A DNA stretch of 62,394 nucleotides from a virus. Lineage: Duplodnaviria; Caudoviricetes. Positions 1 to 62,394 of the stretch are shown here, piece by piece. The notes under the pieces were generated by a model that had not been told where the DNA came from, ran no database searches, and saw nothing but the letters and a program-made list of their open reading frames with translations. The stretch is taken from positions 1 through 62,394 of IMG/VR virus record IMGVR_UViG_3300036805_000178; one strand, written 5' to 3'. The first letter of the stretch is position 1. Every line of letters starts with the position of its first letter. The translations under genes were made by a program, and so were the position numbers.

Positions 1-910
1 TGCCGAGCCACCCCGTGTCGCTCTCGGTGTCGGCAGGAGTGGGGCAGTATCCGCCGCAGGGGCCGGCGCAGAATCCACCGGCGTCGTGGAAGTACCACGC
101 ACATCCGCAGGAGGGGCAGCTATCGGCGTCGGCAAGAGGCTCATGACCGCGCTCGGAAGCATGAGATCCCCCGACGAGCCGCGCTGATTCGGGCCGCCCT
201 TCGTTCCGTCGGTCGCCCTGGGTGTCGGCAGGAGCGCCCCGTGCAGGCACGAGGCGTCGTTTCGCTGATTCGGGCCCTTGCCGTCGCGGGAGGTCGGTGT
301 CGGCGGCAGGTGCTCGATCTCGTCGGCCAGCGTCGGCCCGTGCCCGCCCGCCTTCCGCTTCTCCGGGTGCTGCGAGCCGCCGTTCACCGCGAGCTGCGCT
401 GTCGGCGTCTTGAGCAAGCCGGGCGATGATGAAGACTCGCTCGCGTCGGTGCGGGGCGCCGGCGTCGGAAGCTCGTAGAAGCCGGAAGCGTCCCACGTAG
501 CCGAGCGCGGCCAGGCCGTGAACGACTCGGGCCATAGCGTCCCCGCCGTTTGCAGACAGCAGCCCATAGACGTTTTCGAACACGAGCAGCCGGGGCGGTG
601 TGACCATGTGGCCAACAGCCGTGCAGATGTCATCGAACAGCCACCGTTCGTCGTCGGTGCCGCGGCGCTTGCCCGCGGCGCTGACCGGCTGGCACGGAAA
701 GCCGGCGGTGAGGATGTCGACCGGTTCGGCTGCCGACCAGTCGGCAGAGGTGATGTCACCGAAATTGGGCACGTCCGGGAAGCGGTGAGCGAGGATCTTT
801 GACGCGCCGGGGTCGAGGTCGGCCACCCAGGCGAGCTCGCCGCCGAGCACCGAGTGCACGGCCAGGTCCAGCCCCCCGAAGCCGGTGCAAAGCGAGCCGA
901 TGCGCGTCAT
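1..910 (-). CDS. C5 cytosine DNA methyltransferase (runs off left edge)
   Basis: Manual translation from ATG 910: MTRIGSLCTGFGGLDLAV (motif I), ILTAGFPCQPVSAAG (catalytic PC), FENVYGL (ENV), PHRRERVF (motif VIII). Confidence 0.92.
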   Translation of the reverse strand, partial: MTRIGSLCTGFGGLDLAVHSVLGGELAWVADLDPGASKILAHRFPDVPNFGDITSADWSAAEPVDILTAGFPCQPVSAAGKRRGTDDERWLFDDICTAVGHMVTPPRLLVFENVYGLLSANGGDAMARVVHGLAALGYVGRFRLLRASDAGAPHRRERVFIIARLAQDADSAARGERRLAAPGEAEGGRARADAGRRDRAPAADTDLPRRQGPESAKRRLVPARGAPADTQGDRRNEGRPESARLVGGSHASERGHEPLADADSCPSCGCAWYFHDAGGFCAGPCGGYCPTPADTESDTGWLG

Positions 911-921
911 GAGGCACCTGC

Positions 922-967
922 TTGACAGGTGGTATTGCCACCGCGTACGGTGGTGGTATTGCCACCG
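922..967 (+). promoter_or_regulatory. Sigma70-type promoter with two 16-bp operator repeats
   Basis: TTGACA (922-927)-N18-TACGGT (946-951); GGTGGTATTGCCACCG at 928-943 and 952-967, each quasi-palindromic. Confidence 0.75.
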
Positions 968-984
968 AGCGAAGGAGTACGAAA

Positions 985-1170
985 ATGACCTGCAAGTTCA
1001 TCCCCACGACCGACCTGAAGACCGGCCACCGCACGGTCCTCGGAACCGTCACCGAGACCAAGGTCAGCCCGTCCGGCAAGACCATGGTCATCACCGTCAG
1101 CCGCGCCGACGGCAGCACCTTCACCGACCGGATCTCCACGGCCGGCAAGTCCGCGGTCTTCACCGGCTAG
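985..1170 (+). CDS. Small hypothetical protein (moron)
   Basis: AAGGAG RBS, ATG 985, high GC3 codon usage. Confidence 0.7.
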   Translation: MTCKFIPTTDLKTGHRTVLGTVTETKVSPSGKTMVITVSRADGSTFTDRISTAGKSAVFTG

Positions 1171-1209
1171 AACACCGCCCGGCAGCCCGGACGCCGAGAG
1201 GAACAGGAA

Positions 1210-1425
1210 ATGGACAGCGTTCTCATCGCCCACGTAGCCGACTCGATCGAGCGCATCAGCGGCGGAGAGGCCGGCAACTACGACGCGACCGCCGACTTCG
1301 CTAACGAGCTGCTGCTCGACAACGCCGAAGTGCGGAATGCGGCGGCCGCCTACATGGCCGGCACTGTCGAGGAGGCCCGGCTCGACGAGGTTGTCGGCCG
1401 CGCCGCCGCGAAGACGGGCAAGTAG
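1210..1425 (+). CDS. Small acidic hypothetical protein (moron)
   Basis: RBS-like GAGGAACAGGAA, typical codon usage. Confidence 0.7.
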   Translation: MDSVLIAHVADSIERISGGEAGNYDATADFANELLLDNAEVRNAAAAYMAGTVEEARLDEVVGRAAAKTGK

Positions 1426-1426
1426 C

Positions 1427-1636
1427 GTGCCGAGCGTCCACAAGTACCCGCCGGTCGCGTACCGGCCGCCGGTAGAGGTCCGGGGACGGCTCACGGCGGA
1501 GGCTGAGCAGACAGGGCTCGCGGTTAGCGCGATCATCACACAGGCATTGCGTGAGCACTTCTCGTCAGTCGCCGGCAGCACAAGGGAAGGCGCGCCAGCA
1601 GCGTGCCCGGTCACAGGTCACCCGCAAGGTCAGTGA
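1427..1636 (+). CDS. Ribbon-helix-helix/Arc-like DNA-binding protein
   Basis: VAYRPPVEVRGRLTAEAEQTGLAVSAIITQALREHF strand-helix-helix pattern; GTG 1 nt after upstream stop. Confidence 0.65.
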   Translation: MPSVHKYPPVAYRPPVEVRGRLTAEAEQTGLAVSAIITQALREHFSSVAGSTREGAPAACPVTGHPQGQ

Positions 1637-2354
1637 TGACCATCCGCAGCCGGCCTTTGCGGACCGGGGTGTCGCTGATCTCGGCGAAGACGCGCTTAAC
1701 GTGCCGGCGCCCGTCCAGCCCGACTACGCGCGGCCCGGCGCTGCCGGCGACAACTTTGGTCGGCAGGATGACCAGCGCTACGCCGTCGAGAAGCCCCTTC
1801 AGCGTGGGCGCGAGGTTATCGGCGTCGCGTTCGTCCCGGTTATCCGGCGGGTCGTAGATGATGCCGAACTCGATCCGCTGCAGCTTCGGCAGCCGCGCCT
1901 GGCGGGTTACCACGACCGCGGCGTTCTTCAGTGCCTGCATTTTCTGGTGGCGGGCCATGTGGTGATCCCGGTCGTTGAGGGTCACCAGCTGGAGGCCCGC
2001 AGGGAGCTCGATCACCCACTGGCTTCCGGTGGAACCGCCGGGAAGCGCGGCGCTGGCTCGCTGCGCGCCCCCCGGCGGCGTTGCGGCACCCGGGGAAGCG
2101 GGCGTCCGCATGCGCGCTTCCCCGGGTGCGTTTCCCCCCCCGCCTGAGCCGGCCCCTGTCGGCTCAGGCGGGGACGTGAGTGCCTCCCTCTCGCCCACGG
2201 GGGGAGGCGAGAGGGAGGCGGTGCCCCGGGCGGGGGCGGGGTGGCGTCCGCCCGGATCTGCGGCGGCGGATGGGGTGGCCGCCGCAGCATGCCCCGGGTC
2301 AGCGGAGGGGGTGGTGATTCCGCTGACCCGGGCGTCTTCAGTGAACGCGGTCAC
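1611..2354 (-). CDS. RusA-like Holliday junction resolvase (start uncertain; ATG 2111 is an alternative)
   Basis: RDADNLAPTLKGLLDG RusA-type D-x-D-N...K...D motif; Pro/Ala-rich N-terminal extension. Confidence 0.7.
   Translation of the reverse strand: MTAFTEDARVSGITTPSADPGHAAAATPSAAADPGGRHPAPARGTASLSPPPVGEREALTSPPEPTGAGSGGGGNAPGEARMRTPASPGAATPPGGAQRASAALPGGSTGSQWVIELPAGLQLVTLNDRDHHMARHQKMQALKNAAVVVTRQARLPKLQRIEFGIIYDPPDNRDERDADNLAPTLKGLLDGVALVILPTKVVAGSAGPRVVGLDGRRHVKRVFAEISDTPVRKGRLRMVITDLAGDL
2086..2332. repeat. Array of six adjacent perfect inverted repeats (hairpins)
   Basis: Stems 2086-2100/2115-2129, 2138-2151/2160-2173, 2182-2195/2206-2219, 2226-2233/2248-2255, 2258-2267/2278-2287, 2293-2306/2319-2332. 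Confidence 0.85.
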
Positions 2355-2586
2355 GGGGAGTGCCTCCGCCGGGGATGAGCATGGTCGGCAGGTCCGATCC
2401 GAGCGCCGCGGCGATCTTCCCGGCGGTGACCAGGGTGGTGCTGCCGAGCCCGTTCTCGACGGTGCCGATGCTGTTCGGGTCGACTCCGGCGAGGCGGCCG
2501 AGCCCGGTCCGGGACAGTCCCTTCCCGGTGCGCAGGCGGTGCAGGTTCGCGGCGAAAACAGCCGTTACCGGGTCAGCGGCGGTCAC
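2338..2586 (-). CDS. XRE-family HTH protein
   Basis: FAANLHRLRTGKGLSRTGLGRLAGVDPNSIGTVENG...IAAALG. Confidence 0.85.
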   Translation of the reverse strand: MTAADPVTAVFAANLHRLRTGKGLSRTGLGRLAGVDPNSIGTVENGLGSTTLVTAGKIAAALGSDLPTMLIPGGGTPRDRVH

Positions 2587-2969
2587 GGCCGCCTCCCCCG
2601 GCGAGCATCCTGCCCAGCAGCCAGGCCGGCGCCCGCAGCGGGCGGGTGCACCAGCCGGCGAGCCGCTCAGCCGGCCCCGGCCCCCCGTGCGCCCAGTCGT
2701 TGTTCCGCTCCAGGTGCCGGGCATCGCGGGCCAGTGACCGCAGTTCCGGGTCGGCCCTGACGGTCAGCGGGAACAGGCGGGCGAACTCCCTGCCCGCCTT
2801 CACGTGTCGCGCCTCTCGTCCAGTGACCGGAAGTCGGACTGCCCGCCGTTGTCCTGCCCGCCGTTGTCCTGCACGGCGCGGCGGACAGCCTCGTCGTGCG
2901 GCGGGACATCACCCGGCTGGCGGGAGAGCCAGCCGCCGCACAGCCAGCGGATCAGGGTCTTGACAGCAC

Positions 2970-3512
2970 TCATGCGGCCGCCTCCTCAGGAGCTTCAGGT
3001 GAGTAGCGGCCATCGGCGGTCAGCCACACGAGCCGGCCCGGTCCGTCACCGGAAGCCACCCACACCGGGACACTGGCCGGGTTCTGCCAGCTGCGCAGCG
3101 TGTACCCCCTGGCCTCGTCGGCCGGGTCGCGCCGGCTGTCGATCCGGGCATGGTGCCCGGTGGTTCCGGAACCGCTTACAGTGACCAGGTTGGACATGGA
3201 ATTGTCCCCGCCCTGGCTGCGGCGCTTACGGTGCTGGATGCTGTACTGGCGGCCGATGACGCTGATCCCGCAGCAGACGCACAGGTAGCCGTCACGTTCC
3301 ATGACGAGCTTGCGGGTGCGCGCGTCCGGGCCGGTGTCCCGCTTGCGCGGCACCGCCGGGAGGACCAGCCGCGGGGGCATTGCGGGCTTGCGGACGTGAA
3401 CCAGCCCGCACGGGCACGACTCGTCCAGGGTCGCCCCGGGGGCGGCCAGGAACGCCTTGGAGTGCAGGGCGTCCCCGACGGTGGCGAATCCCTTCCGGTG
3501 CGGGAGACTCAC
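2970..3512 (-). CDS. HNH endonuclease
   Basis: RDGYLCVCCG...QHRKRRSQGGDNSMSNLVTV...GHHARID. Confidence 0.85.
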   Translation of the reverse strand: MSLPHRKGFATVGDALHSKAFLAAPGATLDESCPCGLVHVRKPAMPPRLVLPAVPRKRDTGPDARTRKLVMERDGYLCVCCGISVIGRQYSIQHRKRRSQGGDNSMSNLVTVSGSGTTGHHARIDSRRDPADEARGYTLRSWQNPASVPVWVASGDGPGRLVWLTADGRYSPEAPEEAAA

Positions 3513-3754
3513 GGCGCACCCCCGGGCCTGCGGGACAGGTCCCGCGGGTCGCCGCCCCGGCCGGACAGGTCAACCACCTGAACCGGGGTCGTGTCCGGGT
3601 CGAGGCCGCCCGCGCGCAGCAGGCAGGCGAAGCACACCCCTGACGTGAGGCCGTGCGCGCCGTAGCAGTCGTCCTCTGGCGTGCACGTGTACTCGCGCCC
3701 GCAGCCGGAGCAGGTCACCTGCTGCCAGAGGGGATTGAAGACGGGAAGCGTCAT
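3509..3754 (-). CDS. Small Cys-rich (Zn-binding) protein
   Basis: CSGC...CFAC; overlapping start/stop with neighbours. Confidence 0.6.
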   Translation of the reverse strand: MTLPVFNPLWQQVTCSGCGREYTCTPEDDCYGAHGLTSGVCFACLLRAGGLDPDTTPVQVVDLSGRGGDPRDLSRRPGGAP

Positions 3755-4125
3755 CACCGCACCCCCGCCGCGTTGTACATCGCCCGCACCGAATTCAGCA
3801 CCGACTGCCAGGCGAGCAGTTCCTTCTCCAGTGCCTTCGCGGTCCGCTCCGCATGCCGGAATGCGATCTCGGCGGTATCGGATTCCTCCCGCTGGCCCAT
3901 CGTGAGGATGTCCGCCTCGTAGCGGCGGGCGTGCGCGGGAAGATCCTCGGCACGCTTGTACGCCTGCGCGAACGCGAGGTCGAAGTTCCGCCTGGCCGCC
4001 CGGGCCTTCCGCTCCGCCTCGGTCACGACCTGTACGCCCCGGGCGATCCGGTTGACGCACTCGGTGATGTTCGCCTCAACGGCGGCCGGGTTGATGACCG
4101 GGGTTTCCGTGACCGTCTCACCCAT
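3754..4125 (-). CDS. Helical coiled-coil phage protein of the recombination cluster
   Basis: AGGAGG RBS; all-helical sequence; position beside recombination genes. Confidence 0.7.
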   Translation of the reverse strand: MGETVTETPVINPAAVEANITECVNRIARGVQVVTEAERKARAARRNFDLAFAQAYKRAEDLPAHARRYEADILTMGQREESDTAEIAFRHAERTAKALEKELLAWQSVLNSVRAMYNAAGVR

Positions 4126-5134
4126 CGGGCTCACCTCCTGCCGTGAGGTTCCAGGCGTCCGTCAGGGCTGACTTGAGGTCCATCCACACGTCGCGGACGC
4201 ACACCGAGTCCTCCAGGCACCTGGCCGCCTTGGCCTCCTCGATCAGCGCCCGGACCTCGTCCCGGCTGGCGGCCGCGGAGGCGTCGGCGATCTGCTGGGC
4301 GGTACGCGGGGCAGCCGCCGGGGTTCGCGCCGGGGGAACCTGCGGCGCGGCCGCGGCTATCGCCCGGCGCTGTTCCCCCGGCGCCGGGGGAAGCTGCGCG
4401 GCCACCCCGCCCGCCGCCAGCTCACCGGAGGCGATCTGGCGGAACGTGGCGGTGATCTCCAGCACCGGAACGGGGAACTTCTTCGTCTGCCCGCCCGCAA
4501 CCCGCTGCCGCTGGTCGATCCGCAGGACCGCCGGCAGGAACACGCCCTGGTTCCTGGCTGCCTCGAGCAGCGCGGCGGCATCGCCGATCTCGGAGGCCGC
4601 GTAGAACGAGTGCGTGTCGAGCCGGAACACTCCCAGGCCGGGCAGGTCGGGGATCATCACGTTAACCCGGGTGACCAGACTGCAGGCTTGCGGCGGGCTC
4701 TGCTTCGCCATCCCGGCCCGCTGGAGCGCGGCCCGCTGCACCTCCCCGGCGTCATCCGGGTCATCGGCGTGCGGGCACAGGCAGGGGCCGCCGGCGATCT
4801 GCTCGCGCTGGCTGTTGCACCGCCTGACGCAGCCGCCCGCGTTCCACATCTCGTAAAACTGGGAAACCACGGCGTCGCGCGGGGGCACCATGACGGCGAT
4901 CTCGGACAGTTTGGTGTCCACGTCCCACTGCCCGTTCCACGGCCGCGCCTCGCTGCCGAATGCCCCGGCGGCGGCGAGGGCCATGAAGCGGGACGCGGTG
5001 GTGAGCCGGAATGTCTCACGGCGCGCGGGCCGGGTCTTGCCGGTGTCCTTGCCGTCCCTGATCACGGCGACCAGGTCGCCGATCCTGAGCCGTCCGATCT
5101 GCTGGCCCTTGCGCTGGAGGTCGAGGACGCTCAT
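4118..5134 (-). CDS. phiC31 gp3-like recombination directionality factor family protein
   Basis: IGRLRIG, FRLTT, SQFYEMWNAGGCVRRC, TRVNVMIPDLPGLGVFRLDTHSFYAA resemble the gp3/RDF-like family. Confidence 0.75.
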   Translation of the reverse strand: MSVLDLQRKGQQIGRLRIGDLVAVIRDGKDTGKTRPARRETFRLTTASRFMALAAAGAFGSEARPWNGQWDVDTKLSEIAVMVPPRDAVVSQFYEMWNAGGCVRRCNSQREQIAGGPCLCPHADDPDDAGEVQRAALQRAGMAKQSPPQACSLVTRVNVMIPDLPGLGVFRLDTHSFYAASEIGDAAALLEAARNQGVFLPAVLRIDQRQRVAGGQTKKFPVPVLEITATFRQIASGELAAGGVAAQLPPAPGEQRRAIAAAAPQVPPARTPAAAPRTAQQIADASAAASRDEVRALIEEAKAARCLEDSVCVRDVWMDLKSALTDAWNLTAGGEPDG

Positions 5135-6300
5135 GCCGCCGCCCCCGTGCTCTCCCGCACAGCATTCAGAACCGGCAGCAGTTCCTCGCCCTTGAGGTAC
5201 AGCCCGTGGTCGGCGAGCATGACGCGCGCGCCCTTGACCGCTGCGCCGCCGATGTGCCTGACCGCGAGGAGCTGCCCGGCGGTCATCGCGGCGAGCTGCT
5301 CGAGGTCGATGTCCCCGAGTCCCGCCCTGATGAACGAGCCGACCGTGCGGCCGTAGCCCTCGCCGTCCAGGTCGGCGACGAGAGGCTGCCGGATCGTCCC
5401 GTCCGCCCGCAGCGGGTAGCAGACCTTGCCCGGCTTTGCCTTCGCGGCCTTGCGGCCCTCGAAGATCTCCGCGGCCCGGCGGAACCGGTTCCACGCCGCG
5501 GCGTCGTCGGCACCGGAGATCAGCATGAAGCGGTAGCCGCGCGGGTACTCCGGCCGCAGGTGCAGGACCGCCCCGCACTCGGTCTCCGGGGCCGGCAGCA
5601 TCTCGCCCGTGCGCAGCAGGCACTCGGGGCAGCGCCGGTAGACGCCGACCTGCTCGGGCCAGGTCACGCTGAGGTACTTGCCGGTCTTCACGTCGACGCA
5701 GCACCGCACGCCGGAGCCGGGAACGAACCTGCCGGCGCGGCCGACCGCCAGGCCCGGCAACTCGGCGATGCAGTCCAGTGTCCCGGCTACCCGCAGCAGC
5801 GGGTGGAAGACGGTCATCTCAGCGGCGAGGAACTCCGGGTTGAAGTCGGAGACCCAGTTGAGGTAGCCCCAGATCATCCAGTCGATAACCTTGTCAACGG
5901 GCTCCTCGTCGTACCTCGCGTTCTGCAGGTGGTCCGGTCGCAGCGGCAGGGACAGGTCCCCGCCGCGCCCGTCAGGGGACGCCTGCCATAGGACCAGTGC
6001 CTCGGCGACGTCGTGGACGTAACCGCCGGTGTCCCGCTTAACGCCCCGGATCCGCTCGGCTTCCTTTTTCGCGAGCCCGACCGCCTCGGCGCGGCCGAGC
6101 ACCTGCCTGAGTCCCGCCAGGTCGCGCAGGTGGTCGACCGCGTACTCGGCGGCGATCCCGGCCGACCAGCCGGTCAGCCACGGCTTGCCCTCGGTGCCGC
6201 TCAGGATCGTGGTCACCGACGGGAACATCTCGCCCGTCGGCGGGTACAGGTACTCGCGGGAGCCGTCCTCGTGCGTGTCGGCGGCGGCGGGGTTACTCAT
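5131..6300 (-). CDS. PD-(D/E)XK exonuclease with C-terminal HhH/alpha-CTD-like domain
   Basis: PSVTTILS, GGYVH, AGTLDCI, VDVKTG, EQVGVY motifs. Confidence 0.85.
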   Translation of the reverse strand: MSNPAAADTHEDGSREYLYPPTGEMFPSVTTILSGTEGKPWLTGWSAGIAAEYAVDHLRDLAGLRQVLGRAEAVGLAKKEAERIRGVKRDTGGYVHDVAEALVLWQASPDGRGGDLSLPLRPDHLQNARYDEEPVDKVIDWMIWGYLNWVSDFNPEFLAAEMTVFHPLLRVAGTLDCIAELPGLAVGRAGRFVPGSGVRCCVDVKTGKYLSVTWPEQVGVYRRCPECLLRTGEMLPAPETECGAVLHLRPEYPRGYRFMLISGADDAAAWNRFRRAAEIFEGRKAAKAKPGKVCYPLRADGTIRQPLVADLDGEGYGRTVGSFIRAGLGDIDLEQLAAMTAGQLLAVRHIGGAAVKGARVMLADHGLYLKGEELLPVLNAVRESTGAAA

Positions 6301-6578
6301 TGCACAGCCTCCGCCCCGGCGAGCCCGAGCACGCACGCCGTGTACGCGGCCAGCGCCTCAGCCTCGGTCGCCGCGTTCTCCACGGCGTCGATCCCGGCGT
6401 TCACGTCGGCGGCGTCCGCCAGGCGCTGCCCGCAGATCTCGCAGCGGTCGCTCAGCGATGCGGTGCACTCGCTGCACGACAGCGGGGGAAGCAGCCCGAA
6501 CGCGAGGGAGTCGAGCAGCGAAACCAGCCGCTCCCGCCAGGAGATACGCGCGGGCGGGGCCGCGAGGATGCCGTTCAC
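6297..6578 (-). CDS. Hypothetical protein with two CxxC
   Basis: CSEC...CEIC; coupled overlaps. Confidence 0.55.
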   Translation of the reverse strand: MNGILAAPPARISWRERLVSLLDSLAFGLLPPLSCSECTASLSDRCEICGQRLADAADVNAGIDAVENAATEAEALAAYTACVLGLAGAEAVQ

Positions 6579-6886
6579 GCTGCCGCCCCAGACTCACCGA
6601 ACGGGGAAATCATGTGCAGGCTGAGCGCGTCACCTTCGACAGACGCGAGGATCACGTCCCGGATCGTGTCGTGCAGGTTCGGGTAGATGTCGATGAAGTC
6701 GAGCCGGTGCAGCGCCGCTGCCGTGTTCCCGAACGGGACGTAACCCGGCTGGCGGGCCATCATCACGGCCTCGTAAAAGGCGATTTGGTCGGTTTCGAGC
6801 AGGTGCCGCAGGGTGATGGTCACAGACGTAACCAGCGGCTCGGAAACCGCAGCCCCAGTACGGAGCCGGGAAATCTTGATGTTCAC
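6575..6886 (-). CDS. Hypothetical protein
   Basis: GTGA overlaps on both sides. Confidence 0.6.
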   Translation of the reverse strand: MNIKISRLRTGAAVSEPLVTSVTITLRHLLETDQIAFYEAVMMARQPGYVPFGNTAAALHRLDFIDIYPNLHDTIRDVILASVEGDALSLHMISPFGESGAAA

Positions 6887-7740
6887 GCTGCCGCCCCGTT
6901 CTGCCCGGCGGTCATCGCGGGCAGGTCGAGGTACCCGGCGATGCCGGCCTCGTCAGCGACGTCCGCGAGCCGCAGTGCGGTCCGGTAGTCCGGGGCGGCC
7001 AGGACCGCCTCGTGCAGCCGCCGGTACGCGCCCGCCTTCGCCGGGTCGGTGTCCTCGAACGCCCGCACGTGGCCGGCCACGACATCGGCGAGCCGCGCGT
7101 GCCGCTCGTCGGCGGCGGGCAGCGCCTGCAGCGGCCAGATCCCGGTACCGGTCGTGCCGGTGATCTCGCTGACCCGCGCCATCAGGGCGCCGTAGTCGCG
7201 GAAGGTGGCGTGCATGTCGCGGCCGGGGTAGGCCAGGGCGCACAGCTGGTGCCATGCTTCCATCGCAGCCTCGGCTTGCTCGCCGGGCGGCGTGAACTGC
7301 CATTCCCCGCAGGCCTGGTAATACCAGAGTTCGGCGGGGTCTTCCGGCTGCCGTTCGCGGCGGTTGCGGGGCGCGTACGGGCGGGGCCGTTCGCCGTGCT
7401 CGTCGAACGGGGGCGCCCATGCCGCAGTGTGCTGCATCCCCACCGGGCGCCGCACCGGGCGCTGCGGCCGCGGCTGCTGCACCGGGTGCGCGTACGGGTG
7501 GGCGCCGCGCGGGCTGAACTGCGGAACGTCTTCCGGCGGGACAGCGCCGGGCGGGACACCGGCCGGGAGAACCAGCTGCGGGCCGGAGGCGGCGCGCCCG
7601 GCCGCGATCTGCGCGGCGGGAACGGGAATTGCGGCCCAGTCCGGGTCCGGCACCGGGGCGATGGCCTCGGTTACCGACTCCTCGTCCCGGCCGTGGCGGG
7701 GAGCCTTCCGGCTGCTGCGGAACATGGCTGAGAGGCTCAC
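6883..7740 (-). CDS. Hypothetical protein, Pro-rich N-terminus
   Basis: Coupled to neighbours, high GC3. Confidence 0.6.
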   Translation of the reverse strand: MSLSAMFRSSRKAPRHGRDEESVTEAIAPVPDPDWAAIPVPAAQIAAGRAASGPQLVLPAGVPPGAVPPEDVPQFSPRGAHPYAHPVQQPRPQRPVRRPVGMQHTAAWAPPFDEHGERPRPYAPRNRRERQPEDPAELWYYQACGEWQFTPPGEQAEAAMEAWHQLCALAYPGRDMHATFRDYGALMARVSEITGTTGTGIWPLQALPAADERHARLADVVAGHVRAFEDTDPAKAGAYRRLHEAVLAAPDYRTALRLADVADEAGIAGYLDLPAMTAGQNGAAA

Positions 7741-8030
7741 GCTGCGCTCCGCTCGGCCAGCGGGCGGACGTAGACGACGGTGACCTCGGCGGACTTCACC
7801 GAGTACCGGGTGAGGTACAGGTTGCCCTGGGCGATCCACATCGCCGGGCGGTTCCAGGCCGGGTGCGCGGCGACCGCGTCAACGGCCCGCACCGTGTCGA
7901 CGTGGACGGTGATCTGGCTGTAGCTGCTGGCGTCCTCGCCGGCCGCGTCCGCGATTGCCCGGGCGAGGGCGGTCATCTTGTCGGCTTCGCCGAGGTCCCG
8001 GTCAAGCCCGGTGACGGAAAGATCTAGCAT
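7737..8030 (-). CDS. Hypothetical protein
   Basis: AAGGGG RBS, ATG start. Confidence 0.65.
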   Translation of the reverse strand: MLDLSVTGLDRDLGEADKMTALARAIADAAGEDASSYSQITVHVDTVRAVDAVAAHPAWNRPAMWIAQGNLYLTRYSVKSAEVTVVYVRPLAERSAA

Positions 8031-8113
8031 CGGTGCCCCTTCATGGATTTGTTACAATGGCCGGTAGCGGTGTCCCGCTGCCCGGGCGTGTGCGCGTCCG
8101 GGCTTCACCGTTT

Positions 8114-8368
8114 TCAGGCGGCCTTTACGCGGCCTGCCGCGACTTCCGGCTCGCTGTCGTCGTCTCTGAGGATCTGGTCGACCTGGACGCCGAGCTCGCG
8201 GGAGATCTTCACCAGCAGGCCGATGCCGGCCGGCCGGTTGCCGAGCTCGATGTTGTAGAGCGACTGGAGCCGGATGCCGACGCGCCCGGCCAGGTCGGTC
8301 GCGGTGATGTCGCGCGCCTTGCGGATCCGCCTGATGGCGGATCCGTCCTGGCTTCCATGCTGCTGCAT
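8114..8368 (-). CDS. Cro-like XRE HTH protein
   Basis: AIRRIRKARDITATDLAGRVGIRLQSLYNIELG; divergent from repressor. Confidence 0.85.
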   Translation of the reverse strand: MQQHGSQDGSAIRRIRKARDITATDLAGRVGIRLQSLYNIELGNRPAGIGLLVKISRELGVQVDQILRDDDSEPEVAAGRVKAA

Positions 8369-8374
8369 GTGGAA

Positions 8375-8404
8375 ACAGTAGGAGTCAGACGGAGCTGATG
8401 TCAA
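8375..8404 (-). promoter_or_regulatory. Early leftward promoter, probably leaderless mRNA
   Basis: Minus strand TTGACA (8404-8399)-N18-TACTGT (8380-8375), 6 nt before ATG 8368. Confidence 0.75.
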
Positions 8405-8576
8405 CTGATTCCCTGTGAGTGTCCCCTAATGTACGATCACGATTGGGACCGAGGTTGCGGGGAGTCGCACGACTCGTGCACGGGCGGTGCGTATGATTCA
8501 TGAGGAATCAGAGCTTGACGGCTCCGCCTGGTACGCAGACGCTCCTGATGTCCGGCGAAACGAAAGGTCCCGCCCC

Positions 8577-9080
8577 GTGCCTGAGAAAAACTGGGTCCGG
8601 CTGGGAAAGCTCCTGGTGCGACAGCGCATCGAGCTTGATCCCCGCTACGTCAACCGCCAGCTCTTCGCTAACGAGCGGTGCATCGGCTACCGCACAGTCG
8701 GTGACATCGAGCGCGGGCGGCGGTCAAACTACGAGGAAGCCACCATCGCAGCCGTAGAGACTGCCTACGCCGTTACGCCCGGCTCGGTAGCCGGTGCCCT
8801 GGCTGGCGGCGAACTCACTCCCCTGCCCCCGCGCGCGGGGGCGGCAGTCCCGCGGCAGCATCCCGGCGAGGACCCCGTTCCCGGCTGGTTCCCCGAGGTC
8901 AGCCAGGTCGCCCGGCGCCTCTTCCCGCGCGATCGCGCGAAGCAGCTGCTGTGGTCGATGGAGACGGAACCCGAAGAGGTGCGCTCGCGGCTGATCGAGG
9001 CGCTGGACGAGATCCGCGGCGGCGACTCCGGGGACAATCCGGGTGAGCCGGGCACGTCGGGTGAGCGGGGAATCGCCTGA
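8577..9080 (+). CDS. Putative immunity repressor (HTH)
   Basis: WVRLGKLLVRQRIEL...YRTVGDIERGRRSNY...TPGSV, actinophage repressor-like; divergent from cro. Confidence 0.75.
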   Translation: MPEKNWVRLGKLLVRQRIELDPRYVNRQLFANERCIGYRTVGDIERGRRSNYEEATIAAVETAYAVTPGSVAGALAGGELTPLPPRAGAAVPRQHPGEDPVPGWFPEVSQVARRLFPRDRAKQLLWSMETEPEEVRSRLIEALDEIRGGDSGDNPGEPGTSGERGIA

Positions 9081-9264
9081 CCGCCGCCCGCCGTGCTTTC
9101 CCCCGGGCCCGGAAACCGGGCCTTTACCCGGGTTCGCGTTACCAGTGCATAACTGTCCGCTTAACTGGTAGACATGGACTGTACGGCCACCACCGTACAG
9201 ATCAGGGTCGCGCAACAGGACCATGCCCCGGGCACCCGAGCCAGGGCAAGGGGAGACAGCAGAG

Positions 9265-9567
9265 ATGACGGACACCGGAGACGTGCCGCGAGCGGAAACT
9301 TACCTGCGCGAGATCGCCAGGCGGGTGCAGGCACTGGAGCACATCGCACGGGAAGCACTCAGCGCAGCGCAGTCGCCGGGCGCGTCCCGCGAACCGGGGC
9401 TTGTCCACAACGCACTCATGGAGGCCTGCGCCGAGGCGCGGACCCTGCACCTGACGGCGGCCGTGATCAGGCAGGTGCAGGAAGACGCCCGTGCCGCGCT
9501 GCTCGCCGAGCAGGAGAAGGCGGCGAAAGGGCCGCGGCTGCGGCTGCTGAACCGGGCGGCCAGCTGA
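9265..9567 (+). CDS. Hypothetical helical protein
   Basis: GGGGAG RBS, ATG 9265. Confidence 0.55.
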   Translation: MTDTGDVPRAETYLREIARRVQALEHIAREALSAAQSPGASREPGLVHNALMEACAEARTLHLTAAVIRQVQEDARAALLAEQEKAAKGPRLRLLNRAAS

Positions 9568-9585
9568 GGCGCAGTCCCGGCATGC

Positions 9586-10362
9586 TCAGGGGACGATCCC
9601 GACAGCGGCGACGATCCTCGGCTTCCCGTTTTCCCGCACCGGGGACGGCTGCCCCCAGTTCGCGGCGTCCCGCACCCCCCACGGCTGCAGGCTCAGCCCG
9701 GCATCGGCCAGGCACCGCGCCAGCCGGGCCGGCTCATGCGCGTGCAGCTCCGCGCCGAGCGCCCGGCCGAGCCCGGCAATGAAGTTCCCGGTCCCGGAGA
9801 CTCCGGACAGGGCCAGGCAGGACCCGGGCGCCAGCAGCCGCGCGTACCCCCCGGCAACTTCCCGCAGGAGTTTCTCCGGCCACCACGGGGCAGCCATGAC
9901 GATGTGCACCCCGGCCGGGCGCGAGACCGGCAGCCCCGCCTCCCCCGCCGCCGCGACGACCCCGGCCGGGTCTGCGGGATCCGCCCGGAAAACACTGACG
10001 TCACCCGGCAGGGCTGCCGCCGCGACATCCCGGGTGCTCTCGTCGCAGCAGGAGTACCCGAACCGGCACGAGGGGCTGACGGCGGCGGCATCAGTGTGCA
10101 GCGGCACCCCCGGCGGCGGCAGGCCCGCCGCGGTGAAGACAACCGAGGCGGCGGGCGGCGCGTACCGGGACCCGGCTGCCGTCCACGCCGCGGCCCGGCG
10201 GTGGAAGTCCAGGGCACTGCCGAGCATCGCCGCCGTCCCGGGGAAGGCCCGCTCGACCTCGTAGGCGGCCGTCCGGTCGGCTGAGTACGACAGGTGCCCG
10301 CCGAGGAGCGCGTCCCGGAACCGCGCGATCCTGCCCGGGTCTCCGCCACCGCTGCCGTGCAC
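9586..10362 (-). CDS. Actinobacterial SAM-dependent methyltransferase-like protein (Methyltransf_19 type, divergent)
   Basis: ARFRDALLGGHLSYSADRTAA...FHRRAA, LAPGSCLALS. Confidence 0.7.
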   Translation of the reverse strand: MHGSGGGDPGRIARFRDALLGGHLSYSADRTAAYEVERAFPGTAAMLGSALDFHRRAAAWTAAGSRYAPPAASVVFTAAGLPPPGVPLHTDAAAVSPSCRFGYSCCDESTRDVAAAALPGDVSVFRADPADPAGVVAAAGEAGLPVSRPAGVHIVMAAPWWPEKLLREVAGGYARLLAPGSCLALSGVSGTGNFIAGLGRALGAELHAHEPARLARCLADAGLSLQPWGVRDAANWGQPSPVRENGKPRIVAAVGIVP

Positions 10363-10544
10363 GGACCGTCCTCCTGTCAGGCCAGCTCCGCGGGATCCGG
10401 GCGGCACCGCGCTTACTTAACCGAATCTGAAACCTGTGCCGCATACTCAACTCCCCGGCAGGGGTGCCGCGCAAGTACCCGGAGGTAGCGAATAGGCACC
10501 GGGGCGCACTGCCCCTCAAGATCACCGTGCGGCAGCGTAGCCGG

Positions 10545-10799
10545 ATGCCAGACTGGAGCGGAATCAGCGAGGGATCTGACCTCTGGGTTTTCGAGCAGGT
10601 GGCCCGCAAGATCGAGGAAGCGATTGCCTCAGGCGAGTATCCGAGCGGCATGCGCCTGCCGTCCCAGGATCGGATCGCCGCTGAGGCCGGGGTCTCTAAG
10701 CACACGGCGAGCCGCGCTGTGGCGCTGCTGCGGAAACGCGGAATCGTCCGCACTAGGCCAGGACTTGGCAGTTTTATTGCCGAACGGGAAAGCGAATAA
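10545..10799 (+). CDS. GntR-family wHTH regulator
   Basis: FEQVARKIEEAIASGEYPSGMRLPS...GVSKHTASRAVALL...RPGLGSFI. Confidence 0.9.
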   Translation: MPDWSGISEGSDLWVFEQVARKIEEAIASGEYPSGMRLPSQDRIAAEAGVSKHTASRAVALLRKRGIVRTRPGLGSFIAERESE

Positions 10800-10902
10800 C
10801 GACTGTCTTCCTGTGCGTAGAATGGAACATAGCGGCCACGGGAGTCGGTAGGACGGCATCCCGTGACCTGACCCTCAACCTGACTTACCAGGAGTGAGAG
10901 CT

Positions 10903-11487
10903 ATGACCAAGACTAGCGCCGGCGACCGCACCGCCCTGTACAGGTTCTATGCCAGCGATGACGCGCTGCTGTACGTGGGTATCACCGAACGGCTCAGCCT
11001 GCGGTGGGAGGAACACGCCAGGGCGCAGACGTGGTGGCCGCAGGTTGATCACCAGACTGTGCAGTGGCTCCCCTCGCGCGAAAGAGCGTTTTCCGCCGAG
11101 AAAGATGCCATCGCTGCCGAGAATCCCGCGTTCAACATCGTCGGCGCTGCCCGTAAGGGATGCGTCCGCGATGAGAGAACCGGCTTCTATGTCGCCCCTA
11201 AGCGCGTTCCGCGTTTCCGCCCCCAGCACTACGACGTACTTCCTCTCATGTACCACGGCGACGGCTTGCAGTGGCCGCACGAGCGCGTGGCCCGCAAGAT
11301 CGAGGGGGCGATCATCTCGGGAGAGTTCCCGCCCGGCTCAAAGCTGCCGTCTCAGAGGCACATGGCAGACGAGGCGGGCGTGTCCGAGCACACCGTCAGC
11401 GCTGCCGTGAAGCTCCTCGCGGCCAGGGGCACCTTGTATACGCGGAGCAGGCTCGGAACGTTCGTTGCTGGGCGCGCAAGCGGGTAA
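10903..11487 (+). CDS. GIY-YIG-like domain fused to GntR wHTH
   Basis: ALYRFY...LLYVGIT...RWEEH...E...I...P.FN followed by ERVARKIEGAIISGEFPPGSKLPS. Confidence 0.85.
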   Translation: MTKTSAGDRTALYRFYASDDALLYVGITERLSLRWEEHARAQTWWPQVDHQTVQWLPSRERAFSAEKDAIAAENPAFNIVGAARKGCVRDERTGFYVAPKRVPRFRPQHYDVLPLMYHGDGLQWPHERVARKIEGAIISGEFPPGSKLPSQRHMADEAGVSEHTVSAAVKLLAARGTLYTRSRLGTFVAGRASG

Positions 11488-11523
11488 CGAGACGCGGGCA
11501 CGCGGTGCACCCCGCGCCGGTGC

Positions 11524-11820
11524 TCAGAACTGCCTCACGGTGAGCTCGTACCCGGGCAGTTTCCGGCCCTCCCGGAACGCCAGCGTCACCGCCCGCTCGG
11601 CGTCTTCCTCCCCGGTGATGATGTGCATGACGACCCGGTAGCCCTCCTCGGGCACCATCACCATGACCTCGACCGGCCGGGCGCCGTCGGGGGGCGGGAC
11701 GGGGAACATCATGTCCTGCGCCGCGATCTCGTCCCACGGCTGCGCGGCGGTCAGCGGCAGGTGGTCCATGCGGTCACGGTAGGCGGCACCACCGACATTT
11801 CCGGGTTTGAATGTATCCAT
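11524..11820 (-). CDS. Hypothetical protein
   Basis: ATG start, plausible composition. Confidence 0.55.
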   Translation of the reverse strand: MDTFKPGNVGGAAYRDRMDHLPLTAAQPWDEIAAQDMMFPVPPPDGARPVEVMVMVPEEGYRVVMHIITGEEDAERAVTLAFREGRKLPGYELTVRQF

Positions 11821-11872
11821 CCTGTATTCAGTGTGATATCGTCACGATGACAACAGGGAAGAAGTGAAAAGC

Positions 11873-12436
11873 ATGAGAAAGTCAGTCAAGATCGCAGGCG
11901 CCGCCGCCGGCGGCATCGTCACACTCGGCATCATCGGCGCAGTGGTGGGAGGCAGCGGATCAAACAGCCCCGCGGGCCCGGCTAGCCGCCCGGCCGTCGC
12001 TGCCACGCAGTACACCACGTTCTCCCCGGACGGAGCGCAGACCTCCAACAGCCCCGGTACTGCCGCTGCGGCCCCGCCGGCAACCACGGCCCCGCCGGCT
12101 CCGGCAGCGAGCACCGCCCCGGCGATGACCGGCAGCCAGCAGCAGGCCGTCGACGCCGCGCAGAGCTACCTGTCCCTGGGCTCGGGGTTCAGCAAGCAGG
12201 GGCTGATCGGCCAGCTCACGTCCAGCGCCGGCAACGGTTTCCAGCAGGCCGATGCCGAGTTTGCGGTCAGCTACCTGCACCCGGACTGGAACGCCCAGGC
12301 GGTGCAGGCCGCCAAGGGATATCTGGCCCTGGGCACGGGATTCAGCCGCAGCTCGCTGATCGACCAGCTGACCTCACCCTACGGCGGTCAGTTCACCGAA
12401 GCACAAGCCGAGTATGCCGTCGACAAGACGATGTAA
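11873..12436 (+). CDS. ltp: Ltp-family surface protein (putative superinfection exclusion)
   Basis: N-terminal TM segment and two Ltp repeats: AQSYL...FSKQGLIGQL...F...AEFAV and AKGYL...FSRSSLIDQL...FTEAQAEYAV. Confidence 0.85.
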   Translation: MRKSVKIAGAAAGGIVTLGIIGAVVGGSGSNSPAGPASRPAVAATQYTTFSPDGAQTSNSPGTAAAAPPATTAPPAPAASTAPAMTGSQQQAVDAAQSYLSLGSGFSKQGLIGQLTSSAGNGFQQADAEFAVSYLHPDWNAQAVQAAKGYLALGTGFSRSSLIDQLTSPYGGQFTEAQAEYAVDKTM

Positions 12437-12541
12437 CACCGAGCAGGACACCACCGAAGGAGACAGCATGACCACGGACACCGCAGTAATCACCACGCCG
12501 CAGAACCCGCCGGCCGTCCTGCCGGCGCGGGAGGCGGCCTG

Positions 12542-12724
12542 ATGCCCCCCACGAGCCGCAACGTGCTGCTCGGCGTCCGCGTGCCGCCGGAGCTGAAGGA
12601 CGCCGTCCAGGCGTACGCGGACGCCCAGGGAATCTCACTCGCCGCCGCCGTGAACATCCTGCTGCGCCAGGCGCTGGGCGAATTCAGCCCCGCGGGCAGC
12701 ACGAAAGGTACAGGAAAACAGTGA
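12542..12724 (+). CDS. RHH/Arc-like regulator
   Basis: LGVRVPPELKDAVQAYADAQGISLAAAVNILLRQAL. Confidence 0.8.
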   Translation: MPPTSRNVLLGVRVPPELKDAVQAYADAQGISLAAAVNILLRQALGEFSPAGSTKGTGKQ

Positions 12725-13317
12725 AACGCACACGCATCCTCGCGGGCGCCGGCGCCGCAGTCACCGCCGCCGCAGCCCTCGCCGCGTGCAGCTCAGCCGG
12801 CACCGCGCGGCCTGCCGCCGCTACGGGCACGCCGGCCGCCGCGGTCGCACCGCCCGCCGCAACCGCGCCCGCCGCGGTTGCCGCCGTCCCCGGCACCAGC
12901 AATAACAAGTACGTCGCGGGGCCGTTCACCGTCACCCTCAAGGGCATCGAGCCGCTCCCGGCCGCGGACGACCTGACCAGCACAGCGGGAAACCCGGTCC
13001 CCGAAAGCTGCGCCGAGGTCACCGTCAAGAACACGTCCAACAGCTTCACCGGCTGGGCCGCACCGCACGTCGAGTTTGTGCGCGGTCACAGCATCAAGGG
13101 ACAGGTCCTTGAGACCGACCCCGCCGGCCCGCCCGTTGGCAGCGGCATGAACAGTACCGACAGCGACACCCTCGCCCCCGGTCAGTCCCAGGTCCTGTAC
13201 TCGTGCCCGCAGAACATCCCTGCCGGCACGTACGTCGAGGCGCAGCTGACCGAGGTCGACTACGGGGCACCCAACGTCGGCACCGCCAGCGGAGCCCGCA
13301 TCCAGCTGAAGTACTAG
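12721..13317 (+). CDS. Lipoprotein with beta-rich (Ig-like) domain
   Basis: Signal peptide with lipobox LAAC; AEVTVKNTS, TLAPGQS. Confidence 0.75.
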   Translation: MKRTRILAGAGAAVTAAAALAACSSAGTARPAAATGTPAAAVAPPAATAPAAVAAVPGTSNNKYVAGPFTVTLKGIEPLPAADDLTSTAGNPVPESCAEVTVKNTSNSFTGWAAPHVEFVRGHSIKGQVLETDPAGPPVGSGMNSTDSDTLAPGQSQVLYSCPQNIPAGTYVEAQLTEVDYGAPNVGTASGARIQLKY

Positions 13318-14075
13318 GCGGCCGACTCTGCCCCGCACTTGCAGTCGCTCTCGTAATGCCAGCACGGCACGCACACTGCCTCGACGTTGGCCATGAACGT
13401 GTCCAGGTACGGTGCGTCGCTGAGGACCTTGGTGATGTAGGCGACCAGGTCGCGTGCCGGTTTCTTCGGGTTCCCGTACTTGAAGTACAGGCCGAGCACC
13501 TCGCCGTCGGTGAGGTCGTCCGCTTCCTGCTGGCCGTGAATCCTGGCGACCGCTTCGCGAACTTCCGCGATCACTTCATCGGTAGTCCGTTTCGCGCGCG
13601 AGCCGGAGGCTTGCGCCCGTCGGGAGGCCAACTCTTGAGCCATCTCTTGATCTTCAACGTCTTCGGTGACTGTCTTAAGTTTTTTAGCGCCTGATTCACC
13701 GACGCCGGGACTACCGGCGCCTGGAAATCCGTCCTCGGTGGTTATCGGCGCCTCTGACCCGGCCTCCGTCTGCGGCTTGTCGTGAACCGTCACCGTCGTG
13801 TGCCAGTGACCCCGCAAGTCCTGATGCTTCCGCTTGGTCACGTACCCGAGGCTGATCAGCTCGTTGAGCGCGGTGCGGACGGCATCCCGGCCCTCGGGAT
13901 TGTCCTTGGCGAGGTCGGTCGTGGTGACGCGCCATCCCGGCGGAAGGCTGAGCAGGTGGTGGTGCAGGCCGCGCGCCCGGAAGCTGATCCGGGTGTCACG
14001 CGCCTCGGCGTTGCCGATGATCAAAAACTGCTGAGCGTGCCTGCTGCGCTCGATAACGATGCCGTCGTTGGCCAC
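13314..14075 (-). CDS. Replication initiator-like wHTH protein
   Basis: FLIIGNAEARDTRISFRARGL...LLSLPPGW...EGRDAVRTALNELISLGYV, typical phage/ICE rep N-terminus. Confidence 0.75.
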   Translation of the reverse strand: MANDGIVIERSRHAQQFLIIGNAEARDTRISFRARGLHHHLLSLPPGWRVTTTDLAKDNPEGRDAVRTALNELISLGYVTKRKHQDLRGHWHTTVTVHDKPQTEAGSEAPITTEDGFPGAGSPGVGESGAKKLKTVTEDVEDQEMAQELASRRAQASGSRAKRTTDEVIAEVREAVARIHGQQEADDLTDGEVLGLYFKYGNPKKPARDLVAYITKVLSDAPYLDTFMANVEAVCVPCWHYESDCKCGAESAA

Positions 14076-14312
14076 GGATGCTCCGATCGACTCAGGAGCG
14101 AGACCGCAAACCGCCGATGCTTCCGCGTGCCGTATGCCATTCCGGCAGCCATCGGGTTAGCATGTACGTGGAGATCGGTTCACGGGGTCCCGCTCATAAC
14201 GGGGACTGGTCGTGCGACGGGCCGGGTGCGCAAACACCCGGCTCTCGTCGTCTCTAGACGCTACTCCCCGGACCGCTCGAAACTCTGGCCGGCGCGCGCG
14301 GGATGCTCAGGA

Positions 14313-15164
14313 CTACAGACTCCCGGCACCCTGGGCGATCATCCGGTACTCGCTCGCTACGCGCTCAATAACTGCCGAACCCGCCGCGCCGTACACGGCA
14401 AGCTCCTCCAGCTCGCCGAACAGCTTGGAGTACTCGGCCACATCATGCGGGTCTGTGATGAACATGGTCCCCGTCCGGATGCCCACGATGACCGTCCGGC
14501 GGTCGTAGACCCAGAATCCGTGCGCGGGGAACACCGTGGCAGCTTGCGACTGGGAAATGATCCCCAGCTGGACGTTCGACCGGGTAGCGATGACCTCGGC
14601 TAGGTGGCCAAGCTGGCCGGTCATTACCTCCGGTGAGCCCGCCTGCCAGCGGAGCGCGCCCTCGGTCACAATGATCCTGAATGCGCGGTCCGAGTCGAGT
14701 GCATCGCCACGTTCCATCCGCTGCGCTACGAGCGCATCCACCTCGTCAGCAGCAATGTCACCGCCCTCTGCGAAGACCAGCCGGGCGTAGTCGGGCGTCT
14801 GCAGCAGGCCGGGGATCACGGCTGGCTGGAATCCGCAGACCTCGGCGGACGCCCTCTCGATCCGGGCGAAGCGCTCCTGCATCTTCACGGTGCCCCGGGA
14901 GATAACCGTCCGGGCCGGAATGGTCTCGGGGCGCAGATCCTTGACCGCCTGCAGTAGGTCGCGGCGAACCTCGGCGCCCGCCCGGTACAGCTTGCACAGC
15001 GCCCGGATGTCGTCATCCTTCGGGAGGAAGCGCCCGGCTTCTATTCGGGAGAGCTTGGGCTGGGAGAAGCCGGCCAGCTTGGCCGCCTGCACGCCGGACA
15101 GTCCGGTCTCTTCGCGCAGGCGGCGCAAGGTACTGGCTAGCCAGTCACGGCCTTCGTCAGGCAA
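14313..15164 (-). CDS. XRE HTH + DUF5753 (Scr1-like) regulator
   Basis: LRRLREETGLSG...KLSRIEAG; IPGLLQTPDYAR; VTEGALRW. Confidence 0.9.
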   Translation of the reverse strand: MPDEGRDWLASTLRRLREETGLSGVQAAKLAGFSQPKLSRIEAGRFLPKDDDIRALCKLYRAGAEVRRDLLQAVKDLRPETIPARTVISRGTVKMQERFARIERASAEVCGFQPAVIPGLLQTPDYARLVFAEGGDIAADEVDALVAQRMERGDALDSDRAFRIIVTEGALRWQAGSPEVMTGQLGHLAEVIATRSNVQLGIISQSQAATVFPAHGFWVYDRRTVIVGIRTGTMFITDPHDVAEYSKLFGELEELAVYGAAGSAVIERVASEYRMIAQGAGSL

Positions 15165-15693
15165 CCCGCCTCCCGGCGCGGTGATGATCTTGGTAGACGC
15201 CGAACGGTATCGCAGCGCGCCAGGCGGCAGCTGCAGCGGCACGGTACCGACTGAGCCCGCTCCGTTCAAACCCGAGGTAACTGCCGCCCGGGCCGTAGTG
15301 CATGACAGCAGCGTCCAAGCCGTCACTCAGCCAGAAGTCCCCGATGCCGTCGAGCTCGGCGGGCTGCGGCTGGTCGGCCAAGTCGAGGATGCGGATGTCC
15401 TCATACGCGAGGTTGTGTGCGTAGCCCCACTCGAACTCATATCGCAGGTAGTCGCTCAGTGGTGACCGGACCACGTGCACGCGGGATGTGGTCACGCCGC
15501 GGTCGAGGTCCGCCTGCAGCACCTTGTGCCATGCAGCCTTCCGCTCCATGTCGGGGCCGCTGTCTCCGCGCAGGTACCGCTGGTAGTCGCCGCCGTCGCT
15601 GCTCACGTCATAGCGGTCGAGCGTCTCAAGGCGGAACAGGGAACGCGCGGCTCCGTCGCAGAACCTGGCGAGCGCCGCCGGGTCAGTCTGCAC
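15157..15693 (-). CDS. DUF6879-family protein
   Basis: SLFRLETLDRY, RVHVVRSPLSDYLRYE, EDIRIL, DFWL. Confidence 0.8.
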   Translation of the reverse strand: MQTDPAALARFCDGAARSLFRLETLDRYDVSSDGGDYQRYLRGDSGPDMERKAAWHKVLQADLDRGVTTSRVHVVRSPLSDYLRYEFEWGYAHNLAYEDIRILDLADQPQPAELDGIGDFWLSDGLDAAVMHYGPGGSYLGFERSGLSRYRAAAAAAWRAAIPFGVYQDHHRAGRRVA

Positions 15694-15901
15694 GGGTTGC
15701 CACCTCCGGAAGGAGCTCTGCGGGGATCTCTACGAGAACCTCGTCGTCGCCGATCGGGGCCTGAGACAAAGCCCCGAAGTCGGTCACGCGCTTGCCGACG
15801 ACGAATACCGTCCCGTAGTTGCTGGTGTAGACAGCCGGGCAGGTGCGCCCGTCCGGGCAGTCGCCGCGGGCGAGGGTGAGCTTCACTTCGGGTTCTGGCA
15901 C
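15683..15901 (-). CDS. Small CxxGxxCP protein of the DUF6879 operon
   Basis: DCPDGRTCPAVY...FVVGK...EVLVEIPAELL. Confidence 0.8.
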   Translation of the reverse strand: MPEPEVKLTLARGDCPDGRTCPAVYTSNYGTVFVVGKRVTDFGALSQAPIGDDEVLVEIPAELLPEVATRAD

Positions 15902-15910
15902 GGGGTTCTC

Positions 15911-16053
15911 CTCTGGCTATGCACCGAGTATCCGACCCCATGCCAGAGGTAGTCAACGCCATGGGTGCATAGCCAGAGTCCGCGCTGGCTGCGCGAAGAG
16001 ATTCCCACGCCTGAAGGCTAACATTTGCTATGCACCGCTGGCCGGTGCATACT
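15911..16053. promoter_or_regulatory. Divergent control region with four TATGCACC boxes and a rightward promoter
   Basis: 15-bp IR 15911-15925/15964-15978; 9-bp IR 16029-16037/16043-16051 overlapping TTGCTA-N17-CATACT. Confidence 0.7.
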
Positions 16054-16103
16054 GACGGTGATGCAGCAATCCGGAACACCGGATCGCCGGAAGGGCGGGC
16101 TCC

Positions 16104-16304
16104 ATGTACGACGCGAGGCTGGACACCCGGATCACCGCAGGTGTCGACCACCGTCTTCGCATGCTGGCGCTGGCTGACGGGGTGCCGCTTAACCGCGTGC
16201 TCGTCAGGCTGCTGGACAAGGCGCTCCCGTCCGCTGACGAACTCGCCGCCCGCCTCGCCAAGGGGCCGCGTTCCGACACCGAGCCGATGGAGGCAGCGGC
16301 ATGA
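16104..16304 (+). CDS. RHH/CopG-like protein
   Basis: LDTRITAGVDHRLRMLALADGVPLNRVLVRLLDKAL. Confidence 0.7.
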   Translation: MYDARLDTRITAGVDHRLRMLALADGVPLNRVLVRLLDKALPSADELAARLAKGPRSDTEPMEAAA

Positions 16305-16468
16305 AGCTCAACCAGACCGAGGTCTGCGGCAACTGCGGCCACATCGGCTACGCGGGCAGCGCGCACACCTGCCGCCCGCACTAACCCGGACATGAAACAG
16401 CCCGCCGCGGTCTCAGCCACCGCGACGGGCTACGGAACCCCTGAAACCTCAAACCACCAGGAGCCCAG

Positions 16469-16768
16469 ATGCTGACCCTAACCCAACCAGCCACGACGGC
16501 AGCCATGAACCTCCGCAGTGACGCAATGAAGTTCTACGCGACGGGCAGCACGGCCGAGAGCCTGCGGGCCCGCGCCGGGAACCGGGTCGTCGTCCGGGCG
16601 CTCGCCGCCGCCGCGATGGTGTCCCCGGACGCCATGCGGGACACCGTCCTCGGGCTCGCTGACGGCATTGACGCGATCACCGCCGAAGGGCTGACCCGGG
16701 AGCAGTGCTACTTCCTGGCTCACCTGGACGAGACTCTGGGCCCGTGGCCGGGTGATCTGAGTGCTTAG
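16469..16768 (+). CDS. Hypothetical protein
   Basis: AGGAG RBS, ATG. Confidence 0.65.
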   Translation: MLTLTQPATTAAMNLRSDAMKFYATGSTAESLRARAGNRVVVRALAAAAMVSPDAMRDTVLGLADGIDAITAEGLTREQCYFLAHLDETLGPWPGDLSA

Positions 16769-16927
16769 GTTCGCCTCCCCGGTCACCGACCAGGAGCTGC
16801 AGGACTTCTGCGGCGTGCTCGACTCGGCCGCCCTCGCAGACCGGGCGGCGGGCGCGGAGCCTAACGAGGACATCATGACCGCCGGGGATGCCGCTGCGGC
16901 CGAGGTCGGCACGCGAAGGGGGCGACG

Positions 16928-17191
16928 GTGAAACTCCCCGAGGTCCCTTTGCCCGAGCCGGTCTTCATGATCACCCTGCACGACGGCAGTCCTGCGGTGC
17001 GCCGGATGCTGGCGGCGGCCCTCCGGTTCCTGCTGTGGATGGTCCCGTCGTGCGCCGCGGACTACACACTGGCGACCGCTGACGGCGGCCGTCATGCGCT
17101 GTGGCTGACCCTGGCCGCCGCCTTCACCGTGCTCGCGGCCGCTGTCCTGCTGGTCAACGTGGACGATGACAGCGACGGGGGGAAGCCGTGA
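16928..17191 (+). CDS. Small membrane protein
   Basis: Two hydrophobic segments. Confidence 0.6.
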   Translation: MKLPEVPLPEPVFMITLHDGSPAVRRMLAAALRFLLWMVPSCAADYTLATADGGRHALWLTLAAAFTVLAAAVLLVNVDDDSDGGKP

Positions 17192-17646
17192 GCCTCGTTC
17201 ATTCCCGCCGGTCCAACCCGCATCAGCTTGAGTGGAGCGCCGGCGCCGCCGGCCCGCTGATCGAGGCTGAGGACCGGATCGCCCTGACGTGGAAGGACCG
17301 GGGGCTGTGCGCCGAGGTCGGCCCGGACCTGTTCTTCCCGGAACGGGGAGACAATGTCGCCCGCGCCCGGTTGATCTGCCGCAGGTGCGAGGTCCGTGTT
17401 CAGTGCGTGTCGTACGCGCTGGGCAACGGGGAGCCGTGGGGTATCTGGGGCGGCCTGACCGAACGGGAACTGCGCGCTGAACGGGGCGCCCGCGAGGCCG
17501 GCGTAGTGCGGGCGCCCGCTGACATCCTCGCCGAGGCCGACGCCCGTTACCTCAAGCGCCGCGACCGTGCGGCACGGCAGCGCGACGCCCGGTACGCGGC
17601 TGAGCGGGCCGCCCGGGCCGGGAAGGCAAGGGGGCTGGCGGCGTGA
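17188..17646 (+). CDS. whiB: WhiB-family Fe-S transcription factor
   Basis: WKDRGLC...PDLFFP...ICRRCEVRVQC...GIWGGLTERE. Confidence 0.95.
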   Translation: MSLVHSRRSNPHQLEWSAGAAGPLIEAEDRIALTWKDRGLCAEVGPDLFFPERGDNVARARLICRRCEVRVQCVSYALGNGEPWGIWGGLTERELRAERGAREAGVVRAPADILAEADARYLKRRDRAARQRDARYAAERAARAGKARGLAA

Positions 17647-17885
17647 GCGAGTCAGTGCGCGAGCCGGAAGAAGTCGTGATGCCGCCCCGTGATGCCCGGT
17701 TCCTGAGTGCGGGCCTTGCCGGCGGGTTCGGCTTCGCCCTGCTCCTGACAACCTTCTTCAGTCCCGGCCCGAGCATCTGGGGCACCCTCGCCGCAGCGGC
17801 CGTGTCCGGCGTGATCATGCTCGCCGGCTTCCTCGTCTTCATCATCGCCCGCCAGACCCCGCCCGTCCCGGAGGAGCGTTCCTGA
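17643..17885 (+). CDS. Small two-TM membrane protein
   Basis: Two hydrophobic helices, coupled overlaps. Confidence 0.65.
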   Translation: MSESVREPEEVVMPPRDARFLSAGLAGGFGFALLLTTFFSPGPSIWGTLAAAAVSGVIMLAGFLVFIIARQTPPVPEERS

Positions 17886-18103
17886 TGACCGCCCGCGCCC
17901 TTGACCTCGAGGTGCTCCGCAACGGGAGACCTGCGGACACGTTCCGTGCCCACGGCGATCCCGAGGATGTCACCTGGCTTCAGGGGCGCTTGACTGGCTG
18001 GCTCGGGGCCCGCAAGTGGGACCGGGGACTGTGGGGCGGATTCGAGATCGTGGCGCGCGAGTCCGGGAAGTCACGGCAGCTCGCGAAGGTGAGGGCCGAG
18101 TAG
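17885..18103 (+). CDS. Hypothetical protein
   Basis: GGAG RBS, TGATG overlap. Confidence 0.6.
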   Translation: MTARALDLEVLRNGRPADTFRAHGDPEDVTWLQGRLTGWLGARKWDRGLWGGFEIVARESGKSRQLAKVRAE

Positions 18104-18387
18104 TGCCGCGCCGGGGTTCACGGGAAAAGCGGAACGCCGGCCACAAGGCGCGGCAGGCCGAGCTGTACGCCGCCGCGCAGGCCGACGACGTTGAGGCGCT
18201 CCGGGCGGCATTCGACTGGTTCCGGTCGTCGGCCGCGCTCCTGGCTCGCCGGCGTCCGCCGCGGCCCTTCGGCAAGGACGCGCACCGGCCCGTGGCAGCC
18301 AGTGTGATGCGCGAGATGGCGGCTGAGCTGGCGAGCGCCGCCCGGGCGATCGACCGGGGCGACTACGACCTGAAGGGAGCCGCGTGA
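18103..18387 (+). CDS. Hypothetical protein
   Basis: TAGTG overlap, in operon. Confidence 0.55.
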   Translation: MPRRGSREKRNAGHKARQAELYAAAQADDVEALRAAFDWFRSSAALLARRRPPRPFGKDAHRPVAASVMREMAAELASAARAIDRGDYDLKGAA

Positions 18388-18830
18388 TGGCGACGCTCAG
18401 TAAGAGGGAAGTGGAGGAAGGCAGCCTGCCGGAGATTCCGCAGGAGCCGGAAATGACTGCGCAGCCGCGCGCGCTCGCGCGTGCGAGTCTAACACTGCCC
18501 TCGCCGGCTTCCCTCGTCCCTGTAACGCAGCGTGCCCGCGCTGCCGGCATGGTTGCCGCTCGCGCAGCCGGCCAGGCGGCGGAGATCCTCGACCGGCCCG
18601 GCTCCCTCGTCCATGCACAGCCGCCCACCTTCGCCCGCGCCCGCGAACAGCACCATGAGGCCGCCGCCAGGCACAGCGCACCCTTCGTGCGGGGACTGCG
18701 GCTCGCCTGGGGCTACCTCCACCTGCTGCTCGTCAAGACCGTCCTCAACGGGCTCGAGTGGGTCACTGAGAACCCCGCGCGTTTCCTCGTCGCCGTGATC
18801 ATCGGCGCCGTCGTCTGGCTCTGGAGTTGA
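18387..18830 (+). CDS. Membrane protein (Spd-like)
   Basis: C-terminal TM segments; upstream of transfer genes. Confidence 0.6.
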   Translation: MATLSKREVEEGSLPEIPQEPEMTAQPRALARASLTLPSPASLVPVTQRARAAGMVAARAAGQAAEILDRPGSLVHAQPPTFARAREQHHEAAARHSAPFVRGLRLAWGYLHLLLVKTVLNGLEWVTENPARFLVAVIIGAVVWLWS

Positions 18831-18831
18831 C

Positions 18832-19257
18832 ATGAACCTTACCGTCGCCGAGCTGGGGGTTCTGCTCCTGGTGCTGTTCGGCTTGTTCCACTACCTCGGT
18901 GTCCTCGCCAAGACGCGCGCCGTGCTCGCCCTGCTCGCCGCGGCGGCGGTGGGCCTGACCGGCGTGATCGGGCACCTTGCCCGGAACATGGCCGACTGGG
19001 CGCAGCAGGCGGTCGGGAGCGTCACTACCTGGGCGTTCGGCGCGACCTTGTCCGCGGCCCTGTTCATCGTCCTGGTTGTGCTCCTGGTCCACGACCTGCA
19101 CCCGCGCAAGAACGCGTCCGGGCGCACCGGGTGGGTTGCGCTCGCGGTCGGGATCATGCTGGTCGCCGGCGTCTCCCAGTTCCCGGCGCTCGCCCCGGTC
19201 GTGAACGGGATCCGTTCCCTGCTGTCCGGTATCACCGGATTCGTCAACGGACTGTGA
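18832..19257 (+). CDS. Multi-TM membrane protein (Spd-like)
   Basis: Four hydrophobic segments; precedes traA/traB-like genes. Confidence 0.7.
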   Translation: MNLTVAELGVLLLVLFGLFHYLGVLAKTRAVLALLAAAAVGLTGVIGHLARNMADWAQQAVGSVTTWAFGATLSAALFIVLVVLLVHDLHPRKNASGRTGWVALAVGIMLVAGVSQFPALAPVVNGIRSLLSGITGFVNGL

Positions 19258-19264
19258 GACTGTC

Positions 19265-20410
19265 ATGGACCTGATCGCGCTGATCATCATCATCTATGCC
19301 GTCAAGACGGCCGTGGAAGACGCCCGGAAGGCGTGGCGCAAGTCCCGCAGCGCCTACATGGGAAGTGCCGCCCGCCGCTTCCCGGACGCCCCGAAGGGAC
19401 GCCGGGCGGCGTGGGCGGCCAGGCATGACCTCGGATACGCCTCCTCGCAGGTGCTGCAGGGTTTCCCGGCAGCCAGGCACGGGTTCGCCTCGGGATGGCA
19501 TGCCGGGCAAACCGAGAAGCACGAGCGGCGGGCAGCGCGGGAGCGGGCCAAGGCGGAGCACCTGGAGGCCCGCGCGAGGCTTGCCCCGGACATGGCTGAC
19601 TCCCGTGCCCGGCAGCAGGCAGCCGCCGAGCAGATCCGCACGTTCACCGCCACCCGGCCGCAGGCAGGCAGCGAAGGCAACGGGGAAGGCGGCACGCTGA
19701 CCTCGGACGACCCGGGCGAAGCCGGGCCGGAAGACGGGCGCACCTGGTCTTACACCTCCGCCGGCAACCCGCTGGCCTGGCCTTCCCGCAGTGAGCAGGA
19801 GGCACGGCACCAGGCCCGGTACTGGAGCACGACCGGCAAACACCAGCTCGTGCACGAGCACCGGGCCGGCGGCGGCCCCGGAACGGTCATCGGCTGCTAC
19901 CTCAACGGCGAGAACATCCAGCCGACTCCAGAACAGGCAGCCGCCTGGGATGCCGCGGCCGCCGAGACCAAGCAGCAGTACCAGCAGGACGGGCGGCTTC
20001 CTCCCGATGAGGGAGACCGCGAACAGGAGGCCCGGCAAACCGGGCAACTCGCAATCACCCAGGGAGAAACGATGGCATCAGGAACGGCAGATATCACCTA
20101 CGACGGGGTGCTGCAGAGCATGACCGCCGCGAAGGCAGGAGCCGAGAACCGGGCAGCCGAGCAGCAGCAGGCCAGCCGGCAGGCGTCCGCGATGTCCGAG
20201 ACGATGCAGTCCCTCGAGGTCGACCCGGGCACCCTGAGCGCGATGGCCGACCACCTCGACGCCCATGACGCTGCAGTCAAGGCGCAGCAACAGGTGCAGG
20301 AGACCGCTGAAGCCGTCGAAGCGTCGCTAAAGCGCGGCCACGCCGGGCTCAATGAGGCTCACCAGAACGCTCCGGTTTCCTCGGCCGATAAAACCTTCTA
20401 CGCGGGCTGA
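19265..20410 (+). CDS. TraA-like transfer accessory protein
   Basis: N-terminal TM; helical C-terminal domain ending HAGLNEAHQNAPVSSADKTFY as seen upstream of actinomycete traB genes (from memory). Confidence 0.55.
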   Translation: MDLIALIIIIYAVKTAVEDARKAWRKSRSAYMGSAARRFPDAPKGRRAAWAARHDLGYASSQVLQGFPAARHGFASGWHAGQTEKHERRAARERAKAEHLEARARLAPDMADSRARQQAAAEQIRTFTATRPQAGSEGNGEGGTLTSDDPGEAGPEDGRTWSYTSAGNPLAWPSRSEQEARHQARYWSTTGKHQLVHEHRAGGGPGTVIGCYLNGENIQPTPEQAAAWDAAAAETKQQYQQDGRLPPDEGDREQEARQTGQLAITQGETMASGTADITYDGVLQSMTAAKAGAENRAAEQQQASRQASAMSETMQSLEVDPGTLSAMADHLDAHDAAVKAQQQVQETAEAVEASLKRGHAGLNEAHQNAPVSSADKTFYAG

Positions 20411-20422
20411 AGAGGGCCAGCG

Positions 20423-21031
20423 ATGAACCAGCTCGCCGAGCCGCTGCCGTGGCGCAACCGCGTCACGGCAGCGGTCCGTGACCGCGCTGAGGCGGTACTG
20501 ATGCGTCTCGACGAGACCCGGATGAGCCGGGCTGATGCCGCCCGCTGGAAGTCCGCCCGGACTATGGCGGATCTCGGAGAGCTGTTCATCGCGTGGCTGA
20601 ACCGGGAAGTCGACTGGACTCCTGGTCACTGCGGAGGACCGTGCGACGAGACTCTCCCGCTGATCCCGGCTCTGACCGTGATCAACCGGGGCGGATTCGT
20701 CACCGACAACTCCCAGCTCGCGGAGACATGGGAAGGCCGAACCTGGAACACCGACGTTGACGGCTTCGCCACCGATGAGACCCTCGCCAAGATCCGTGCC
20801 GCGGCTGAGGGCACTGACCTGACCGTCCTCGCCTGCCGGGACCGCTACCACGAGCACCGTGGCAAATTCCGCTTCCAGCCGTGCCCCCGCCGGGACGTGA
20901 CGGACTTCTGGGCAGACGCCTGCCCGGACGCCGCCGACGAGCTCTGGGGCACGTGGTGGGTGTACATCGAGGATCCGCAGCCGGGACGCAACGACCTGCT
21001 GTGGCCGACCCTGGCCGCAGCACTCGGATAG
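20423..21031 (+). CDS. DUF6919-like protein
   Basis: W..A.T.ADLGEL..AWL....TPG...ET..LIP.L...NR.GFVT.NSQ; EDPQPGRND.LW. Confidence 0.65.
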   Translation: MNQLAEPLPWRNRVTAAVRDRAEAVLMRLDETRMSRADAARWKSARTMADLGELFIAWLNREVDWTPGHCGGPCDETLPLIPALTVINRGGFVTDNSQLAETWEGRTWNTDVDGFATDETLAKIRAAAEGTDLTVLACRDRYHEHRGKFRFQPCPRRDVTDFWADACPDAADELWGTWWVYIEDPQPGRNDLLWPTLAAALG

Positions 21032-21041
21032 GAGGAATGTC

Positions 21042-23078
21042 ATGCCGCGCCACCAGACGCGGGAGGTACCGCGCTGGCGGCGCGGCGGCCCCCCGCAGAA
21101 ACCACAGCAGGTCATCCAGGTCCGCGGGCGCCAGGCCCGCGCCCTGGTCCGCCAGATCGACCTGGGCGACAGGCAGGCGGTGCAGGCAGGCGGGCAGCCG
21201 AACGGGGCAGCCGCGGGCAATGACGTGCTCGCCCGCACTGGGGCGTGGCGCAACCGCCGCATGCTTCCCCCGTTCGCCTGGGGTGTCATGCTCGCCGTGC
21301 TCGGCGCCGTGCTCCGGGGTGTCCCGCACCCCGTGCTGTCCGGCATGCTCGCCAGCCTCGCCGTCCCCGCACTGATGATCCTGTTCACCCGGCACCTGTC
21401 TGCGTTCGCCCGCCGCTGGACCGACACGGCGGCGCTCGCCGCCTCGGTGTGGCTGCCCGTGCTCGCCGCCACCGGATTCCGCTCGCCTGTGCCCGCCCTG
21501 CTCGCCCTCACCTGGGTTCCGTTCGCGGCCGTCTGGGCGCGGCACTACCGGATCCGCCCGGAGGAAGCGAAGGCAGAGCAGGAAACCCGGGTCGATACGA
21601 CTTCCGACACTGCCGTGTGGGCGCGGCTCGCCGCCAAGCGCAAGTGGTCCGCCTGGCTCACCGACCCGGAAGTCATCCCGGGCGGGGTGAAGTACCGGAT
21701 CGAGATGGACGGCGTCGAAACCCATGTCGGCAACATCATGGCCGAGCCGCGTGCCATTGCGGCCGCCTACCGCAGCGCCCAGACCGAGGCGTACGTTGAG
21801 CCGCACCCGACCGGGATCGAGTCCAAGGGCACCTTCACCAAGCTCCGCGCCGGCACGCTGCAGGCCGCCGTTGAATGGGACGGCCGCGGCTTCACTGCTG
21901 ACGGGCTCGCCCGGGTAGCGCGGTTCGCCGACAGCCAGCCTGTGCGGATCCGCGCGTGGATACCCCGTGACGGGGCCCGCCACGGAATGGTTTCAGGCAC
22001 CATGGGCGCCGGGAAGTCGGCACTGCTTGACCTGCTGATCTGGCTCGCGCTCCGCTCGGCGGTCCCGGTTGTGCCGATCGTGCTGGACCCGCAGAACGGC
22101 CAGTCGCTGCCGCAATGGCGGGGCAAGGTTATTTACGCTGCCGGGGTTGACGAGTGCGTGCGGATGCGCCGCGCGCTGAACGCCGCGATGATGGACCGCT
22201 CCCGGCGCCTGGCGTCAATGACATGGGACGACGACGGCTTTAAGGCCAAGGGCATGCAGTTCTTCGACGCGCGCCTTTCCGGCCTGCCGATCGTCATGCC
22301 GATCACCGACGAGGCGCCCCTGCTCCTCAGTGGCGGGGAGAGCAAGAACCCGAAGCTCGCCGCGGAAATGACGAGCCTGACTGCCGATGCCGGCAAACTG
22401 GGCCGCAAGGCAGGGGAGAGCGAGTGGATTGTCACCCAGGTTCCCTCGCTGGCTGAGCTTGGCGGCGACCAGGCACTACGGGCCATGTTCGTCGGCGGCA
22501 GCGTTATCGGCCTCCGCTCTGGTGACCGGGTTTCCGGCGGGATGGTTGGCCTGCAAACAGACCCGTTCACGTTGCCGAAGTACTTCCCTGACGGTTCCCC
22601 CACGCAGGGCATCGGCTATGCGGCGACGATGGACAACCGGCAGGCCCCGATGCGGACCGACCTGGTGCCCTCCCGCATGCGCCACCAGGCCGTCACGGTG
22701 CCGCAGCTTGAGCCGGAGTTCCTTGAGGCGATGGACCGGGCGATGGGCACCCAGGGGATCCTCTTCCCGCCTGCCGCCGCCCCGGTGGTGCCTTCGCAGT
22801 CCGAGGCGCCCGCCGACGACGGCCCGGAAGGGCGCCGCTGCACCGACGCGGTCCTGCTGGTGCTGGCGGAAGCCGGCCGGGAACTGGACCGCGGCGAGAT
22901 CATCCAGTGGGCTGGCAACATCGCGGTCGACGGGTGGGGCCGGGCGAAGCCCTTCAGCATCAAGTCGGTCGGGAACGCGCTCAGGGACCTGACCGCGGCC
23001 GGGAGAGTCACCCGGGTTCGTGACGGGGTGTACCAGGCAGCGGAAAACTCCGAAACGATCATTAACGGGGACAAATGA
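21042..23078 (+). CDS. traB: FtsK/SpoIIIE-like TraB DNA translocase
   Basis: N-terminal TM bundle; Walker A GTMGAGKS; Walker B ITDEA; GRKAG...TQ.P; C-terminal wHTH-like domain. Confidence 0.8.
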   Translation: MPRHQTREVPRWRRGGPPQKPQQVIQVRGRQARALVRQIDLGDRQAVQAGGQPNGAAAGNDVLARTGAWRNRRMLPPFAWGVMLAVLGAVLRGVPHPVLSGMLASLAVPALMILFTRHLSAFARRWTDTAALAASVWLPVLAATGFRSPVPALLALTWVPFAAVWARHYRIRPEEAKAEQETRVDTTSDTAVWARLAAKRKWSAWLTDPEVIPGGVKYRIEMDGVETHVGNIMAEPRAIAAAYRSAQTEAYVEPHPTGIESKGTFTKLRAGTLQAAVEWDGRGFTADGLARVARFADSQPVRIRAWIPRDGARHGMVSGTMGAGKSALLDLLIWLALRSAVPVVPIVLDPQNGQSLPQWRGKVIYAAGVDECVRMRRALNAAMMDRSRRLASMTWDDDGFKAKGMQFFDARLSGLPIVMPITDEAPLLLSGGESKNPKLAAEMTSLTADAGKLGRKAGESEWIVTQVPSLAELGGDQALRAMFVGGSVIGLRSGDRVSGGMVGLQTDPFTLPKYFPDGSPTQGIGYAATMDNRQAPMRTDLVPSRMRHQAVTVPQLEPEFLEAMDRAMGTQGILFPPAAAPVVPSQSEAPADDGPEGRRCTDAVLLVLAEAGRELDRGEIIQWAGNIAVDGWGRAKPFSIKSVGNALRDLTAAGRVTRVRDGVYQAAENSETIINGDK

Positions 23079-24196
23079 TGGCTGGCATGCGAATTGCGCG
23101 TACCCGCCTCGGCGGCCTGGTGGCCGACAACCCGCTGCTCGCCGTTGTCGCCGCCATCGGCTTCTCGGTAAGCTTCCAGACCGTCGCGAAACTCGCCGTC
23201 CAGCACGGCCTGCCCGGCTGGCCGCCCCTGTACCCGATCGGAATCGACATCGGCATCCTCGCCCTCACCGCCGAGTCCCGCCTGATGCTCTCCGCCGGCC
23301 GCGGGGACTTCGTGCCGCGTTCCCTGGCATGGCTGCTGACCGCCTTCACCGTCTACGCGAACGTCCACGGCTCCCCGTCGTGGGACTGGCTCGGCCGCGG
23401 CATGCACGCGGTCATGCCGTGCCTGTGGGTGGTGTTCCTCGAGCTGACCCGCCGGCGTCTCGTCGCCGCCCGGCGCACCGACCTGATCCCCGCGTCCCGC
23501 TGGGCGGCCGCCCCGTTGCAGACGCCGCTGCTGTGGCAGCGGATGCGCCGTGACGGGATCACCGACTACCGGCTCGCACTCGAACTGGAACAGGCCCGCC
23601 TGCACGCGCGCGATCTCGTGCGCGCGGCCCCGCCTGAGCACCGGGCCGAGCGTTCGTCGCTGCTGTCCCGCCGGATCCGCACCGGGCGCCTGCCCGACGC
23701 GGTCCGCAAGGCCGTGCGCGAGTCCCTGAACAGCGAGTGGTCCGCAGGCTGGGAAGCCGATGTCGCGCACTGGGTAACCGCAGCCCTGGCAATGCCGGAG
23801 CACGTCGCGGCAAGCCTGGAGAACGCCCGCCGCCAAGCCCGCGAAACCGTCTCCGCGCTTACCCCGGAACCAGTGCCCGCGACTGCCCCGGCACCGCTCC
23901 CGGACCTGCCCGCGGGCACACCCGGGACTGCTGTCCGGGCACGCTCCGCGGCTGCCCCGAAGACCGCTCCCAAGCCTGCCCTCAAGCTCACCGCAGCCCG
24001 CTCCCGGGCCATGACCCCGGACCACCTCGCCGCCCATGCCTCGGCCATGATCGGCGAGTACGGGGAGACCGCCGTATCAATCAACCGGGTTAAGACGGAC
24101 CTGAGCGTGGGGACGGACAAGGCGAAGGAAGCACTGCGCATCGCCCGCGCCGACCGGGCCCGGGTTGTGACGCTGCCAGACCGGAAGCAGGCGTAA
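23075..24196 (+). CDS. DUF2637/Spd-like plasmid-spread membrane protein
   Basis: GFSVSFQTV..LA..HG...LYPIGID, TVYANV, H...P.LWV, D.IP..RW..AP; C-terminal HTH SINRVKTDLSVGTDKA. Confidence 0.75.
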   Translation: MMAGMRIARTRLGGLVADNPLLAVVAAIGFSVSFQTVAKLAVQHGLPGWPPLYPIGIDIGILALTAESRLMLSAGRGDFVPRSLAWLLTAFTVYANVHGSPSWDWLGRGMHAVMPCLWVVFLELTRRRLVAARRTDLIPASRWAAAPLQTPLLWQRMRRDGITDYRLALELEQARLHARDLVRAAPPEHRAERSSLLSRRIRTGRLPDAVRKAVRESLNSEWSAGWEADVAHWVTAALAMPEHVAASLENARRQARETVSALTPEPVPATAPAPLPDLPAGTPGTAVRARSAAAPKTAPKPALKLTAARSRAMTPDHLAAHASAMIGEYGETAVSINRVKTDLSVGTDKAKEALRIARADRARVVTLPDRKQA

Positions 24197-24397
24197 TTAC
24201 CGCCGCCCGCACTGAGGCCGCCTAGGTGTCCCCGGTACCTGCACTGCGGGGCTCCGGCCCAGGGTCTGCTTCTGCCCCCCGCGGCTTCGCAGCATCGTTT
24301 TCCGCAGGATCGTCACGGCCGGCTGCTGTCCTGTTGCTGTGGATCCGCTGCCATACGGGAAATCCGCCACAGCATGCCGCTGTGGAGAAACGGATCG

Positions 24398-25219
24398 CTA
24401 AGCAGCCTTTAGCTGCCGCCTTCTTCCGTCAGGGCGGGCGATGATCAGAGTGTGCTCTCGGGCAACCCGCCGTGCAGCGGGAACAATGCTGTCACTCTTG
24501 CGCCGGTTGCACTCAGGGTGCATCAGCTGGAGGTTCCACTCGTCATTCGGGCCGCCGCGCACTTCCGGGACGAGATGATCCACATGGTTGCCATCTGGGC
24601 CGCCAAGAGGAAGGCCGCATCCGCCGTGGTGGGTGTCGGGGCACAGTCCCACTTGGCGGATGTACAGGAGCCGGTGAATCCTGAGCCGTTTGCGAGCATA
24701 GCGACGAGCATTTCGCTCGCTGTTGTGGCGACGACAATACGCGACGCGGGAGATTGCGAACTCTTCACAATCGGGTCGTACGCACCTCCGGCCGTCGCGC
24801 ATCGTTTGAAGCCTTCTGGAAGCGCGCCGCTCCTCGGGAGTCATGCGGGGCTGACGGCGGCTGGGACGTCGGACTCTAAGAGAAGCTCTGGCCAGTGACC
24901 TGCACTCGGGATTACGTCTGCAGTACGCGGATCTCCGACCCACCTTTATCGACACCCCGCATCTTGCGCAAGATGCGGAGGCGCCTGGATCCCCGTGCCT
25001 TTTCCAGTACCTGTAGTGCTTCCGGCACCAGCTGCGGGCGCCACCAGGCTCGTTCGCCGTTCCGTCGCAACCCTCGACAGTGCACGGGCCAGAGTAAAAG
25101 ACACGAACCCCGCCCAGGGGGTCTCCGTGAAACCGCCAGCGCTGGTAGTGCAGGCTGCACCACCCGCGACATAGAACCCGGCTAGGGCAGTCCTCGACCG
25201 AACACGTACGATTCACCAT
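24398..25219 (-). CDS. HNH endonuclease with N-terminal Zn-ribbon repeats
   Basis: CSVEDC...RGWCSLHYQRW..HGDP and a second similar repeat; HVDHLVP...GG...NLQLMHPECN. Confidence 0.9.
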   Translation of the reverse strand: MVNRTCSVEDCPSRVLCRGWCSLHYQRWRFHGDPLGGVRVFYSGPCTVEGCDGTANEPGGARSWCRKHYRYWKRHGDPGASASCARCGVSIKVGRRSAYCRRNPECRSLARASLRVRRPSRRQPRMTPEERRASRRLQTMRDGRRCVRPDCEEFAISRVAYCRRHNSERNARRYARKRLRIHRLLYIRQVGLCPDTHHGGCGLPLGGPDGNHVDHLVPEVRGGPNDEWNLQLMHPECNRRKSDSIVPAARRVAREHTLIIARPDGRRRQLKAA

Positions 25220-25316
25220 GCTGGACCTCTTGTCAGGTTCGGCCACGCCCCGGGGTGTTAGCGCACCGCCGGGGCACCCTCTCTTTATATCGAACAGTTT
25301 AGCTGGAATTACCGTC

Positions 25317-25763
25317 TCAAGTTGCCCGATTCTCGGGTGGAGAGGCGTTCTCTTCCGCGGCGGGATCCTGCCAGTCCTTCCAGACCGGGCGCCCGTGACG
25401 CCGCCATACCTCTGCGAGGAATGGCAGGATCCCGGCGTACGGCCGCCGTCCGTCCTTATCCATGTGGAGCTTCACCCAGAGCGGGATACGGCGCAGTATC
25501 CCCAGGGCAACCAGGCCGAACAGTGCCACGTCAATCCACCCGGCCACTTGCGAGGTAAGCCGGCTGAACTGGAAAAACAGTGACAAGATGCTCGGGATCA
25601 TCGCGATCGACACCCGGATGGCGAAGTCGACTACAGTCCGGCCGATCGGGTTGGCCCACCACTTCGCCAGGTACGTATAGACGGCAGCCCACAGCGTTAC
25701 GGACACCACGCCGGCAATGAGCACCACCCTGAATGCCACCATCAGCGTCTGGTCCTGCGTCAT
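25317..25763 (-). CDS. Holin-like membrane protein
   Basis: Three TM; YTYLAKWWANPIGR; lysis cluster. Confidence 0.6.
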   Translation of the reverse strand: MTQDQTLMVAFRVVLIAGVVSVTLWAAVYTYLAKWWANPIGRTVVDFAIRVSIAMIPSILSLFFQFSRLTSQVAGWIDVALFGLVALGILRRIPLWVKLHMDKDGRRPYAGILPFLAEVWRRHGRPVWKDWQDPAAEENASPPENRAT

Positions 25764-26134
25764 TTCGGCTCGCCATCTTCGCAGACGCTTTCGCTCATCA
25801 TCTCCGCAGGGCTCGCCTCGCGGCGGGACTGCTTCCTTGCCTGGCGGCTGATCTGCTCGAATACGACCAGGCGCCAGAACACAGCGGCGCCGGCCAAGAA
25901 CAGGAAGGCGATCAGGATCCACGACCCGACCTCGCTGCCCAGCACCGACAGCCGGAAGAACGCGGCAAGCAGCAGCGGGGCCAGCGTCCCGATCAGGCAG
26001 ATGTCCTTGATGACCAGGGTGAGGCCGATCGGGTCACGCAAGCACGCCCCCCGGGTGAGCCGCGTGTAGTCGGCGGTGAACACCACCAGGCCGGCGACGA
26101 TGACAACGAGCGCTATTTTCAGTGCGAGAATCAA
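25760..26134 (-). CDS. Holin-like membrane protein (paralog of neighbour)
   Basis: Three TM; YTRLT...DPIG parallels YTYLA...NPIG. Confidence 0.6.
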   Translation of the reverse strand: MILALKIALVVIVAGLVVFTADYTRLTRGACLRDPIGLTLVIKDICLIGTLAPLLLAAFFRLSVLGSEVGSWILIAFLFLAGAAVFWRLVVFEQISRQARKQSRREASPAEMMSESVCEDGEPK

Positions 26135-26382
26135 GATCCGTTCCCCCTGTGTGCTTCGGTAAGGCTGGCCCGGATCATGTCGGCGAAGCTGTTCCGCTCG
26201 GCTGCCCGCTGCAGCGGGACGACGACCCGCTCCCGGACTGTGTCCTGCCGGTCACGGGACTTCCGCGCCTCCTGCCGTGCTGTTTCGGCCCCGGCCGCGG
26301 CGTCGGCGACGCGGGCGTCCAGGGCGGCCCGGCGGGCGCTGAAGGCGGTGCGGCGGTGCAGGAGCGAACGGAAGAGGCGCAT
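26131..26382 (-). CDS. Lysis-cassette accessory protein
   Basis: Ends ERNSFADMIRASL, resembling small actinophage lysis-region proteins. Confidence 0.55.
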   Translation of the reverse strand: MRLFRSLLHRRTAFSARRAALDARVADAAAGAETARQEARKSRDRQDTVRERVVVPLQRAAERNSFADMIRASLTEAHRGNGS

Positions 26383-26693
26383 CACAGGCCGAGGTCCTCT
26401 GCGGTCAGTTCGGGCGGCTGCACCTTCCGCGGCCCGGATGCGATCGTGGTCAGCGCCGTGATCAGCTGGTTCGTTACCGCCCCGGCCTGCGCTGTCTCGT
26501 TCAGGGTGTGCCGTTCGGTGTCCAGTGCCAGGCGCAGCTGCCCGTTCTCCGCCCTCAGCTGCCCGTTTTCCGCCTCGAGCTTGCCGAACTCCCGGTCGGA
26601 GTGGATTTTCCCCCTCAGGAACAGGTAGATCGCTATCGCCAGGACCACCAGCGCACCGAGGGGCCCGGTGATCAACGGCAGGTAGCTCTCCAC
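26382..26693 (-). CDS. Membrane/coiled-coil lysis-region protein
   Basis: N-terminal TM, AENGQLR heptad repeat. Confidence 0.6.
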   Translation of the reverse strand: MESYLPLITGPLGALVVLAIAIYLFLRGKIHSDREFGKLEAENGQLRAENGQLRLALDTERHTLNETAQAGAVTNQLITALTTIASGPRKVQPPELTAEDLGL

Positions 26694-26763
26694 GTACGCT
26701 CAGCCTTTCCCTCCCGGGGGCGTACCCGGGCATTTCCCGTGTCCTGCGGCCGGCCGGGGAGTC

Positions 26764-27108
26764 TTACAGGAGAGCCTTCGCGAGCTCGAGCACGGACCGC
26801 ACGGCGGGGGACTCGACGACGGCGAGAACCTGCTGGAAGTCGGGGATGTGGGCGGCCAGCATCCCCTTCAGCGCCTGGGCCTCAGTGGCGCTCACGGTCA
26901 GCACGGAGCCCTGCGGGGGGTTCTTGGCGAGGGACCCGATGAAGTCGGCTGCCTGCTTCAGTTCGGGGGCCACGTCCTCGCCGAACCAGTGCTCGGCGCG
27001 CTGCAGGAAGGGCAGGTGGGTGTTCGCAATGGCTGTCAGGGCGGTGGTGTCAGCCTGGGTGACGGTGATGGACGCGCTGCCGTCAGGCTGCGCGGTGATC
27101 TCGGCCAT
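26764..27108 (-). CDS. Hypothetical protein
   Basis: AAGGAG RBS, ATG. Confidence 0.7.
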   Translation of the reverse strand: MAEITAQPDGSASITVTQADTTALTAIANTHLPFLQRAEHWFGEDVAPELKQAADFIGSLAKNPPQGSVLTVSATEAQALKGMLAAHIPDFQQVLAVVESPAVRSVLELAKALL

Positions 27109-27126
27109 GGGGACTCCTTAAGGGTT

Positions 27127-28095
27127 TCAGCCGGTTGTGAAGGTGACGGAGGCGTGAGCCCCGGGGCGGACCGCGGTGCCGTTTTCCCCGGCGGCGATGA
27201 CGCGGGCGTAGTAGGTGCGCCCCCGGGCGAGGCTGCCGCCCTCGATCGCGGTTGCGGGCCCGGCGTGGCGCGGCGCCCAGGACGGCACGAGGGACGAGCG
27301 GGTGCAGGAGGGGCTGGTGTAGACGGCAACCTGGTAGTCGGCCGGCGCGGGGAGGCCCGCGGCGGCGGGTGCCTTCCAGGTGAACCGGACGCTGGTGTGC
27401 CCGCCTGCGGCCTTGAAGTCCGGGGGAGCCGGGTAGGTGCGTTCCGGCGCGCCAGCCCCGCCGGAGCGGGTGCTCAGCCAGGCGGTCGCCCACACGTCGA
27501 GGTCGAAGTTGCCGGCGTCGGCGTACTGGAGCCCGGTGACCGGGAACGGCCCGGACCGGGCCTTCACCTCGGCGGCGGCGGAGGGTTCGGTGAGGTTCCA
27601 GTTCGCCAGGTGCAGCCCGACCCCGGACCTGACCCCGCCGTCGGTGAGGGCGCTGGCGGCAACGTGGACGTTGGAGGCGCTGACGTACACCGCGGGCATC
27701 CGCTGGCCCGGGCGCGAGCCCTTCTCGTAGGACGCCAGTGCCCCCTTCGCCCAGGTGACGAGCTCGGCGGCGGTCGCGGCCCCGGCCTCGAAGTCGAGCT
27801 CGTCGGCCCAGAACGGGTCGCCGGTCGGAAGTTGGGCGATTTTCACGCAGTCAGGGTGGGCGGCGAGCTGCGCCTCGGTCGCGGCGATGAACCCGCTTCC
27901 GCCGCCGGCCTGGGTGACGTAGAGGCCGAGGGCGCCGAACGACCCGGCGGGCAGCAGGTGGTAGTTGGCGCTGATCACGTCGGCGCCGAGGGTGATCCCG
28001 CCGCCGGATGCGGGAATGACCTCGGCGAGCAGGGGGACAAGGTTCATGCCGGCCGCCGACGCCGGCACTGCCGCGTGATGGAACAGCGACGGCAC
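27127..28095 (-). CDS. Putative endolysin: GH25-like TIM barrel plus fibronectin type III domain
   Basis: LDFE, PAVY, HLANW, QY...D.D.W motifs; FN3-like VRFTW.AP...YQV.VY...L..GRTYYARVIA. Confidence 0.65.
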   Translation of the reverse strand: MPSLFHHAAVPASAAGMNLVPLLAEVIPASGGGITLGADVISANYHLLPAGSFGALGLYVTQAGGGSGFIAATEAQLAAHPDCVKIAQLPTGDPFWADELDFEAGAATAAELVTWAKGALASYEKGSRPGQRMPAVYVSASNVHVAASALTDGGVRSGVGLHLANWNLTEPSAAAEVKARSGPFPVTGLQYADAGNFDLDVWATAWLSTRSGGAGAPERTYPAPPDFKAAGGHTSVRFTWKAPAAAGLPAPADYQVAVYTSPSCTRSSLVPSWAPRHAGPATAIEGGSLARGRTYYARVIAAGENGTAVRPGAHASVTFTTG

Positions 28096-28209
28096 GGGTT
28101 CCTTCCCCGGTCAGCAGCCGACTGTCCTGCCTGAAGGGTAATGCATGCACCGGGCGGGGGCACGGGGCGCATTTCCCGGGTCCGGCCCGGTCCCGCTAAA
28201 CTGGGGACC

Positions 28210-28479
28210 ATGGCCGCCAGTTCCACCGAAGACCGGGTGACTGCACCTGCTGCCGGCGCGCTGCGCGGCCGGTTCGTTCTCGCGGAGGTCCTTGAGGATG
28301 ACAGTGAACCCCCCGCGGACCTGGTGCCCGCCCGGCGCCCGGCCGTCTCCGACCTCATCGGCGCCGTGGCCGTGCTCGGCGCGTTCGGCGACGGGAGTTA
28401 CCTGGCCGGTCAGCTCCGGGTCTCGCTGCTCACCTTGTTAGGGCGAGGCGTTGCTTGTTCCGGCCCCGAACCCGGGTGA
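28210..28479 (+). CDS. Hypothetical protein
   Basis: TAAACT -10 followed closely by ATG (leaderless). Confidence 0.4.
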   Translation: MAASSTEDRVTAPAAGALRGRFVLAEVLEDDSEPPADLVPARRPAVSDLIGAVAVLGAFGDGSYLAGQLRVSLLTLLGRGVACSGPEPG

Positions 28480-28698
28480 CCCGTAGGCGGTGTACGGGGG
28501 CTCGTTCGGGGGTGCCTGGGTTCCCTCCGGCGCGTACTGCGCGAAGCCTGCGGAGGCGAGGGAGGGGGCGTCCCGGGATGACGCCCAGAACGGCGTGCCC
28601 GCGGTTACGTCCGGGAGGCGGCCCGCCCACGAGGCCTGGCTGAGGTCTTGCAGGCTGACCATGAGGATCTGCGTGTACGGGCCGACCGGGTATCCCAT
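28438..28698 (-). CDS. Small protein with PYxA...PGFxxGxSN C-terminus
   Basis: TAGCCT-N7-ATG; paralog at 30269; tail shared with the 53227 protein. Confidence 0.65.
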   Translation of the reverse strand: MGYPVGPYTQILMVSLQDLSQASWAGRLPDVTAGTPFWASSRDAPSLASAGFAQYAPEGTQAPPNEPPYTAYGSPGFGAGTSNASP

Positions 28699-28784
28699 GC
28701 CCAGAAGGCTACGCCACGTCTCGCCGGCTTAACCTCATGCAGATTCCGTGTGTATCCCTGGCGGATTAGTGATACACTGCTGCC

Positions 28785-28979
28785 ATGAGCGATGGACATG
28801 GCGCAGGTAATGCGCGCAGCGCTCGCGACGAAACGACGGTCCGCTACCAGCTGACGTGGCCCGCGTGGATGGCTGAAGAAGTTTCCGCGTCTGCCGGCAA
28901 CCGGGCAATGTCGGTTGCCACATGGCTTCGCGAGGCTGCACTTGAGAAGCTGGAGCGAGCAGGCAGGGAGTCGCCGTAG
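28785..28979 (+). CDS. RHH-like regulator
   Basis: VRYQLTWPAWMAEEV...MSVATWLREAALEKL; TACACT -10, leaderless. Confidence 0.65.
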   Translation: MSDGHGAGNARSARDETTVRYQLTWPAWMAEEVSASAGNRAMSVATWLREAALEKLERAGRESP

Positions 28980-29167
28980 TGAGTACCGAGCACCAGATCA
29001 CCAGGAAGGCCGCTGACGGCATCCTGACCTTCGCCGAGCTCGCGCAGTTCGTCAGGGAGGCGGGGAACGCGGCCGAGCCGTCCCCGGAATCATTCACGCT
29101 GACGGCCCGGGTCGGCTTCGGCGGCGGGATCAAGTCCATCACGGTCAAGATCCCCGGGGGGGAGTGA
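28979..29167 (+). CDS. Hypothetical protein
   Basis: TAGTG coupling. Confidence 0.55.
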   Translation: MSTEHQITRKAADGILTFAELAQFVREAGNAAEPSPESFTLTARVGFGGGIKSITVKIPGGE

Positions 29168-29173
29168 GCAGCA

Positions 29174-29710
29174 ATGACCAGTCCTGGCCGCCCGGTGCGG
29201 ATCGTCCGGACCTGCCGTATAGTCGCGGCTGCGGCCCTGCTGCCGAATCTCGTTACGGGCACCGCCGATGCCCTCACCGGGTCTGCGTCGGTGTTCATAG
29301 CGCTCGCAGCCATCATGTTCCTGGCCGGCTGCATCGCCTTCCAGACGCGCGCGATCAGGCGCATGGAGAAGCAGGCCGGGCGCCGGTACCTGCTGGCCGA
29401 GCCGGTCCTGCGGAAGGTCACGGGACGGCCGGTGATGACGGGCGCTGACCGCCGGCACCTGCAGGAGATGGAACGCGGGCTCGGCTGGGAGTCACCTGAG
29501 ATGCCGGCGCCCGCTATGGCAGTGACCGCAAAGACAGCCCCGGCGGTACTGCAGGTACGGGCGTGCGGGCGGTGCGGGGAGAACCGGGCCATCCCGGTCT
29601 CCCTTCCAGGGGGCGCTTTCCCGGTCGCCTGGTACTGCACCAAATGCGGGCGCAAGTCGGAGCAGGAACGACTCCATCGCTGGCTCGACGAGGAAAGGTG
29701 GGACCGGTGA
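29174..29710 (+). CDS. Membrane protein with Zn-ribbon
   Basis: Two TM, CGRC...CTKC. Confidence 0.6.
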   Translation: MTSPGRPVRIVRTCRIVAAAALLPNLVTGTADALTGSASVFIALAAIMFLAGCIAFQTRAIRRMEKQAGRRYLLAEPVLRKVTGRPVMTGADRRHLQEMERGLGWESPEMPAPAMAVTAKTAPAVLQVRACGRCGENRAIPVSLPGGAFPVAWYCTKCGRKSEQERLHRWLDEERWDR

Positions 29711-29970
29711 ACACGGACGCAGCCTGCCGCGCCGGGCGCATGATCCCGGAGCGCTTCCGCTGGGCTCACCGGCTCTACGCGGACCTTACGGGCTTCTTCT
29801 GGGCACCGTGCCCGCTGTGCGGGCGCATGTCCGGCGGCCATGAGTGGCGGGACATCGACGGGAAGCCGTCGCACATCCCGGACGGCGCTCCGGGCCGTTT
29901 CAAGGGCATCTGCCCGGCCTGTACCCGCTCGGGCTACGGATACGACTCCGGGAGAGGGGTCCTGCAGTGA
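29707..29970 (+). CDS. Small Zn-finger protein
   Basis: FWAPCPLCG...GHEW...ICPAC. Confidence 0.6.
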   Translation: MNTDAACRAGRMIPERFRWAHRLYADLTGFFWAPCPLCGRMSGGHEWRDIDGKPSHIPDGAPGRFKGICPACTRSGYGYDSGRGVLQ

Positions 29971-30197
29971 CGTTCTCTGATGACCCTTATGAGCGGATAA
30001 GTCAGCTAGTGAAAAGTGGCCAACTGCACATGGAGGCGCGGGCCCAGCCCGTGCTCTACCCGGCCGGTAACTGCGTGCACTGCGGGCAGCCGATCGAGGA
30101 AACTCGCTTGCTGGAGTTCTTGGCGGGCGGCGGCGGCCAGCCCCGGGGCGTCTGCGGCACTGGCCCAGAACGCCTCGCCGACCCCTACGAGCGGTAG
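29967..30197 (+). CDS. Hypothetical protein (overlaps antisense gene remnant)
   Basis: GTGA coupling, CVHC. Confidence 0.45.
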   Translation: MTFSDDPYERISQLVKSGQLHMEARAQPVLYPAGNCVHCGQPIEETRLLEFLAGGGGQPRGVCGTGPERLADPYER

Positions 30198-30269
30198 CGG
30201 CCCGGCCCACGACGACTGCCGCAGGTCGGCTAGCGCCACCATGAGGACCGGCGGAAGAGGAGTGCCCAT
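30125..30269 (-). pseudogene. Truncated paralog of the 28438-28698 gene
   Basis: VLMVALADLRQSSWAGPLP.V..GEAFWAS.ADAP.LA aligns with ILMVSLQDLSQASWAGRLP.V..GTPFWAS.RDAP.LA, then similarity stops. Confidence 0.6.
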
Positions 30270-30331
30270 GGTCTTGAGGCTACTCGCGCAATCTACTGGT
30301 GACCGTCTCACCGCCAGGCTATGATGCTTAT

Positions 30332-30502
30332 ATGGATAAGCGAGATAAGCGGGTGAAGTTTCTCGCGAAGCTTCCACCAGACCTGCACCGCTGGCTCAAG
30401 ATTGCCGCCGCTGAACGCGGTGCGAACATGAATGATGTGCTCGTGGCCGCGCTGGATAGTGCTCGCATGCGGCTCGGGCGGCAGGATGGGGAGCAGAAGT
30501 GA
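30332..30502 (+). CDS. RHH/Arc-like regulator
   Basis: VKFLAKLPPDLHRWLKIAAAERGANMNDVLVAALD; TATGAT -10, leaderless. Confidence 0.8.
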   Translation: MDKRDKRVKFLAKLPPDLHRWLKIAAAERGANMNDVLVAALDSARMRLGRQDGEQK

Positions 30503-30801
30503 GCATCAGAGTCGGGGAGTCCTGGACTGCCCGCAACGGTCACCGCCGCTGGGTCAGCATGGGCCTCGGCACCTACCTCCTCGGCCTCGGCGGCTGGGCG
30601 GTATTCGTTCTCCCGTTCGCGTTCGTGTGGTGGCTGTTGCTGGCTGAGCTGTGGCTGTGCGCGGAGGCGGTGCTGCTGGCCGTCTCGGGAATTCTGGTGC
30701 TGGCGGACCTGGCCCGGCGTCAGATCAGATTCGCGGACATCACCGTCATGCGGCTGCGGTGGGGACTGTTCGTCGTCGCACCGAAGGGAGCACGGCAGTG
30801 A
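30499..30801 (+). CDS. Membrane protein
   Basis: Two TM, coupled. Confidence 0.6.
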   Translation: MSIRVGESWTARNGHRRWVSMGLGTYLLGLGGWAVFVLPFAFVWWLLLAELWLCAEAVLLAVSGILVLADLARRQIRFADITVMRLRWGLFVVAPKGARQ

Positions 30802-31586
30802 GCACCGGGGAGCGGGAACGGAAAGTGCTGGATACCGGCACGCTGCTCGCGGATCTCGCCGGCTGGTGGGCGCAGGTATCTCTGCCTGCTGACTTTTCAG
30901 GGAGACCCCCGGGCCGCATCGCGGGCAGCAAGTGGGACCAGGCGATCCCCGCGGGTACCCGGAATCCCTACTGGGAGATCATCCGCCAGCTGCCGCTCGA
31001 CGACATCCCCGCGCCATGGCACGACCGGCCCGAGCCGATGCTGCACTGGATGGCTCGTGACTACCGCAGCGAACTGAAATATTTCGCGGACCGCTTCGAC
31101 ATGTGCGGCACCTACTCCTGGTCGATCTGCTCGCCCGGTGACATCGCCTGGATGAAGGACATCCTCGGCGGCCGCGGCGTGGTCGAGACGGGAGCGGGCA
31201 GCGGCTACTGGGCCTGGCAGATGGAACAGGCCGGAATCGACGTGGCCGCTTACGAGCCGAACGAGCAGGGCCCCGGTAATCATTTTGCCCGGCGCACGTG
31301 GACGACGCTGCTGCGCGATGACGACTCGGCATCCAGGCACCACCCCGGCCGGGCACTGTTCCTGTGCTGGCCGTCGTACGCCGAGCCGTGGGCAGCCCAG
31401 TCTCTCGCCTGCTACGCCGGCGACCTGCTGATCTACGCGGGCGAAGGCGAAGGCGGCTGCACCGCTGACAGCGAGTTCTTCCAGCTGCGGGACGCCGAAT
31501 GGGAAGAGATCGGCGACTCCCCGGCGCACGTGTCGTACTGGGGCATCAACTGCTACCTGACGGCCTACCGGAGAAAGGGGACGTGA
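30798..31586 (+). CDS. Class I SAM-dependent methyltransferase-like protein
   Basis: VVETGAGSGYWA (motif I), LFLCWP, IYAGEGEGGCTAD. Confidence 0.8.
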   Translation: MSTGERERKVLDTGTLLADLAGWWAQVSLPADFSGRPPGRIAGSKWDQAIPAGTRNPYWEIIRQLPLDDIPAPWHDRPEPMLHWMARDYRSELKYFADRFDMCGTYSWSICSPGDIAWMKDILGGRGVVETGAGSGYWAWQMEQAGIDVAAYEPNEQGPGNHFARRTWTTLLRDDDSASRHHPGRALFLCWPSYAEPWAAQSLACYAGDLLIYAGEGEGGCTADSEFFQLRDAEWEEIGDSPAHVSYWGINCYLTAYRRKGT

Positions 31587-31589
31587 CCG

Positions 31590-33556
31590 GTGGTGGCTGA
31601 GTGGTACTGCACGGCTTACGGTCCCGAGTTGGCCGAGGACGGGGCGCTGTGCTTCACCGCCGGGGAACTGAATGCCCGGGTGTGCGTGTCGCAGGCCGCG
31701 TGCCGTGAGGCCGTGGCGGCGGAGCGGAAACGGGTATGGCGGCGGATTAACGAGCTCGCGGCCGGAGGCGACCCGGCCGGGGAGTCCCTCGCAGGCGAGT
31801 TCACCGGCCCGGGGCAGCTTCTGGGCGGAGGCGATGACGGTGGCTGAGATCCTCACCCCCGGCTGCCCCCTCTGCGGCCAGCCGCCCCGGTTCGCCTTCA
31901 GCGAGCAGGCCTTCTGCGGCAACGACGACTGCACCCTGATCCTGTGGAACCCGTCACTCAGCCTGGACGACAATCTGACGGATGCCGGCGTGGTCAAGTT
32001 CCCGGGAGACACTGATGGCTGAGCGCGGCAACTGGGAGGACCGCGCCCTGGAGAACCTATTCGGCGACGACCAGCCCAAGCGCCTGCGCCTGCACACCGG
32101 TGGCGTGCCGGCCAGGCCAGCCGACAACCGGCTGCAGGAACTGCTGGCCCGCGCAGCAGAGGACGACCTGATGGAGCGGTACCAGACCGACCCGGTATTC
32201 GCTGAAGACGTGAACTCGCTTGCCGAGACCAGGGATTACGTGACCTACCCTGACCTGATGAGCAGGCCGCAGCCGTGCGAGGTGTGCGGCACCGGCCTGA
32301 CCATCGTGCCCGAGCGGTCCGCTAGCGTCCCCGCTGACACCGAACCGACGCCGGCCCTGTGGGAGGTCACGCTGTGGCGCAAGCACACCCCGCGCCGCTG
32401 CCAGGCGATGCGGCGGCTCGCTGATGGCTGACGACCCGTCCCGCTATCTGGTCGCCCGCACCGGCCCGTCTATCACCGACTGCCTTGAGGCTGCCATGCG
32501 CGCTGACCCGTCCCTGACGATCGGGGAAGCCATCCGGACGGTGCCGGTCGGCGAGGAGATCGACTGGAAGGCGGCGACGTGACCACCCTTGCGGGAGGGC
32601 GGTACGGCTGCCCCATGTGCGACGAGCCGCCGCCGCATGAGCATCACCTGGGCACGATCCTCAATGCCCGCTACTACTGCCTGGACGGGAACCGGCATCA
32701 GTGGGGGTCGCCGTCACGGTGGCTCAAGCGCGTGCACTGCACCAACTGCGGGGAGCGGCAGCCACGCAGTGACCGCCCCGGGAACGTGTTGGCGGCGATG
32801 GCTCGCCATGACGAACGGACGGGTGACAAGTCGTGACCGTCAGGGTGCACGTCAGCGAGGATGAGAAGTTCCCGGTCTACTCCGTCAGGTTCCGCGAGGA
32901 TCTTGAGGAATGGGAGGACGATGACGACTTCGAGCCGAACGCCGAGCTGACCGACGAGGAGACAGCCGACTTCCGGCGGGTGCAGGCCGGGCATGCCGCA
33001 TGGCAGGAGAAGCTGGCGGGGATCCACCAGGTGATCCGGCGAGAGGAGATGCGGCAGAATACGGCCGCCGCAGCCGTCATGCGGACCGGCCTGCATCTCG
33101 TCATCGTCCGCGACGACGGAACAGAGGACAGGGTGGTTCCAGCTGTCAGCGAAGACGGCACCATGTGGACCTACCTGATGCCCGAGGGCGTGAAAACCGT
33201 CGGCGGCCACCCGGTGAATGCGGGTGACCTGGTGACTGGCGGAATCGTGATCTCAGCATGGTGAATGACGAACCGTCTGGAGGCGCACCGTGACGATCAT
33301 GGGTGAAATATGGCAGTCGAACGACCGCGTTGCCCGGGTCTGCAGGCTGACCGTGATCGGAACCGCAGCTGTGTGCATCGTGGCAGTGGCGATCAGCATC
33401 TGGTTCGGGGTGCTGATCGCGGCGGGCCGCGCACCGTGGGCGCTGCTGGCGGTACCCGCCGGCATGATCATCGCCGCGTTCACCGCCTCTGCCGTGATCC
33501 AGGGCCGGGCTGTCCGCCGTCACGCTGCCCTCGTCGCGTCCAGGGTCAGCCGGTGA
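31590..33556 (+). other. Run of about seven coupled small hypothetical CDSs (31590-31847, 31834-32022, 32015-32431, 32579-32836, 32833-33264, 33290-33556 and others)
   Basis: Overlapping start/stop codons, several CxxC pairs, one two-TM protein. Confidence 0.6.
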
Positions 33557-33643
33557 GCGCGCGGGAGACGAAAGATCTGGCTAGCCTGATCCGAAGCTAG
33601 AGCGCACGTGCATCTGCACGCGCACGCCGCTAATCTTCTGAGT

Positions 33644-34021
33644 ATGGCGACCCGGACCCGCTTGCTCCCTGCCCCCGTGGCGGCAGTGCTGGCGCTGCTG
33701 GCTGCCGCATGGTGGCCGCAGGTCCGCAACGAGTGGTTCGTCGTCACCGGCAGCCGCGATGAAACAGGCGCCTGGTACGGATTCTGGTCCGGGTTCGCCG
33801 GCGGCGTCCGCATCTTCGAATGGGCCGTCATCATCGGGATCCTGTACTGGCACCACACCTGCCATGAAAGCCCGTGGTGCCTGCGCTGGGGCAAGTACCC
33901 GGCCGCGGGAGGCCTGTTCAGGCTCTGCCACGTCCACCATCCCGACCTGGCGGGAACCCGCCCGCACCATGACCTGATCCACCGCCTGCACCGCGAGCAC
34001 AAGATGCAGGCAGCACGGTGA
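33644..34021 (+). CDS. Membrane protein with Cys/His-rich C-terminus
   Basis: Two TM; HTCH...CLRWG...CHVHHP; TAATCT -10, leaderless. Confidence 0.7.
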   Translation: MATRTRLLPAPVAAVLALLAAAWWPQVRNEWFVVTGSRDETGAWYGFWSGFAGGVRIFEWAVIIGILYWHHTCHESPWCLRWGKYPAAGGLFRLCHVHHPDLAGTRPHHDLIHRLHREHKMQAAR

Positions 34022-34326
34022 ACATCCACCACAAGCGGGCCGCCGTCCTGTTCGGCTCCGTCCTCGCCGCCGTGGTCCTCCTCGGCGCCGTCTTCGGCGC
34101 AGCCGACCACTGCGGCACCTGGAACGGAATCTACTTCGGCGTCACCACCGTCACCACCGTCGGCTACGGCGACGTGATCCCCCGCGGCTGGGCAGCCCAC
34201 CTGCTGGCCGTAGCGATCATGATCCTTATCATCCCGCTCTGGACCGGCGCATTCTCGCTGGTCACGACCGGCTTCACCGCCGACCACATCGATACGCGGC
34301 ACCGCGAACTGAAGGATGCCCGATGA
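34018..34326 (+). CDS. Minimal two-TM potassium channel (KcsA/Ion_trans_2 type)
   Basis: TM1, pore helix GIYFGVTTVTTVGYGDVIP, TM2. Confidence 0.9.
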   Translation: MNIHHKRAAVLFGSVLAAVVLLGAVFGAADHCGTWNGIYFGVTTVTTVGYGDVIPRGWAAHLLAVAIMILIIPLWTGAFSLVTTGFTADHIDTRHRELKDAR

Positions 34327-34616
34327 CCCGGAGATCTGACCAGCTCACCCGCATCGAGCAGGCCCTCGCCCGCCTCGAGCAGACCGTCACCGTGCACACG
34401 GGCAGGTTCACCGAAACCGATGCCGCCCTGCGCGCCGGGCTCCGCGACGCCCGCGCCTCCGCCGACGCCGCCCTCGCCGGGGTCCAGGCCCTCGCCACCG
34501 TGAAAACCGGGCCGGACACCCCCCAGACTGCGGCGGGCGGTGACACGGGGACTACAGGGGAGCCCGTGACCGCCCGCCGCGCCCCCAAGACCCTGAAGCC
34601 GAAGGACCAGATTTGA
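34323..34616 (+). CDS. Coiled-coil hypothetical protein
   Basis: ATGA overlap. Confidence 0.6.
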   Translation: MTRRSDQLTRIEQALARLEQTVTVHTGRFTETDAALRAGLRDARASADAALAGVQALATVKTGPDTPQTAAGGDTGTTGEPVTARRAPKTLKPKDQI

Positions 34617-34972
34617 CTGCAGACGACAGCCCGCTGGTCCGGCACGCACGCCGTGAACTGGAACTGGCCGGCGAGGAACCGGAAACCGTCGACTGGTACT
34701 GCCGGGTAGTCCGCGAGTTCGCCTCCTACGGCCACTCCGGCGGATCAGCGTCCGTCGCGGTCCCGGTCCTGCACGAACTGCTGCAGTACCACCCGCTCAG
34801 CCGCCTCACCAGCGACCCGGCCGAGTGGATCGACCAGGGCAGCGTCTCCGGGTACCCGCTGTGGCAGAACCGCCGCGACAGCCGCTGCTTCTCCGAGGAC
34901 GGCGGGAAGACCTGGGCGCAACTCGGCGCAGGCGGGGGAGAACCCGCCGCCGCGACCGACGGTCACGAGTAG
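34613..34972 (+). CDS. Conserved phage hypothetical protein
   Basis: GHSGGSA...PLSRLT..P.EW...WQNRRDSRCF. Confidence 0.7.
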   Translation: MTADDSPLVRHARRELELAGEEPETVDWYCRVVREFASYGHSGGSASVAVPVLHELLQYHPLSRLTSDPAEWIDQGSVSGYPLWQNRRDSRCFSEDGGKTWAQLGAGGGEPAAATDGHE

Positions 34973-34984
34973 CCGGGCGAACTG

Positions 34985-35572
34985 ATGGCCGCACGAACTC
35001 CGCGCAACGGCAGCGGCAAATTCACGCGCACTGCCGAAAGCCGCAAGCGCGACTACCGGGCGGCCGAGCTCCACGGCCAGGGATGGTCCTACCAGCGGAT
35101 CGCCGACGAGATCGGGTTCGCCTCAAAGGGCCACGCGCACGACGCGGTGATGCGCGCCTTCGCCGACATGCCGACCGAAGAGGCAAAGCACGCCCGGGAG
35201 GCAGACCTCGAGCGCCTCGACCGGCTGATCGAGCAGGCGTGGCAGGTGATGCTCACGCCCCACCTGACCGTGAACAACGGCAAGGTGATCCGCCAGTTCG
35301 CCGGCTACGAGCTGCGCCCGGACGGCACCGAGGCCCTGGACGCGGACGGCAAGCGGATCCCGCTGTTCGCCGACGTGCTCGACGACGGTCCGAGGCTGGC
35401 AGCGGTCAACACGATCAAGGGACTGCTCGAACGCCGGGCGAAGATCTTCGGCTACGACGCCCCCGCCAAGTCCCGCATCGAGGTGGTGACGGCGGACATG
35501 ATCGAGTCGCAGATCAGCGAGCTTGAATTCCAGCTGGCCCGTAATGACCCTGCAGATACAGGCGCACCCTGA
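34985..35572 (+). CDS. terS: Terminase small subunit (HTH)
   Basis: GWSYQRIADEIGF HTH; ERRAKIFGYDAP; directly upstream of terL. Confidence 0.8.
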   Translation: MAARTPRNGSGKFTRTAESRKRDYRAAELHGQGWSYQRIADEIGFASKGHAHDAVMRAFADMPTEEAKHAREADLERLDRLIEQAWQVMLTPHLTVNNGKVIRQFAGYELRPDGTEALDADGKRIPLFADVLDDGPRLAAVNTIKGLLERRAKIFGYDAPAKSRIEVVTADMIESQISELEFQLARNDPADTGAP

Positions 35573-37241
35573 CCGGCTGCGCTACCTGCTGGACCTCCAG
35601 CGCAGGGCAGCGCGGATCAAGTCCGGGGTAGCCCGTTACTACGATGACCCGGCTGCGTTTGCCAGTGACTGCATCAACTGGGGCGACGGCGACGGCCTGA
35701 CGTTCTACCAGGAGGAGATCCTGGCAGCCCTGCCGGAGCAGAAGCGGGAGGCTGTAAGAGGACCACATGGATTGGGGAAAAGTTCCCTGTCCGCCATCGC
35801 GGTGCTGTGGTTCGCGCTGACGCGGGACGCGGCCGGGGTCGACTGGAAGGTCGTCACGACCGCCGGGTCATGGCATCAGATTACGCAGTATACCTGGCCT
35901 GAGCTGCATAAATGGGCGGGGAAGCTCCGCTGGGACAAGGTGCGTGACGGGCGCCCGTTCTCCCGCGCCAACGAGCTGCAGAACCTGAACCTGAAGCTGA
36001 ACCACGGGGCTGCGTTCGCTGCCGCATCGGCTAACGCGGCGCTGATCGAGGGCGCGCACGCCGATTCGCTGATGTTCGTCTACGACGAGGCGAAAGCGAT
36101 CCCGGCGGGCACGTTCGACGCGTGCGAGGGCGCGTTCTCCAGTGCCGGGGAGGGCGGCACCGAGGCGTTCGCCCTGGCCCTGTCGACCCCGGGGCAGCCG
36201 CAGGGCCGCTTCTACGACATCTGCAAGCGCAAACCCGGCTACGAGGACTGGCACCCGGTTCACGTCACGCTTGACGACGCCATGGACGCGGGACGCATCA
36301 CCGCAGAGTGGGCCGGGCAGCGGGCCCGCCAGTGGGGGACCGAGTCGGCGATCTACCAGAACCGGGTGCTGGGTGAGTTCTACGCCAGCGACGAGGACTC
36401 GGTGATCCCGCTGGCCTGGGCGGAGGCGGCGGTAGCCCGCTGGCATGCCTGGGAGGAGGCGGGACGTCCGGATACGGGCAGGCCCCGCACGGTCGGAGTG
36501 GACGTCGCCAGGACCGGTTCGGACCGCACGGTGCTCGCGGTCCGCAACGGGCCGGTGATCACCGAACTGCGCCGGTTCACCAAGGAGGACACGATGCAGA
36601 CCACCGGCCGGGTGAAGGCGGTCCTGGACGCTGACGACTCCCGCACCGCCGTGGTCGACGTGATCGGCATCGGCGCCGGCGTGGTCGACCGCCTGCGGGA
36701 ACAGCACGCCCGGGTGGTGGCGTTCAACGCCTCCCGCGGCTCGAAGGCCCGCGACAGCACAAGGGAGTTCACCTACTCGAACCGGCGCAGCGAGGCCTGG
36801 TGGACGATGCGGCAGGCGCTCGACCCGTCCGGCAACCCCGATATCTGCCTTCCGGATGACGAGATGCTCCTCGGTGACCTGTCGGCCCCGCACTGGCTGG
36901 TCACGTCAGGCGGGCGGATCCAGGTTGAGAAGAAGGAAGACATTTACAAGCGCCTCGGCCGGTCAACGGACGACGGCGACAGCGTGATCCAGGCCTTCGT
37001 CCCGCATCTCGGCGAGGGACTGCCGGGCAGCATCCGGAAGTGGGCCGGGGCTGCCGAGCTCGAGGTTACCGGGCAGGGTCAGGATGAGGCGATGCGCCGC
37101 CGCCGCCGGGTTCCCGGCAGCCCTGGCAGTGACCGCCCGGATCCCGAGGACGCCCCGTGGGATGTCGACGGCTTTTCACCGCAGGATGACGGGGAGAAGG
37201 TTGAGAGGAACCGGGGCAATGTCAGGGCGTGGGGACGATAG
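35544..37241 (+). CDS. terL: Terminase large subunit
   Basis: YQ motif, Walker A RGPHGLGKS, Walker B FVYDEA, nuclease GVDVAR..SD.T, RSTDDGDS. Confidence 0.95.
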   Translation: MTLQIQAHPDRLRYLLDLQRRAARIKSGVARYYDDPAAFASDCINWGDGDGLTFYQEEILAALPEQKREAVRGPHGLGKSSLSAIAVLWFALTRDAAGVDWKVVTTAGSWHQITQYTWPELHKWAGKLRWDKVRDGRPFSRANELQNLNLKLNHGAAFAAASANAALIEGAHADSLMFVYDEAKAIPAGTFDACEGAFSSAGEGGTEAFALALSTPGQPQGRFYDICKRKPGYEDWHPVHVTLDDAMDAGRITAEWAGQRARQWGTESAIYQNRVLGEFYASDEDSVIPLAWAEAAVARWHAWEEAGRPDTGRPRTVGVDVARTGSDRTVLAVRNGPVITELRRFTKEDTMQTTGRVKAVLDADDSRTAVVDVIGIGAGVVDRLREQHARVVAFNASRGSKARDSTREFTYSNRRSEAWWTMRQALDPSGNPDICLPDDEMLLGDLSAPHWLVTSGGRIQVEKKEDIYKRLGRSTDDGDSVIQAFVPHLGEGLPGSIRKWAGAAELEVTGQGQDEAMRRRRRVPGSPGSDRPDPEDAPWDVDGFSPQDDGEKVERNRGNVRAWGR

Positions 37242-37461
37242 GCGTCGCGACTAGAAGAGGCGTCCATACCCAGCGAGCGTTCGCGGTATCCCCGGGGCAT
37301 ATGGCCTGAGCGAAACCATGAGGCATCAGACCATCATCCGTCACCTCGCTGTAGTGGCCGCAGGTAAGACACTGCATCTTCAGCACACCGGGACCGAGTC
37401 GCTCTCCGAGATAGGCGGTGAGCAGGTGGGTTATCGTCTGACGCTCCTGCTGGCCACTCAC
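37222..37461 (-). CDS. Small hypothetical protein
   Basis: GTGA coupling to the 37458 gene; CLTC. Confidence 0.4.
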   Translation of the reverse strand: MSGQQERQTITHLLTAYLGERLGPGVLKMQCLTCGHYSEVTDDGLMPHGFAQAICPGDTANARWVWTPLLVATPIVPTP

Positions 37462-37958
37462 TTGAGCGCCTTCCTCTCCCGTTCCCTCCGCTTGCGTACC
37501 CGCGCCGAGCACCGCTGCGAGCAGCACTCGGTATCCGACCGCCCGGCCTCGGTGCGGTAGAACTCCCGCCCGCAGCCGGGGCACGTTTTCAACGGCGGCA
37601 GCGGTGCGGAGCAGTCTGGGCACAGGCTCGCCTCTGCTCTGGCGGCCCGGGCCTGCCGCACCCCTTCCGCCTGAAGTTCACTCCAGTTCGGCGGTGGCCA
37701 ATGAAGGGGATCGTCCGGTGCCGGCGTAGCAAGGTTGTACACCGGCATTTCATCACGGATGGCCCCGGCTTCGGCAGTGAGTGCTGCCAGCCGCGTCGGG
37801 TGCCACTCCACGGTCTTCCGCTCTACCTCTGCCCACCACGGCTTGGACTTGCGGTGCTGCGCCCAGCGCGCTTCGGGATTCTTTGCCACGCCGATGTAAA
37901 GGGGCTGCTGGTCGTTCGCGCCGGCGTAGAGCCGGTATACGGCGGTCGGTACGTCCAC
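37458..37958 (-). CDS. GIY-YIG-like domain plus C-terminal Zn-finger
   Basis: AVYRLY...LYIGVA...RWAQH..SKPWW; CPGCG.EF...CCSQRC. Confidence 0.8.
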   Translation of the reverse strand: MDVPTAVYRLYAGANDQQPLYIGVAKNPEARWAQHRKSKPWWAEVERKTVEWHPTRLAALTAEAGAIRDEMPVYNLATPAPDDPLHWPPPNWSELQAEGVRQARAARAEASLCPDCSAPLPPLKTCPGCGREFYRTEAGRSDTECCSQRCSARVRKRRERERKALK

Positions 37959-37959
37959 G

Positions 37960-37987
37960 GATTCAAGTATACCTGTATACTTGAATC
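37960..37987. promoter_or_regulatory. Palindromic bidirectional promoter/operator
   Basis: GATTCAAGTATAC-CT-GTATACTTGAATC; TATACT on each strand 6-7 nt before each start codon. Confidence 0.8.
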
Positions 37988-38260
37988 ATGGCACGCCCAA
38001 AGACGCCTCAGGGCAGGCGCGTTACCATCTGCGCCAAGGTCAACGAAGCCGAGGCGGCCGCCATTGATCTGGCGCGCGGTGCCGAAGATCTCGGGACATG
38101 GCTGCGTCGCGTCGCTCTCGCGGCTGCCGAGCGGCAGCAGCCGCCTGGCGGTCACGCCGAGCGGCAAAACCAAGCGGGTGCGCAGGGCGACTGCCCGCAC
38201 CCGAAGGCGCGCATCACCAAGGGCCTGTGCAACGCCTGCGGAACCTACGTCGGGAAGTAG
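37988..38260 (+). CDS. RHH/MobC-like regulator with C-terminal Cys motif
   Basis: MARPK...VTICAKVNEAE...LGTWLRRVAL; CPH...CNAC. Confidence 0.7.
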   Translation: MARPKTPQGRRVTICAKVNEAEAAAIDLARGAEDLGTWLRRVALAAAERQQPPGGHAERQNQAGAQGDCPHPKARITKGLCNACGTYVGK

Positions 38261-38501
38261 CCGGAAGGCAAATAATCAAACACGCCCGAGAACACGTACG
38301 TCATCCGGCGGGCGGGCGGGCGAACCGCGAGGCAGTGCAAGACGTGCACGAAGGAGAACAGGACCAGGGGAGCGTGACCTAGCCCGTCCAGGCGCGCTAG
38401 CCTAGGGTCATGCACGTGCATCGGCACGCCGCAAACGCACGTGCATGACCGACTGGCGCCCTCGCGCGCCCTGGGCGACGGGCAGGAGGTGATGCAGGAA
38501 G

Positions 38502-40109
38502 ATGGCATCCGGCAACGCTAATATCATCGCCTTCCCAGATCTTCCGCCGAAGGGTTCTCCCGGCGGCAGCGGAAAGCGGACCCTGATGGGCCCTCAGATT
38601 GGTACCTCATTTGACATGGGGCAGCGCTTGTTCGCCTATTATTTACGGCGAGGGTGACGTCTTCGATTTAAAGAATACGGAGAAACAACTGCCCGGGATC
38701 TGAAATCCATGTTTTCCCGGAACGGCACTGCTTCCGCGCTTGAGTTGGTTCTGACGCTGCCAATTCGCGAGGCCGATTTCAGCATCGAGCCCAGCAAGGG
38801 AGACAAGGGAGAGTGCGATTTTGTGCGCAGTATTCTTCTGACTCCGGACTCGGAAGGCGGCATGCGCACGCCATTCACCACGCTTATTGGCCAGATTACT
38901 TCAGCGCAAATTTACAAGCGCGCTTTCTTTGAGAAGACTTTCAAACAAAGGCCGAGTGACGGCAAAATCGTTTATGACCAGGTCGCCTACCGGCCGCCCG
39001 CTACCTGCCAGGCCAGGTACAACGACAGGTCAGGGGAGCCGAACGGCTTCCGCCAGCAGGTCTGGCTGTTCGGCGGGAACCTGATGCTCACCAGCAAGCA
39101 GAAGGTTCCGGGATACGTTGATATCCCGAAGGTGCGTTCGTATATCTACACCCACGGCCAGCACCGTGAGCCTTTGACGGGCGTATCGGAAATGGAAGTC
39201 ACCTATTGGTGTCACCAGACGTCGATGAAGCTTATGTACCTCTGGCTCCATTTCCTTGAGAACATGGCTTTGCAGCGCCTTGTGGTGTACGGAAATGACC
39301 AGGGGCAGGCGACGCAGCGGGCCGATGACATTTCCCAGCTCCGCGGGTCCGGGGTGGTCGGTATTGAGCAGCCGGAGGCGGGCCAGAAGGCGTTCGAGGC
39401 TATTCCGGCGGATGCGAATGCGGGGCAGTTTTTCCAGTCGGCGCTGGCGTTTCTTCAGAGCTGGTCGATCAGCAGTGTCCTGGCCGGGTTCCTCGGCCTG
39501 GCGTCGGCGTCGACCGGCGGGAAGGGCGCGTACTCGCTCAGCCAGGATCAGAGCGACTTCTACCTGAAGTCCCGGCAGGGGGTGGCGAAGGAGATCGCGG
39601 AGTCGATTTCCTATGACGTGATCCGGCCGCTGGTGCTGCTGAATTTCGGGACGGGCGCGTCGTTCCCGCAGGCGAAGTTCGGGCCGTTGCAGGATGAGCA
39701 GGCGCAGCAGCTCCTGACGATGTTCTCCGCGATGAGCGCGGCCCCGGTGCTGCATGTTCCGCTCCAGGTGTTCGACCTGATCACGGAGCGGATGGCGTCG
39801 ATCCTGCAGCTTGACGTGGACCAGGTGCACGATGCGCTGGTGTCGACCGCGAGCCAGCGGGCGGAGCAGCTGGCGGGCAACCCGCCGCCGGGGATGCCCC
39901 CGGAGGCCGCGGCGGGACTGGGGCAGTTGCAGGGCCTTGCGCATGCGGGAACCGCGATCGCGCAGCAGGCGGCGGCGAAGCAGGCCGGCGGCGGTGTCCC
40001 GGCGGCGCAGGCGCCGCGCGGGCCTCGGATGACGATGCCCGCTGCGGGTCCGCCGAAGCCTCCGCCGGGCATGCCGATGGCCGGCGGGGTACCGGGGGCG
40101 GGCCAGTGA
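38502..40109 (+). CDS. Portal protein; 5' part interrupted by 4-nt and 8-nt coding gaps (uninterrupted ORF 38709-40109)
   Basis: Position between terL and MuF; LTLPIR, AFFEK, SVLAGFLGL..G.YSLS.DQSDF, IRPLVLLNFG; upstream ATG 38502 with SD is in frame but blocked by TGA 38655. Confidence 0.85.
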
Positions 40110-40399
40110 CGACGAAGAGGCCAGGTGCTGGGGCGCCCCGCGGCGTGCCATCGGCCAGGGTTGCCGACGCCGCGCCCGCACTGGGCAAGGCGGACGATGC
40201 GGTGATCGTGGTTGACCAGGCCGGGAACGCCCGCTGCTTCGACGCCGACGACTGGACCGTGACCGAGAGCGGCCACGCGGAGGTACTGAAGGACGGCAAG
40301 CGGGTTGCCTCATTCGCACCGGGTTACATCGCCGCCTACAGGAAGAGTGCCCGGCGCACTGACCTGCCCGGCCTGCCGACACTAGTGACGAGGTGGTGA
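40106..40399 (+). CDS. Hypothetical protein
   Basis: GTGA overlap. Confidence 0.55.
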   Translation: MTTKRPGAGAPRGVPSARVADAAPALGKADDAVIVVDQAGNARCFDADDWTVTESGHAEVLKDGKRVASFAPGYIAAYRKSARRTDLPGLPTLVTRW

Positions 40400-40403
40400 G
40401 CTA

Positions 40404-40733
40404 ATGGGTTTTCGCCCGAAGCGCGCGCCGCTGAAGCTGGACTTCGCGGGCACCGAGTACGCGGGACTGGAGATCACGATCCGGTCCGTGCCCATGTCGG
40501 TAATGCAGGACATCGCCGTCGCGGCCTCTTCCGGTGACCCGGCGGCGTTCCGTCATATCGCCGCGACGTTCGCCTACGCGCTGGAGTCGTGGAATGTCGA
40601 GGACGACGACGACCGCCCGGTTCCCGCCGACCTGGACGGCCTGATGAGCCAGGACCCCCGTTTCGTTGCCGCCGTGATCAAGGCGTGGACGGAAGCGATG
40701 TACGGGACGGCCGCCCCGGGGGCGGGCCAGTGA
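40404..40733 (+). CDS. Tail-assembly-chaperone-like protein (out of context)
   Basis: MGF....LKLDF....GLEI..RS...SWNVEDDD..PVPA.LDG...QD..F...I.AW. Confidence 0.55.
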   Translation: MGFRPKRAPLKLDFAGTEYAGLEITIRSVPMSVMQDIAVAASSGDPAAFRHIAATFAYALESWNVEDDDDRPVPADLDGLMSQDPRFVAAVIKAWTEAMYGTAAPGAGQ

Positions 40734-42441
40734 CCGAGTTCGACATCTACGCGGTCGGTCTCCTGCGTGACCTTCGCCGGCTGCGGGTCACGGGCGAGTG
40801 GGGCGGTCTCCGGTACGGCCTGCGGTACCTCGGGCGCCGGTGCCGGGACCGTAACTGGCGGGGCGCCCGGGGCTACTTCAGCGGCTACCTCGCTGAGCCG
40901 GAGCGGCTGTCCGCGGCGGAGTGGCACTGTGCCGGGCACGGGTGGACCCGCGGCGGCGCCGTCCGCAGCTTCTGGCGCCGCAACCGACCCGGAGGAGGTG
41001 CCGCGTGACGGTAACGACCCTTGAGGCTGCCGATCCGCCCTGTATCTGCAGTGTCATCGGCCGGATCATTCACGGCTGCCCCCGGCATGCGCCGGTGTAC
41101 GCCGCAACTAACGAGTCCATCCACGCAATGCTCACGAAGATCATCGAACAACAGGAGAAGATCATGGCAGCTCAGGACGACATCAACGCGGCCGCAACCG
41201 AAGACACGACCCTGCTGACCGACCTCACTGCGCAGGTTTCCGCCGTCTCCGCCGCGCAGACGGCGTTCGCCGCGGAGATCACCGCCCTGCAGGGCCAGGG
41301 TGTCGACACCTCGGGTCTCGTCGCAGCGAACGCCCAGCTCGCCGCGGCACAGGCGCCGCTCGACGCTGCCGTGTCCGCGCTGACCGCCGCCTCGGCCCCG
41401 GCCACGGGCACCAGCAACACCGGTACCCCCCCGGCCGCCCCGGCGAGCTAAGCCGGGACTCACCCCGGGCGGCGGGCGCAGCGCACGTGCCTGCCGCCCG
41501 GCCCTCGCTCCTCGCGCGCCTGTGCGCAGCAGCACCGTGCAGGCTCCACAATGGGGAGCACCGGGCGGGGGAAACATAAGAGAAGCTGGTGGTGTCCCGT
41601 GGCAAGCGTTAACCCGACCGATGACCTGATCTGGGAAGTGCAGGACCAGGTGTCGCGCGTGGAACGCAAGGTCAACTGGCTGGTGTCGCAGGCCGGGGGT
41701 GACCCCGAGGTGGTCGGCCGGCCGGACCGGCTCACCGCGGCGGAAGGGTTCCGGGCGGCGTGATGCGCGCACTGCTGCAGCCGCTGGCCGTCATCGCCGC
41801 CGCCACGGTCACCGACTGGGCGGTTTCCAGCGGATGGCATGCCGTCACGTGGGGTCTTGGCGCACTGTTCGGTCTCTTCCTCGGATTGAGCGTGCAGCAG
41901 AAGCGGCGGACGCGGTGATGCGCGTTACCGGTCTGCCGGAAACCGGCACCTGCCGGAACGGTGCGGCTAACGGTGCGGCTAACGGTGCCGAGAAGCGCAT
42001 GATCGTCGGCGCAGCGGCCGGGATGCTGCCGGCACGGCGGTCAAGATGAAGGCGCGGATCTGGAAAGACCGAAGCGGTCGCTGGTGGTACGACGTATGCG
42101 GCCACGGTCTGCGTTCGACCGGGCACCGCGACGCCTGGCAGGCAGCGCTGGCTGAGGCGCTGGACGACCTGAAGTGGATCGGTTCCCACCAGCACGCATG
42201 GCGGATGTAGCCGATGAGCCGCAAAGGTGACGACTGGACGGACGGCATCACGGTCGCGGCAATAGCCGCCCAGCTCAGCCCGCAGCAGGCAGCCCGGGTG
42301 AAGTACCAGGTGCTAGCGCTGCGCGCTTGCACCGACGCCGGGTCACTGGAGTACTCAGACCGGGTCATCGGAAACGATCCTGGTCATCGCTGGTTCTGCT
42401 TCTGCCTTGACGTGACCGCACGCCGCGAGGTGACCGCGTGA
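40730..42441 (+). other. Cluster of small hypothetical CDSs (40730-41008, 41005-41451 coiled coil, 41598-41763, 42214-42441 and others)
   Basis: Coupled overlaps and RBSs. Confidence 0.55.
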
Positions 42442-43148
42442 CGACCCCCGCTCAGCCGTCCCCGCCCGGCCAGCCGCCGCCCCAGCAGCCGCCGGGTGAC
42501 GGGCTCGGCAGCGCCGCGCTGGTCCTCGCGATCGGCGCGCTCCTCGCCGGGGGACTGGCCGCCGGGACCGCTGCCCTGTCCGTTACCGCCGCGATCGCCG
42601 TGCTGAAGGCCCGGTTCAGGCTGTCGCGTGCCGCCTGGCAGGCTCTCGGGGCGGTCCTCGGGATGGTCCTGGCGCATCCGCCGCCGCTCACCGGCGTCAT
42701 CGGGGACGCCTCCCGGCAGACGGCGAGCATGAACACGGCCCGCCGCGCCCAGTACGTCACCGCCGCATCCCGCCGGGTCATGGGCGCGGCCGTGGACGCA
42801 CGGGCGAAAGGCGAGCCGGTTATCGCCGCGGTTCAGGGCCAGATGGCAACGGAGCAGCGGTACTACTCGATGCACCAGGCGGCGATGTGGAACCGTGCCC
42901 GTGCCGCCGGGCAGACCGACATGGCCGCCGTCGAGCACGGGAACCTTCTGGGCTGGAATTCGGTTCTCGACAGCCGTACCAGCGCGGAATGCAGGAGCGC
43001 GGATGGGAAAAACTACTATGCGTCATCAATACCTGACATAGGGCTACCGGGTTCCGCGCACCCGGCGTGCCGGTGCTTCCCCTCGGCGCCGCACCCGGGC
43101 GGGAAGCTGCTGCCGAGCCGCGGCGTGCGGTTTGCGAGGGCGGCATGA
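42438..43148 (+). CDS. Head morphogenesis protein (MuF/SPP1 gp7-like)
   Basis: GWNSVLDSRTSAECRSADG...PG..HPACRC. Confidence 0.85.
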   Translation: MTTPAQPSPPGQPPPQQPPGDGLGSAALVLAIGALLAGGLAAGTAALSVTAAIAVLKARFRLSRAAWQALGAVLGMVLAHPPPLTGVIGDASRQTASMNTARRAQYVTAASRRVMGAAVDARAKGEPVIAAVQGQMATEQRYYSMHQAAMWNRARAAGQTDMAAVEHGNLLGWNSVLDSRTSAECRSADGKNYYASSIPDIGLPGSAHPACRCFPSAPHPGGKLLPSRGVRFARAA

Positions 43149-43420
43149 GCTTCATCGCGATCGACAACCCTGACTGCGTTATCGACTGGTTCGCCTGCTA
43201 CCCGGAAACTGAGCGAGCCCGGATGGCACGCGGCAGGTGCCCGCACGAATGCCCGCACAACATGACGGCCACCGTCGGCTGGGGGCCGGACCTGCGGCAC
43301 TACGAGCTGCACCGGTGCGACGTCAAGGACGGCTGCGCGGGCAACTGCCGGGGCTGGATGGCCGTCGACGCAGCCGGCCGTGAGCTGTACGGCGACATTA
43401 GGTGGAGGCTGCTGTCGTGA
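43145..43420 (+). CDS. Small Cys/His-rich protein
   Basis: ATGA overlap; CPHECPH, C...C.G.CRGW. Confidence 0.55.
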   Translation: MSFIAIDNPDCVIDWFACYPETERARMARGRCPHECPHNMTATVGWGPDLRHYELHRCDVKDGCAGNCRGWMAVDAAGRELYGDIRWRLLS

Positions 43421-43656
43421 AGGGCTGGACCCTTTCCGGGGAGCCGGTAGAGCTGCAGCAGTGGCAGGAGCTGGCCGTCATGGCGCTGCTCGGCTGGGAC
43501 GAGGGCGGTAGGACCGTCACCCTGATCTCCCGCGCCCGGGGCGAGGGGAAGTCGACGGTGCTCGCTACCGCAGGCCGTTACGCCCGTGCCCGGGCGAAGG
43601 GCATGCCGCTACGGGATGACCCGGTCCGCGGCCGCGGGCAGGAAGAGGACGAATGA
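43417..43656 (+). CDS. Short protein resembling a terminase ATPase N-terminal fragment
   Basis: LQQWQ...LISRARGEGKST. Confidence 0.5.
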   Translation: MKGWTLSGEPVELQQWQELAVMALLGWDEGGRTVTLISRARGEGKSTVLATAGRYARARAKGMPLRDDPVRGRGQEEDE

Positions 43657-43841
43657 GCGCCCGTGTCATCGCCGCGCTGCGCAGGCGCGCAGACGTGCTG
43701 GAAACTGACGCGGACACCCGGGCCGGCCTGTCCCGGCACATCACCACTATCTCGGCGGCAATGACGGTGAGTCCAGGGCTGCTGCAGTTCCTCGCCGCCG
43801 AGTTCCGCGAGTTGGCCGATGAAGCCGAAGGAGCGTCATGA
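43653..43841 (+). CDS. Hypothetical protein
   Basis: ATGA overlaps. Confidence 0.55.
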   Translation: MSARVIAALRRRADVLETDADTRAGLSRHITTISAAMTVSPGLLQFLAAEFRELADEAEGAS

Positions 43842-46081
43842 CCGCCGCCGCACCCGAAGCCCCGCCCGCATCCCGTTCCCGCCGGACGGTTCCGCTGACC
43901 CCGATGCGGGTCCAGGCGGCACAGTCGATGTCGAGGCTTGCCGACCACCTGCACCAGTCCGACCCGGGCCAGCCCGCGCACCAGCACGTCCGCGACGCGG
44001 CGAGGATGCTCCGGGCAGGGAACGAGGAAGCCGCGCAGCGGCACCTGCGGGCCGCCATTTTCTCCCTCACGCCCCAGTCGCTGATGCGGCAGGGCCTGCA
44101 CACCGACGACGCCCACAATGCCGCCAGGGGGGCTATGCATGGGGTGCACCGGCATCTCCTGCTGGTCAAGGACATCGCGGACACGGCGGAGAAGAACCGG
44201 GCGGCGATCCGCCGTGACTCCGGCGGCGACAACCCGGCGCCCCTGCCGCCGCGCCCCCCGGTGCAGCCGGACCCGAACGCCGGGTTCGGCCCGGGTGCGC
44301 TCGCCCAGAAACCGACTGTCCGCCAGCCCCCGGGGGACCGGGCGCTGAACGCCCCGCCGCGGACGAACAGCGGGGGCAGCGACCCGGCTGTTGCGGACCC
44401 GAACGGGCCGCAGCCGGCGGGAAGCAGGCAGTTCGCCTACGGATGGGACGACCTGGCAGCGGTCATTGAGCTGGCGAACCGCCCAAAAGTCATTGAACTG
44501 GTAGGCCCTCACGGATTTATCCATGACTGGATTTTTATCGGTGTCCCCGGGCCCGGCCAGGAAGTATCCCACCCGCAGCACGGGCACGGTGTCGTCACCA
44601 GCGCTGACAGCGGCCACGTCCAGGTGAGTTTCGACAGCGGGCACTCCGCGTCGTTCCCTGTCCGCGCGCAGCAGGGCCCCGGCCACTTCGAGCAGATGAC
44701 CGACGCCGAACTGGGAGAGGAGTACAACCGCAGCCAGGGAAGCCGTCTCAACGCCGTCGTCAGCGAACTGGACCGCCGCGACCAGCGTGACGAGGACACG
44801 GCAACCCAGGAGAAGGCCCGGCGGGTCAGTGCCCTGTACGCCGAGCAGCCGAAAACCGAAGCCGACCAGAACCGCGTGTACCAGGGGCTGGTAAACGAGG
44901 GCGAGAGCGCCGAGGACGCGTGGGCGCACACCCACGGCACTAATGCCGGGGCGATGGCGAGGCAGTCGGCGATCCAGCAGCTGCGCACGCAGGGTTACAC
45001 GGGCAGCGGTTTCGACGCGCTCACCCGCGCCGCGTACAAGGATGACATCCGCCGCCGCACCGTCATGGCGGAGAACGCCACCAACGGCTACATGCTCAGC
45101 CCGGCAGGCAAGAAGGCGGGCATTGAGCCGTACTCGCTGTTCACCGGGCCGGAGTCGAGAGCGAGGAAGTACGCCAGCCCCGAACTGAAGGAGTGGTTCG
45201 ACCAGAACGGGCGCCCGACTGCCGCGGATTTCCAGGCGCAGATGACGGGGCAGAAGACCGGCACCGGCCCGCGCGATTTTTACGCTTCGGTCACCTGGGA
45301 CGACCTTGCCCGGGTGGTCGAGCTGACCGGCGACGGCCACGGTAATCATGTAGCCGGTACACAGATGGTGTACGGCCACGGCTGGAGGCCGCTCTCGGGC
45401 TCTGCTGTCGGCAAGGATGGTATTCGCAGGCCGGGCGGCACGGGAGAACGGGGAAAGGCCGGCGGGATCTTCACTAACCCGCACCCGGCCAGCAAGCTCA
45501 CCGTCTCCTCCAATCCCAGGGCGGCGGCCGAGAACGCGCTCCGCGGGGACGCGGCCTACGGTCACGTGCCCGAGCCGGCCGGCAAGAAGGAGCAAGCCGC
45601 GGCGGACTATTACTCCGTAGCGAGCGGGAGACTCAACCCGGCACTGCGCAGCGGCACCAGGCTGACAGACAAGACCGACAGGATGCAGGTCCGCAACCTG
45701 GAGTCCGCGTTCGCTAAGGCACCCCCGACAACGCAGCACATTGTTGCCTACCGGGGCACCACCGGGGCACTGTTCGGCAAAGGGGACGCGACCGGCACCC
45801 AGTTCACCGACAAGGGCTTCACCAGCGTGTCAGCGGACCAGAAGCAGGCGGGCATGTTCGGTTCCGAGGCGGACCCGGCGCTGATGGAAATCCACGTCCC
45901 CGCCGGGAGCAGGGTCGTCAAGCCCGGCGCCGCCGGGCACTACAGCGAGGGTGACGACGCCGAGAAGGAACTGGTCCTCAACCACGGCGGCCGGTACGAG
46001 ATCACCAGCGACCAGATGGTCAGCGACCCGGAGCTAGGCCAGATCCGGAAACTGACCGCGACCTACAGGGGGTCAGCATGA
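43838..46081 (+). CDS. Multidomain head-associated protein with C-terminal VIP2-like ADP-ribosyltransferase
   Basis: YY...LNPALR, AYRG, GFTSVS, MEIHVPAGS, EKELVL (R-S-E triad). Confidence 0.85.
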   Translation: MTAAAPEAPPASRSRRTVPLTPMRVQAAQSMSRLADHLHQSDPGQPAHQHVRDAARMLRAGNEEAAQRHLRAAIFSLTPQSLMRQGLHTDDAHNAARGAMHGVHRHLLLVKDIADTAEKNRAAIRRDSGGDNPAPLPPRPPVQPDPNAGFGPGALAQKPTVRQPPGDRALNAPPRTNSGGSDPAVADPNGPQPAGSRQFAYGWDDLAAVIELANRPKVIELVGPHGFIHDWIFIGVPGPGQEVSHPQHGHGVVTSADSGHVQVSFDSGHSASFPVRAQQGPGHFEQMTDAELGEEYNRSQGSRLNAVVSELDRRDQRDEDTATQEKARRVSALYAEQPKTEADQNRVYQGLVNEGESAEDAWAHTHGTNAGAMARQSAIQQLRTQGYTGSGFDALTRAAYKDDIRRRTVMAENATNGYMLSPAGKKAGIEPYSLFTGPESRARKYASPELKEWFDQNGRPTAADFQAQMTGQKTGTGPRDFYASVTWDDLARVVELTGDGHGNHVAGTQMVYGHGWRPLSGSAVGKDGIRRPGGTGERGKAGGIFTNPHPASKLTVSSNPRAAAENALRGDAAYGHVPEPAGKKEQAAADYYSVASGRLNPALRSGTRLTDKTDRMQVRNLESAFAKAPPTTQHIVAYRGTTGALFGKGDATGTQFTDKGFTSVSADQKQAGMFGSEADPALMEIHVPAGSRVVKPGAAGHYSEGDDAEKELVLNHGGRYEITSDQMVSDPELGQIRKLTATYRGSA

Positions 46082-47139
46082 GCAGTGCGCGCGTGAAGGA
46101 AAAGTTCCTGTGGCACCCGGGCGATGTGCAGGTCACCCGGCCGCCGTCCCGGGCAGCCCACCAGCATTCGGTCACCTGGGATGACGTGGCCGCTGTTGTC
46201 GAGCTGTCCGCCAAGACCGCCATGCTTGAGGTGACCCCGGCCCCGTACGGCAAGCCGGGCGGTCCCGGCCTGTACGGGGTGGCCGGGAACAAGCACTCCG
46301 ACTACTTCGAGCAGATCGTGAAGGCCCTGACAGAGAAGCGGGGCATGGACAAGGGGAAGGCGTCGCAGGTTGCCTGGGGCGTGCTGCGGAAGTGGGCGGG
46401 CGGCGGCGGGAAGGTCCACCCCGAAGTGCGGGCCGCAGCAGCCGGGGCGCTGGCGAAGGAAGCGGCGGCAGGCGCGCTGGCCAAGGGGTCGCAGCACGCG
46501 GCATCCTGGGATCAGGTGAGCCGGGCTGTCGAGCTCGCTACGGTGATGGAGTTCTTCAACCCGGCTCAGCAGCGGGTGCCGGTGGGGCAACTCGGCGGCG
46601 GGCAGTTCGCCCCGGCTGGGAGCGGCGGGCAGGCGGCCGGCAAGCAGCAGCCGAAGGGCAAGACGGCAGCGAAGAAGCCGGACGCCCACCAGCTGCACGT
46701 CGCCCACGTTGCGCACGTGAACAAGGTGTCCACCCAGAAGGCCGGGCTGCTGGTCACCGCGCAGGATGACACGCAGAAGGCGAACGCGCTGATCAAGCAG
46801 CGGGACGTGCTGGCGAAGGAACTGGCCAGCGCGAGCGGTGCCACCTCCAGCGGTCAGTCCGGTTCGACTACCTCGTCGAACGCGACCACGTCATCGAGCG
46901 CGCCGGCCGCCGCCTCGACCACGGCCAGCACGGCAAGTACGGCGAGCACCAGCAGCCCGGCCAGCACCACGGCCAGCAGCACCCCGGCCGCGAGCACCCC
47001 GGCCGCGAGCACGTCCACGTCCGCGTCCGCGGCGACCACGGCGGGCATCAAGGCGCAGATCTCGAAGCTGAACACGCAGATCACCCAGTTGCAGGCGGCC
47101 GCTAAGCAGGCGACGGCGCAGGCGGCGAAGCTGAAGTAA
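46078..47139 (+). CDS. Modular head-associated protein, Ser/Thr/Ala-rich
   Basis: Two WDx[LV]xx[VA]VEL motifs, FNPAQQRVP.GQ.GGGQF, coiled-coil end. Confidence 0.75.
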   Translation: MSSARVKEKFLWHPGDVQVTRPPSRAAHQHSVTWDDVAAVVELSAKTAMLEVTPAPYGKPGGPGLYGVAGNKHSDYFEQIVKALTEKRGMDKGKASQVAWGVLRKWAGGGGKVHPEVRAAAAGALAKEAAAGALAKGSQHAASWDQVSRAVELATVMEFFNPAQQRVPVGQLGGGQFAPAGSGGQAAGKQQPKGKTAAKKPDAHQLHVAHVAHVNKVSTQKAGLLVTAQDDTQKANALIKQRDVLAKELASASGATSSGQSGSTTSSNATTSSSAPAAASTTASTASTASTSSPASTTASSTPAASTPAASTSTSASAATTAGIKAQISKLNTQITQLQAAAKQATAQAAKLK

Positions 47140-47151
47140 GACCGCGAAGGC

Positions 47152-47249
47152 GGAGGGGGCTTAGCCGGGATGCCCGGACTAGGTCCCCTCCTGGCATGCT
47201 ACGGGCCGGGGGCACATGTTGCTTTGGCTGCTGACCGTGCCCCCGGCCC
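47152..47249 (+). terminator. Two GC-rich hairpins after the 46078 gene
   Basis: GGAGGGG...CCCCTCC stem; 13-bp perfect IR 47203-47215/47237-47249. Confidence 0.45.
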
Positions 47250-47364
47250 TGCGAAAGAACTTTAGCCACTTTGCGATGCACGTGCATCCGCACAGGAATC
47301 TGCACGGGAATCTGGTGTAACCTCCTGCCTAGGACAGTGGGCTGCTGGCCGGGGAAGGAAACCC

Positions 47365-48627
47365 GTGGCTGTCGCCACGCCCGCGCCCGAGCGAGCAGCA
47401 GGCCGCCGCATCCTCGCCGCCAAGGGCCTCGCGCTCGCTGACGGCTCCTTCCCTGTCCCGGATGCCGCCCACTGGGACAAGGCCCGGGAGGCGATCGGAC
47501 GGGTCGCCGATCCCGCCAAGCGCGCCCAGGTCGCCGCCCTGCTGCGGAAGACCGCCCCCCGGTTCGGCCGCACCCAGGCGCTGGGGGAGTCCTGGGCCGC
47601 CCCCGGCGGAAACGGCAGCTCCGACCAGGCGAACCCTGACCTCGGCATCTACCTTGCCGACGGCCCCGAGCCCTACCACCGCGACGCGGACGAGAACGTC
47701 CAGTGCCCCGCCTGCGGCAAGTACAACGACGCGGACGCCCGCTACTGCGACCAGTGCGGCAGCAAGCTCCCGGCGTCCGCCTTCGCCGACCTGTCCAACC
47801 CGCTCACGTTCTCCGAGACCCTCAAAGACGATCAGGGGCAGACGCTCACCTGCCCCGAGTGCGACTACTCCGGCCCCGCCTCCCGCTTCGGCGCGAACGG
47901 CGCCGGCCTCCAGGCGAAGCCGGGAGTCCTCCGCACCCCCGCGGGGAACACCGCCCAGGCTCGCGCCGGCGCCCCCCTGACCGTCCGGGGCGGCAGCGCC
48001 CGCACCCTGTCCAACACGGGCACCGCCACCGAACTCGCCGGCCCCCCCGCCGGCCGCCGGCACCCGGTTTCCAGTCCCCTCGACGTGCTCGTCACCCGCG
48101 GGGATAACGGGGCGGTCATCCGGCACCGTCAGGGCGGCGGGGAAATCGCGCAGATCCGCCGCAACGGCGACGGCACCTGGAATGCGGTCATGGGCGGGAA
48201 GAACCTGCCGCCGCACACCCACCAGCGGGCCGCGCTCATGGAAGCGGTCGGCACCTGGAACAAGAGCCTGTCCGCCCCGCGCCCGCAGGCATCGCCCCTC
48301 ATGCCGTCCCCGGTGCAGACCCCCCTGATGCAGCAGTACGGCATCCCCGCGGTCAAAAGCGCCGCGTTCGCCAACCCCGCCACCAGTTCCGCCTCCGGGC
48401 CCAGGGTCACTATGGCCGCGGGTTCCGGGAAGTACGACCCGGACGGTGACGGGGACAACGACGCCACCGTCGCCGGCGACACCGACAAAGACGGTCCCGG
48501 CGGCCTGTCCCCCCGCGGGCAGGCCATCTACAAGAAGCTGACCGCCAAGGGATTTCCCCCGGCGCGGGCCCTCGCGTTCGCCCGCAACGCCGAGAAGCGC
48601 ATGAACGCTGCCGGCAAGGCGGCCTGA
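47365..48627 (+). CDS. Head-module protein with zinc ribbons
   Basis: ALADGSFPVPD...AIGR; CPACG...CDQCG; CPEC. Confidence 0.75.
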   Translation: MAVATPAPERAAGRRILAAKGLALADGSFPVPDAAHWDKAREAIGRVADPAKRAQVAALLRKTAPRFGRTQALGESWAAPGGNGSSDQANPDLGIYLADGPEPYHRDADENVQCPACGKYNDADARYCDQCGSKLPASAFADLSNPLTFSETLKDDQGQTLTCPECDYSGPASRFGANGAGLQAKPGVLRTPAGNTAQARAGAPLTVRGGSARTLSNTGTATELAGPPAGRRHPVSSPLDVLVTRGDNGAVIRHRQGGGEIAQIRRNGDGTWNAVMGGKNLPPHTHQRAALMEAVGTWNKSLSAPRPQASPLMPSPVQTPLMQQYGIPAVKSAAFANPATSSASGPRVTMAAGSGKYDPDGDGDNDATVAGDTDKDGPGGLSPRGQAIYKKLTAKGFPPARALAFARNAEKRMNAAGKAA

Positions 48628-48631
48628 GGCA

Positions 48632-49993
48632 GTGACCGCCGCCCTCCTCACCCCGTTCCAGGAGACCGAAGCCGTCGAGCTCGGGAACCGGCAGTGGGTC
48701 AAGAAGATCCTCCCCGTCGGGCAGATCGACTACAAGGGCCGCACCCTGCACTTCACCCGGGACTACCTCGGCCGGCTGGCCGCCGCGTTCCAGTCCCGCG
48801 CCTACGACCAGGTGCCGTTCCAGCTCGCGGACGCGGCCAACACGCACACGAACGACCCGGAGCGGACCCGGGGCGAGATCACCGGGATGGAAGTGCGCGC
48901 CGACGGCCTCTACGTCACCGCGCAGGTCACCCCCGAAGGCGAGCAGGTGCTGACCGCCAACCCCCGGCTCGGGGTGTCCGCCCGGATCGTCGAGGACTAC
49001 GCCCGCAGCGACGGCCGGCACTTCCCCGTCGCGATCCAGCATGTCCTCGGCACCCTCGACCCCCGCATCCCCGGCCTGGGGGCGTGGGAGGCAATCGAGG
49101 CGTCCAGCCCGGTCCCCGGCATCACCTGGGACCTGACCGGCGGGGCCTTCACCAGCGAGAAAACCGCGAAGGCACAGCGCAAAGCCGCCAAGCGGGCAGG
49201 CAGGCACACCGAACCCGTCGGCGACGGCGCGGACAAGGAAGGGGCGCCTGCCATGGCGGACCTGAACAACCTCAACCCTGAGCAGCGGGAACGCCTCGAG
49301 GCGCTCCTCGCCCTGCCCGGCGAGCAGTTCACCGCGCTCGCCGCCGGCGGCGTCGTCCTGACCCCCGCCGAGCTCGCGGCCCTCACCAGCCCGGAGGGCG
49401 AAGAGAACGACGAGGGCGAAGAAGAAGACGAGGGCGACGGGGAGGGCGGGGAAGACCCAGCCGCCTGGGTCGACGGCCTGACCGGCGACCAACTCACCGC
49501 CCTCGAAGCCGAGTTCGAGACGCAGAACACCGCAAGCGAGCCCGGGTTCACCCCCGGTTACATGCCGGAAGGGGAACCCGTGGGCGCTGGCCTGTCCCGT
49601 GAGGCGCAGTTCGCGATCGACCTCGCGAACGCGAAGTCGGAGGAAACGGCCCGGGAACTGGCCGTCGTCACCGCCCGCCTCCGCGAGGAGGACTACCAGG
49701 CGGAGAAGCGGCGCCTGGCCGACCTCGGAGTCCCCCCCTACATCACCGAGCTGGCCAAGCCGCTGCTGGAAGGCGCCGGGCACGCGGTGGAGCTCGCCAA
49801 CGGCAAGACAGTCGACGCCGGGTCGGTCATGCGCCGGGTCCTGTCCGAGTACGCCCGGCAGGCGAGGCTCCTCGACCTCGACGTGGAGCTCGGCTCCCCG
49901 ATGGACGAGCCCGAGGGCGTCCGCCACCAGGAGGCCGAGCAGTCCCGCGAGGACGTGGTGAACCGCTTCAAGAACCTGACGGGCCTGAAGTGA
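48632..49993 (+). CDS. Mu gpI-like prohead protease with C-terminal scaffold (possible internal start ATG 49253)
   Basis: KILPVG.I.Y, H...P...RGEI, DGLY, GVSA, HVLGTLDPRIPGL; acidic helical C-terminal half with its own SD. Confidence 0.8.
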   Translation: MTAALLTPFQETEAVELGNRQWVKKILPVGQIDYKGRTLHFTRDYLGRLAAAFQSRAYDQVPFQLADAANTHTNDPERTRGEITGMEVRADGLYVTAQVTPEGEQVLTANPRLGVSARIVEDYARSDGRHFPVAIQHVLGTLDPRIPGLGAWEAIEASSPVPGITWDLTGGAFTSEKTAKAQRKAAKRAGRHTEPVGDGADKEGAPAMADLNNLNPEQRERLEALLALPGEQFTALAAGGVVLTPAELAALTSPEGEENDEGEEEDEGDGEGGEDPAAWVDGLTGDQLTALEAEFETQNTASEPGFTPGYMPEGEPVGAGLSREAQFAIDLANAKSEETARELAVVTARLREEDYQAEKRRLADLGVPPYITELAKPLLEGAGHAVELANGKTVDAGSVMRRVLSEYARQARLLDLDVELGSPMDEPEGVRHQEAEQSREDVVNRFKNLTGLK

Positions 49994-50193
49994 CCCGCTA
50001 CGTAGTGGCGGTGACCACCACCGTCGCCGGCTCCGGTTACGCGCAGCCCGCCCGCACGGTCGCCAAGGGCCAGGTCCTCGACCTGTCCGCAGCGGAAGTG
50101 ACCGCGATCGGCTCGGGGAACCTCCGCGCGGTGACTGCCAGCACCATGCACGACCAACTCGGCGAATCCGCCGGCGTAAGTAACGGCGACTGA
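49990..50193 (+). CDS. Small virion-associated protein
   Basis: YVV...KGQVLDL...IG.GNL...GESAGVSN. Confidence 0.7.
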   Translation: MTRYVVAVTTTVAGSGYAQPARTVAKGQVLDLSAAEVTAIGSGNLRAVTASTMHDQLGESAGVSNGD

Positions 50194-50206
50194 AGGGAAC
50201 GCGCCG

Positions 50207-50767
50207 ATGTCAGCGGTTCTGCCGCACCTCAAGACCGGCCCGGCTAACTACCAGGCCGCGGCCCTGGTTTACGGCGGCCAGTTTGTTGAGCCACACACCA
50301 TCACGGCCGGCACCACCGACCTGACGGTCACCCCATCCATCGCTAACGCGGCCGCCGGAGCGCTGAACGTCCTCGGTGTCGCCGGCACAGACGCGAACGT
50401 GATCAGCACCCAGACCGGTGCAGCGAACGCCTACGGCGAGCCGCTGATCGACATCTCCGTGCTCGGCGACTACGTGAGCGTCTACTACGGCGGCGTGGAC
50501 ATCTGGGTCTGGTACGGCGGCCAGGCCAAGCCGGGCGAGCTCCTGGTCGTCGGCGCGGCGTCGGGGGTGGGCTGCAACGGCACGGTGATCGGTAACGCCG
50601 AGACCCCGTACGGCGGTTCGACGGGCGCCCAAGCCATCACGGTCACCTACGGCAACATCGTCGGCCGCTGCACCCACCCGGGCGGGGTTTCGTCCGGGAT
50701 GCTCACCCAGCAGATCGGCGGCTCCGGCTCTGCAACCTACTTCCTGGGCCGGGCCCGGGTTTTCTGA
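50207..50767 (+). CDS. Head decoration/cement-like protein
   Basis: Between scaffold and major capsid protein; VLGVA..DA, G.LLVV.A.G, IVGRC. Confidence 0.65.
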   Translation: MSAVLPHLKTGPANYQAAALVYGGQFVEPHTITAGTTDLTVTPSIANAAAGALNVLGVAGTDANVISTQTGAANAYGEPLIDISVLGDYVSVYYGGVDIWVWYGGQAKPGELLVVGAASGVGCNGTVIGNAETPYGGSTGAQAITVTYGNIVGRCTHPGGVSSGMLTQQIGGSGSATYFLGRARVF

Positions 50768-50781
50768 GAAGGGACTGACAG

Positions 50782-51693
50782 ATGCCGGTCGGCGCACGGG
50801 GATACAGTGATGGCCCCAGAATCACCGTCAACGAGCTCCTGAAAGACCCCCTGGTCATCCCGGCGCTCATCCTCGACATCACCCAGAACGAGTTCATCAT
50901 GGACTCCGTTCTGCGGATGGGCGGCGCTGCCCCCTCCGGCGCGGTCCGCTACTCGGAGTCGACGCCGCTGTACGCGGACGACTTCCCGGAGATCCGGGCG
51001 GAGTTCGGCGAGGTCCCGGTCGTGCCGACCTCGATCGGCACCCCGCGGGTCGTGTTCTCCCACGAACGCGCGATGGCGATCATGGTGTCGGACGAGATGC
51101 GCCGCCGGCAGGCCATCGACCCCGTGACCCGGCAGCTGATGCAGGTCAAGAACACGATGGTCTACTCGTGGAACACCGCGTTCTACAGCGCGGTGGTCGC
51201 CAACGCCAACATCCAGACCCTGGCGGTGGCCAACCCGTGGGCCTCGGCCGCGTCGACGATCCGCGCTGACCTCGCCCAGGCCGTGTACCTGGTCGAGAAC
51301 GCCAACATCGTGTCCCCCAACGGGGTCACCCAGTGGCTCGGCTTCGAAGCCGACACGCTGATCATCAACCACGGCACCAAGAACACCCTCCTGCAGTCCA
51401 GTACGTTCGCCGCCCCGTACATCGGCGACATCGCCTCGGAGAACCTGCAGTACACCGGCACCCTGCCGCAGAAGATCTTCAACCTCGACGTGCTCGTGTC
51501 CCGGCAGGTCCCCGCGGGCAACGCGATCATCATGCAGCGGCAGCGGGCCGGCTTCTACGCCGACGAGCTCCCGTTCGTCGCCGGACCCCTTTACCGGGAT
51601 GAGCCCCGAAAGGTCTTCCGGTCGGACACACAAAGGGCATCAGCCATCGGATTGGACCAACCCGCCGCAATTGCGCTTTTGAGCGGCGTCTGA
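50782..51693 (+). CDS. Major capsid protein
   Basis: 303 aa after protease/decoration; ITVNELLKDP, AEFGEVPV, ASAIGLDQPAAIALLSG. Confidence 0.85.
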   Translation: MPVGARGYSDGPRITVNELLKDPLVIPALILDITQNEFIMDSVLRMGGAAPSGAVRYSESTPLYADDFPEIRAEFGEVPVVPTSIGTPRVVFSHERAMAIMVSDEMRRRQAIDPVTRQLMQVKNTMVYSWNTAFYSAVVANANIQTLAVANPWASAASTIRADLAQAVYLVENANIVSPNGVTQWLGFEADTLIINHGTKNTLLQSSTFAAPYIGDIASENLQYTGTLPQKIFNLDVLVSRQVPAGNAIIMQRQRAGFYADELPFVAGPLYRDEPRKVFRSDTQRASAIGLDQPAAIALLSGV

Positions 51694-51696
51694 CCG

Positions 51697-52275
51697 ATGG
51701 CACCCGTAACCGAAACCCAGAAGGCCCGCCCGCTCACCGAGGACGAGAAGAAGGTCCTCCGCGAGCTGATGACCCGGGAGAACGCCTGGGCCGGCCCGGA
51801 TGTCCGGGTCGGTGAGCTGTACGAGGCGCTGGTGAACCTGTCGGTGCCGCGCCGCGGCGACGTGGACCGCCAGTGCGACCTGGTCCGCCGGGGCGAGACG
51901 CTTTACCTGACCGAGGAAGAGGCGCGGCAGTTCAACCGCCACGACGGCACCGCCGGCCGTCAGGTTGAGGTGGTCCGCAAGCTTAGCGGCCCGGACGGCA
52001 GCCGTGAGGCGCTGCCGGCGGTTCCGCCCCGGGCGCTGTCGGGGCGGGTGTTCCGCCCGCAGGCCCCGGTGCCGGGAACAGACGGGCCGCGGCCGGACCC
52101 GGCGGGCAGCTCGCGGGTCGAGTACCTGGATGACGCCCCCGTCCCGGAGCGGGACCAGCCGCAGCCTGACCCGGCGCACGCCGCGGACGTGCTGCGGTCC
52201 GAGCTCACCCCGGATGCGGTGGACCTTCCGCCGCGCCGCGGCCCCGGGCGCCCGCGCGCCAACGGGGGCGCGTAG
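51697..52275 (+). CDS. Hypothetical virion-module protein
   Basis: Directly after the capsid gene. Confidence 0.7.
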   Translation: MAPVTETQKARPLTEDEKKVLRELMTRENAWAGPDVRVGELYEALVNLSVPRRGDVDRQCDLVRRGETLYLTEEEARQFNRHDGTAGRQVEVVRKLSGPDGSREALPAVPPRALSGRVFRPQAPVPGTDGPRPDPAGSSRVEYLDDAPVPERDQPQPDPAHAADVLRSELTPDAVDLPPRRGPGRPRANGGA

Positions 52276-52278
52276 CCG

Positions 52279-52893
52279 ATGGCTGATGCCGGTTCCGCGA
52301 TCCAGCCGGCGAGGCTGAAACTGCAGTGCCCCCGCTGCCGGTTCCCTTCGCATTTCGTGCCGCTCGCGGCCCTGGTGTTCCGCTGTACCCGGTGCGAGTG
52401 GCCGTTCACCCTCGCCGCGGCGTCGGTGAGCACCCCGGCGGTCCCGGCGACGACGGTAGCCGCGGCCAACAGCACGGGCACGGTTGTGGCGGTGACGATC
52501 TCCAATGGCACCCTGACCTCGGTTGTGGTGAACGGGTCGCAGGCGGGGACCACCGCGGGCACCTACCTGGTTCCGGTGGGCGGCACGATCAGCATCACCT
52601 ACACGGCGGCTCCGACGTGGGCGTGGGCACTTCCCGTCACCAGCGCTGCGGTACTCGCGGGCGGGACGGCGCTGCCGTTCACCGCGGGCGGCACTGCCTT
52701 CACCGTAAACCAGTCGCTGATCGTCGACCCGGCGGGCACCAGTGACCTGGTGGTCGTGAACGGCGCCCCAACCGGGACCAGCGTGCCGGTCGGCGCGCTC
52801 AACTCGGCGCACGCCTCGGGCGTGAGCGTGACGGTCGCGCAGGCGTCCCCGCAGCTGTCCGGCGTCGAAGCAGTCCCGCAGAACGCGTACTGA
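52279..52893 (+). CDS. Beta-rich structural protein with N-terminal Zn-ribbon
   Basis: CPRC...CTRC; PAVPATTV...GGTISITY.AAPTW.W domain. Confidence 0.7.
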   Translation: MADAGSAIQPARLKLQCPRCRFPSHFVPLAALVFRCTRCEWPFTLAAASVSTPAVPATTVAAANSTGTVVAVTISNGTLTSVVVNGSQAGTTAGTYLVPVGGTISITYTAAPTWAWALPVTSAAVLAGGTALPFTAGGTAFTVNQSLIVDPAGTSDLVVVNGAPTGTSVPVGALNSAHASGVSVTVAQASPQLSGVEAVPQNAY

Positions 52894-52908
52894 GAGGGAG
52901 GTGACCAG

Positions 52909-53211
52909 ATGGCGCTGAGCAGGTTCGTGATCGGAACTACGGTCACCCTTTCCGCGGGGACGCTAACCGCCGACGCCAACGGATTCGGACTGGGCGGATA
53001 CAGCGGTGCTGCAGGTCCGCCCATTCAGTGGGGTGCCGGGTTCCCTACGGAATTCCTCGCGGGTACGGCGATCTACCTGGACGGCGGAACGCCGGCTGTC
53101 CCGGCGACGGGTCCGCAGCAGCTCTATGCCGCGCTTGTGGCAACGGGTGCGAATCTCTTCGCGTTTCGTGACGGCACCGACACTATCGGACACGCTGCGA
53201 CATCAAACTGA
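52909..53211 (+). CDS. Small virion-associated protein
   Basis: GGAGG RBS; ends DTIGHAATSN. Confidence 0.7.
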   Translation: MALSRFVIGTTVTLSAGTLTADANGFGLGGYSGAAGPPIQWGAGFPTEFLAGTAIYLDGGTPAVPATGPQQLYAALVATGANLFAFRDGTDTIGHAATSN

Positions 53212-53226
53212 TTGGAAGTGTCCGTT

Positions 53227-53808
53227 ATGCTCCAGCAGCCAGCAGTTCCGGCCAGCACCGTTGCCTACACCAATGCCACCAGCCAGACCGCCTACGTCAC
53301 GGTGGCCGGCGGCACCGTGACCAGCATCAACGTCAACACCACGCAGGTGGCGACTGCCACGAACTTCACCGCTGCCGTCCCGGCGGGCGGTACGATCGCG
53401 GTCACCTACTCGGCCGCCCCCGCCTGGTACTGGTCGGTGTTCACCCCCGCAGTTCCCGCGACCACGGTTCCCGTCCTCAACCCGACGGGGCAGGACATCA
53501 GCATCGGCCTGTCCGGCGGCACCGTCACCCACGTGAACGTGAACGGCACCGACCGGGCCACCTCGAGCCCGGCGAACGTGATGCTCCCCGCCGGCGGGTC
53601 GGTCACCCTGACCTACTCCGCCGCCCCGGTGTGGACGTGGCAGAACTTCCCCGACTTCGCCGGCAGCGACTCGCTCGGCACCGCCTACGCGGCCGGCAAC
53701 ACGGTTCCCGCGTCCGGGGTCGCGGGCTACTCGCCGGTCAACGACCTGCCGTACGCGGCCCACGCCGAGGGCGGCTTCCCGGGCTTCGCGGTCGGGGTGA
53801 GCAACTGA
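53227..53808 (+). CDS. Beta-rich structural protein with two tandem PAVPA...AAP.W.W domains
   Basis: Internal duplication; domain shared with the 52279 protein. Confidence 0.75.
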   Translation: MLQQPAVPASTVAYTNATSQTAYVTVAGGTVTSINVNTTQVATATNFTAAVPAGGTIAVTYSAAPAWYWSVFTPAVPATTVPVLNPTGQDISIGLSGGTVTHVNVNGTDRATSSPANVMLPAGGSVTLTYSAAPVWTWQNFPDFAGSDSLGTAYAAGNTVPASGVAGYSPVNDLPYAAHAEGGFPGFAVGVSN

Positions 53809-53996
53809 TGGCCGTCCGGACCTACGTCGTGCAGGCGGACTGCACCGTCCGCGGCGAGCCGGTCCGCAAGGGCTCCCTGGTCGCCCTCGACCTCGGCGAC
53901 AGCGAACTGGCCGGCCAGTACGGTCCCGGCAACCTGCAGCCGCTCCCGTCCGACCAGTCCGGCGACGACGCCGGCCATTCCGCCCTGGAGAACTAG
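53808..53996 (+). CDS. Small virion-associated protein
   Basis: YVV...RKGSLV.LD...YGPGNL...DDAGHSALEN. Confidence 0.7.
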   Translation: MAVRTYVVQADCTVRGEPVRKGSLVALDLGDSELAGQYGPGNLQPLPSDQSGDDAGHSALEN

Positions 53997-53998
53997 GC

Positions 53999-54271
53999 AT
54001 GGCCGCGAACCCGAGGATCGTCCGCGAGACCGTCACCGTCACCTGGGACGGGGGACCGCAGCGGCTCGTCAAGGGCCAGGTCATCGATGTGCCCCCCGGC
54101 TCCGCGCTCGAGCAGGCGATCGGCGCGGGCCGGCTGGAGCCGCTGTTCCGGCCCGGGTCAACCGCGATCGCCCCGCAAGCCGAAGCTGAGGAGGACACGG
54201 GCACCCAGGCACCCGCGGCCCGCAAGAGGGCACCGCAGGACAAGGACAGCGACGAGAAGGGCACCCCATGA
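53999..54271 (+). CDS. Small virion-associated protein
   Basis: KGQVIDV...AIGAGRL, similar to the 49990 protein. Confidence 0.7.
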   Translation: MAANPRIVRETVTVTWDGGPQRLVKGQVIDVPPGSALEQAIGAGRLEPLFRPGSTAIAPQAEAEEDTGTQAPAARKRAPQDKDSDEKGTP

Positions 54272-54462
54272 CTACCCCTGCCCCCCAGCCTGCCGTCACC
54301 CCCGGGGTGTGGACGCTGCGCCGGATCCTGCTCGCCGTCAGCGCCGCCTTGTTCGTCATCGCCGCGTTCGCCGCCGGCGGCGACGAGATCGGGGACATTA
54401 CTGCCTGGACGTGGGGTTTCGCCGGGTTCGCCGCCTGGGTGCTGTCCGGGGCGGTGCCGTGA
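54268..54462 (+). CDS. Small two-TM membrane protein
   Basis: Two hydrophobic segments. Confidence 0.6.
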   Translation: MTTPAPQPAVTPGVWTLRRILLAVSAALFVIAAFAAGGDEIGDITAWTWGFAGFAAWVLSGAVP

Positions 54463-55004
54463 CCACCCCGGCCGCGTCGGGCACGCTGTACGCCACCGTG
54501 CAGGACCTGGTCCTGAGCGTGTCCGGCACCGACTCCGGAATAGGTACTCCCGCGCAGCTGACATCCGCGCAGCTTGAGCTTGCCCTGTACCGGGCGAGCA
54601 ACACCGTCAGCGTGTACGCGGGCAGCATCTACGACAACTCGACCCCGCAGGCGAGCCCGCCGGGCATCCTGCATGACCTGGCACTCGACCTGGCCGGGTT
54701 CTGGGCGTGGCGCACCTACCTCAAGGGCAAGGAAATCCCGGCCACCCACCCGGCCTACATCGCCTACCAGAACGCGATGCAGATGCTGGAGGCGGTCCGG
54801 ACCGGCCAGATCGTGCTCGACGTGGCGGCCGCCCCCGGTGTCGGCGCGGAGGTCGGCACCGTGATCAACCGGCTCCCGCGGGTCTTCACCGGCGAAGACT
54901 CGAACACGCGCCTCGGGAATGACGGAATCCTCGAGGCGGACAGCCCGTTCTGGACGCCCCGCACGGGCGGCCTTTTCGGCGACGGAGAGGTCTACCAGGG
55001 GTGA
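54459..55004 (+). CDS. Head-tail adaptor (Mu gp36-like)
   Basis: YATVQDL...AL..AS..V..Y...P..L..LA.DLA...YQNAMQMLEAV..G.I.L. Confidence 0.75.
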   Translation: MTTPAASGTLYATVQDLVLSVSGTDSGIGTPAQLTSAQLELALYRASNTVSVYAGSIYDNSTPQASPPGILHDLALDLAGFWAWRTYLKGKEIPATHPAYIAYQNAMQMLEAVRTGQIVLDVAAAPGVGAEVGTVINRLPRVFTGEDSNTRLGNDGILEADSPFWTPRTGGLFGDGEVYQG

Positions 55005-55528
55005 CCAGTACCTTCGCCGAGCGGATCGACGAGCTCAGGGAGATGACCGGCAGCGGCCAGCGGCTGACCGGATCCGTCACGGTTGACCAGCGATATGCCC
55101 ATTTCCAGCACGAAAACGCCAACCTTCACCATCCAAGGGGCGGCGGCCCGTTCTACCTCCTGCGCCCGCTGATGGACCACTACCGCGACTACCTGGGCGA
55201 CTACGCGCGCACCGTGCTCACCGACGGCGGCCAGCCTGCCATGAAGCGCTCGGTGGAACACCTGTCCGACGAGGTGGAGCTGACCGCCCCTCGCGAATGG
55301 GGGGACCTGATGCGCAGCGGTCACCCGCAGGTGACGGTGGGGGAGCGGACCGTTTACGACCGGGAGCCGAAGGCCGCCCGGCTGACCGAGGAAGAACTGA
55401 AGGTCAAGAGCCGCGCGACCATGCGGCAGCGGCTCGCCGAGGGCCTGACGGTCTACTTCATGCGCGGCGGCAAGGTCATGGTGATCCCCGGCAAGAACGA
55501 GCCGCACGCGGCAAGGGGGCGGCTGTGA
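55001..55528 (+). CDS. Neck/tail completion protein
   Basis: VDQRYAHFQHE..LHHPRGG; AP.EWGDL..S. Confidence 0.65.
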   Translation: MTSTFAERIDELREMTGSGQRLTGSVTVDQRYAHFQHENANLHHPRGGGPFYLLRPLMDHYRDYLGDYARTVLTDGGQPAMKRSVEHLSDEVELTAPREWGDLMRSGHPQVTVGERTVYDREPKAARLTEEELKVKSRATMRQRLAEGLTVYFMRGGKVMVIPGKNEPHAARGRL

Positions 55529-55968
55529 GCAGCCTGTACCCGCCGCCGGCCCCGACGGTCAGCAAGACCCGGCTGCTGGCCGACTTCATCACCGGGCTCG
55601 GCTGGGATGTCACCCAGGAGACCGGGTACCCGCTGCTGCCCGGCCCGGAAATCCAGGTATCCCCGGACCGGATCGTGACCCTGACCCCGTCGGGCGGCCC
55701 CGGCTACGTGACGGAGGAGGCGGCGCTGGACGCGTGGGCGTTCCAGGCGCGGCTCCGCGGTCCCGCCAACGACCCGGACGCGGCGGAACTGGCGGCACAG
55801 CAGTTCGACTGGTACGTGCTGACGGCCCGCACCCCGCAGCCGGTCGACGGGGTGACGATCTCGAACATCGGCCGGCTCGGCGCCCCGCCGTCACCGCTGC
55901 CGCTTGACCCGGCTGACCGCCGGTTCGAGTTCACCTGCACTTACGTAATCACAACCGGAGGCGGCTGA
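55525..55968 (+). CDS. Tail terminator-like protein
   Basis: PDRIVTLTP.GG, FQARLRGP, RFEFTCTY. Confidence 0.7.
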   Translation: MSSLYPPPAPTVSKTRLLADFITGLGWDVTQETGYPLLPGPEIQVSPDRIVTLTPSGGPGYVTEEAALDAWAFQARLRGPANDPDAAELAAQQFDWYVLTARTPQPVDGVTISNIGRLGAPPSPLPLDPADRRFEFTCTYVITTGGG

Positions 55969-56456
55969 TGGCCCGCGTCACAATCCTGCCCTACAGCATC
56001 AACACCCAGGCGCTGGCCGGGCTCGGCATTGTCCAGGGCTCCGGTCCCGGATGCGACGCCACCGCAACCGGGACGGCCTTCGCCAGCTGGTCCAGCCTCG
56101 GGAGCCCGCTCGGCATCCAGTTCGTCAACAACGGCGCCCAGTTCCTGCTGGTGACGAACGGGGCTACCCCGACGGCGGCGAACGTGCTGGTGGGACGCAA
56201 GGGCGGCGGCGGGTTCCTGCCCGCCTACAACCAGGCCGCCACCACCGTCACTATCGGGGCGTCTGTCACCATGCCGATCCCCATCGGGCCTTTCTCCGTC
56301 CAGGACTACACGCAGGAAGACGCCTCCCAGTACGGCGGCAGCACGGCACCAGGCGGCGTCATCGGCACCGCGGGGGTCGGCAAGGTCTGCATCGACTTCA
56401 CCAACACCACGACGCTCGCCGTGCGCCTCTACCAGCTCATTCCGGCGATTCCGTAA
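55968..56456 (+). CDS. Hypothetical structural protein
   Basis: FVNNG.QFLLVTNG; IGPF; tail module position. Confidence 0.65.
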   Translation: MARVTILPYSINTQALAGLGIVQGSGPGCDATATGTAFASWSSLGSPLGIQFVNNGAQFLLVTNGATPTAANVLVGRKGGGGFLPAYNQAATTVTIGASVTMPIPIGPFSVQDYTQEDASQYGGSTAPGGVIGTAGVGKVCIDFTNTTTLAVRLYQLIPAIP

Positions 56457-56471
56457 GAGAGGCCCCGAGTC

Positions 56472-56840
56472 GTGACAGACCAGCCGTCCACCCCCCCGCC
56501 GGTGCCGTCCCCGTCCTCGGCCGGCGGTGCGCAGAAGACCGTCCCGGAACCGACCCCGGTGATCAGGCCCTCATCCGGTCAGGTGCAGTCCGCGCCTGCC
56601 CCGGATGACGACTCCCCGGGCGGGCGGGTAGCGCGGCTGCGCGCCGAGCTCGCCGAGGCCGAGGCGGCGGCCCCGGCGCAACCAGGCACCACCCGCGTCA
56701 AGGTCGAGGGCCCGCACGAGTCCTTCACCGTCGCCGGGATCACCGTGGGCACGGACTTCGCCCCGGTCTCCGATTCGCTGCTCACTTCATTCATGCGTGC
56801 CGCCCGCGAGGCCGGCGTCGCCCTGACCACGGAGGGATAG
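56472..56840 (+). CDS. Hypothetical protein
   Basis: AGAGG RBS, in tail operon. Confidence 0.6.
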   Translation: MTDQPSTPPPVPSPSSAGGAQKTVPEPTPVIRPSSGQVQSAPAPDDDSPGGRVARLRAELAEAEAAAPAQPGTTRVKVEGPHESFTVAGITVGTDFAPVSDSLLTSFMRAAREAGVALTTEG

Positions 56841-56844
56841 GGAC

Positions 56845-57462
56845 ATGCCGACCCTGACTTACGCGCCGCCCGCCTACGGAACCACCGATGTCCTGTTCGG
56901 GACCGGCATCCTGTTCACTGCCCCCAATCCCTCGGCCGGAGTCGGGGCAACGGTCCCGTCGGATGCGAACCTCGGTGTCGGCTCCGCGTGGCTCGGACTC
57001 GGCTGGTCCTACGTCGGCGCGACCGAGGCCGGGGTGACGCAGACCTACAACCCGACCACGCAGAACATCAACATCGAGGAGCAGCCGACCCCGGTCGGTG
57101 TTGCCGTTTCCACCGCGACACTGCAGTTCACCGCGAACCTGTCCGAGGAAACGCTGAATACCATCAACCTGTCGTACGGCAACAGCGGGTCTATCGCCAC
57201 CACCGCGGCCGGGGCCGGCCAGCCCGCCAAGTCGGTGCTCACCCTCTCGACCACCTTCGCGACCCTGTCGGCCGCCCTGATCGCCCAGAACGCGAACGGG
57301 TACGCCACCGTGCTCTACATCCCCGAGATGATCTCCGCCGGGCAGGTGCAGACCGCGTTCCGCCGCGCCGCCCAGCAGCGGCTCTACCCCCTCACCCTGA
57401 GCGCGATCTGCCCGTTCAACTCCATCTCGTTCACCGAGCTCACCGCACCGGCCACCTCCTAG
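56845..57462 (+). CDS. Major tail tube protein
   Basis: VLFGTGILFTAP, W.YVGATEAGV...Y.P, L.E.TL; precedes the tail chaperone and tape measure. Confidence 0.8.
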   Translation: MPTLTYAPPAYGTTDVLFGTGILFTAPNPSAGVGATVPSDANLGVGSAWLGLGWSYVGATEAGVTQTYNPTTQNINIEEQPTPVGVAVSTATLQFTANLSEETLNTINLSYGNSGSIATTAAGAGQPAKSVLTLSTTFATLSAALIAQNANGYATVLYIPEMISAGQVQTAFRRAAQQRLYPLTLSAICPFNSISFTELTAPATS

Positions 57463-57471
57463 GAGCCCCGA

Positions 57472-57906
57472 TTGGCAGCATTCAACGCCGCGACCGTCGT
57501 CGAGGCCCTCGACTGGACGTTCGAGCCGTTCGTCCACGCCAGCGGGCAGATCAGGGAGCCGGCTGATGAGCAGATCACCGCCTACCTGACCGCCGTTAAG
57601 GCGCTGATGGCCGAGGTCAGGCAGGAGGTGCCGGCCCTGCCCGACGGCAGCAGCGACCCGGCGGACCTCATCGCCGCCCTCGACGACCTCGACCCGGAAA
57701 GCATGCAGAAGCTGAACGGGAAGATGGCCGCCATCTACGCGGACCTGTGCTCCGGTGACCCGTCGGCCGAGCAGATCCTGGGGCTCCCGCCGCGCCGCCG
57801 GACCATGTTCTTCGGCTGGCTGCAGCAGGAGGTGATGTCCCCGGAAGCCGCACCCGGCGGTGGGAGCGCGCAGGTGAAGACCCTGCGGTCCGCAGCCGCC
57901 GGGTAA
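57472..57906 (+). CDS. Tail assembly chaperone (G)
   Basis: Position; ends SPEA near the putative slippery site. Confidence 0.75.
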   Translation: MAAFNAATVVEALDWTFEPFVHASGQIREPADEQITAYLTAVKALMAEVRQEVPALPDGSSDPADLIAALDDLDPESMQKLNGKMAAIYADLCSGDPSAEQILGLPPRRRTMFFGWLQQEVMSPEAAPGGGSAQVKTLRSAAAG

Positions 57907-58172
57907 TCCTCTACGTCGCCCAGCGGTACCTGAACCTGTCCGCGGAGCGGTGGAACGCCCTGAGTTGGGATCTGCAGGAGACGTACCTGGACGGCCTGGC
58001 GGCCGACCCGGAGGTGGCGTTCAGCCGGGAGGCGGCGCCGGCCGGGGAACGCAGGCCCGAGGCGGCGGCGGGTGCGGTGCACCGGAGGGCGGAGACGGGC
58101 GCGCAGGTGCTGGACATCAGGGACATGATCGCGGAGCTGGAGGCGAATCCGGCCGCACGTAAGCGCATGTAG
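57840..58172 (+). CDS. Tail assembly chaperone extension (T) reached by -1 frameshift, candidate site C CCG GAA 57840-57846
   Basis: -1 frame open to TAG 58170 (ILYVAQRYLNLS.E.W..L.W); no independent SD-led start seen. Confidence 0.65.
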   Translation, partial: PGSRTRRWERAGEDPAVRSRRVILYVAQRYLNLSAERWNALSWDLQETYLDGLAADPEVAFSREAAPAGERRPEAAAGAVHRRAETGAQVLDIRDMIAELEANPAARKRM

Positions 58173-58189
58173 AGGGGAGGTGAACCGAA

Positions 58190-61100
58190 ATAGCGTTCGA
58201 TGCGGGCGCCATCGAGAGCCGCCTCACGATCGACACGTCGGCTTTCGACCGTGACCTGGATGCGGCAAAGGCAAAGGTTGATGCCTTCAGCAAAGACGGT
58301 CATCAGGTAAAGATCTCCGCCGTCTTCGATTCCGCGTCGCTGTCGAAAGCCACGAGCATGTTCGCGCAGCTCGACAACGCGATCTCCAAGGACGCGATGA
58401 ACCGCCTGCGGTCCTCCCCGCAGGGGTCGGTCCTCGGCTCGCTGAACGCCCTGTTCTCCCCGCACCCGGTGACCGGCGCCCCGTCCCCGTCGCAGTCCTC
58501 GCAGCAGGGGCTGCTCGGGCAGATGGTCAACGGCCCGTCCGGGAGCACCGGGGCCGGGGGCGGTGCCGCCAGCAGCAGCACGAGTCCGCTCGGCAGCGTC
58601 CTGGCGCAGAACGCTAACACCACCGACAACATCCGCCAGAACCTTGTCGGCACGGGCCCGGCTGACGCGAACACCACCGACACCATCGCGCAGAAACTGA
58701 CCGGCACCGGCGCGCAGGATGTCACCACCACCGACACGATCCGGCAGAACGTGACGGGCGCGGGCCCGAAAGACACCACGACCACCGACACGGTCAAGGA
58801 GAAACTCGACCCGGCGTCGGCCGCCAAGACAGAAAGCGACTCCGGGGCCAGCGGCGGCCGGTCCGGCGCGTCGTTCAGCTCGATGTTCACCAGCCACATC
58901 AAGAACCTGCTGCCCAAGTCGGCGACCGACACCGCGGAGAAGGCGGCCGGGGACTCGGGGAACAAGTCGGGTGCCAACATGGGCAAGGGGCTGCTGGCCG
59001 GCATCGGCCCCGGCATCCTCGGCATCGGCCTGAAGATGAGCAGCATCGTCGGCCTGGGCGGGGCGGCCCTGGGCGCGCTGCCGGCCGTGGCCGGGCTGGC
59101 CGGGACCGGCATGGGGGTCGCCCTGATCGGCGGGATCACCGCCGTCGTCACCAAGGGAGCCATCAGCGCGGTACAGCCTGCGGTCACGGCATTCCAGGCG
59201 CTCCAGAACGCAGCCCCGGGGGCCGCCCAGGTTACCGCGCTGAAGAACTACCAGGCGGCACTTGCACAGCTCACCCCCGCGCAGAAATCGCTCGCCACGT
59301 CCCTGGAGGGCATGCAGGGTGCCTGGCAGAACTTCATTAAGTCGAACACGGCCGGGGTATCGCAGATTCTCAGCGGCGGCATGGGGCTGCTGCCCGGCAG
59401 CCTCTCGTCGATGTCCGGGGTGTTCCAGGCAGTCGTCCCGCAGATGGCATCGGTCTTCCGGAGCCTCGACGGGGTGATCCAGGGGGTCCTCAGCGTAGCG
59501 AAGACCGCCGTCCCCGCGTTCGCGCCGTTCATCAACGCGATCCTCGGCCTTGTCACCAACATCCTGCCCGGCATCAACACCGTCATCAAGGCCACCATCC
59601 CGTTTATCGGCCAGTTTTCCGCGACCCTGGGCACGCTCGGCAAGGACCTGGGCGGCCTGTTCGCCACGGCCGCCCCCGCCATCGGCGCGTCAATGAAAAT
59701 CCTCACCGACCTGCTCGGGCTGATCGGCGGGCTGCTGCCGGTCGTCATGAAACTCGCGGACGTCTTCGCGACCGCCCTGGCCCCCGTGTTCACCGCGTTC
59801 GGGCAGACCATCGTGGCCCTGGAGCCGGCGCTGCTCCTGGTCGGCGGCGTCATCTCCTCCCTTGCCGGGGCCATCATCGGCGACCTGGTGGCCGCGTTCA
59901 GTGCGCTGGCCACCCTGGCCAAGGCCGCCGCACCCGGGCTGAACACCCTCGCGAAGGCGCTCGGCGGCGTGTTCACCACCCTGGAGAACTCCGGGGTGTT
60001 CGCGATCCTCGGCGACGCCCTGGAGAACCTGGCCGGGCCGCTCGGCAAACTCATCTCGTCCCTGGCAACCGACCTCGCCCCCGTCCTGCCGCAGGTCGTC
60101 AGCCTGATCGCCCAGCTCGCCGGCATCATCACCAGTACGCTGACCCAGGCCATCGGGGCGATCCTCCCGCCGCTGACGAGGCTCGCCGGGGCGGTCCTCG
60201 GCGCGGTCGTGGCGGTCATGCCGCAGATCGTCAAGGCGATCCTCGCCCTGGCGCAGGCACTGCTGTCCCCCGGCATGATCACCGCCGTCACCGACCTCGT
60301 CACGCAGCTCGCGGACCTCATCGCCAAGGTCGCGCCGTCGGTCATCACGACGATCGCCGCCGCGGTCCTCGCCATCGTGCAGGCGATCCCGACCGGCGCC
60401 GTCGTCAGCGTGCTGGCCTCGATGGTCGAGGCCCTGGCGAACCTGATCGCCAAGGTCCCCGCGTCGGTCCTGACCGCCATCGCCCTGGGCGCCCTGGCCA
60501 TCGCCGCGGCCGTGAAAATCTGGGCCGTCGCCCAGGCGATCCTGAACATCGCACTGGACGCCAACCCGGTCGTGCTCCTCGGCGTGGCCATCGCCGGACT
60601 CGCGGTCGGCATCACCGAACTGGTCACCCACTGGTCCGCGGTCTGGGCCGCCATCAAGTCGGCCGCCGCCGACGCCTGGAACTTCATCTGGGGCGGCATC
60701 GGGAAGTACCTGCTGCCGCTGCTCGGCCCGGCCGGCCTGATCGCCCTGGGGGTGATCGAGCTGGCGCAGCACTGGACCCAGATCTGGGGCGGCATCAGGA
60801 CCGTCGTCAGCGGGGTGCTGACGTGGCTGACGACGGTGTTCGGAACCGACCTGTCCGGGTTCTTCACCAAGACGGTCCCCGGCTGGCTGAGTGCGGCCGC
60901 GGGGTTCTTCACCAGCAAGTTCGCCGCCCCGGTGGAGAACGGTCTGAAGGCCGCACTGACCTGGATCGGCGCCAACTTCGTCACCCCGGTCGGCAACTTC
61001 TTCACCAAGACGATCCCCGGCTACTGGACCGCGGCGATCGCGTTCCTGAAGTCCGACTTCGTCACCCCGGTGGAGAACAGCCTGAAGGCGGTGTGGAGCT

Positions 61101-62394
61101 GGATCGGCGCCAACTTCGGGGCCCCGGTCAACACGTTTTTCACCAAGACCCTGCCCGGTTACTGGACCAGCGCCATCGGCTTCCTGGGATCGAAGTTCGT
61201 TACCCCGGCCGAAAACGACCTCAAGGCCGTGTGGAGCTGGATCCAGGCCAACTTCGGGGCGCCGGTGAACAACTTCTTCACCAAGACGCTGCCCGGCTAC
61301 TGGACCTCGGCAATCAGCTTCCTCGGGTCAAAGTTCGTTACGCCGTTCCAGAACGCCCTGAAGGGCGCCTACACCTGGGTCGTCAAGAACGTCGCCGACC
61401 CGATCCAGACGCTGTTCACCAAGACCCTGCCCGGCTGGTTCCAGACCGCGGTCAGTGACATCGGCAAGTTCTGGAAGGGCGTCGAGAGCATCGTCCAGAC
61501 GCCGGTCAAGTTCGTGGTCAACAGCGTCCTGAACCCGATCGGGCAGACGTTCGACGCCATCACCAGTGCGCTCGGCCTCGGAAAGCCCATCCCCGCGCTG
61601 AAGATGGCCGGCGGCGGGCTGCTGCCCGGCTACGGCGGCGGCGACACCGTGCCCGCCCTCCTCGAGCCAGGGGAGACCGTTGTTGACAAGGACAAAAGCA
61701 AGCTGCTGGCGGGGATCTTCAAGGCGGCCGGCGTCCCCGGCTACGCGGCCGGCGGGATCATCCCCAGCTGGCTCAGCACCGCCCTCGGCGGACTGATCCC
61801 CGGGGCAGTGCCGGCGGTGACCGGCCTGCCCAGCGGCGGCCTGGCCGCCGTGCTGGACAAGCTCGGCAAGTTCCTCGGGCTGGGCACCGGCGGGGCCGGC
61901 GGGGACGTGAAAAGCATCCTCGCCGCCATGGGCAAGCAGACGGTCAGCGACGTGATGTCCTGGCTGACCGGCAAGACCGCCGCGGCCTCCGGATCGTCAG
62001 TCCCGGGGGGCACGGCCGGGGCCGGGGTGCAGCAGTGGAAAGGCGTCGTCGACCAGGCCCTGAAGATGCTGGGCCTGCCCGCGTCGCTAGAGGCCCAGGT
62101 GCTTTACCAGATGCAAACAGAATCCGGCGGAAATCCGAACGCCATCAACCTCACCGACAGCAACGCCGCGGCCGGTGACCCGTCCAGGGGCCTCCTGCAG
62201 ACCATCATGACCACGTTCCAGGCGTACCACGTGCCCGGGACCAGCGGCAACATCTACGACCCGCTCGCGAACGTGGCTGCCGCGATCAACTACGCCGAGC
62301 ACGTGTACGGGCCGACCCTGATGTCCGGCGGCATGGGCATGGGCTCCGGGCACGGGTACGGCAACGGCGGCACGGTCACCGAGCCGGTGCTCGG
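58190..62394 (+). CDS. Tape measure protein with C-terminal lytic transglycosylase (runs off right edge; apparent ATA start)
   Basis: Same frame at both ends; ANP.VL, GGGD.VPALLEPGE.V; TESGGNPNAINL.DSNA..G.PSRGLLQ...YDPLAN. Confidence 0.9.
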   Translation, partial: MAFDAGAIESRLTIDTSAFDRDLDAAKAKVDAFSKDGHQVKISAVFDSASLSKATSMFAQLDNAISKDAMNRLRSSPQGSVLGSLNALFSPHPVTGAPSPSQSSQQGLLGQMVNGPSGSTGAGGGAASSSTSPLGSVLAQNANTTDNIRQNLVGTGPADANTTDTIAQKLTGTGAQDVTTTDTIRQNVTGAGPKDTTTTDTVKEKLDPASAAKTESDSGASGGRSGASFSSMFTSHIKNLLPKSATDTAEKAAGDSGNKSGANMGKGLLAGIGPGILGIGLKMSSIVGLGGAALGALPAVAGLAGTGMGVALIGGITAVVTKGAISAVQPAVTAFQALQNAAPGAAQVTALKNYQAALAQLTPAQKSLATSLEGMQGAWQNFIKSNTAGVSQILSGGMGLLPGSLSSMSGVFQAVVPQMASVFRSLDGVIQGVLSVAKTAVPAFAPFINAILGLVTNILPGINTVIKATIPFIGQFSATLGTLGKDLGGLFATAAPAIGASMKILTDLLGLIGGLLPVVMKLADVFATALAPVFTAFGQTIVALEPALLLVGGVISSLAGAIIGDLVAAFSALATLAKAAAPGLNTLAKALGGVFTTLENSGVFAILGDALENLAGPLGKLISSLATDLAPVLPQVVSLIAQLAGIITSTLTQAIGAILPPLTRLAGAVLGAVVAVMPQIVKAILALAQALLSPGMITAVTDLVTQLADLIAKVAPSVITTIAAAVLAIVQAIPTGAVVSVLASMVEALANLIAKVPASVLTAIALGALAIAAAVKIWAVAQAILNIALDANPVVLLGVAIAGLAVGITELVTHWSAVWAAIKSAAADAWNFIWGGIGKYLLPLLGPAGLIALGVIELAQHWTQIWGGIRTVVSGVLTWLTTVFGTDLSGFFTKTVPGWLSAAAGFFTSKFAAPVENGLKAALTWIGANFVTPVGNFFTKTIPGYWTAAIAFLKSDFVTPVENSLKAVWSWIGANFGAPVNTFFTKTLPGYWTSAIGFLGSKFVTPAENDLKAVWSWIQANFGAPVNNFFTKTLPGYWTSAISFLGSKFVTPFQNALKGAYTWVVKNVADPIQTLFTKTLPGWFQTAVSDIGKFWKGVESIVQTPVKFVVNSVLNPIGQTFDAITSALGLGKPIPALKMAGGGLLPGYGGGDTVPALLEPGETVVDKDKSKLLAGIFKAAGVPGYAAGGIIPSWLSTALGGLIPGAVPAVTGLPSGGLAAVLDKLGKFLGLGTGGAGGDVKSILAAMGKQTVSDVMSWLTGKTAAASGSSVPGGTAGAGVQQWKGVVDQALKMLGLPASLEAQVLYQMQTESGGNPNAINLTDSNAAAGDPSRGLLQTIMTTFQAYHVPGTSGNIYDPLANVAAAINYAEHVYGPTLMSGGMGMGSGHGYGNGGTVTEPVL
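60860..61445 (+). repeat. 138-nt (46-aa) tandem repeats in the tape measure gene
   Basis: FFTKT(V/I/L)PG(W/Y) recurs near 60860, 60998, 61136, 61274 and 61412. Confidence 0.85.

Follow-up and report, generated by a model that had tools for sequence, protein, structure and literature searches.

We found that a large tailed phage of a filamentous, mycelial soil actinomycete carries a gene cassette built around an FtsK-type ATPase, and we consider it probable that this cassette is a TraB/Spd-like system for the cell-to-cell transfer of the phage replicon as double-stranded DNA and a regular module of a phage that is temperate or plasmid-like. The window analysed here is the whole 62.4-kb stretch of an IMG/VR record, a metagenomic phage contig that is ~50% complete and holds about half of the genome of its carrier. 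Judged by sequence, the module has its relatives among actinomycete Tra proteins and is located in a genome that encodes virions. The window encodes a terminase (TerL), a portal, a capsid and a tape-measure protein; TerL follows 12 kb downstream of the ATPase gene. The initial annotation had placed lysis and head genes to the right of the module: head and tail genes are indeed found there, whereas the lysis genes are weakly supported by two candidates.

25760-26134: holin-like gene (match 5.3e-5, below cut-off)
27127-28095: 322-aa gene with no family, noted as a lysis candidate

The cassette is part of a rightward operon (16104-24196, + strand), in which most junctions between the called genes overlap by 1-8 nt or leave a gap of no more than 13 nt, with two wide exceptions of 165 nt (16304/16469) and 280 nt (18103/18384). 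It encodes a WhiB protein, five small predicted membrane proteins, a DUF6919 protein, the 678-aa ATPase and a DUF2637 protein.

16104..16304, + strand: first gene of the operon, 66 aa (GC3 0.82)
16469..17191, + strand: three small overlapping genes of 99, 56 and 87 aa (overlaps 4-8 nt), the last with one hydrophobic segment
17188..17646, + strand: WhiB-like regulator, 152 aa (PF02467 1.8e-20; phrog_472 7.4e-24)
17643..17885, + strand: 80-aa protein with two hydrophobic segments by hydropathy scan, no family
17885..18103, + strand: 72-aa soluble protein, no family
18384..18830, + strand: 148-aa protein with a predicted C-terminal membrane anchor (hydrophobic segment 130-148, hydropathy scan)
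18832..19257, + strand: 141-aa predicted polytopic membrane protein (hydrophobic stretches 1-51, 63-92 and 99-124, hydropathy scan)
19265..20410, + strand: 381-aa protein with a predicted N-terminal membrane anchor (hydrophobic 1-20) and a long, charged low-complexity body
20423..21031, + strand: DUF6919 protein, 202 aa (PF21897 4.4e-26)
21042..23078, + strand: predicted Tra-like dsDNA translocase, 678 aa, with four membrane helices, a beta domain, an FtsK-type ATPase and a winged helix
23075..24196, + strand: DUF2637 membrane protein, 373 aa (PF10935 1.5e-17), overlapping the ATPase gene by 4 nt

The operon that had been described at this position is real, and so are its WhiB gene and its several membrane proteins; for the latter, a Kyte-Doolittle scan predicts hydrophobic segments in five small proteins (16928-17191, 17643-17885, 18384-18830, 18832-19257 and 19265-20410). 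Two labels of the same description, 'RHH' and 'TraA-like', are unsupported. The product of the first gene matches no Pfam family at E<=0.01 (best DUF6963 at 0.05) and shows no RHH_1 match, and the sole RHH_1 signal of the window is a sub-threshold one outside the operon, at 12569-12679. The 381-aa protein, which had been called TraA-like, has no match in Pfam, even at E<=10, nor in PHROGs, NCBIfam, PADLOC, the ESM Atlas or 72,556 plasmids; the 72-aa and 141-aa proteins likewise find no match among these plasmids. The three genes in 16469-17191 belong to no family and are not conserved in related contigs. In the related phages G001-G004, the WhiB gene is kept at the head of the cassette and the 72-aa protein is the best-conserved member (54-82% identity), beside the 141-aa (40-74%), 148-aa (45-58%) and 381-aa proteins (36-57%). 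The DUF6919 homologue of G003 is located upstream of the WhiB gene of its cassette.

The ATPase misses the cut-off of Pfam FtsK_SpoIIIE (E 0.014, 15.3 bits vs 24), and we assigned its family by profile and fold. Its AlphaFold model (pLDDT 86) contains all three parts that had been proposed, namely membrane helices, an FtsK-type motor and a winged helix. Four N-terminal helices (72-169) are modelled confidently, and the hydropathy scan also finds hydrophobic segments in the N-terminal region, which predicts membrane association. The FtsK-like motor comprises a single P-loop domain and is followed by a C-terminal winged helix (600-666) of three helices and two strands, with a pLDDT of 86-96 in this block. 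A Foldseek search with the model returned the FtsK motor as the best match (2.3e-13), the conjugation coupling protein TcpA at 1.6e-12 and EccC at 2.5e-11, and the family profile compared with the PDB gave EssC/EccC (4nh0, 2.7e-8) as the best match and FtsK at 5e-8. The Walker A motif reads GTMGAGKS; across 43 sequences, G319, G324, K325 and E424 are invariant and D423 is nearly so.

The closest relatives of the ATPase are plasmid transfer proteins. Using hhalign, we aligned it with the pSLE1 774-aa protein (99.6%, E 2.6e-24) and with a 'transfer protein', so named by annotation only, of a Streptomyces plasmid of 22.9 kb on which GntR, DUF2637 and prim-pol genes are present as well (99.4%, E 1.3e-21); in both cases the winged-helix region aligns with the C-terminus of the plasmid protein. 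Support is moderate for pIJ101 Tra (89.8%, E 1.8e-6, 258 columns) and weak for the FtsK-like protein 71c of pZL12 (79%, E 1.6e-5). In a tree of 33 ATPase domains, including FtsK and EccC domain 1 of an actinomycete genome, the family falls into a 23-row clade with actinomycete plasmid and plasmid-phage proteins (support 98/97), while chromosomal FtsK and EccC domain 1, as well as pZL12 71c on a long branch, lie outside. The phylogeny that had been proposed as a check on the ATPase is therefore in favour of a transfer protein. Relatives of the ATPase occur in 108 plasmid records, and the family comprises 463 clusters at E<=1e-30 among 1.84 billion representatives.

The adjoining gene, initially described as DUF2637/Spd-like, encodes a genuine DUF2637 protein, but homology to a characterised Spd protein is not borne out (E 0.4 against pIJ101 SpdB). 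Neither SpdA, SpdB nor KilB of pIJ101 contains DUF2637 or any Pfam family, and homology to characterised Spd proteins is also absent from the membrane proteins of the cassette. In 9 of 13 related viral records, a DUF2637 gene lies no more than 4 kb from that of the ATPase, and the domain is present in 315 actinomycete plasmid records. What the cassette shares with spd operons is a set of several small, mostly membrane proteins encoded together with a tra-like gene through overlapping stop and start codons; such overlaps between spd genes are described in passages of PMC4447253, where the homologue status of pIJ101 Tra and its sufficiency for transfer are also stated.

The initial annotation regarded this genome as a phage-AICE hybrid. 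This label is wrong: an AICE is marked by an integrase and att repeats, usually at a tRNA, and the window lacks this hallmark, while its layout, with a tra operon upstream of the terminase, is that of the plasmid-phages pZL12, pSLE1 and PhiNon1. A plasmid-phage with a transfer locus is already known in pZL12, so that the idea is not new in kind; in the genomes compared here, a cassette of this type is seen in several unrelated phages. The Streptomyces plasmid-phage pZL12 (phage ZL12) was reportedly described by Zhong et al. in 2010 (J Bacteriol 192:3747), and it is, to our knowledge, the only element with an experimental case for both a virion and a conjugal route.

Like our window, pZL12 (GQ919031) and pSLE1 of S. 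leeuwenhoekii carry an FtsK-like transfer locus on the same replicon as their virion genes. In both, a GntR gene diverges from an operon that encodes small proteins and membrane proteins, has the gene of a 725-774-aa ATPase as its last member and precedes the terminase genes; the cassette of the window is also upstream of the terminase and divergent from regulators. With pSLE1 the window shares rep-like HTH, GIY-YIG and GntR genes and the gene before the terminase, and the pSLE1 ATPase is a clear homologue, whereas the ATPase of pZL12 itself, 71c, is only remotely similar. The structural genes of both plasmids are unrelated to those of the window, their small cassette proteins are not alignable, and they possess ParAB and integrases, none of which was seen in this half-genome. 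Conjugal transfer of pZL12 is stated, in a passage of PMC3583192, to need a major tra gene and adjacent genes.

PhiNon1 of Nonomuraea gerenzanensis (NZ_LT559120) holds the best match of the ATPase in the plasmid database (29% identity, 79% coverage, 1e-33), and its ATPase is the sister of the 678-aa family in the tree (95/96). The same five-gene order recurs there with the same sizes and membrane topologies, four genes preceding the ATPase gene (among them one for a 150-aa protein with the topology and position of our 148-aa protein), with DUF2637 nearby; on its left the locus has genes for an XRE regulator and a SAM methyltransferase, and on its right it has lysis genes. However, of the encoded proteins only the ATPase and the XRE regulator can be aligned, and DUF2637 lies upstream in PhiNon1 and downstream here. 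PhiNon1 occurs both in circular and in integrated form according to passages of PMC5431353, in which neither the cassette nor a transfer assay is mentioned.

The likeness extends to the architecture of pIJ101 Tra (KilA), whose P-loop region starts at 311 and whose MarR-type winged helix spans 594-631, compared with 318 and 600-666 in our ATPase, and to the Tra/TraB and Spd systems of Streptomyces in general, which also have small overlapping membrane-protein genes in an operon and GntR regulators nearby. The carriers differ, being plasmids of 9-30 kb or integrated elements with an integrase in those systems and a phage of at least 62 kb here. Systems of the pIJ101/pSVH1 type have a cis-acting clt, a cluster of 8-bp direct repeats that the protein recognises; when we scanned for k-mer clusters and searched for repeats, no such array appeared within the ATPase gene or behind it. 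Chromosomal FtsK/SpoIIIE and EccC/EssC have the same ATPase fold and supply the best matches among solved structures, but FtsK has a long linker and a chromosomal context, and EccC lacks a winged helix and has its ATPase domains in tandem.

Could such a motor serve a purpose other than transfer between cells? The alternative that fares best, although we regard it as unlikely, is a pump for vertical inheritance that moves or clears plasmid-state copies of the prophage over closing sporulation or vegetative septa, like septal FtsK/SpoIIIE-type translocases, so that spores and compartments keep the element. The FtsK-like motor, the WhiB regulator of developmental type that heads the cassette, the sporulation and division gene SsgA within the equivalent operon of PhiNon1, and ParB-like genes in 4 of the 13 related records (two above the cut-off) are all consistent with such a role, but the tree places the ATPase among plasmid transfer proteins, apart from chromosomal FtsK. 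Moreover, passages of PMC4447253 report that the Tra machinery of Streptomyces plasmids acts at cross-walls during conjugative spread; because action at cross-walls is thus already part of the transfer reading, this alternative overlaps with it rather than replacing it.

Somewhat less likely still is a membrane ATPase complex acting on foreign DNA, in superinfection exclusion or in defence against phages and plasmids, or else on entry of the phage's own genome. The cassette lies in an early or lysogeny-side region next to methyltransferases and an Ltp-type exclusion lipoprotein (PF07553, 5.2e-31), and HerA/FtsK-type ATPases of defence complexes appear among the lower Foldseek matches. However, these HerA structures rank far below FtsK and TcpA, the closest relatives in sequence are plasmid transfer proteins, and PADLOC returned a P-loop-level match only for the ATPase (mad8, 6.7e-4) and none for the other cassette proteins. 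Very improbable, finally, is an EssC/EccC-like ATPase for type VII-like export of small cassette proteins such as the helical 381-aa protein, as the EssC/EccC matches in the PDB and Foldseek searches might suggest, but the motor has a single ATPase domain with a winged helix instead of tandem domains, EccC domain 1 is outside the clade, and the 381-aa protein matched no Pfam family at all at E<=10, and hence none of the WXG100 type.

Is the cassette a working part of the phage or a passenger? In support of the transfer system as a phage module, we found the cassette in phage contigs with different structural genes, and the suggested check on whether related phages keep the module at this locus came out in its favour. 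G003 is a complete phage genome of 105.7 kb with 99-bp terminal repeats, and G001 is 100% complete according to CheckV, with TerL, portal and tape-measure genes; both carry the cassette. A large terminase is present in 9 of the 13 records that hold a relative, and the ATPase gene lies 1.4-9 kb upstream of TerL in G001, G002, G003, G011 and G012. The co-occurrence of the cassette with non-homologous structural modules indicates that it moves between backbones. From these comparisons, the cassette belongs to the phage and has a fixed place in several unrelated phage backbones.

A foreign origin of the locus, as an inserted AICE or plasmid fragment or as an assembly chimera rather than a working part of the phage, might be suspected from the same combination with non-homologous structural modules and from the plasmid records with ATPase and DUF2637 relatives, but we consider it highly improbable. 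In the window we found no match to PF00589 or PF07508, the tyrosine and serine recombinases, and no tRNA, and the search for att sites that had been suggested returned no exact direct repeats flanking the module, only imperfect ones at chance level. As no integrase, tRNA or flanking repeats bound the cassette, a separate AICE inserted in the prophage was ruled out. The gene order on both sides is colinear with the independent complete genome G003, which rules out a chimera at the module; the GC content is even over the borders, and all five genomes named above have the cassette in this position upstream of the terminase. ParB_N matches are likewise absent from the window (~50% complete), and G001 has neither an integrase nor ParB at the thresholds used.

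To the left, the operon is divergent from XRE-DUF5753 and DUF6879 genes, as initially described, with both families matched on the - strand. Further upstream lie a candidate replication gene and two GntR-domain genes.

10464..10799, + strand: small GntR-type winged-helix regulator, 111 aa (PF00392 1.6e-13), similar to the pSLE1 GntR gene
10894..11487, + strand: protein with a GIY-YIG-like N-terminus (weak, 5.5e-4) and a GntR HTH, 197 aa (PF00392 2.4e-15)
13314..14075, - strand: HTH protein, candidate replication initiator, 253 aa (PHROG HTH DNA-binding 6.5e-17, replication initiation 6.4e-12)
14313..15326, - strand: XRE-family regulator with DUF5753 (DUF5753 6.2e-41; HTH_31 9.2e-18; phrog_9908 1.1e-44)
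15157..15693, - strand: DUF6879 protein, 178 aa (PF21806 3.2e-38, 126 bits, at 15190-15672)
15683..15901, - strand: 72-aa protein, first gene of the leftward unit (GC3 0.79)
15916..16053, no strand: divergent control region with the 10-bp motif GGTGCATAGC in three exact copies and one near copy on alternating strands

The GntR regulators that had been noted are thus present as two genes, although they lie ~5 kb upstream of the operon start, whereas in a kil-kor pair they would adjoin the ATPase gene; the product of the second is 32.5% identical over 160 aa to that of the pSLE1 GIY-YIG nuclease gene. The claim of a nearby rep gene stands for the PHROG matches of the HTH protein, whereas its Pfam HTH_36 match (1.3e-4) is below the cut-off; this protein shows 46% identity over 102 aa to the product of a pSLE1 gene that adjoins the GIY-YIG and GntR genes of pSLE1. 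In the XRE-DUF5753 gene, the HTH starts at residue 62 and the 5' end of the ORF overlaps the DUF6879 gene; the true start is probably downstream of the longest-ORF start. The DUF6879 protein scored 0.96 in the ESM Atlas, with 30 of 30 matches in DUF6879 clusters, and the 72-aa protein of the leftward unit has no Pfam match at E<=10, including DUF397. Between the two units lies the only non-random repeat cluster that we found, in which positions 15916, 15964 and 16027 hold the sole exact copies of GGTGCATAGC, 16044 holds one with two mismatches, and a promoter-like site (15956-15927, - strand) is located between the first two copies. From their operator-like placement in the promoter gap, we regard these copies as candidate operators.

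We speculate that repressors bound to this four-copy operator, for which the XRE-DUF5753 protein, the GntR proteins and the product of the small first gene are candidates, would hold the rightward operon off. Upon release, the 678-aa protein would form a membrane-anchored, FtsK-like ring, its C-terminal winged helix would pick a site on the circular phage replicon, and we infer that the ATPase would then pump unprocessed double-stranded DNA through septal cross-walls or into a hypha in direct contact. The role that Spd proteins have for plasmids may fall here to the DUF2637 protein together with the small membrane proteins. Virions would thereby provide long-range spread, and the pump a virion-independent spread within and between mycelia.

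We tentatively extend this proposal beyond the present phage. Conceivably, though with less confidence than we place in the transfer system itself, a conserved six-gene cassette (the 72-aa soluble protein, three membrane proteins, the Tra-type ATPase and the DUF2637 protein) is widespread as an exchangeable module among the large tailed phages that infect mycelial actinomycetes, which would give them a second, virion-free mode of spread in which naked double-stranded phage DNA is pumped via hyphal contacts and septal cross-walls. This route might serve both in lysogens and while a compartmented mycelium is being infected.

In summary, horizontal spread by phages and that by conjugative elements are commonly regarded as distinct routes. 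Conjugation functions are described as rare in phage-plasmids in a passage of PMC10879196. Here, several unrelated phage backbones, including one complete genome bounded by terminal repeats, were found to carry a Tra-type cassette in a constant position, and in our view this result extends a known idea by comparative genomics. Should the cassette function as proposed, PhiNon1 and pSLE1 would offer cultivable test beds, and the modelling of phage spread, host range and gene flow in Streptomyces-like soil bacteria would change. If the wider proposal is true, dual transmission would be a regular viral strategy in filamentous bacteria and not the oddity of one plasmid.

The region at 13314-24196, described in the initial annotation as a TraB/Spd transfer unit, contains the operon that was claimed: every gene from 16104 to 24196 lies on the + strand, and neighbouring genes mostly overlap by 1-8 nt or stand no more than 13 nt apart, save for gaps of 165 nt (16304/16469) and 280 nt (18103/18384). 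Encoded here are a WhiB protein (1.8e-20), five small proteins with hydrophobic segments, matching the several membrane proteins expected, a DUF6919 protein (4.4e-26), the 678-aa ATPase (21042-23078; Walker A GTMGAGKS) and a DUF2637 protein (1.5e-17), whose gene (23075-24196) overlaps that of the ATPase by 4 nt. Two labels did not stand. The first operon gene, called RHH, has no Pfam match, and the sole RHH signal, from a position beyond the operon, stays below threshold; the 381-aa protein called TraA-like found no match in any library searched, and ESM Atlas was uninformative for it.

Left of the operon, on the other strand, we found the expected trio of an XRE-DUF5753 regulator (6.2e-41), a DUF6879 gene and a 72-aa gene, the DUF6879 label being borne out by ESM Atlas and then by the Pfam model (3.2e-38). 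Two GntR-domain genes and a rep-like helix-turn-helix gene, also as annotated, follow further left. The longest XRE-DUF5753 reading frame (14313-15326) overlaps the DUF6879 gene (15157-15693) by ~170 nt, and owing to this long 5' extension the DUF6879 gene was missed by third-position-GC gene calling; it stays hidden from gene callers that maximise ORF length. Since the helix-turn-helix begins only at residue 62, the true XRE start is probably near 15180. Between the divergent units (15916-16053), the 10-bp motif GGTGCATAGC appears four times, three copies being exact and one near-exact, with the strand alternating from copy to copy; its exact copies are confined to this interval within the window, and it is absent from all 57 other fetched loci. 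The motif is likely a phage-specific operator and may be a transfer site. A search for a clt, the transfer site bound by TraB, gave nothing convincing.

All 62,394 bases of one IMG/VR virus record make up the window; the record is classed as linear and is ~50% complete according to CheckV. Its right arm is a tailed-phage morphogenesis block:

35523-37241, large terminase (phrog_2, 5.9e-35)
38709-40109, portal
43838-46081, head-morphogenesis protein, 747 aa
50782-51693, major head protein (phrog_1650, 2e-71)
58184-62392, tape-measure gene, truncated by the window end

A cytosine methylase gene is truncated at the left end; with genes cut at both ends, the record represents only part of a larger phage genome. 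The GC content is 63-73% along the whole window; as a plain ORF listing is useless at such GC (164 ORFs of at least 50 aa within 21 kb), genes were called by third-position GC. Rfam gave no match anywhere in the window, and promoter and terminator sites were predicted no more often than in shuffled sequence. The C-terminal third of the 43838-46081 protein matches a PHROG labelled ADP-ribosyltransferase (phrog_3895, 2.5e-10); the protein is possibly an enzyme carried in the virion. The gene at 11864-12436 encodes a lipoprotein with a pair of Ltp repeats (PF07553, 5.2e-31); temperate phages are known to use members of this family in superinfection exclusion, a hint that this phage is temperate too. 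Two GIY-YIG paralogues match the same genes in two related viral records (G001, G002) and in the plasmid pSLE1; one (10894-11487) carries a fused GntR helix-turn-helix, and the other (37458-37958) lies on the opposite strand between terminase and portal, a homing-endonuclease-like placement. Between the DUF2637 gene and a holin-like gene, ~1.5 kb (24197-25759) has poor coding potential and a lower GC content (0.64) and contains a 27-nt inverted repeat (25358-25437), likewise without an Rfam match.

What kind of motor is the ATPase? Single-sequence searches of PHROGs, NCBIfam and PDB gave no match, and Pfam FtsK_SpoIIIE stayed below the cut-off (E 0.014). Relatives were found in a set of 5.8 billion proteins (n=107, 27-73% identity), and the family profile, built from a 43-sequence alignment in which the residues of both Walker motifs (A and B) vary little or not at all, matched the solved structures of EssC/EccC (2.7e-8) and FtsK (5e-8). 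The membrane and winged-helix domains that had been claimed are present in a confident AlphaFold model (pLDDT 86), in which four helices at the N-terminus (72-169) are followed by a beta domain, a motor with a P-loop and, at the C-terminus, a winged helix (600-666). Foldseek ranked the FtsK motor first (2.3e-13), followed by the conjugation coupling protein TcpA (1.6e-12) and EccC (2.5e-11).

The nearest kin are plasmid proteins. Tblastn of the ATPase matched 108 plasmid records from actinomycetes, with identity below 60% in every case, and none of 50,697 phage records, a set that includes pZL12 but whose pZL12 ATPase is too distant for tblastn. Profile comparison linked it to a 774-aa protein of pSLE1 (99.6%, E 2.6e-24), to the 'transfer protein', so named by annotation, of a 22.9-kb Streptomyces plasmid that also carries prim-pol, GntR and DUF2637 genes (99.4%, E 1.3e-21), to pIJ101 Tra (89.8%, E 1.8e-6, 258 columns), with P-loop and winged helix at equal positions, and to pZL12.71c (79%, E 1.6e-5). 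Experimental backing is limited to pIJ101 Tra and, by report, the pZL12 tra gene, and the links of the ATPase to these two are the weaker ones. We rejected VWB gp25, Gilgamesh gp77, the pSLE1 594-aa protein and pZL12.72c as ATPase homologues, and pZL12.73c and pIJ101 SpdB, which show no similarity, as relatives of the DUF2637 protein.

pSLE1 and pZL12 share the layout of the window: GIY-YIG and rep-like genes come first, next a GntR gene and, facing away from it, an operon for small and membrane proteins whose last gene encodes a large FtsK-like protein, with the terminase genes beyond; in pSLE1, homologues of four window flanking genes occupy corresponding places. Plaques and virions of pZL12 have reportedly been described. 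PhiNon1, the best plasmid-database match of the ATPase, carries genes of 74, 150, 133 and 396 aa ahead of its ATPase gene, with the predicted membrane topologies of the 72-, 148-, 141- and 381-aa window proteins, and a DUF2637 gene close by. Conjugal transfer of pZL12 is reported to require its major tra gene plus adjacent genes (PMC3583192), pSLE1 is described as homologous and syntenic to pZL12 (PMC4487206), and PhiNon1 as 'reminiscent of pZL12' and existing in circular as well as integrated form (PMC5431353).

In the Streptomyces model, as reviewed (PMC4447253), one FtsK-like protein, TraB, binds 8-bp repeats within the clt and then moves dsDNA that has undergone no processing. Spread past the cross-walls is governed by three to seven spd genes of diverse kinds, arranged in operons whose codons overlap, and traB is held in check by a GntR repressor. 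By analogy, the module probably works in this way, for which the window would supply a motor with membrane anchor and winged helix, overlapping membrane-protein genes and regulators. The membrane proteins showed no homology to characterised Spd proteins when compared with pIJ101, and no plasmid counterpart was found for the 72-, 141- and 381-aa proteins. Modelling ATPase residues 60-560 and DUF2637 residues 1-200 as a complex gave a score of 0.00, which, with no controls run, is evidence neither way. We consider it reasonably probable that the cassette mediates TraB/Spd-like cell-to-cell transfer of dsDNA.

The rival uses of such a motor can be weighed against its phylogeny. In a maximum-likelihood tree of 33 ATPase domains, rooted at the midpoint only and with one duplicate row dropped (T786, identical to the gen_L025 protein), a clade with 98/97 support unites the family of the window with PhiNon1, the plasmid 'transfer protein', pSLE1 and ten more viral or genomic relatives. 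FtsK, EccC domain 1 and two other paralogues of one Spirillospora genome lie on the opposite side; pZL12.71c, one viral row and four further Spirillospora paralogues, several on long branches, fall outside the clade with unsettled placement. Given this clade with plasmid and plasmid-phage proteins, the midpoint-rooted tree sets the ATPase apart from non-transfer FtsK proteins. Septal segregation of a plasmid prophage, a role to set beside the FtsK motor at the head of the Foldseek ranking and FtsK across the tree, appears unlikely. We find a function in exclusion or defence more doubtful still; PADLOC found no defence system. Type VII-like export, with EssC/EccC as the best solved-structure match of the family profile and EccC on the far side of the tree, is very improbable.

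Is the module a foreign insert or an artefact? An inserted AICE is very unlikely, as the window has no integrase of either type and no tRNA gene; a search for att sites bounding the module turned up only imperfect direct repeats as expected in GC-rich DNA, and the GC content is unchanged at the module borders. IMG/VR scans returned 12 further records with a relative, the family profile matching 13/13 including the window's own, and we examined four of them whole (G001-G004). G001 (105 kb, 100% complete by CheckV) has TerL (phrog_38, 1.3e-98), portal and tape-measure genes and carries the cassette in the order of the window (WhiB, 72-, 148-, 141- and ~400-aa genes, ATPase, DUF2637) at 44-82% identity, with 31% for DUF2637. 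Its structural genes gave no match to those of the window at tblastn 1e-5, and the window capsid protein finds nothing in G001. G003 (105.7 kb, complete, with a tyrosine integrase and 99-bp direct terminal repeats confirmed in the sequence) has the equal gene set at 40-63% identity and is colinear with the window both left (genes w_1611, w_3754, w_9586, w_10464) and right (w_31672, w_37988, w_34985) of the module. Its cassette is locally rearranged: the 72-aa gene (21847-22059) lies on the strand opposite to the remaining cassette, and the DUF6919 gene precedes WhiB rather than the ATPase gene. G002 and G004 are fragments bearing the cassette. Related phages keep the module at this locus: independently assembled records, among them the complete G003 with its terminal repeats, have it at an equal relative place upstream of the terminase. 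This placement speaks against an assembly chimera, and overall a foreign or artefactual origin has very little to recommend it.

Across the 13 records, a large terminase is present in nine (not found in G004, G007, G008, G010) and DUF2637 in nine as well, each time no more than 4 kb from the gene for the ATPase (not found in G002, G011, G012, G013); five have a tyrosine integrase, one a serine recombinase and four ParB_N, two of these above the cut-off. DUF2637 proteins also occur in two cultured Streptomyces phages, as VWB gp24 (6923-8239 of its locus) and Gilgamesh gp79 (6860-8080); the large proteins encoded beside them show no homology to the Tra-like ATPase, and DUF2637 is thus present in phages lacking such a motor too. 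Where relatives lie in genome contigs, the source is Streptosporangiaceae, Spirillospora or Actinomadura, except for a 1.8-kb contig in a bin labelled Terracidiphilus; this points to, but does not prove, a mycelial actinomycete host. The window and G001-G004 have a WhiB gene at the head of the cassette, and PhiNon1 carries an SsgA-family sporulation/division gene (5736-6197) in the same rightward string as DUF2637 and the ATPase; both genes tie the module to the development of hyphae.

A Streptomyces-type plasmid-phage with a transfer locus is of a kind already in print since 2010. In the literature searched, from which subscription journals were largely absent, we found no description of the cassette in phages. 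What goes beyond those papers is a six-gene cassette kept in three or more phage backbones whose structural genes are non-homologous, the occurrence of this cassette in a complete genome with terminal repeats, and the large size of the ATPase family, for which 1.84 billion representatives yielded 463 clusters at E<=1e-30 and 1002 at E<=1e-10.

What the first reader, a model, noticed from the sequence alone, without database searches (positions are those of the whole stretch)
38502..38711. Portal gene with two tandem TTA-initiated coding gaps: candidate double translational-bypass switch
Seen: from ATG 38502 (SD upstream) the frame reads ...F A Y TAT(38640) TTA CGG CGA GGG TGA, giving 51 aa. 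Skipping 4 nt (TTAC, 38643-46) gives GGC GAG GGT GAC GTC TTC GAT(38665) with normal codon usage, then another in-frame TTA. Skipping 8 nt (TTAAAGAA, 38668-75) resumes at TAC GGA GAA and joins the main portal ORF, giving LFAYYGEGDVFDYGETTARDL and 531 aa in total. Both gaps begin with UUA in the A site. Both end in a codon the P-site tRNA could re-pair with (UAU to UAC; GAU to GAA, 2 of 3 matched). Decoding either UUA leads to a stop. Known: UUA is the rarest codon in high-GC actinomycetes (bldA tRNA control in Streptomyces), matched take-off/landing bypassing occurs in T4 gene 60, and, from memory (verify), a UUA-linked ~10-nt bypass was proposed for a Streptomyces phage terminase. Inference: two hops in series form an AND-gate that allows portal, and so virion, synthesis only when Leu-tRNA(UAA) is scarce, tying lytic output to host developmental state.
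Basis: partly seen in the sequence, partly recalled or inferred. Interest (0 to 1): 0.93.

Follow-up and report, generated by a model that had tools for sequence, protein, structure and literature searches.

The report
Ribosome-hop gaps in phage portal gene
The essential portal gene of this uncultured high-GC soil phage is broken by a 4-base and an 8-base insert that each start with the almost unused codon TTA. Dozens of differently built inserts in related phages indicate that ribosomes stall there and hop over them, a decoding trick published so far only for a few Streptomyces phage terminase genes.

Summary
Observation confirmed. ATG 38502 and the called portal start 38709 are in one frame. 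Removing TTAC (38643-46) and TTAAAGAA (38668-75) gives the motif that uninterrupted homologues read contiguously.

This is not an error or decay. Of 72 distinct related portal loci, 31 carry 59 such gaps of 3-19 nt. 58 of 59 open with TTA, TGA or TAG. The last triplet matches the take-off codon at 2-3 of 3 positions in 42 of 47 distinct gaps (shuffle mean 12.2). The interrupted N-terminus is under purifying selection (dN/dS about 0.1).

The best reading is UUA-triggered translational bypassing, as in the phiHau3 terminase (PMC10732093). I read its gaps directly and they have the same build.

It is weakened by stop-led gaps in relatives, variable gap number, and a link with homing-type nucleases. 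The window has a GIY-YIG gene at 37461-37958(-), and all 12 relatives with a recognisable upstream nuclease are gapped.

For this window alone, +1 then -1 frameshifting is not excluded by sequence.

Earlier notes of this scan report the same phenomenon in at least 23 other genomes. I found no publication on portal genes.

The parts
35523..37241 (+). Large terminase subunit gene, intact (572 aa). In most relatives with an uninterrupted portal it abuts the portal gene directly.
   Evidence: phrog_2 terminase large subunit, E 5.9e-35. The terminase lies within 250 nt of the portal in 26 of 39 intact loci against 2 of 22 gapped loci.
37461..37958 (-). Free-standing GIY-YIG-type endonuclease gene (166 aa) with a C-terminal Cys-rich zinc-ribbon-like tail. 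It is inserted between terminase and portal on the opposite strand.
   Evidence: Pfam PF01541 GIY-YIG, E 8.4e-5, 23.2 bits against a cut-off of 22.6. phrog_3312 endonuclease 2.6e-17 and phrog_16880 endonuclease 3.4e-14. One homologue sits upstream of another gapped portal, L053.
38484..38489 (+). Shine-Dalgarno-like AGGAGG, 12 nt before the portal start codon.
   Evidence: Read directly. The same GGAG-rich box followed by an ATG GCA TCC start is present in L002, L006 and L010.
38502..38642 (+). Portal coding segment 1 (47 codons, Met to the second Tyr of FAYY). The last codon, TAT 38640-42, is take-off codon 1.
   Evidence: It aligns with the N-termini of full-length homologues and of the cultured Streptomyces phage Intolerant portal. 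dN/dS is 0.10 among 30 gapped loci.
38643..38646 (+). Coding gap 1, TTAC. UUA sits in the A site, and UAC (38644-46) is a fully cognate landing triplet for the Tyr tRNA. Decoding resumes at GGC 38647. If UUA is decoded instead, the frame stops at TGA 38655-57 (51 aa).
   Evidence: The same site carries ttat, ttag, tagttac, tagttag, tgaac, tgac, tgattaa or tagtcaac in 13 other loci.
38647..38667 (+). Portal coding segment 2 (7 codons, GEGDVFD), in the +1 frame relative to segment 1. The last codon, GAT 38665-67, is take-off codon 2. It contains the SD-like GAGGGTGA (38650-57).
   Evidence: Among 30 gapped loci this stretch has pN 0.05 against pS 0.79.
38668..38675 (+). Coding gap 2, TTAAAGAA. 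UUA sits in the A site and GAA (38673-75) is the landing triplet, matching GAU at 2 of 3 positions. Decoding resumes at TAC 38676. If UUA is decoded instead, the frame stops at TGA 38701-03. T_TTA_AAG (38667-73) is also a formal -1 slippery heptamer.
   Evidence: The same site has ttaagaa in L015 and ttaattgaa in L057. All three end in GAA although their lengths are 7, 8 and 9 nt.
38676..40109 (+). Portal coding segment 3 (477 codons plus stop). It contains the internal Met 38709 at which gene callers start the 466-aa ORF.
   Evidence: PF06074 Portal_Mu, E 2.3e-24. 100% coverage by homologues.

Best explanation
The stretch 38502-40109 is one essential portal gene (Portal_Mu family, 531 aa) interrupted by two non-coding inserts, and ribosomes skip these by short-range translational bypassing.

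Proposed sequence of events (inferred from anatomy and comparison, not shown by experiment):
1. The ribosome carries peptidyl-tRNA-Tyr on UAU 38640-42 and meets UUA in the A site. UUA is almost unused in this phage and presumably poorly served in its high-GC actinobacterial host.
2. During the stall the peptidyl-tRNA unpairs, the mRNA slips 4 nt, and the tRNA re-pairs on UAC 38644-46.
3. Decoding resumes at GGC.
4. Seven codons later the same happens with peptidyl-tRNA-Asp: GAU 38665-67, A-site UUA, an 8-nt slide, re-pairing on GAA 38673-75, and resumption at UAC.
5. Ribosomes that decode either UUA terminate after 4 or 12 more codons.

Why the gaps exist (inferred, confidence about 0.4). They most likely arrived with, or are maintained by, free-standing homing-type endonuclease genes inserted just upstream of the portal gene, here the GIY-YIG gene at 37461-37958(-). 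The inserts would break a nuclease recognition site in an invariant coding stretch without changing the protein, as described for the T4 gene 60 bypass and MobA. Any dependence of portal yield on Leu-tRNA(UAA) supply would then be a consequence and not necessarily the selected function.
For: 1. One gene, not two. All 9 of 9 printed full-length homologues read the junctions contiguously. A cultured Streptomyces phage portal (Intolerant gp7, 511 aa, single ORF, terminase directly upstream) aligns from its residue 10 across the gap region.

2. The interrupted form is widespread and selected.
- 29 of the 33 nearest database relatives (75-88% identity) are called at 420-468 aa, that is from the internal Met.
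- 31 of 72 distinct loci carry 59 gaps.
- Among 30 gapped loci the spliced reading has pN/pS of 0.16/0.68 5' of the gaps, 0.05/0.79 between them, and 0.21/0.61 in the called ORF.

3. The gaps carry the bypass signature.
- 58 of 59 open with TTA (51), TGA (4) or TAG (3) in frame with the upstream segment.
- TTA accounts for only 4 of 16,700 codons in the window's GC3-selected ORFs.
- The landing triplet equals the take-off codon at 2-3 of 3 positions in 42 of 47 distinct gaps. The mean over 10,000 shuffles was 12.2 and the maximum 22.
- Offset controls gave 4/39, 0/31 and 1/23, against 37/39 at the true end.
- Six different take-off codon families each have their own matching landing triplets.

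4. Gap length is free while the landing triplet is fixed. At the window's second site the gaps are 7, 8 and 9 nt long and all end in GAA.

5. Simple frameshifting is often impossible in relatives. 26 of 34 gaps with length 1 mod 3 have a stop in the +1 frame, and 3 of 6 in-frame gaps contain stops.

6. The published precedent has the same build. The phiHau3 terminase reads GGC [ttactccggt] AAG and TCT [ttaacggtcc] ACG (read directly). For it a junction peptide was reported in E. coli with UUA changed to UAA (PMC10732093, section 21).

7. Nuclease link.
- The window carries a GIY-YIG gene.
- ORF clusters annotated through one representative each as HNH/NUMOD3 (9 loci), HNH/endonuclease VII (5 loci) and GIY-YIG (2 loci) occur upstream of 12 loci, all 12 of them gapped. 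None of the 39 intact loci with at least 1 kb of upstream sequence has one.
- These include L060 and L072, which are separate gains of gaps inside the otherwise intact clade.
- T4 precedent for a bypass insert protecting against MobA: bioRxiv 10.1101/2022.08.31.505936, passages read.
Against: - There is no protein, RNA or ribosome data for this phage or any relative, so the mechanism rests on comparative sequence only.
- In the window itself both gaps could formally be read by frameshifting. Gap 1 could use +1 at UAU_UUA_C, where the +1 codon is UAC, giving one extra Tyr. Gap 2 could use -1 at the canonical heptamer U_UUA_AAG, giving three extra residues.
- 6 of 59 gaps have a landing triplet matching at only 1 of 3 positions, and one 19-nt gap (L056) does not open with a trigger codon in my placement.
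- In 13 of 50 distinct take-off/gap/next combinations an earlier partial match lies inside the gap.
- The predicted local RNA structure is not significant (z -1.22).
- Nuclease link: 10 of 22 gapped loci with at least 1 kb upstream show a recognisable nuclease, so 12 do not.
- L045 is gapped with the terminase directly adjacent.
- 13 of 39 intact loci also have inserts, which I annotated as Lsr2-like, Ro60/TROVE or unknown.
- The phylogeny-aware test has only 5 independent pairs: 2-4 go the same way and 0 the other, p about 0.25.
- The Fisher p of 1.2e-5 ignores relatedness.
- The nuclease target site is unknown.
Confidence: 0.78

Rival explanations
1. Two programmed frameshifts in series instead of hops. 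A +1 shift at UAU_UUA_C would have the hungry UUA in the A site and the incoming Tyr-tRNA reading UAC. A -1 tandem slip would then occur on U_UUA_AAG. The resulting portal would carry one extra Tyr and an extra Leu-Lys-Glu.
For: Neither path meets a stop in the window. T_TTA_AAG at 38667-73 fits the X_XXY_YYZ rule in the incoming frame (the rule is from general knowledge of -1 frameshifting).
Against: The -1 slip needs UUA to be decoded while the +1 shift needs it not to be. The heptamer is not kept at the same site in L015 (ttaagaa) or L057 (ttaattgaa), whereas the landing GAA is. At the first site relatives have ttag, whose +1 codon is a stop (L022, L055, L092). 26 of 34 gaps of +1 class are blocked by stops. 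The junctions are invariant in intact homologues, and the authors of PMC10732093 used the same argument against frameshifting in phiHau3 (section 19).
Confidence: 0.1
2. One reading: the two UUA hops are a selected regulatory AND-gate that allows portal synthesis only when charged Leu-tRNA(UAA) is scarce, coupling virion production to host developmental state. The mechanism is the same as in the best explanation. The rivalry is about why the gaps exist.
For: Both window gaps open with UUA. TTA is nearly absent from the phage's genes (4 of 16,700 codons). The same logic was proposed for the phiHau3 terminase (PMC10732093, introduction passages and section 23). No tRNA gene that could override it was found in the window.
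Against: The host is unknown, and whether it regulates a bldA-like tRNA is unknown (MAG labels of relatives are bin assignments only). 7 of 59 gaps in relatives are led by TAG or TGA, which cannot sense a Leu tRNA. Gap number (1-4) and positions change between close relatives, and one clade member (L005) has none. Gaps co-occur with nuclease genes. No integrase or lysogeny switch was identified among the 24 window ORFs that I scanned with PHROGs, although an HTH repressor-like protein is present at 14316-15326(-).
Confidence: 0.2
3. The portal is made from the internal Met 38709 as a 466-aa protein. The 51-aa ORF and the intervening stretch would then be a decaying remnant or a separate small gene.
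For: Gene callers start there in the window and in 29 of the 33 nearest relatives. The Pfam Portal_Mu model begins at residue 8 of that ORF.
Against: There is strong purifying selection on the upstream segments in the spliced frames, including the 7-codon piece that is out of frame with both neighbours. The start codon and SD are retained. No SD-like sequence precedes 38709. Met 38709 is an internal residue in all full-length homologues. The N-terminal segment is conserved down to 36% identity in a cultured phage. Random decay would not give gaps that start with TTA or a stop in 58 of 59 cases.
Confidence: 0.04
4. Artefact, or removal before translation: assembly or sequencing indels, or excision of the inserts from the mRNA.
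For: Short indels are a common assembly error. No RNA data exist to exclude RNA-level removal.
Against: An independent assembly of the public run is identical at depth 8.4. About 30 contigs from many different metagenome assemblies carry different gaps of the same design. No RNA-processing system for 3-19-nt inserts without conserved ends is known to me (general knowledge).
Confidence: 0.03

Closest known systems
UUA-led coding gaps in the large terminase gene of Streptomyces phage phiHau3 (g6/g7/g8) and of two Streptomyces prophages (Smith et al. 2013, as cited in Antonov et al. 2023, RNA Biol, PMC10732093)
   Same: High-GC actinophage packaging gene. In-frame UUA directly after the take-off codon. 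A short gap ending in a synonymous or near-cognate triplet: GGC [ttactccggt] and TCT [ttaacggtcc] in phiHau3 (read directly). Two gaps in one gene. Invariant junction residues in homologues. The commonest portal gap in relatives (ttaacgggtc) even shares the ttaacgg start with the second phiHau3 gap.
   Different: The gene is different (Mu-type portal, not terminase), and the phage lineage is unrelated and uncultured (best cultured match 37% identity). The window's gaps are 4 and 8 nt, not 10 and 10. The phenomenon is far commoner here: 31 of 72 loci against 3 of 100 terminase genes in that paper (section 19). There are up to 4 gaps per gene. Some relatives have stop-codon-led gaps. A link with homing-type nucleases did not come up in the sections and passages of that paper that I read. 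I could not see the paper's supplements.
Phage T4 gene 60 translational bypass within the MobA homing-endonuclease element (Manning & Atkins, bioRxiv 10.1101/2022.08.31.505936, passages read; Bonocora et al. 2011, recalled)
   Same: Take-off and landing codon pairing by the P-site peptidyl-tRNA, with a slow A-site codon. The gap sits near the 5' end of an essential, highly conserved coding stretch just downstream of a free-standing endonuclease gene. The stated role of the insert is protecting the carrier genome from its own nuclease while leaving the protein unchanged. In some metagenomic cases GIY-YIG replaces MobA.
   Different: The T4 gap is 50 nt with exactly matched GGA codons, a UAG trigger, a take-off stem-loop and a nascent-peptide signal. 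There is no sequence homology to the gaps here. Here the gaps are 3-19 nt, mostly UUA-led, several per gene, of many sequences, and with no significant structure. Nuclease protection is untested here.
Byp elements in Magnusiomyces capitatus mitochondria (Lang et al. 2014, as cited in PMC10732093; passage seen)
   Same: Many bypass inserts per genome and per gene, with matched take-off and landing codons and an unassigned or slow codon at the A site.
   Different: Those are mitochondrial. From recall, the inserts are 27-55 nt and GC-rich hairpins, which makes them much longer than the gaps here. They are unrelated in sequence.
Low-level hops at hungry or stop codons in E. coli (Weiss et al. 1987; Gallant et al. 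2003; seen only as references in PMC10732093)
   Same: Short forward hops of a few nucleotides from a codon to a nearby cognate triplet when the A site is slow to fill. This is the likely mechanistic basis of the gaps here.
   Different: Those are laboratory constructs or errors of low efficiency. Here the hops are fixed in an essential gene and conserved across a phage clade.

Membership tests
UUA-triggered short-gap translational bypassing (phiHau3 terminase type) | The gene is contiguous in homologues, and the insert interrupts an otherwise conserved junction. | tested here: met
   All 9 of 9 printed full-length homologues read FAYYG[ED]GDVFDYG without a break. 41 of 72 distinct loci have no coding gap at all.
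UUA-triggered short-gap translational bypassing (phiHau3 terminase type) | An in-frame UUA (or another slow codon) lies immediately 3' of the take-off codon. | tested here: met
   Both window gaps meet this. In relatives 51 of 59 gaps open with TTA, 4 with TGA and 3 with TAG.
UUA-triggered short-gap translational bypassing (phiHau3 terminase type) | The gap ends in a triplet cognate or near-cognate to the take-off codon. | tested here: met
   Window: UAU to UAC and GAU to GAA. Family-wide: 42 of 47 distinct gaps match at 2 or more of 3 positions, against a shuffle mean of 12.2 with 0 of 10,000 shuffles as high. Offset controls were 4/39, 0/31 and 1/23.
UUA-triggered short-gap translational bypassing (phiHau3 terminase type) | UUA is very rare in the phage and host (high-GC actinomycete setting). 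| tested here: inconclusive
   Phage side met: window GC is 0.62-0.75 and TTA is 4 of 16,700 codons. The host is not identified. The assembly is this contig only. The nearest cultured relatives infect Streptomyces at 37% identity.
UUA-triggered short-gap translational bypassing (phiHau3 terminase type) | A full-length product with a junction peptide that lacks gap-encoded residues. | not testable with these tools
   No proteomic or RNA data. No RNA holder is listed for the stretch.
UUA-triggered short-gap translational bypassing (phiHau3 terminase type) | [quoted passage not shown] | tested here: inconclusive
   The SD-like GAGGGTGA lies 8-15 nt 5' of take-off 2 but is part of the conserved GEGD codons. 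The fold of 38610-38720 has z -1.22, and 26 of 200 shuffles fold as well.
T4 gene 60-type bypass cassette | A roughly 50-nt gap with identical GGA take-off and landing codons, a UAG trigger, a take-off hairpin and a nascent-peptide signal. | tested here: not met
   The gaps are 4 and 8 nt, UUA-led, with Tyr and Asp take-off codons. No significant hairpin was found. This is not a member. It works alike only in the tRNA re-pairing principle.
T4 gene 60-type bypass cassette | The bypass insert is carried together with a free-standing homing endonuclease gene directly upstream. | tested here: inconclusive
   The window has a GIY-YIG gene 544 nt upstream on the other strand. All 12 loci with a recognisable upstream nuclease are gapped. 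However, 12 of 22 gapped loci show none, and the phylogeny-aware test has only 5 pairs (p about 0.25).
-1 programmed ribosomal frameshift site | A slippery heptamer X_XXY_YYZ in the incoming frame that is conserved among relatives. | tested here: not met
   U_UUA_AAG is present in the window (38667-73), but the same site in L015 (ttaagaa) and L057 (ttaattgaa) has no slippery heptamer.
Portal_Mu (PF06074) phage portal protein | A match to the family model above the curated threshold, in a packaging or head gene neighbourhood. | tested here: met
   E 2.3e-24, 86.8 bits against a cut-off of 23.9. Terminase lies upstream. A MuF-like head morphogenesis or protease protein, the major head protein, an adaptor and the tape measure lie downstream.

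The most novel reading that the evidence does not exclude
Short-range ribosome hopping at UUA or stop codons lets actinophages place nuclease-blocking inserts inside invariant coding stretches of essential genes. On this reading the portal gaps are immunity marks, or repair scars, of free-standing homing endonucleases that survive only if they open with a slow codon and end in a landing triplet. The dozens of natural alleles then form a ready-made mutational series that gives the rules of short bypassing. Sensitivity of portal yield to Leu-tRNA(UAA) would be a by-product that some phages may have co-opted.
Probability: 0.35. Interest if true: 0.8.

Novelty: new member of a known kind. Interest (0 to 1): 0.62.

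Why it matters
Translational bypassing is one of the rarest known departures from standard decoding. The UUA-led short form rests in print on three terminase genes and limited experiments (PMC10732093).

A portal gene that needs two hops, set within a family where 31 of 72 distinct loci carry 59 gaps of 47 different builds, would add three things:
- It gives a natural series that already shows the rules: a slow codon at the A site, a free gap length of 3-19 nt, a near-cognate landing triplet, and a frequent +1-frame stop.
- It warns annotators that portal genes of high-GC phages called about 65 codons short may be whole.
- It offers a testable link between selfish nucleases and recoding outside T4.

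Practically, such genes would be mis-expressed in heterologous hosts that read UUA well.

Tried and rejected
- TGA read-through or selenocysteine at 38655. The frame-0 peptide across the region has no likeness to the conserved motif. Rejected.
- ORF 37701-38405(+), 234 aa, which fills the terminase-portal spacer. It is an Arg/Pro-rich wrong-frame-looking translation with no Pfam or PHROG match. The real gene there is the minus-strand GIY-YIG ORF.
- Search for further TTA-led gaps elsewhere in the window by GC3 and open-frame heuristics. One search missed even the portal site. One search was swamped by ordinary gene ends and its output was cut. One search listed 105 TTA sites with no clear second case. 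The large structural genes are long intact ORFs, so the element is not decayed. I did not exclude other gaps exhaustively.
- RNA evidence. No RNA holder is listed. The one run laid is contigs only, so nothing can be said on expression.
- Local RNA structure. Not significant.
- 'First near-cognate triplet' rule. The landing is the first match of 2 or more of 3 positions beyond the trigger codon in 32 of 50 distinct combinations, and 13 have an earlier partial match. This is only moderately supportive.
- Nuclease association. The raw Fisher test gives 1.2e-5, but the independent-pairs test is not significant. I keep it as a lead, not a result.
- Host identification. The laid genome is the contig itself, no tRNA was found, and the MAG titles of relatives (Mycobacterium sp., Streptosporangiaceae, Kineosporiaceae) are bin labels of short contigs.
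- Rows dropped. Of 100 loci fetched, L008 (match starts at residue 178) and L098-L100 (26-28% identity) were not analysed, and L026 had too little upstream DNA. 23 duplicates were collapsed. L009 was dropped because its N-terminus did not align.
- Rows dropped from the tree. One search omitted 10 loci whose translation from the internal Met was under 300 aa (contig ends, body-site gaps or an offset fault): L006, L010, L011, L012, L056, L057, L059, L092, L095 and L097.
- Manual edits of gap placements. Two DP placements (L003, L013) were re-placed by eye, and one alignment-end artefact (L097 'ccca') was removed.
- Literature. I read sections 19, 21 and 23 and found-passages of PMC10732093, passages of PMC12646305, and passages of bioRxiv 10.1101/2022.08.31.505936. 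All other papers were seen as search listings only. Smith et al. 2013, Bonocora et al. 2011, Lang et al. 2014 and Weiss et al. 1987 are cited from those texts or from recall and were not read. Supplements were closed. The supplementary tables and figures of PMC10732093 on gap sequences may hold details that I could not compare. 'Not in print for portal genes' rests only.


Full report
**What is in the sequence.**

The window is a 62,394-bp metagenomic contig of about 69% G+C and is the whole assembly held. It carries a phage packaging and head module:
- large terminase, 35523-37241
- a Mu-type portal
- a MuF-like head morphogenesis or protease protein, 43838-46081
- major head protein, 50782-51693
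- adaptor, 54087-55004
- a tape measure that runs off the end, 58358-62392

ATG 38502 follows AGGAGG by 12 nt. The frame reads to TAT TAT TTA CGG CGA GGG TGA (stop at 38655-57; 51 aa). ATG 38709, where ORF callers begin the 466-aa portal, is in the same frame.

Removing TTAC (38643-46) and TTAAAGAA (38668-75) joins 47 + 7 + 477 codons into a 531-aa protein. A frameshift-aware protein-to-DNA alignment against uninterrupted homologues found the same two gaps unprompted.

**It is one gene.**

Nine full-length homologues (501-557 aa) read ...GQRLFAYYG[ED]GDVFDYG... without a break. That is the spliced reading, not the frame-0 reading. The portal of the cultured Streptomyces phage Intolerant is a single 511-aa ORF directly behind its terminase, and it aligns from its residue 10 across this stretch at 36% identity.

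**It is not an error and not decay.**

An independent assembly of a public soil run is identical over 38300-39049 at depth 8.4. It is probably the source sample. More telling, 29 of the 33 nearest relatives in the protein collection (75-88% identity) are also called from the internal Met.

I fetched 100 related loci and aligned the portal 5' region of 95 of them plus the window. After collapsing duplicates and dropping one unalignable locus, 72 distinct loci remained. With five further gaps found inside the portal body at AFF|EK, 31 loci carry 59 coding gaps of 3-19 nt, one to four per gene.

Among 30 gapped loci the spliced reading is under purifying selection in every piece:

| Piece | pN | pS | dN/dS |
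|---|---|---|---|
| 5' of the gaps | 0.16 | 0.68 | 0.10 |
| Between the window's gaps | 0.05 | 0.79 | not computed (pS saturated) |
| First 25 codons of the called ORF | 0.21 | 0.61 | 0.19 |

The seven codons between the gaps are out of frame with both neighbours. Their conservation at the protein level with saturated synonymous change means they are translated in that frame, as a continuation of the upstream piece.

**The gaps have the anatomy of bypass sites.**

- 58 of 59 gaps open, in frame with the upstream piece, with TTA (51), TGA (4) or TAG (3).
- TTA is 4 of 16,700 codons in the window's GC3-selected ORFs.
- The last three bases of the gap match the codon just before it at 2-3 of 3 positions in 42 of 47 distinct gaps. 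10,000 shuffles of the pairing gave a mean of 12.2 and never more than 22.
- Triplets ending 1, 2 or 3 bases earlier match in 4/39, 0/31 and 1/23, against 37/39 at the true end.
- The matching follows the site: ACC/ACT to ACC; CAA to CAA; TAT/TAC to TAC, TAT, TAG or TAA; TTC to GTC, CTC, ATC or TTT; GAT to GAA; GGN to GGC or GGA.

At the window's second site, L015 has ttaagaa and L057 has ttaattgaa. The lengths are 7, 8 and 9 nt and all end in GAA. A one-base change of gap length between 87%-identical portals would be fatal under frameshifting and neutral under hopping.

- 26 of 34 gaps of length 1 mod 3 hold a stop in the +1 frame, mostly from TTAA or TTAG.
- 3 of 6 in-frame gaps hold a stop.

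For many relatives, therefore, neither simple frameshifting nor straight reading can work.

In the window itself both landings (UAC at +4, GAA at +8) are the first near-cognate triplets beyond the UUA. Family-wide that holds for 32 of 50 combinations.

**Distribution.**

On a FastTree of 62 portal bodies the window sits in a starred clade of 19 rows, of which 18 are gapped and one (L005) is intact. The other 43 rows include three gapped ones (L045, L060, L072), each beside intact sisters. At least 5 changes of state are needed. Within the window's clade the sites differ between near relatives, so gaps are gained, lost or moved often.

**Known precedent.**

Antonov et al. 2023 (PMC10732093) report the following (sections 19, 21 and 23 read):
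- The proposal of Smith et al. 2013 is that two 10-nt UUA-led blocks in the phiHau3 terminase are bypassed.
- Only 3 of 100 terminase genes have such blocks.
- A junction peptide was found in E. coli after UUA was changed to UAA.
- Full-length product was detected in Streptomyces.
- A +1-frame stop inside the gap doubled recoding. This fits the frequent natural +1 stops seen here.

I read the phiHau3 gaps directly: GGC [ttactccggt] AAG and TCT [ttaacggtcc] ACG. They have the same build as here.

The word 'portal' occurs in that paper only as 'GEO portal'. Searches for bypassing with UUA and portal, and with metagenomes, found no report on portal genes. A 2025 paper notes a possible UUA-linked bypass in the mycobacteriophage Bxb1 primase genes 50/51 (PMC12646305, passages).

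Earlier notes of this scan report the same phenomenon in at least 23 other genomes and suggest a link with homing endonucleases. I treated this as a lead and tested it here.

**Nuclease link, tested here.**

The 1.26-kb spacer between terminase and portal holds, on the minus strand, a 166-aa ORF (37461-37958). It matches Pfam GIY-YIG just above threshold (E 8.4e-5) and two PHROG endonuclease families (2.6e-17 and 3.4e-14).

In 61 loci with at least 1 kb upstream, the terminase abuts the portal in 26 of 39 intact loci but in only 2 of 22 gapped ones. I clustered the upstream ORFs and annotated one representative per cluster:
- an HNH/NUMOD3 family in 9 loci
- an HNH/endonuclease VII-like family in 5 loci
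- the GIY-YIG family in 2 loci

Together these cover 12 loci, all gapped. None occurs upstream of an intact portal. L060 and L072, which are independent gains of gaps, both carry the HNH/NUMOD3 gene.

Evidence against the link:
- 12 of 22 gapped loci show no recognisable nuclease.
- L045 is gapped with the terminase adjacent.
- Intact loci with inserts carry Lsr2-like, Ro60/TROVE or unknown genes.
- Only 5 phylogenetically independent pairs exist: 2-4 go the same way and 0 the other, p about 0.25.

The parallel is T4 gene 60. There the 50-nt bypass insert travels with the MobA endonuclease, which some metagenomic relatives replace with GIY-YIG. The insert protects the carrier from cleavage while leaving a highly conserved protein stretch unchanged (bioRxiv 10.1101/2022.08.31.505936, passages).

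**Best explanation and its limits.**

The portal is most likely made by two successive short hops: Tyr-tRNA from UAU to UAC over 4 nt, then Asp-tRNA from GAU to GAA over 8 nt, each triggered by a stall on UUA. I give this 0.78.

Every mechanistic step is inferred from sequence comparison and nothing is shown biochemically. For this window alone, a +1 shift followed by a -1 slip on U_UUA_AAG is not excluded. The family pattern makes it unlikely (0.1).

Stop-led gaps, variable gap number and the nuclease link point to a selfish-element origin.

A start at Met 38709 and an artefact are both very unlikely.

**Verdict.**

This is a real and well-supported new member of a known but very sparsely documented kind of recoding. 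It sits in a different essential gene and belongs to a large natural series.

Noticed in passing
window 38411-38447: Two copies of the palindrome ATGCACGTGCAT, about 25 nt apart, lie between the GIY-YIG gene and the portal start. L005 has a similar box before its portal. This may be a late promoter, an operator or a terminator.
   Followed up: no
L056, L057, L059, L092, L095 (portal body, about codon 85 of the called ORF): There is a further gap site inside the portal body at ...YRRAFF|EKTF...: TTC [tta NNN ggtc] GAG (8 or 10 nt). L059 has only this gap. This explains the database portals called at 397 aa.
   Followed up: partly
L101 (phiHau3) 2614-2623 and 2924-2933, against relatives' gaps: The second phiHau3 terminase gap (ttaacggtcc) and the commonest portal gap in relatives (ttaacgggtc, ttaacggctc) share the first seven bases although gene and phage are unrelated. 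Many 10-nt gaps read tta-NNN-g plus landing triplet. This could reflect a spacer preference or a common origin.
   Followed up: no
L060 (after ...GTQF): A bare in-frame TTA codon is inserted between TTC and GAC in an invariant stretch. It is the smallest possible 'gap', readable either as an extra Leu or as a 3-nt hop.
   Followed up: no
window 43838-46081: A 747-aa head protein combines a MuF/head-maturation region with a C-terminal part that matches a PHROG labelled ADP-ribosyltransferase (2.5e-10). The arrangement resembles Streptomyces phage Intolerant gp8/gp9.
   Followed up: no
L062, L063 (upstream of intact portals): A Ro60/TROVE-vWA RNA-binding protein gene (Pfam 1.3e-51) sits between terminase and portal in two phages with uninterrupted portals.
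   Followed up: no
PMC12646305 (paper): Mycobacteriophage Bxb1 primase genes 50/51 are suggested there to be joined by a frameshift or a UUA-linked bypass. This is another possible member of the kind in a cultured phage.
   Followed up: no
window 14316-15326 (-) and 13317-14075 (-): HTH DNA-binding or repressor-like proteins (phrog_9908 at 1.1e-44; phrog_37920 at 6.5e-17). No integrase turned up among the 24 window ORFs that I scanned with PHROGs, so the lifestyle remains open.
   Followed up: no
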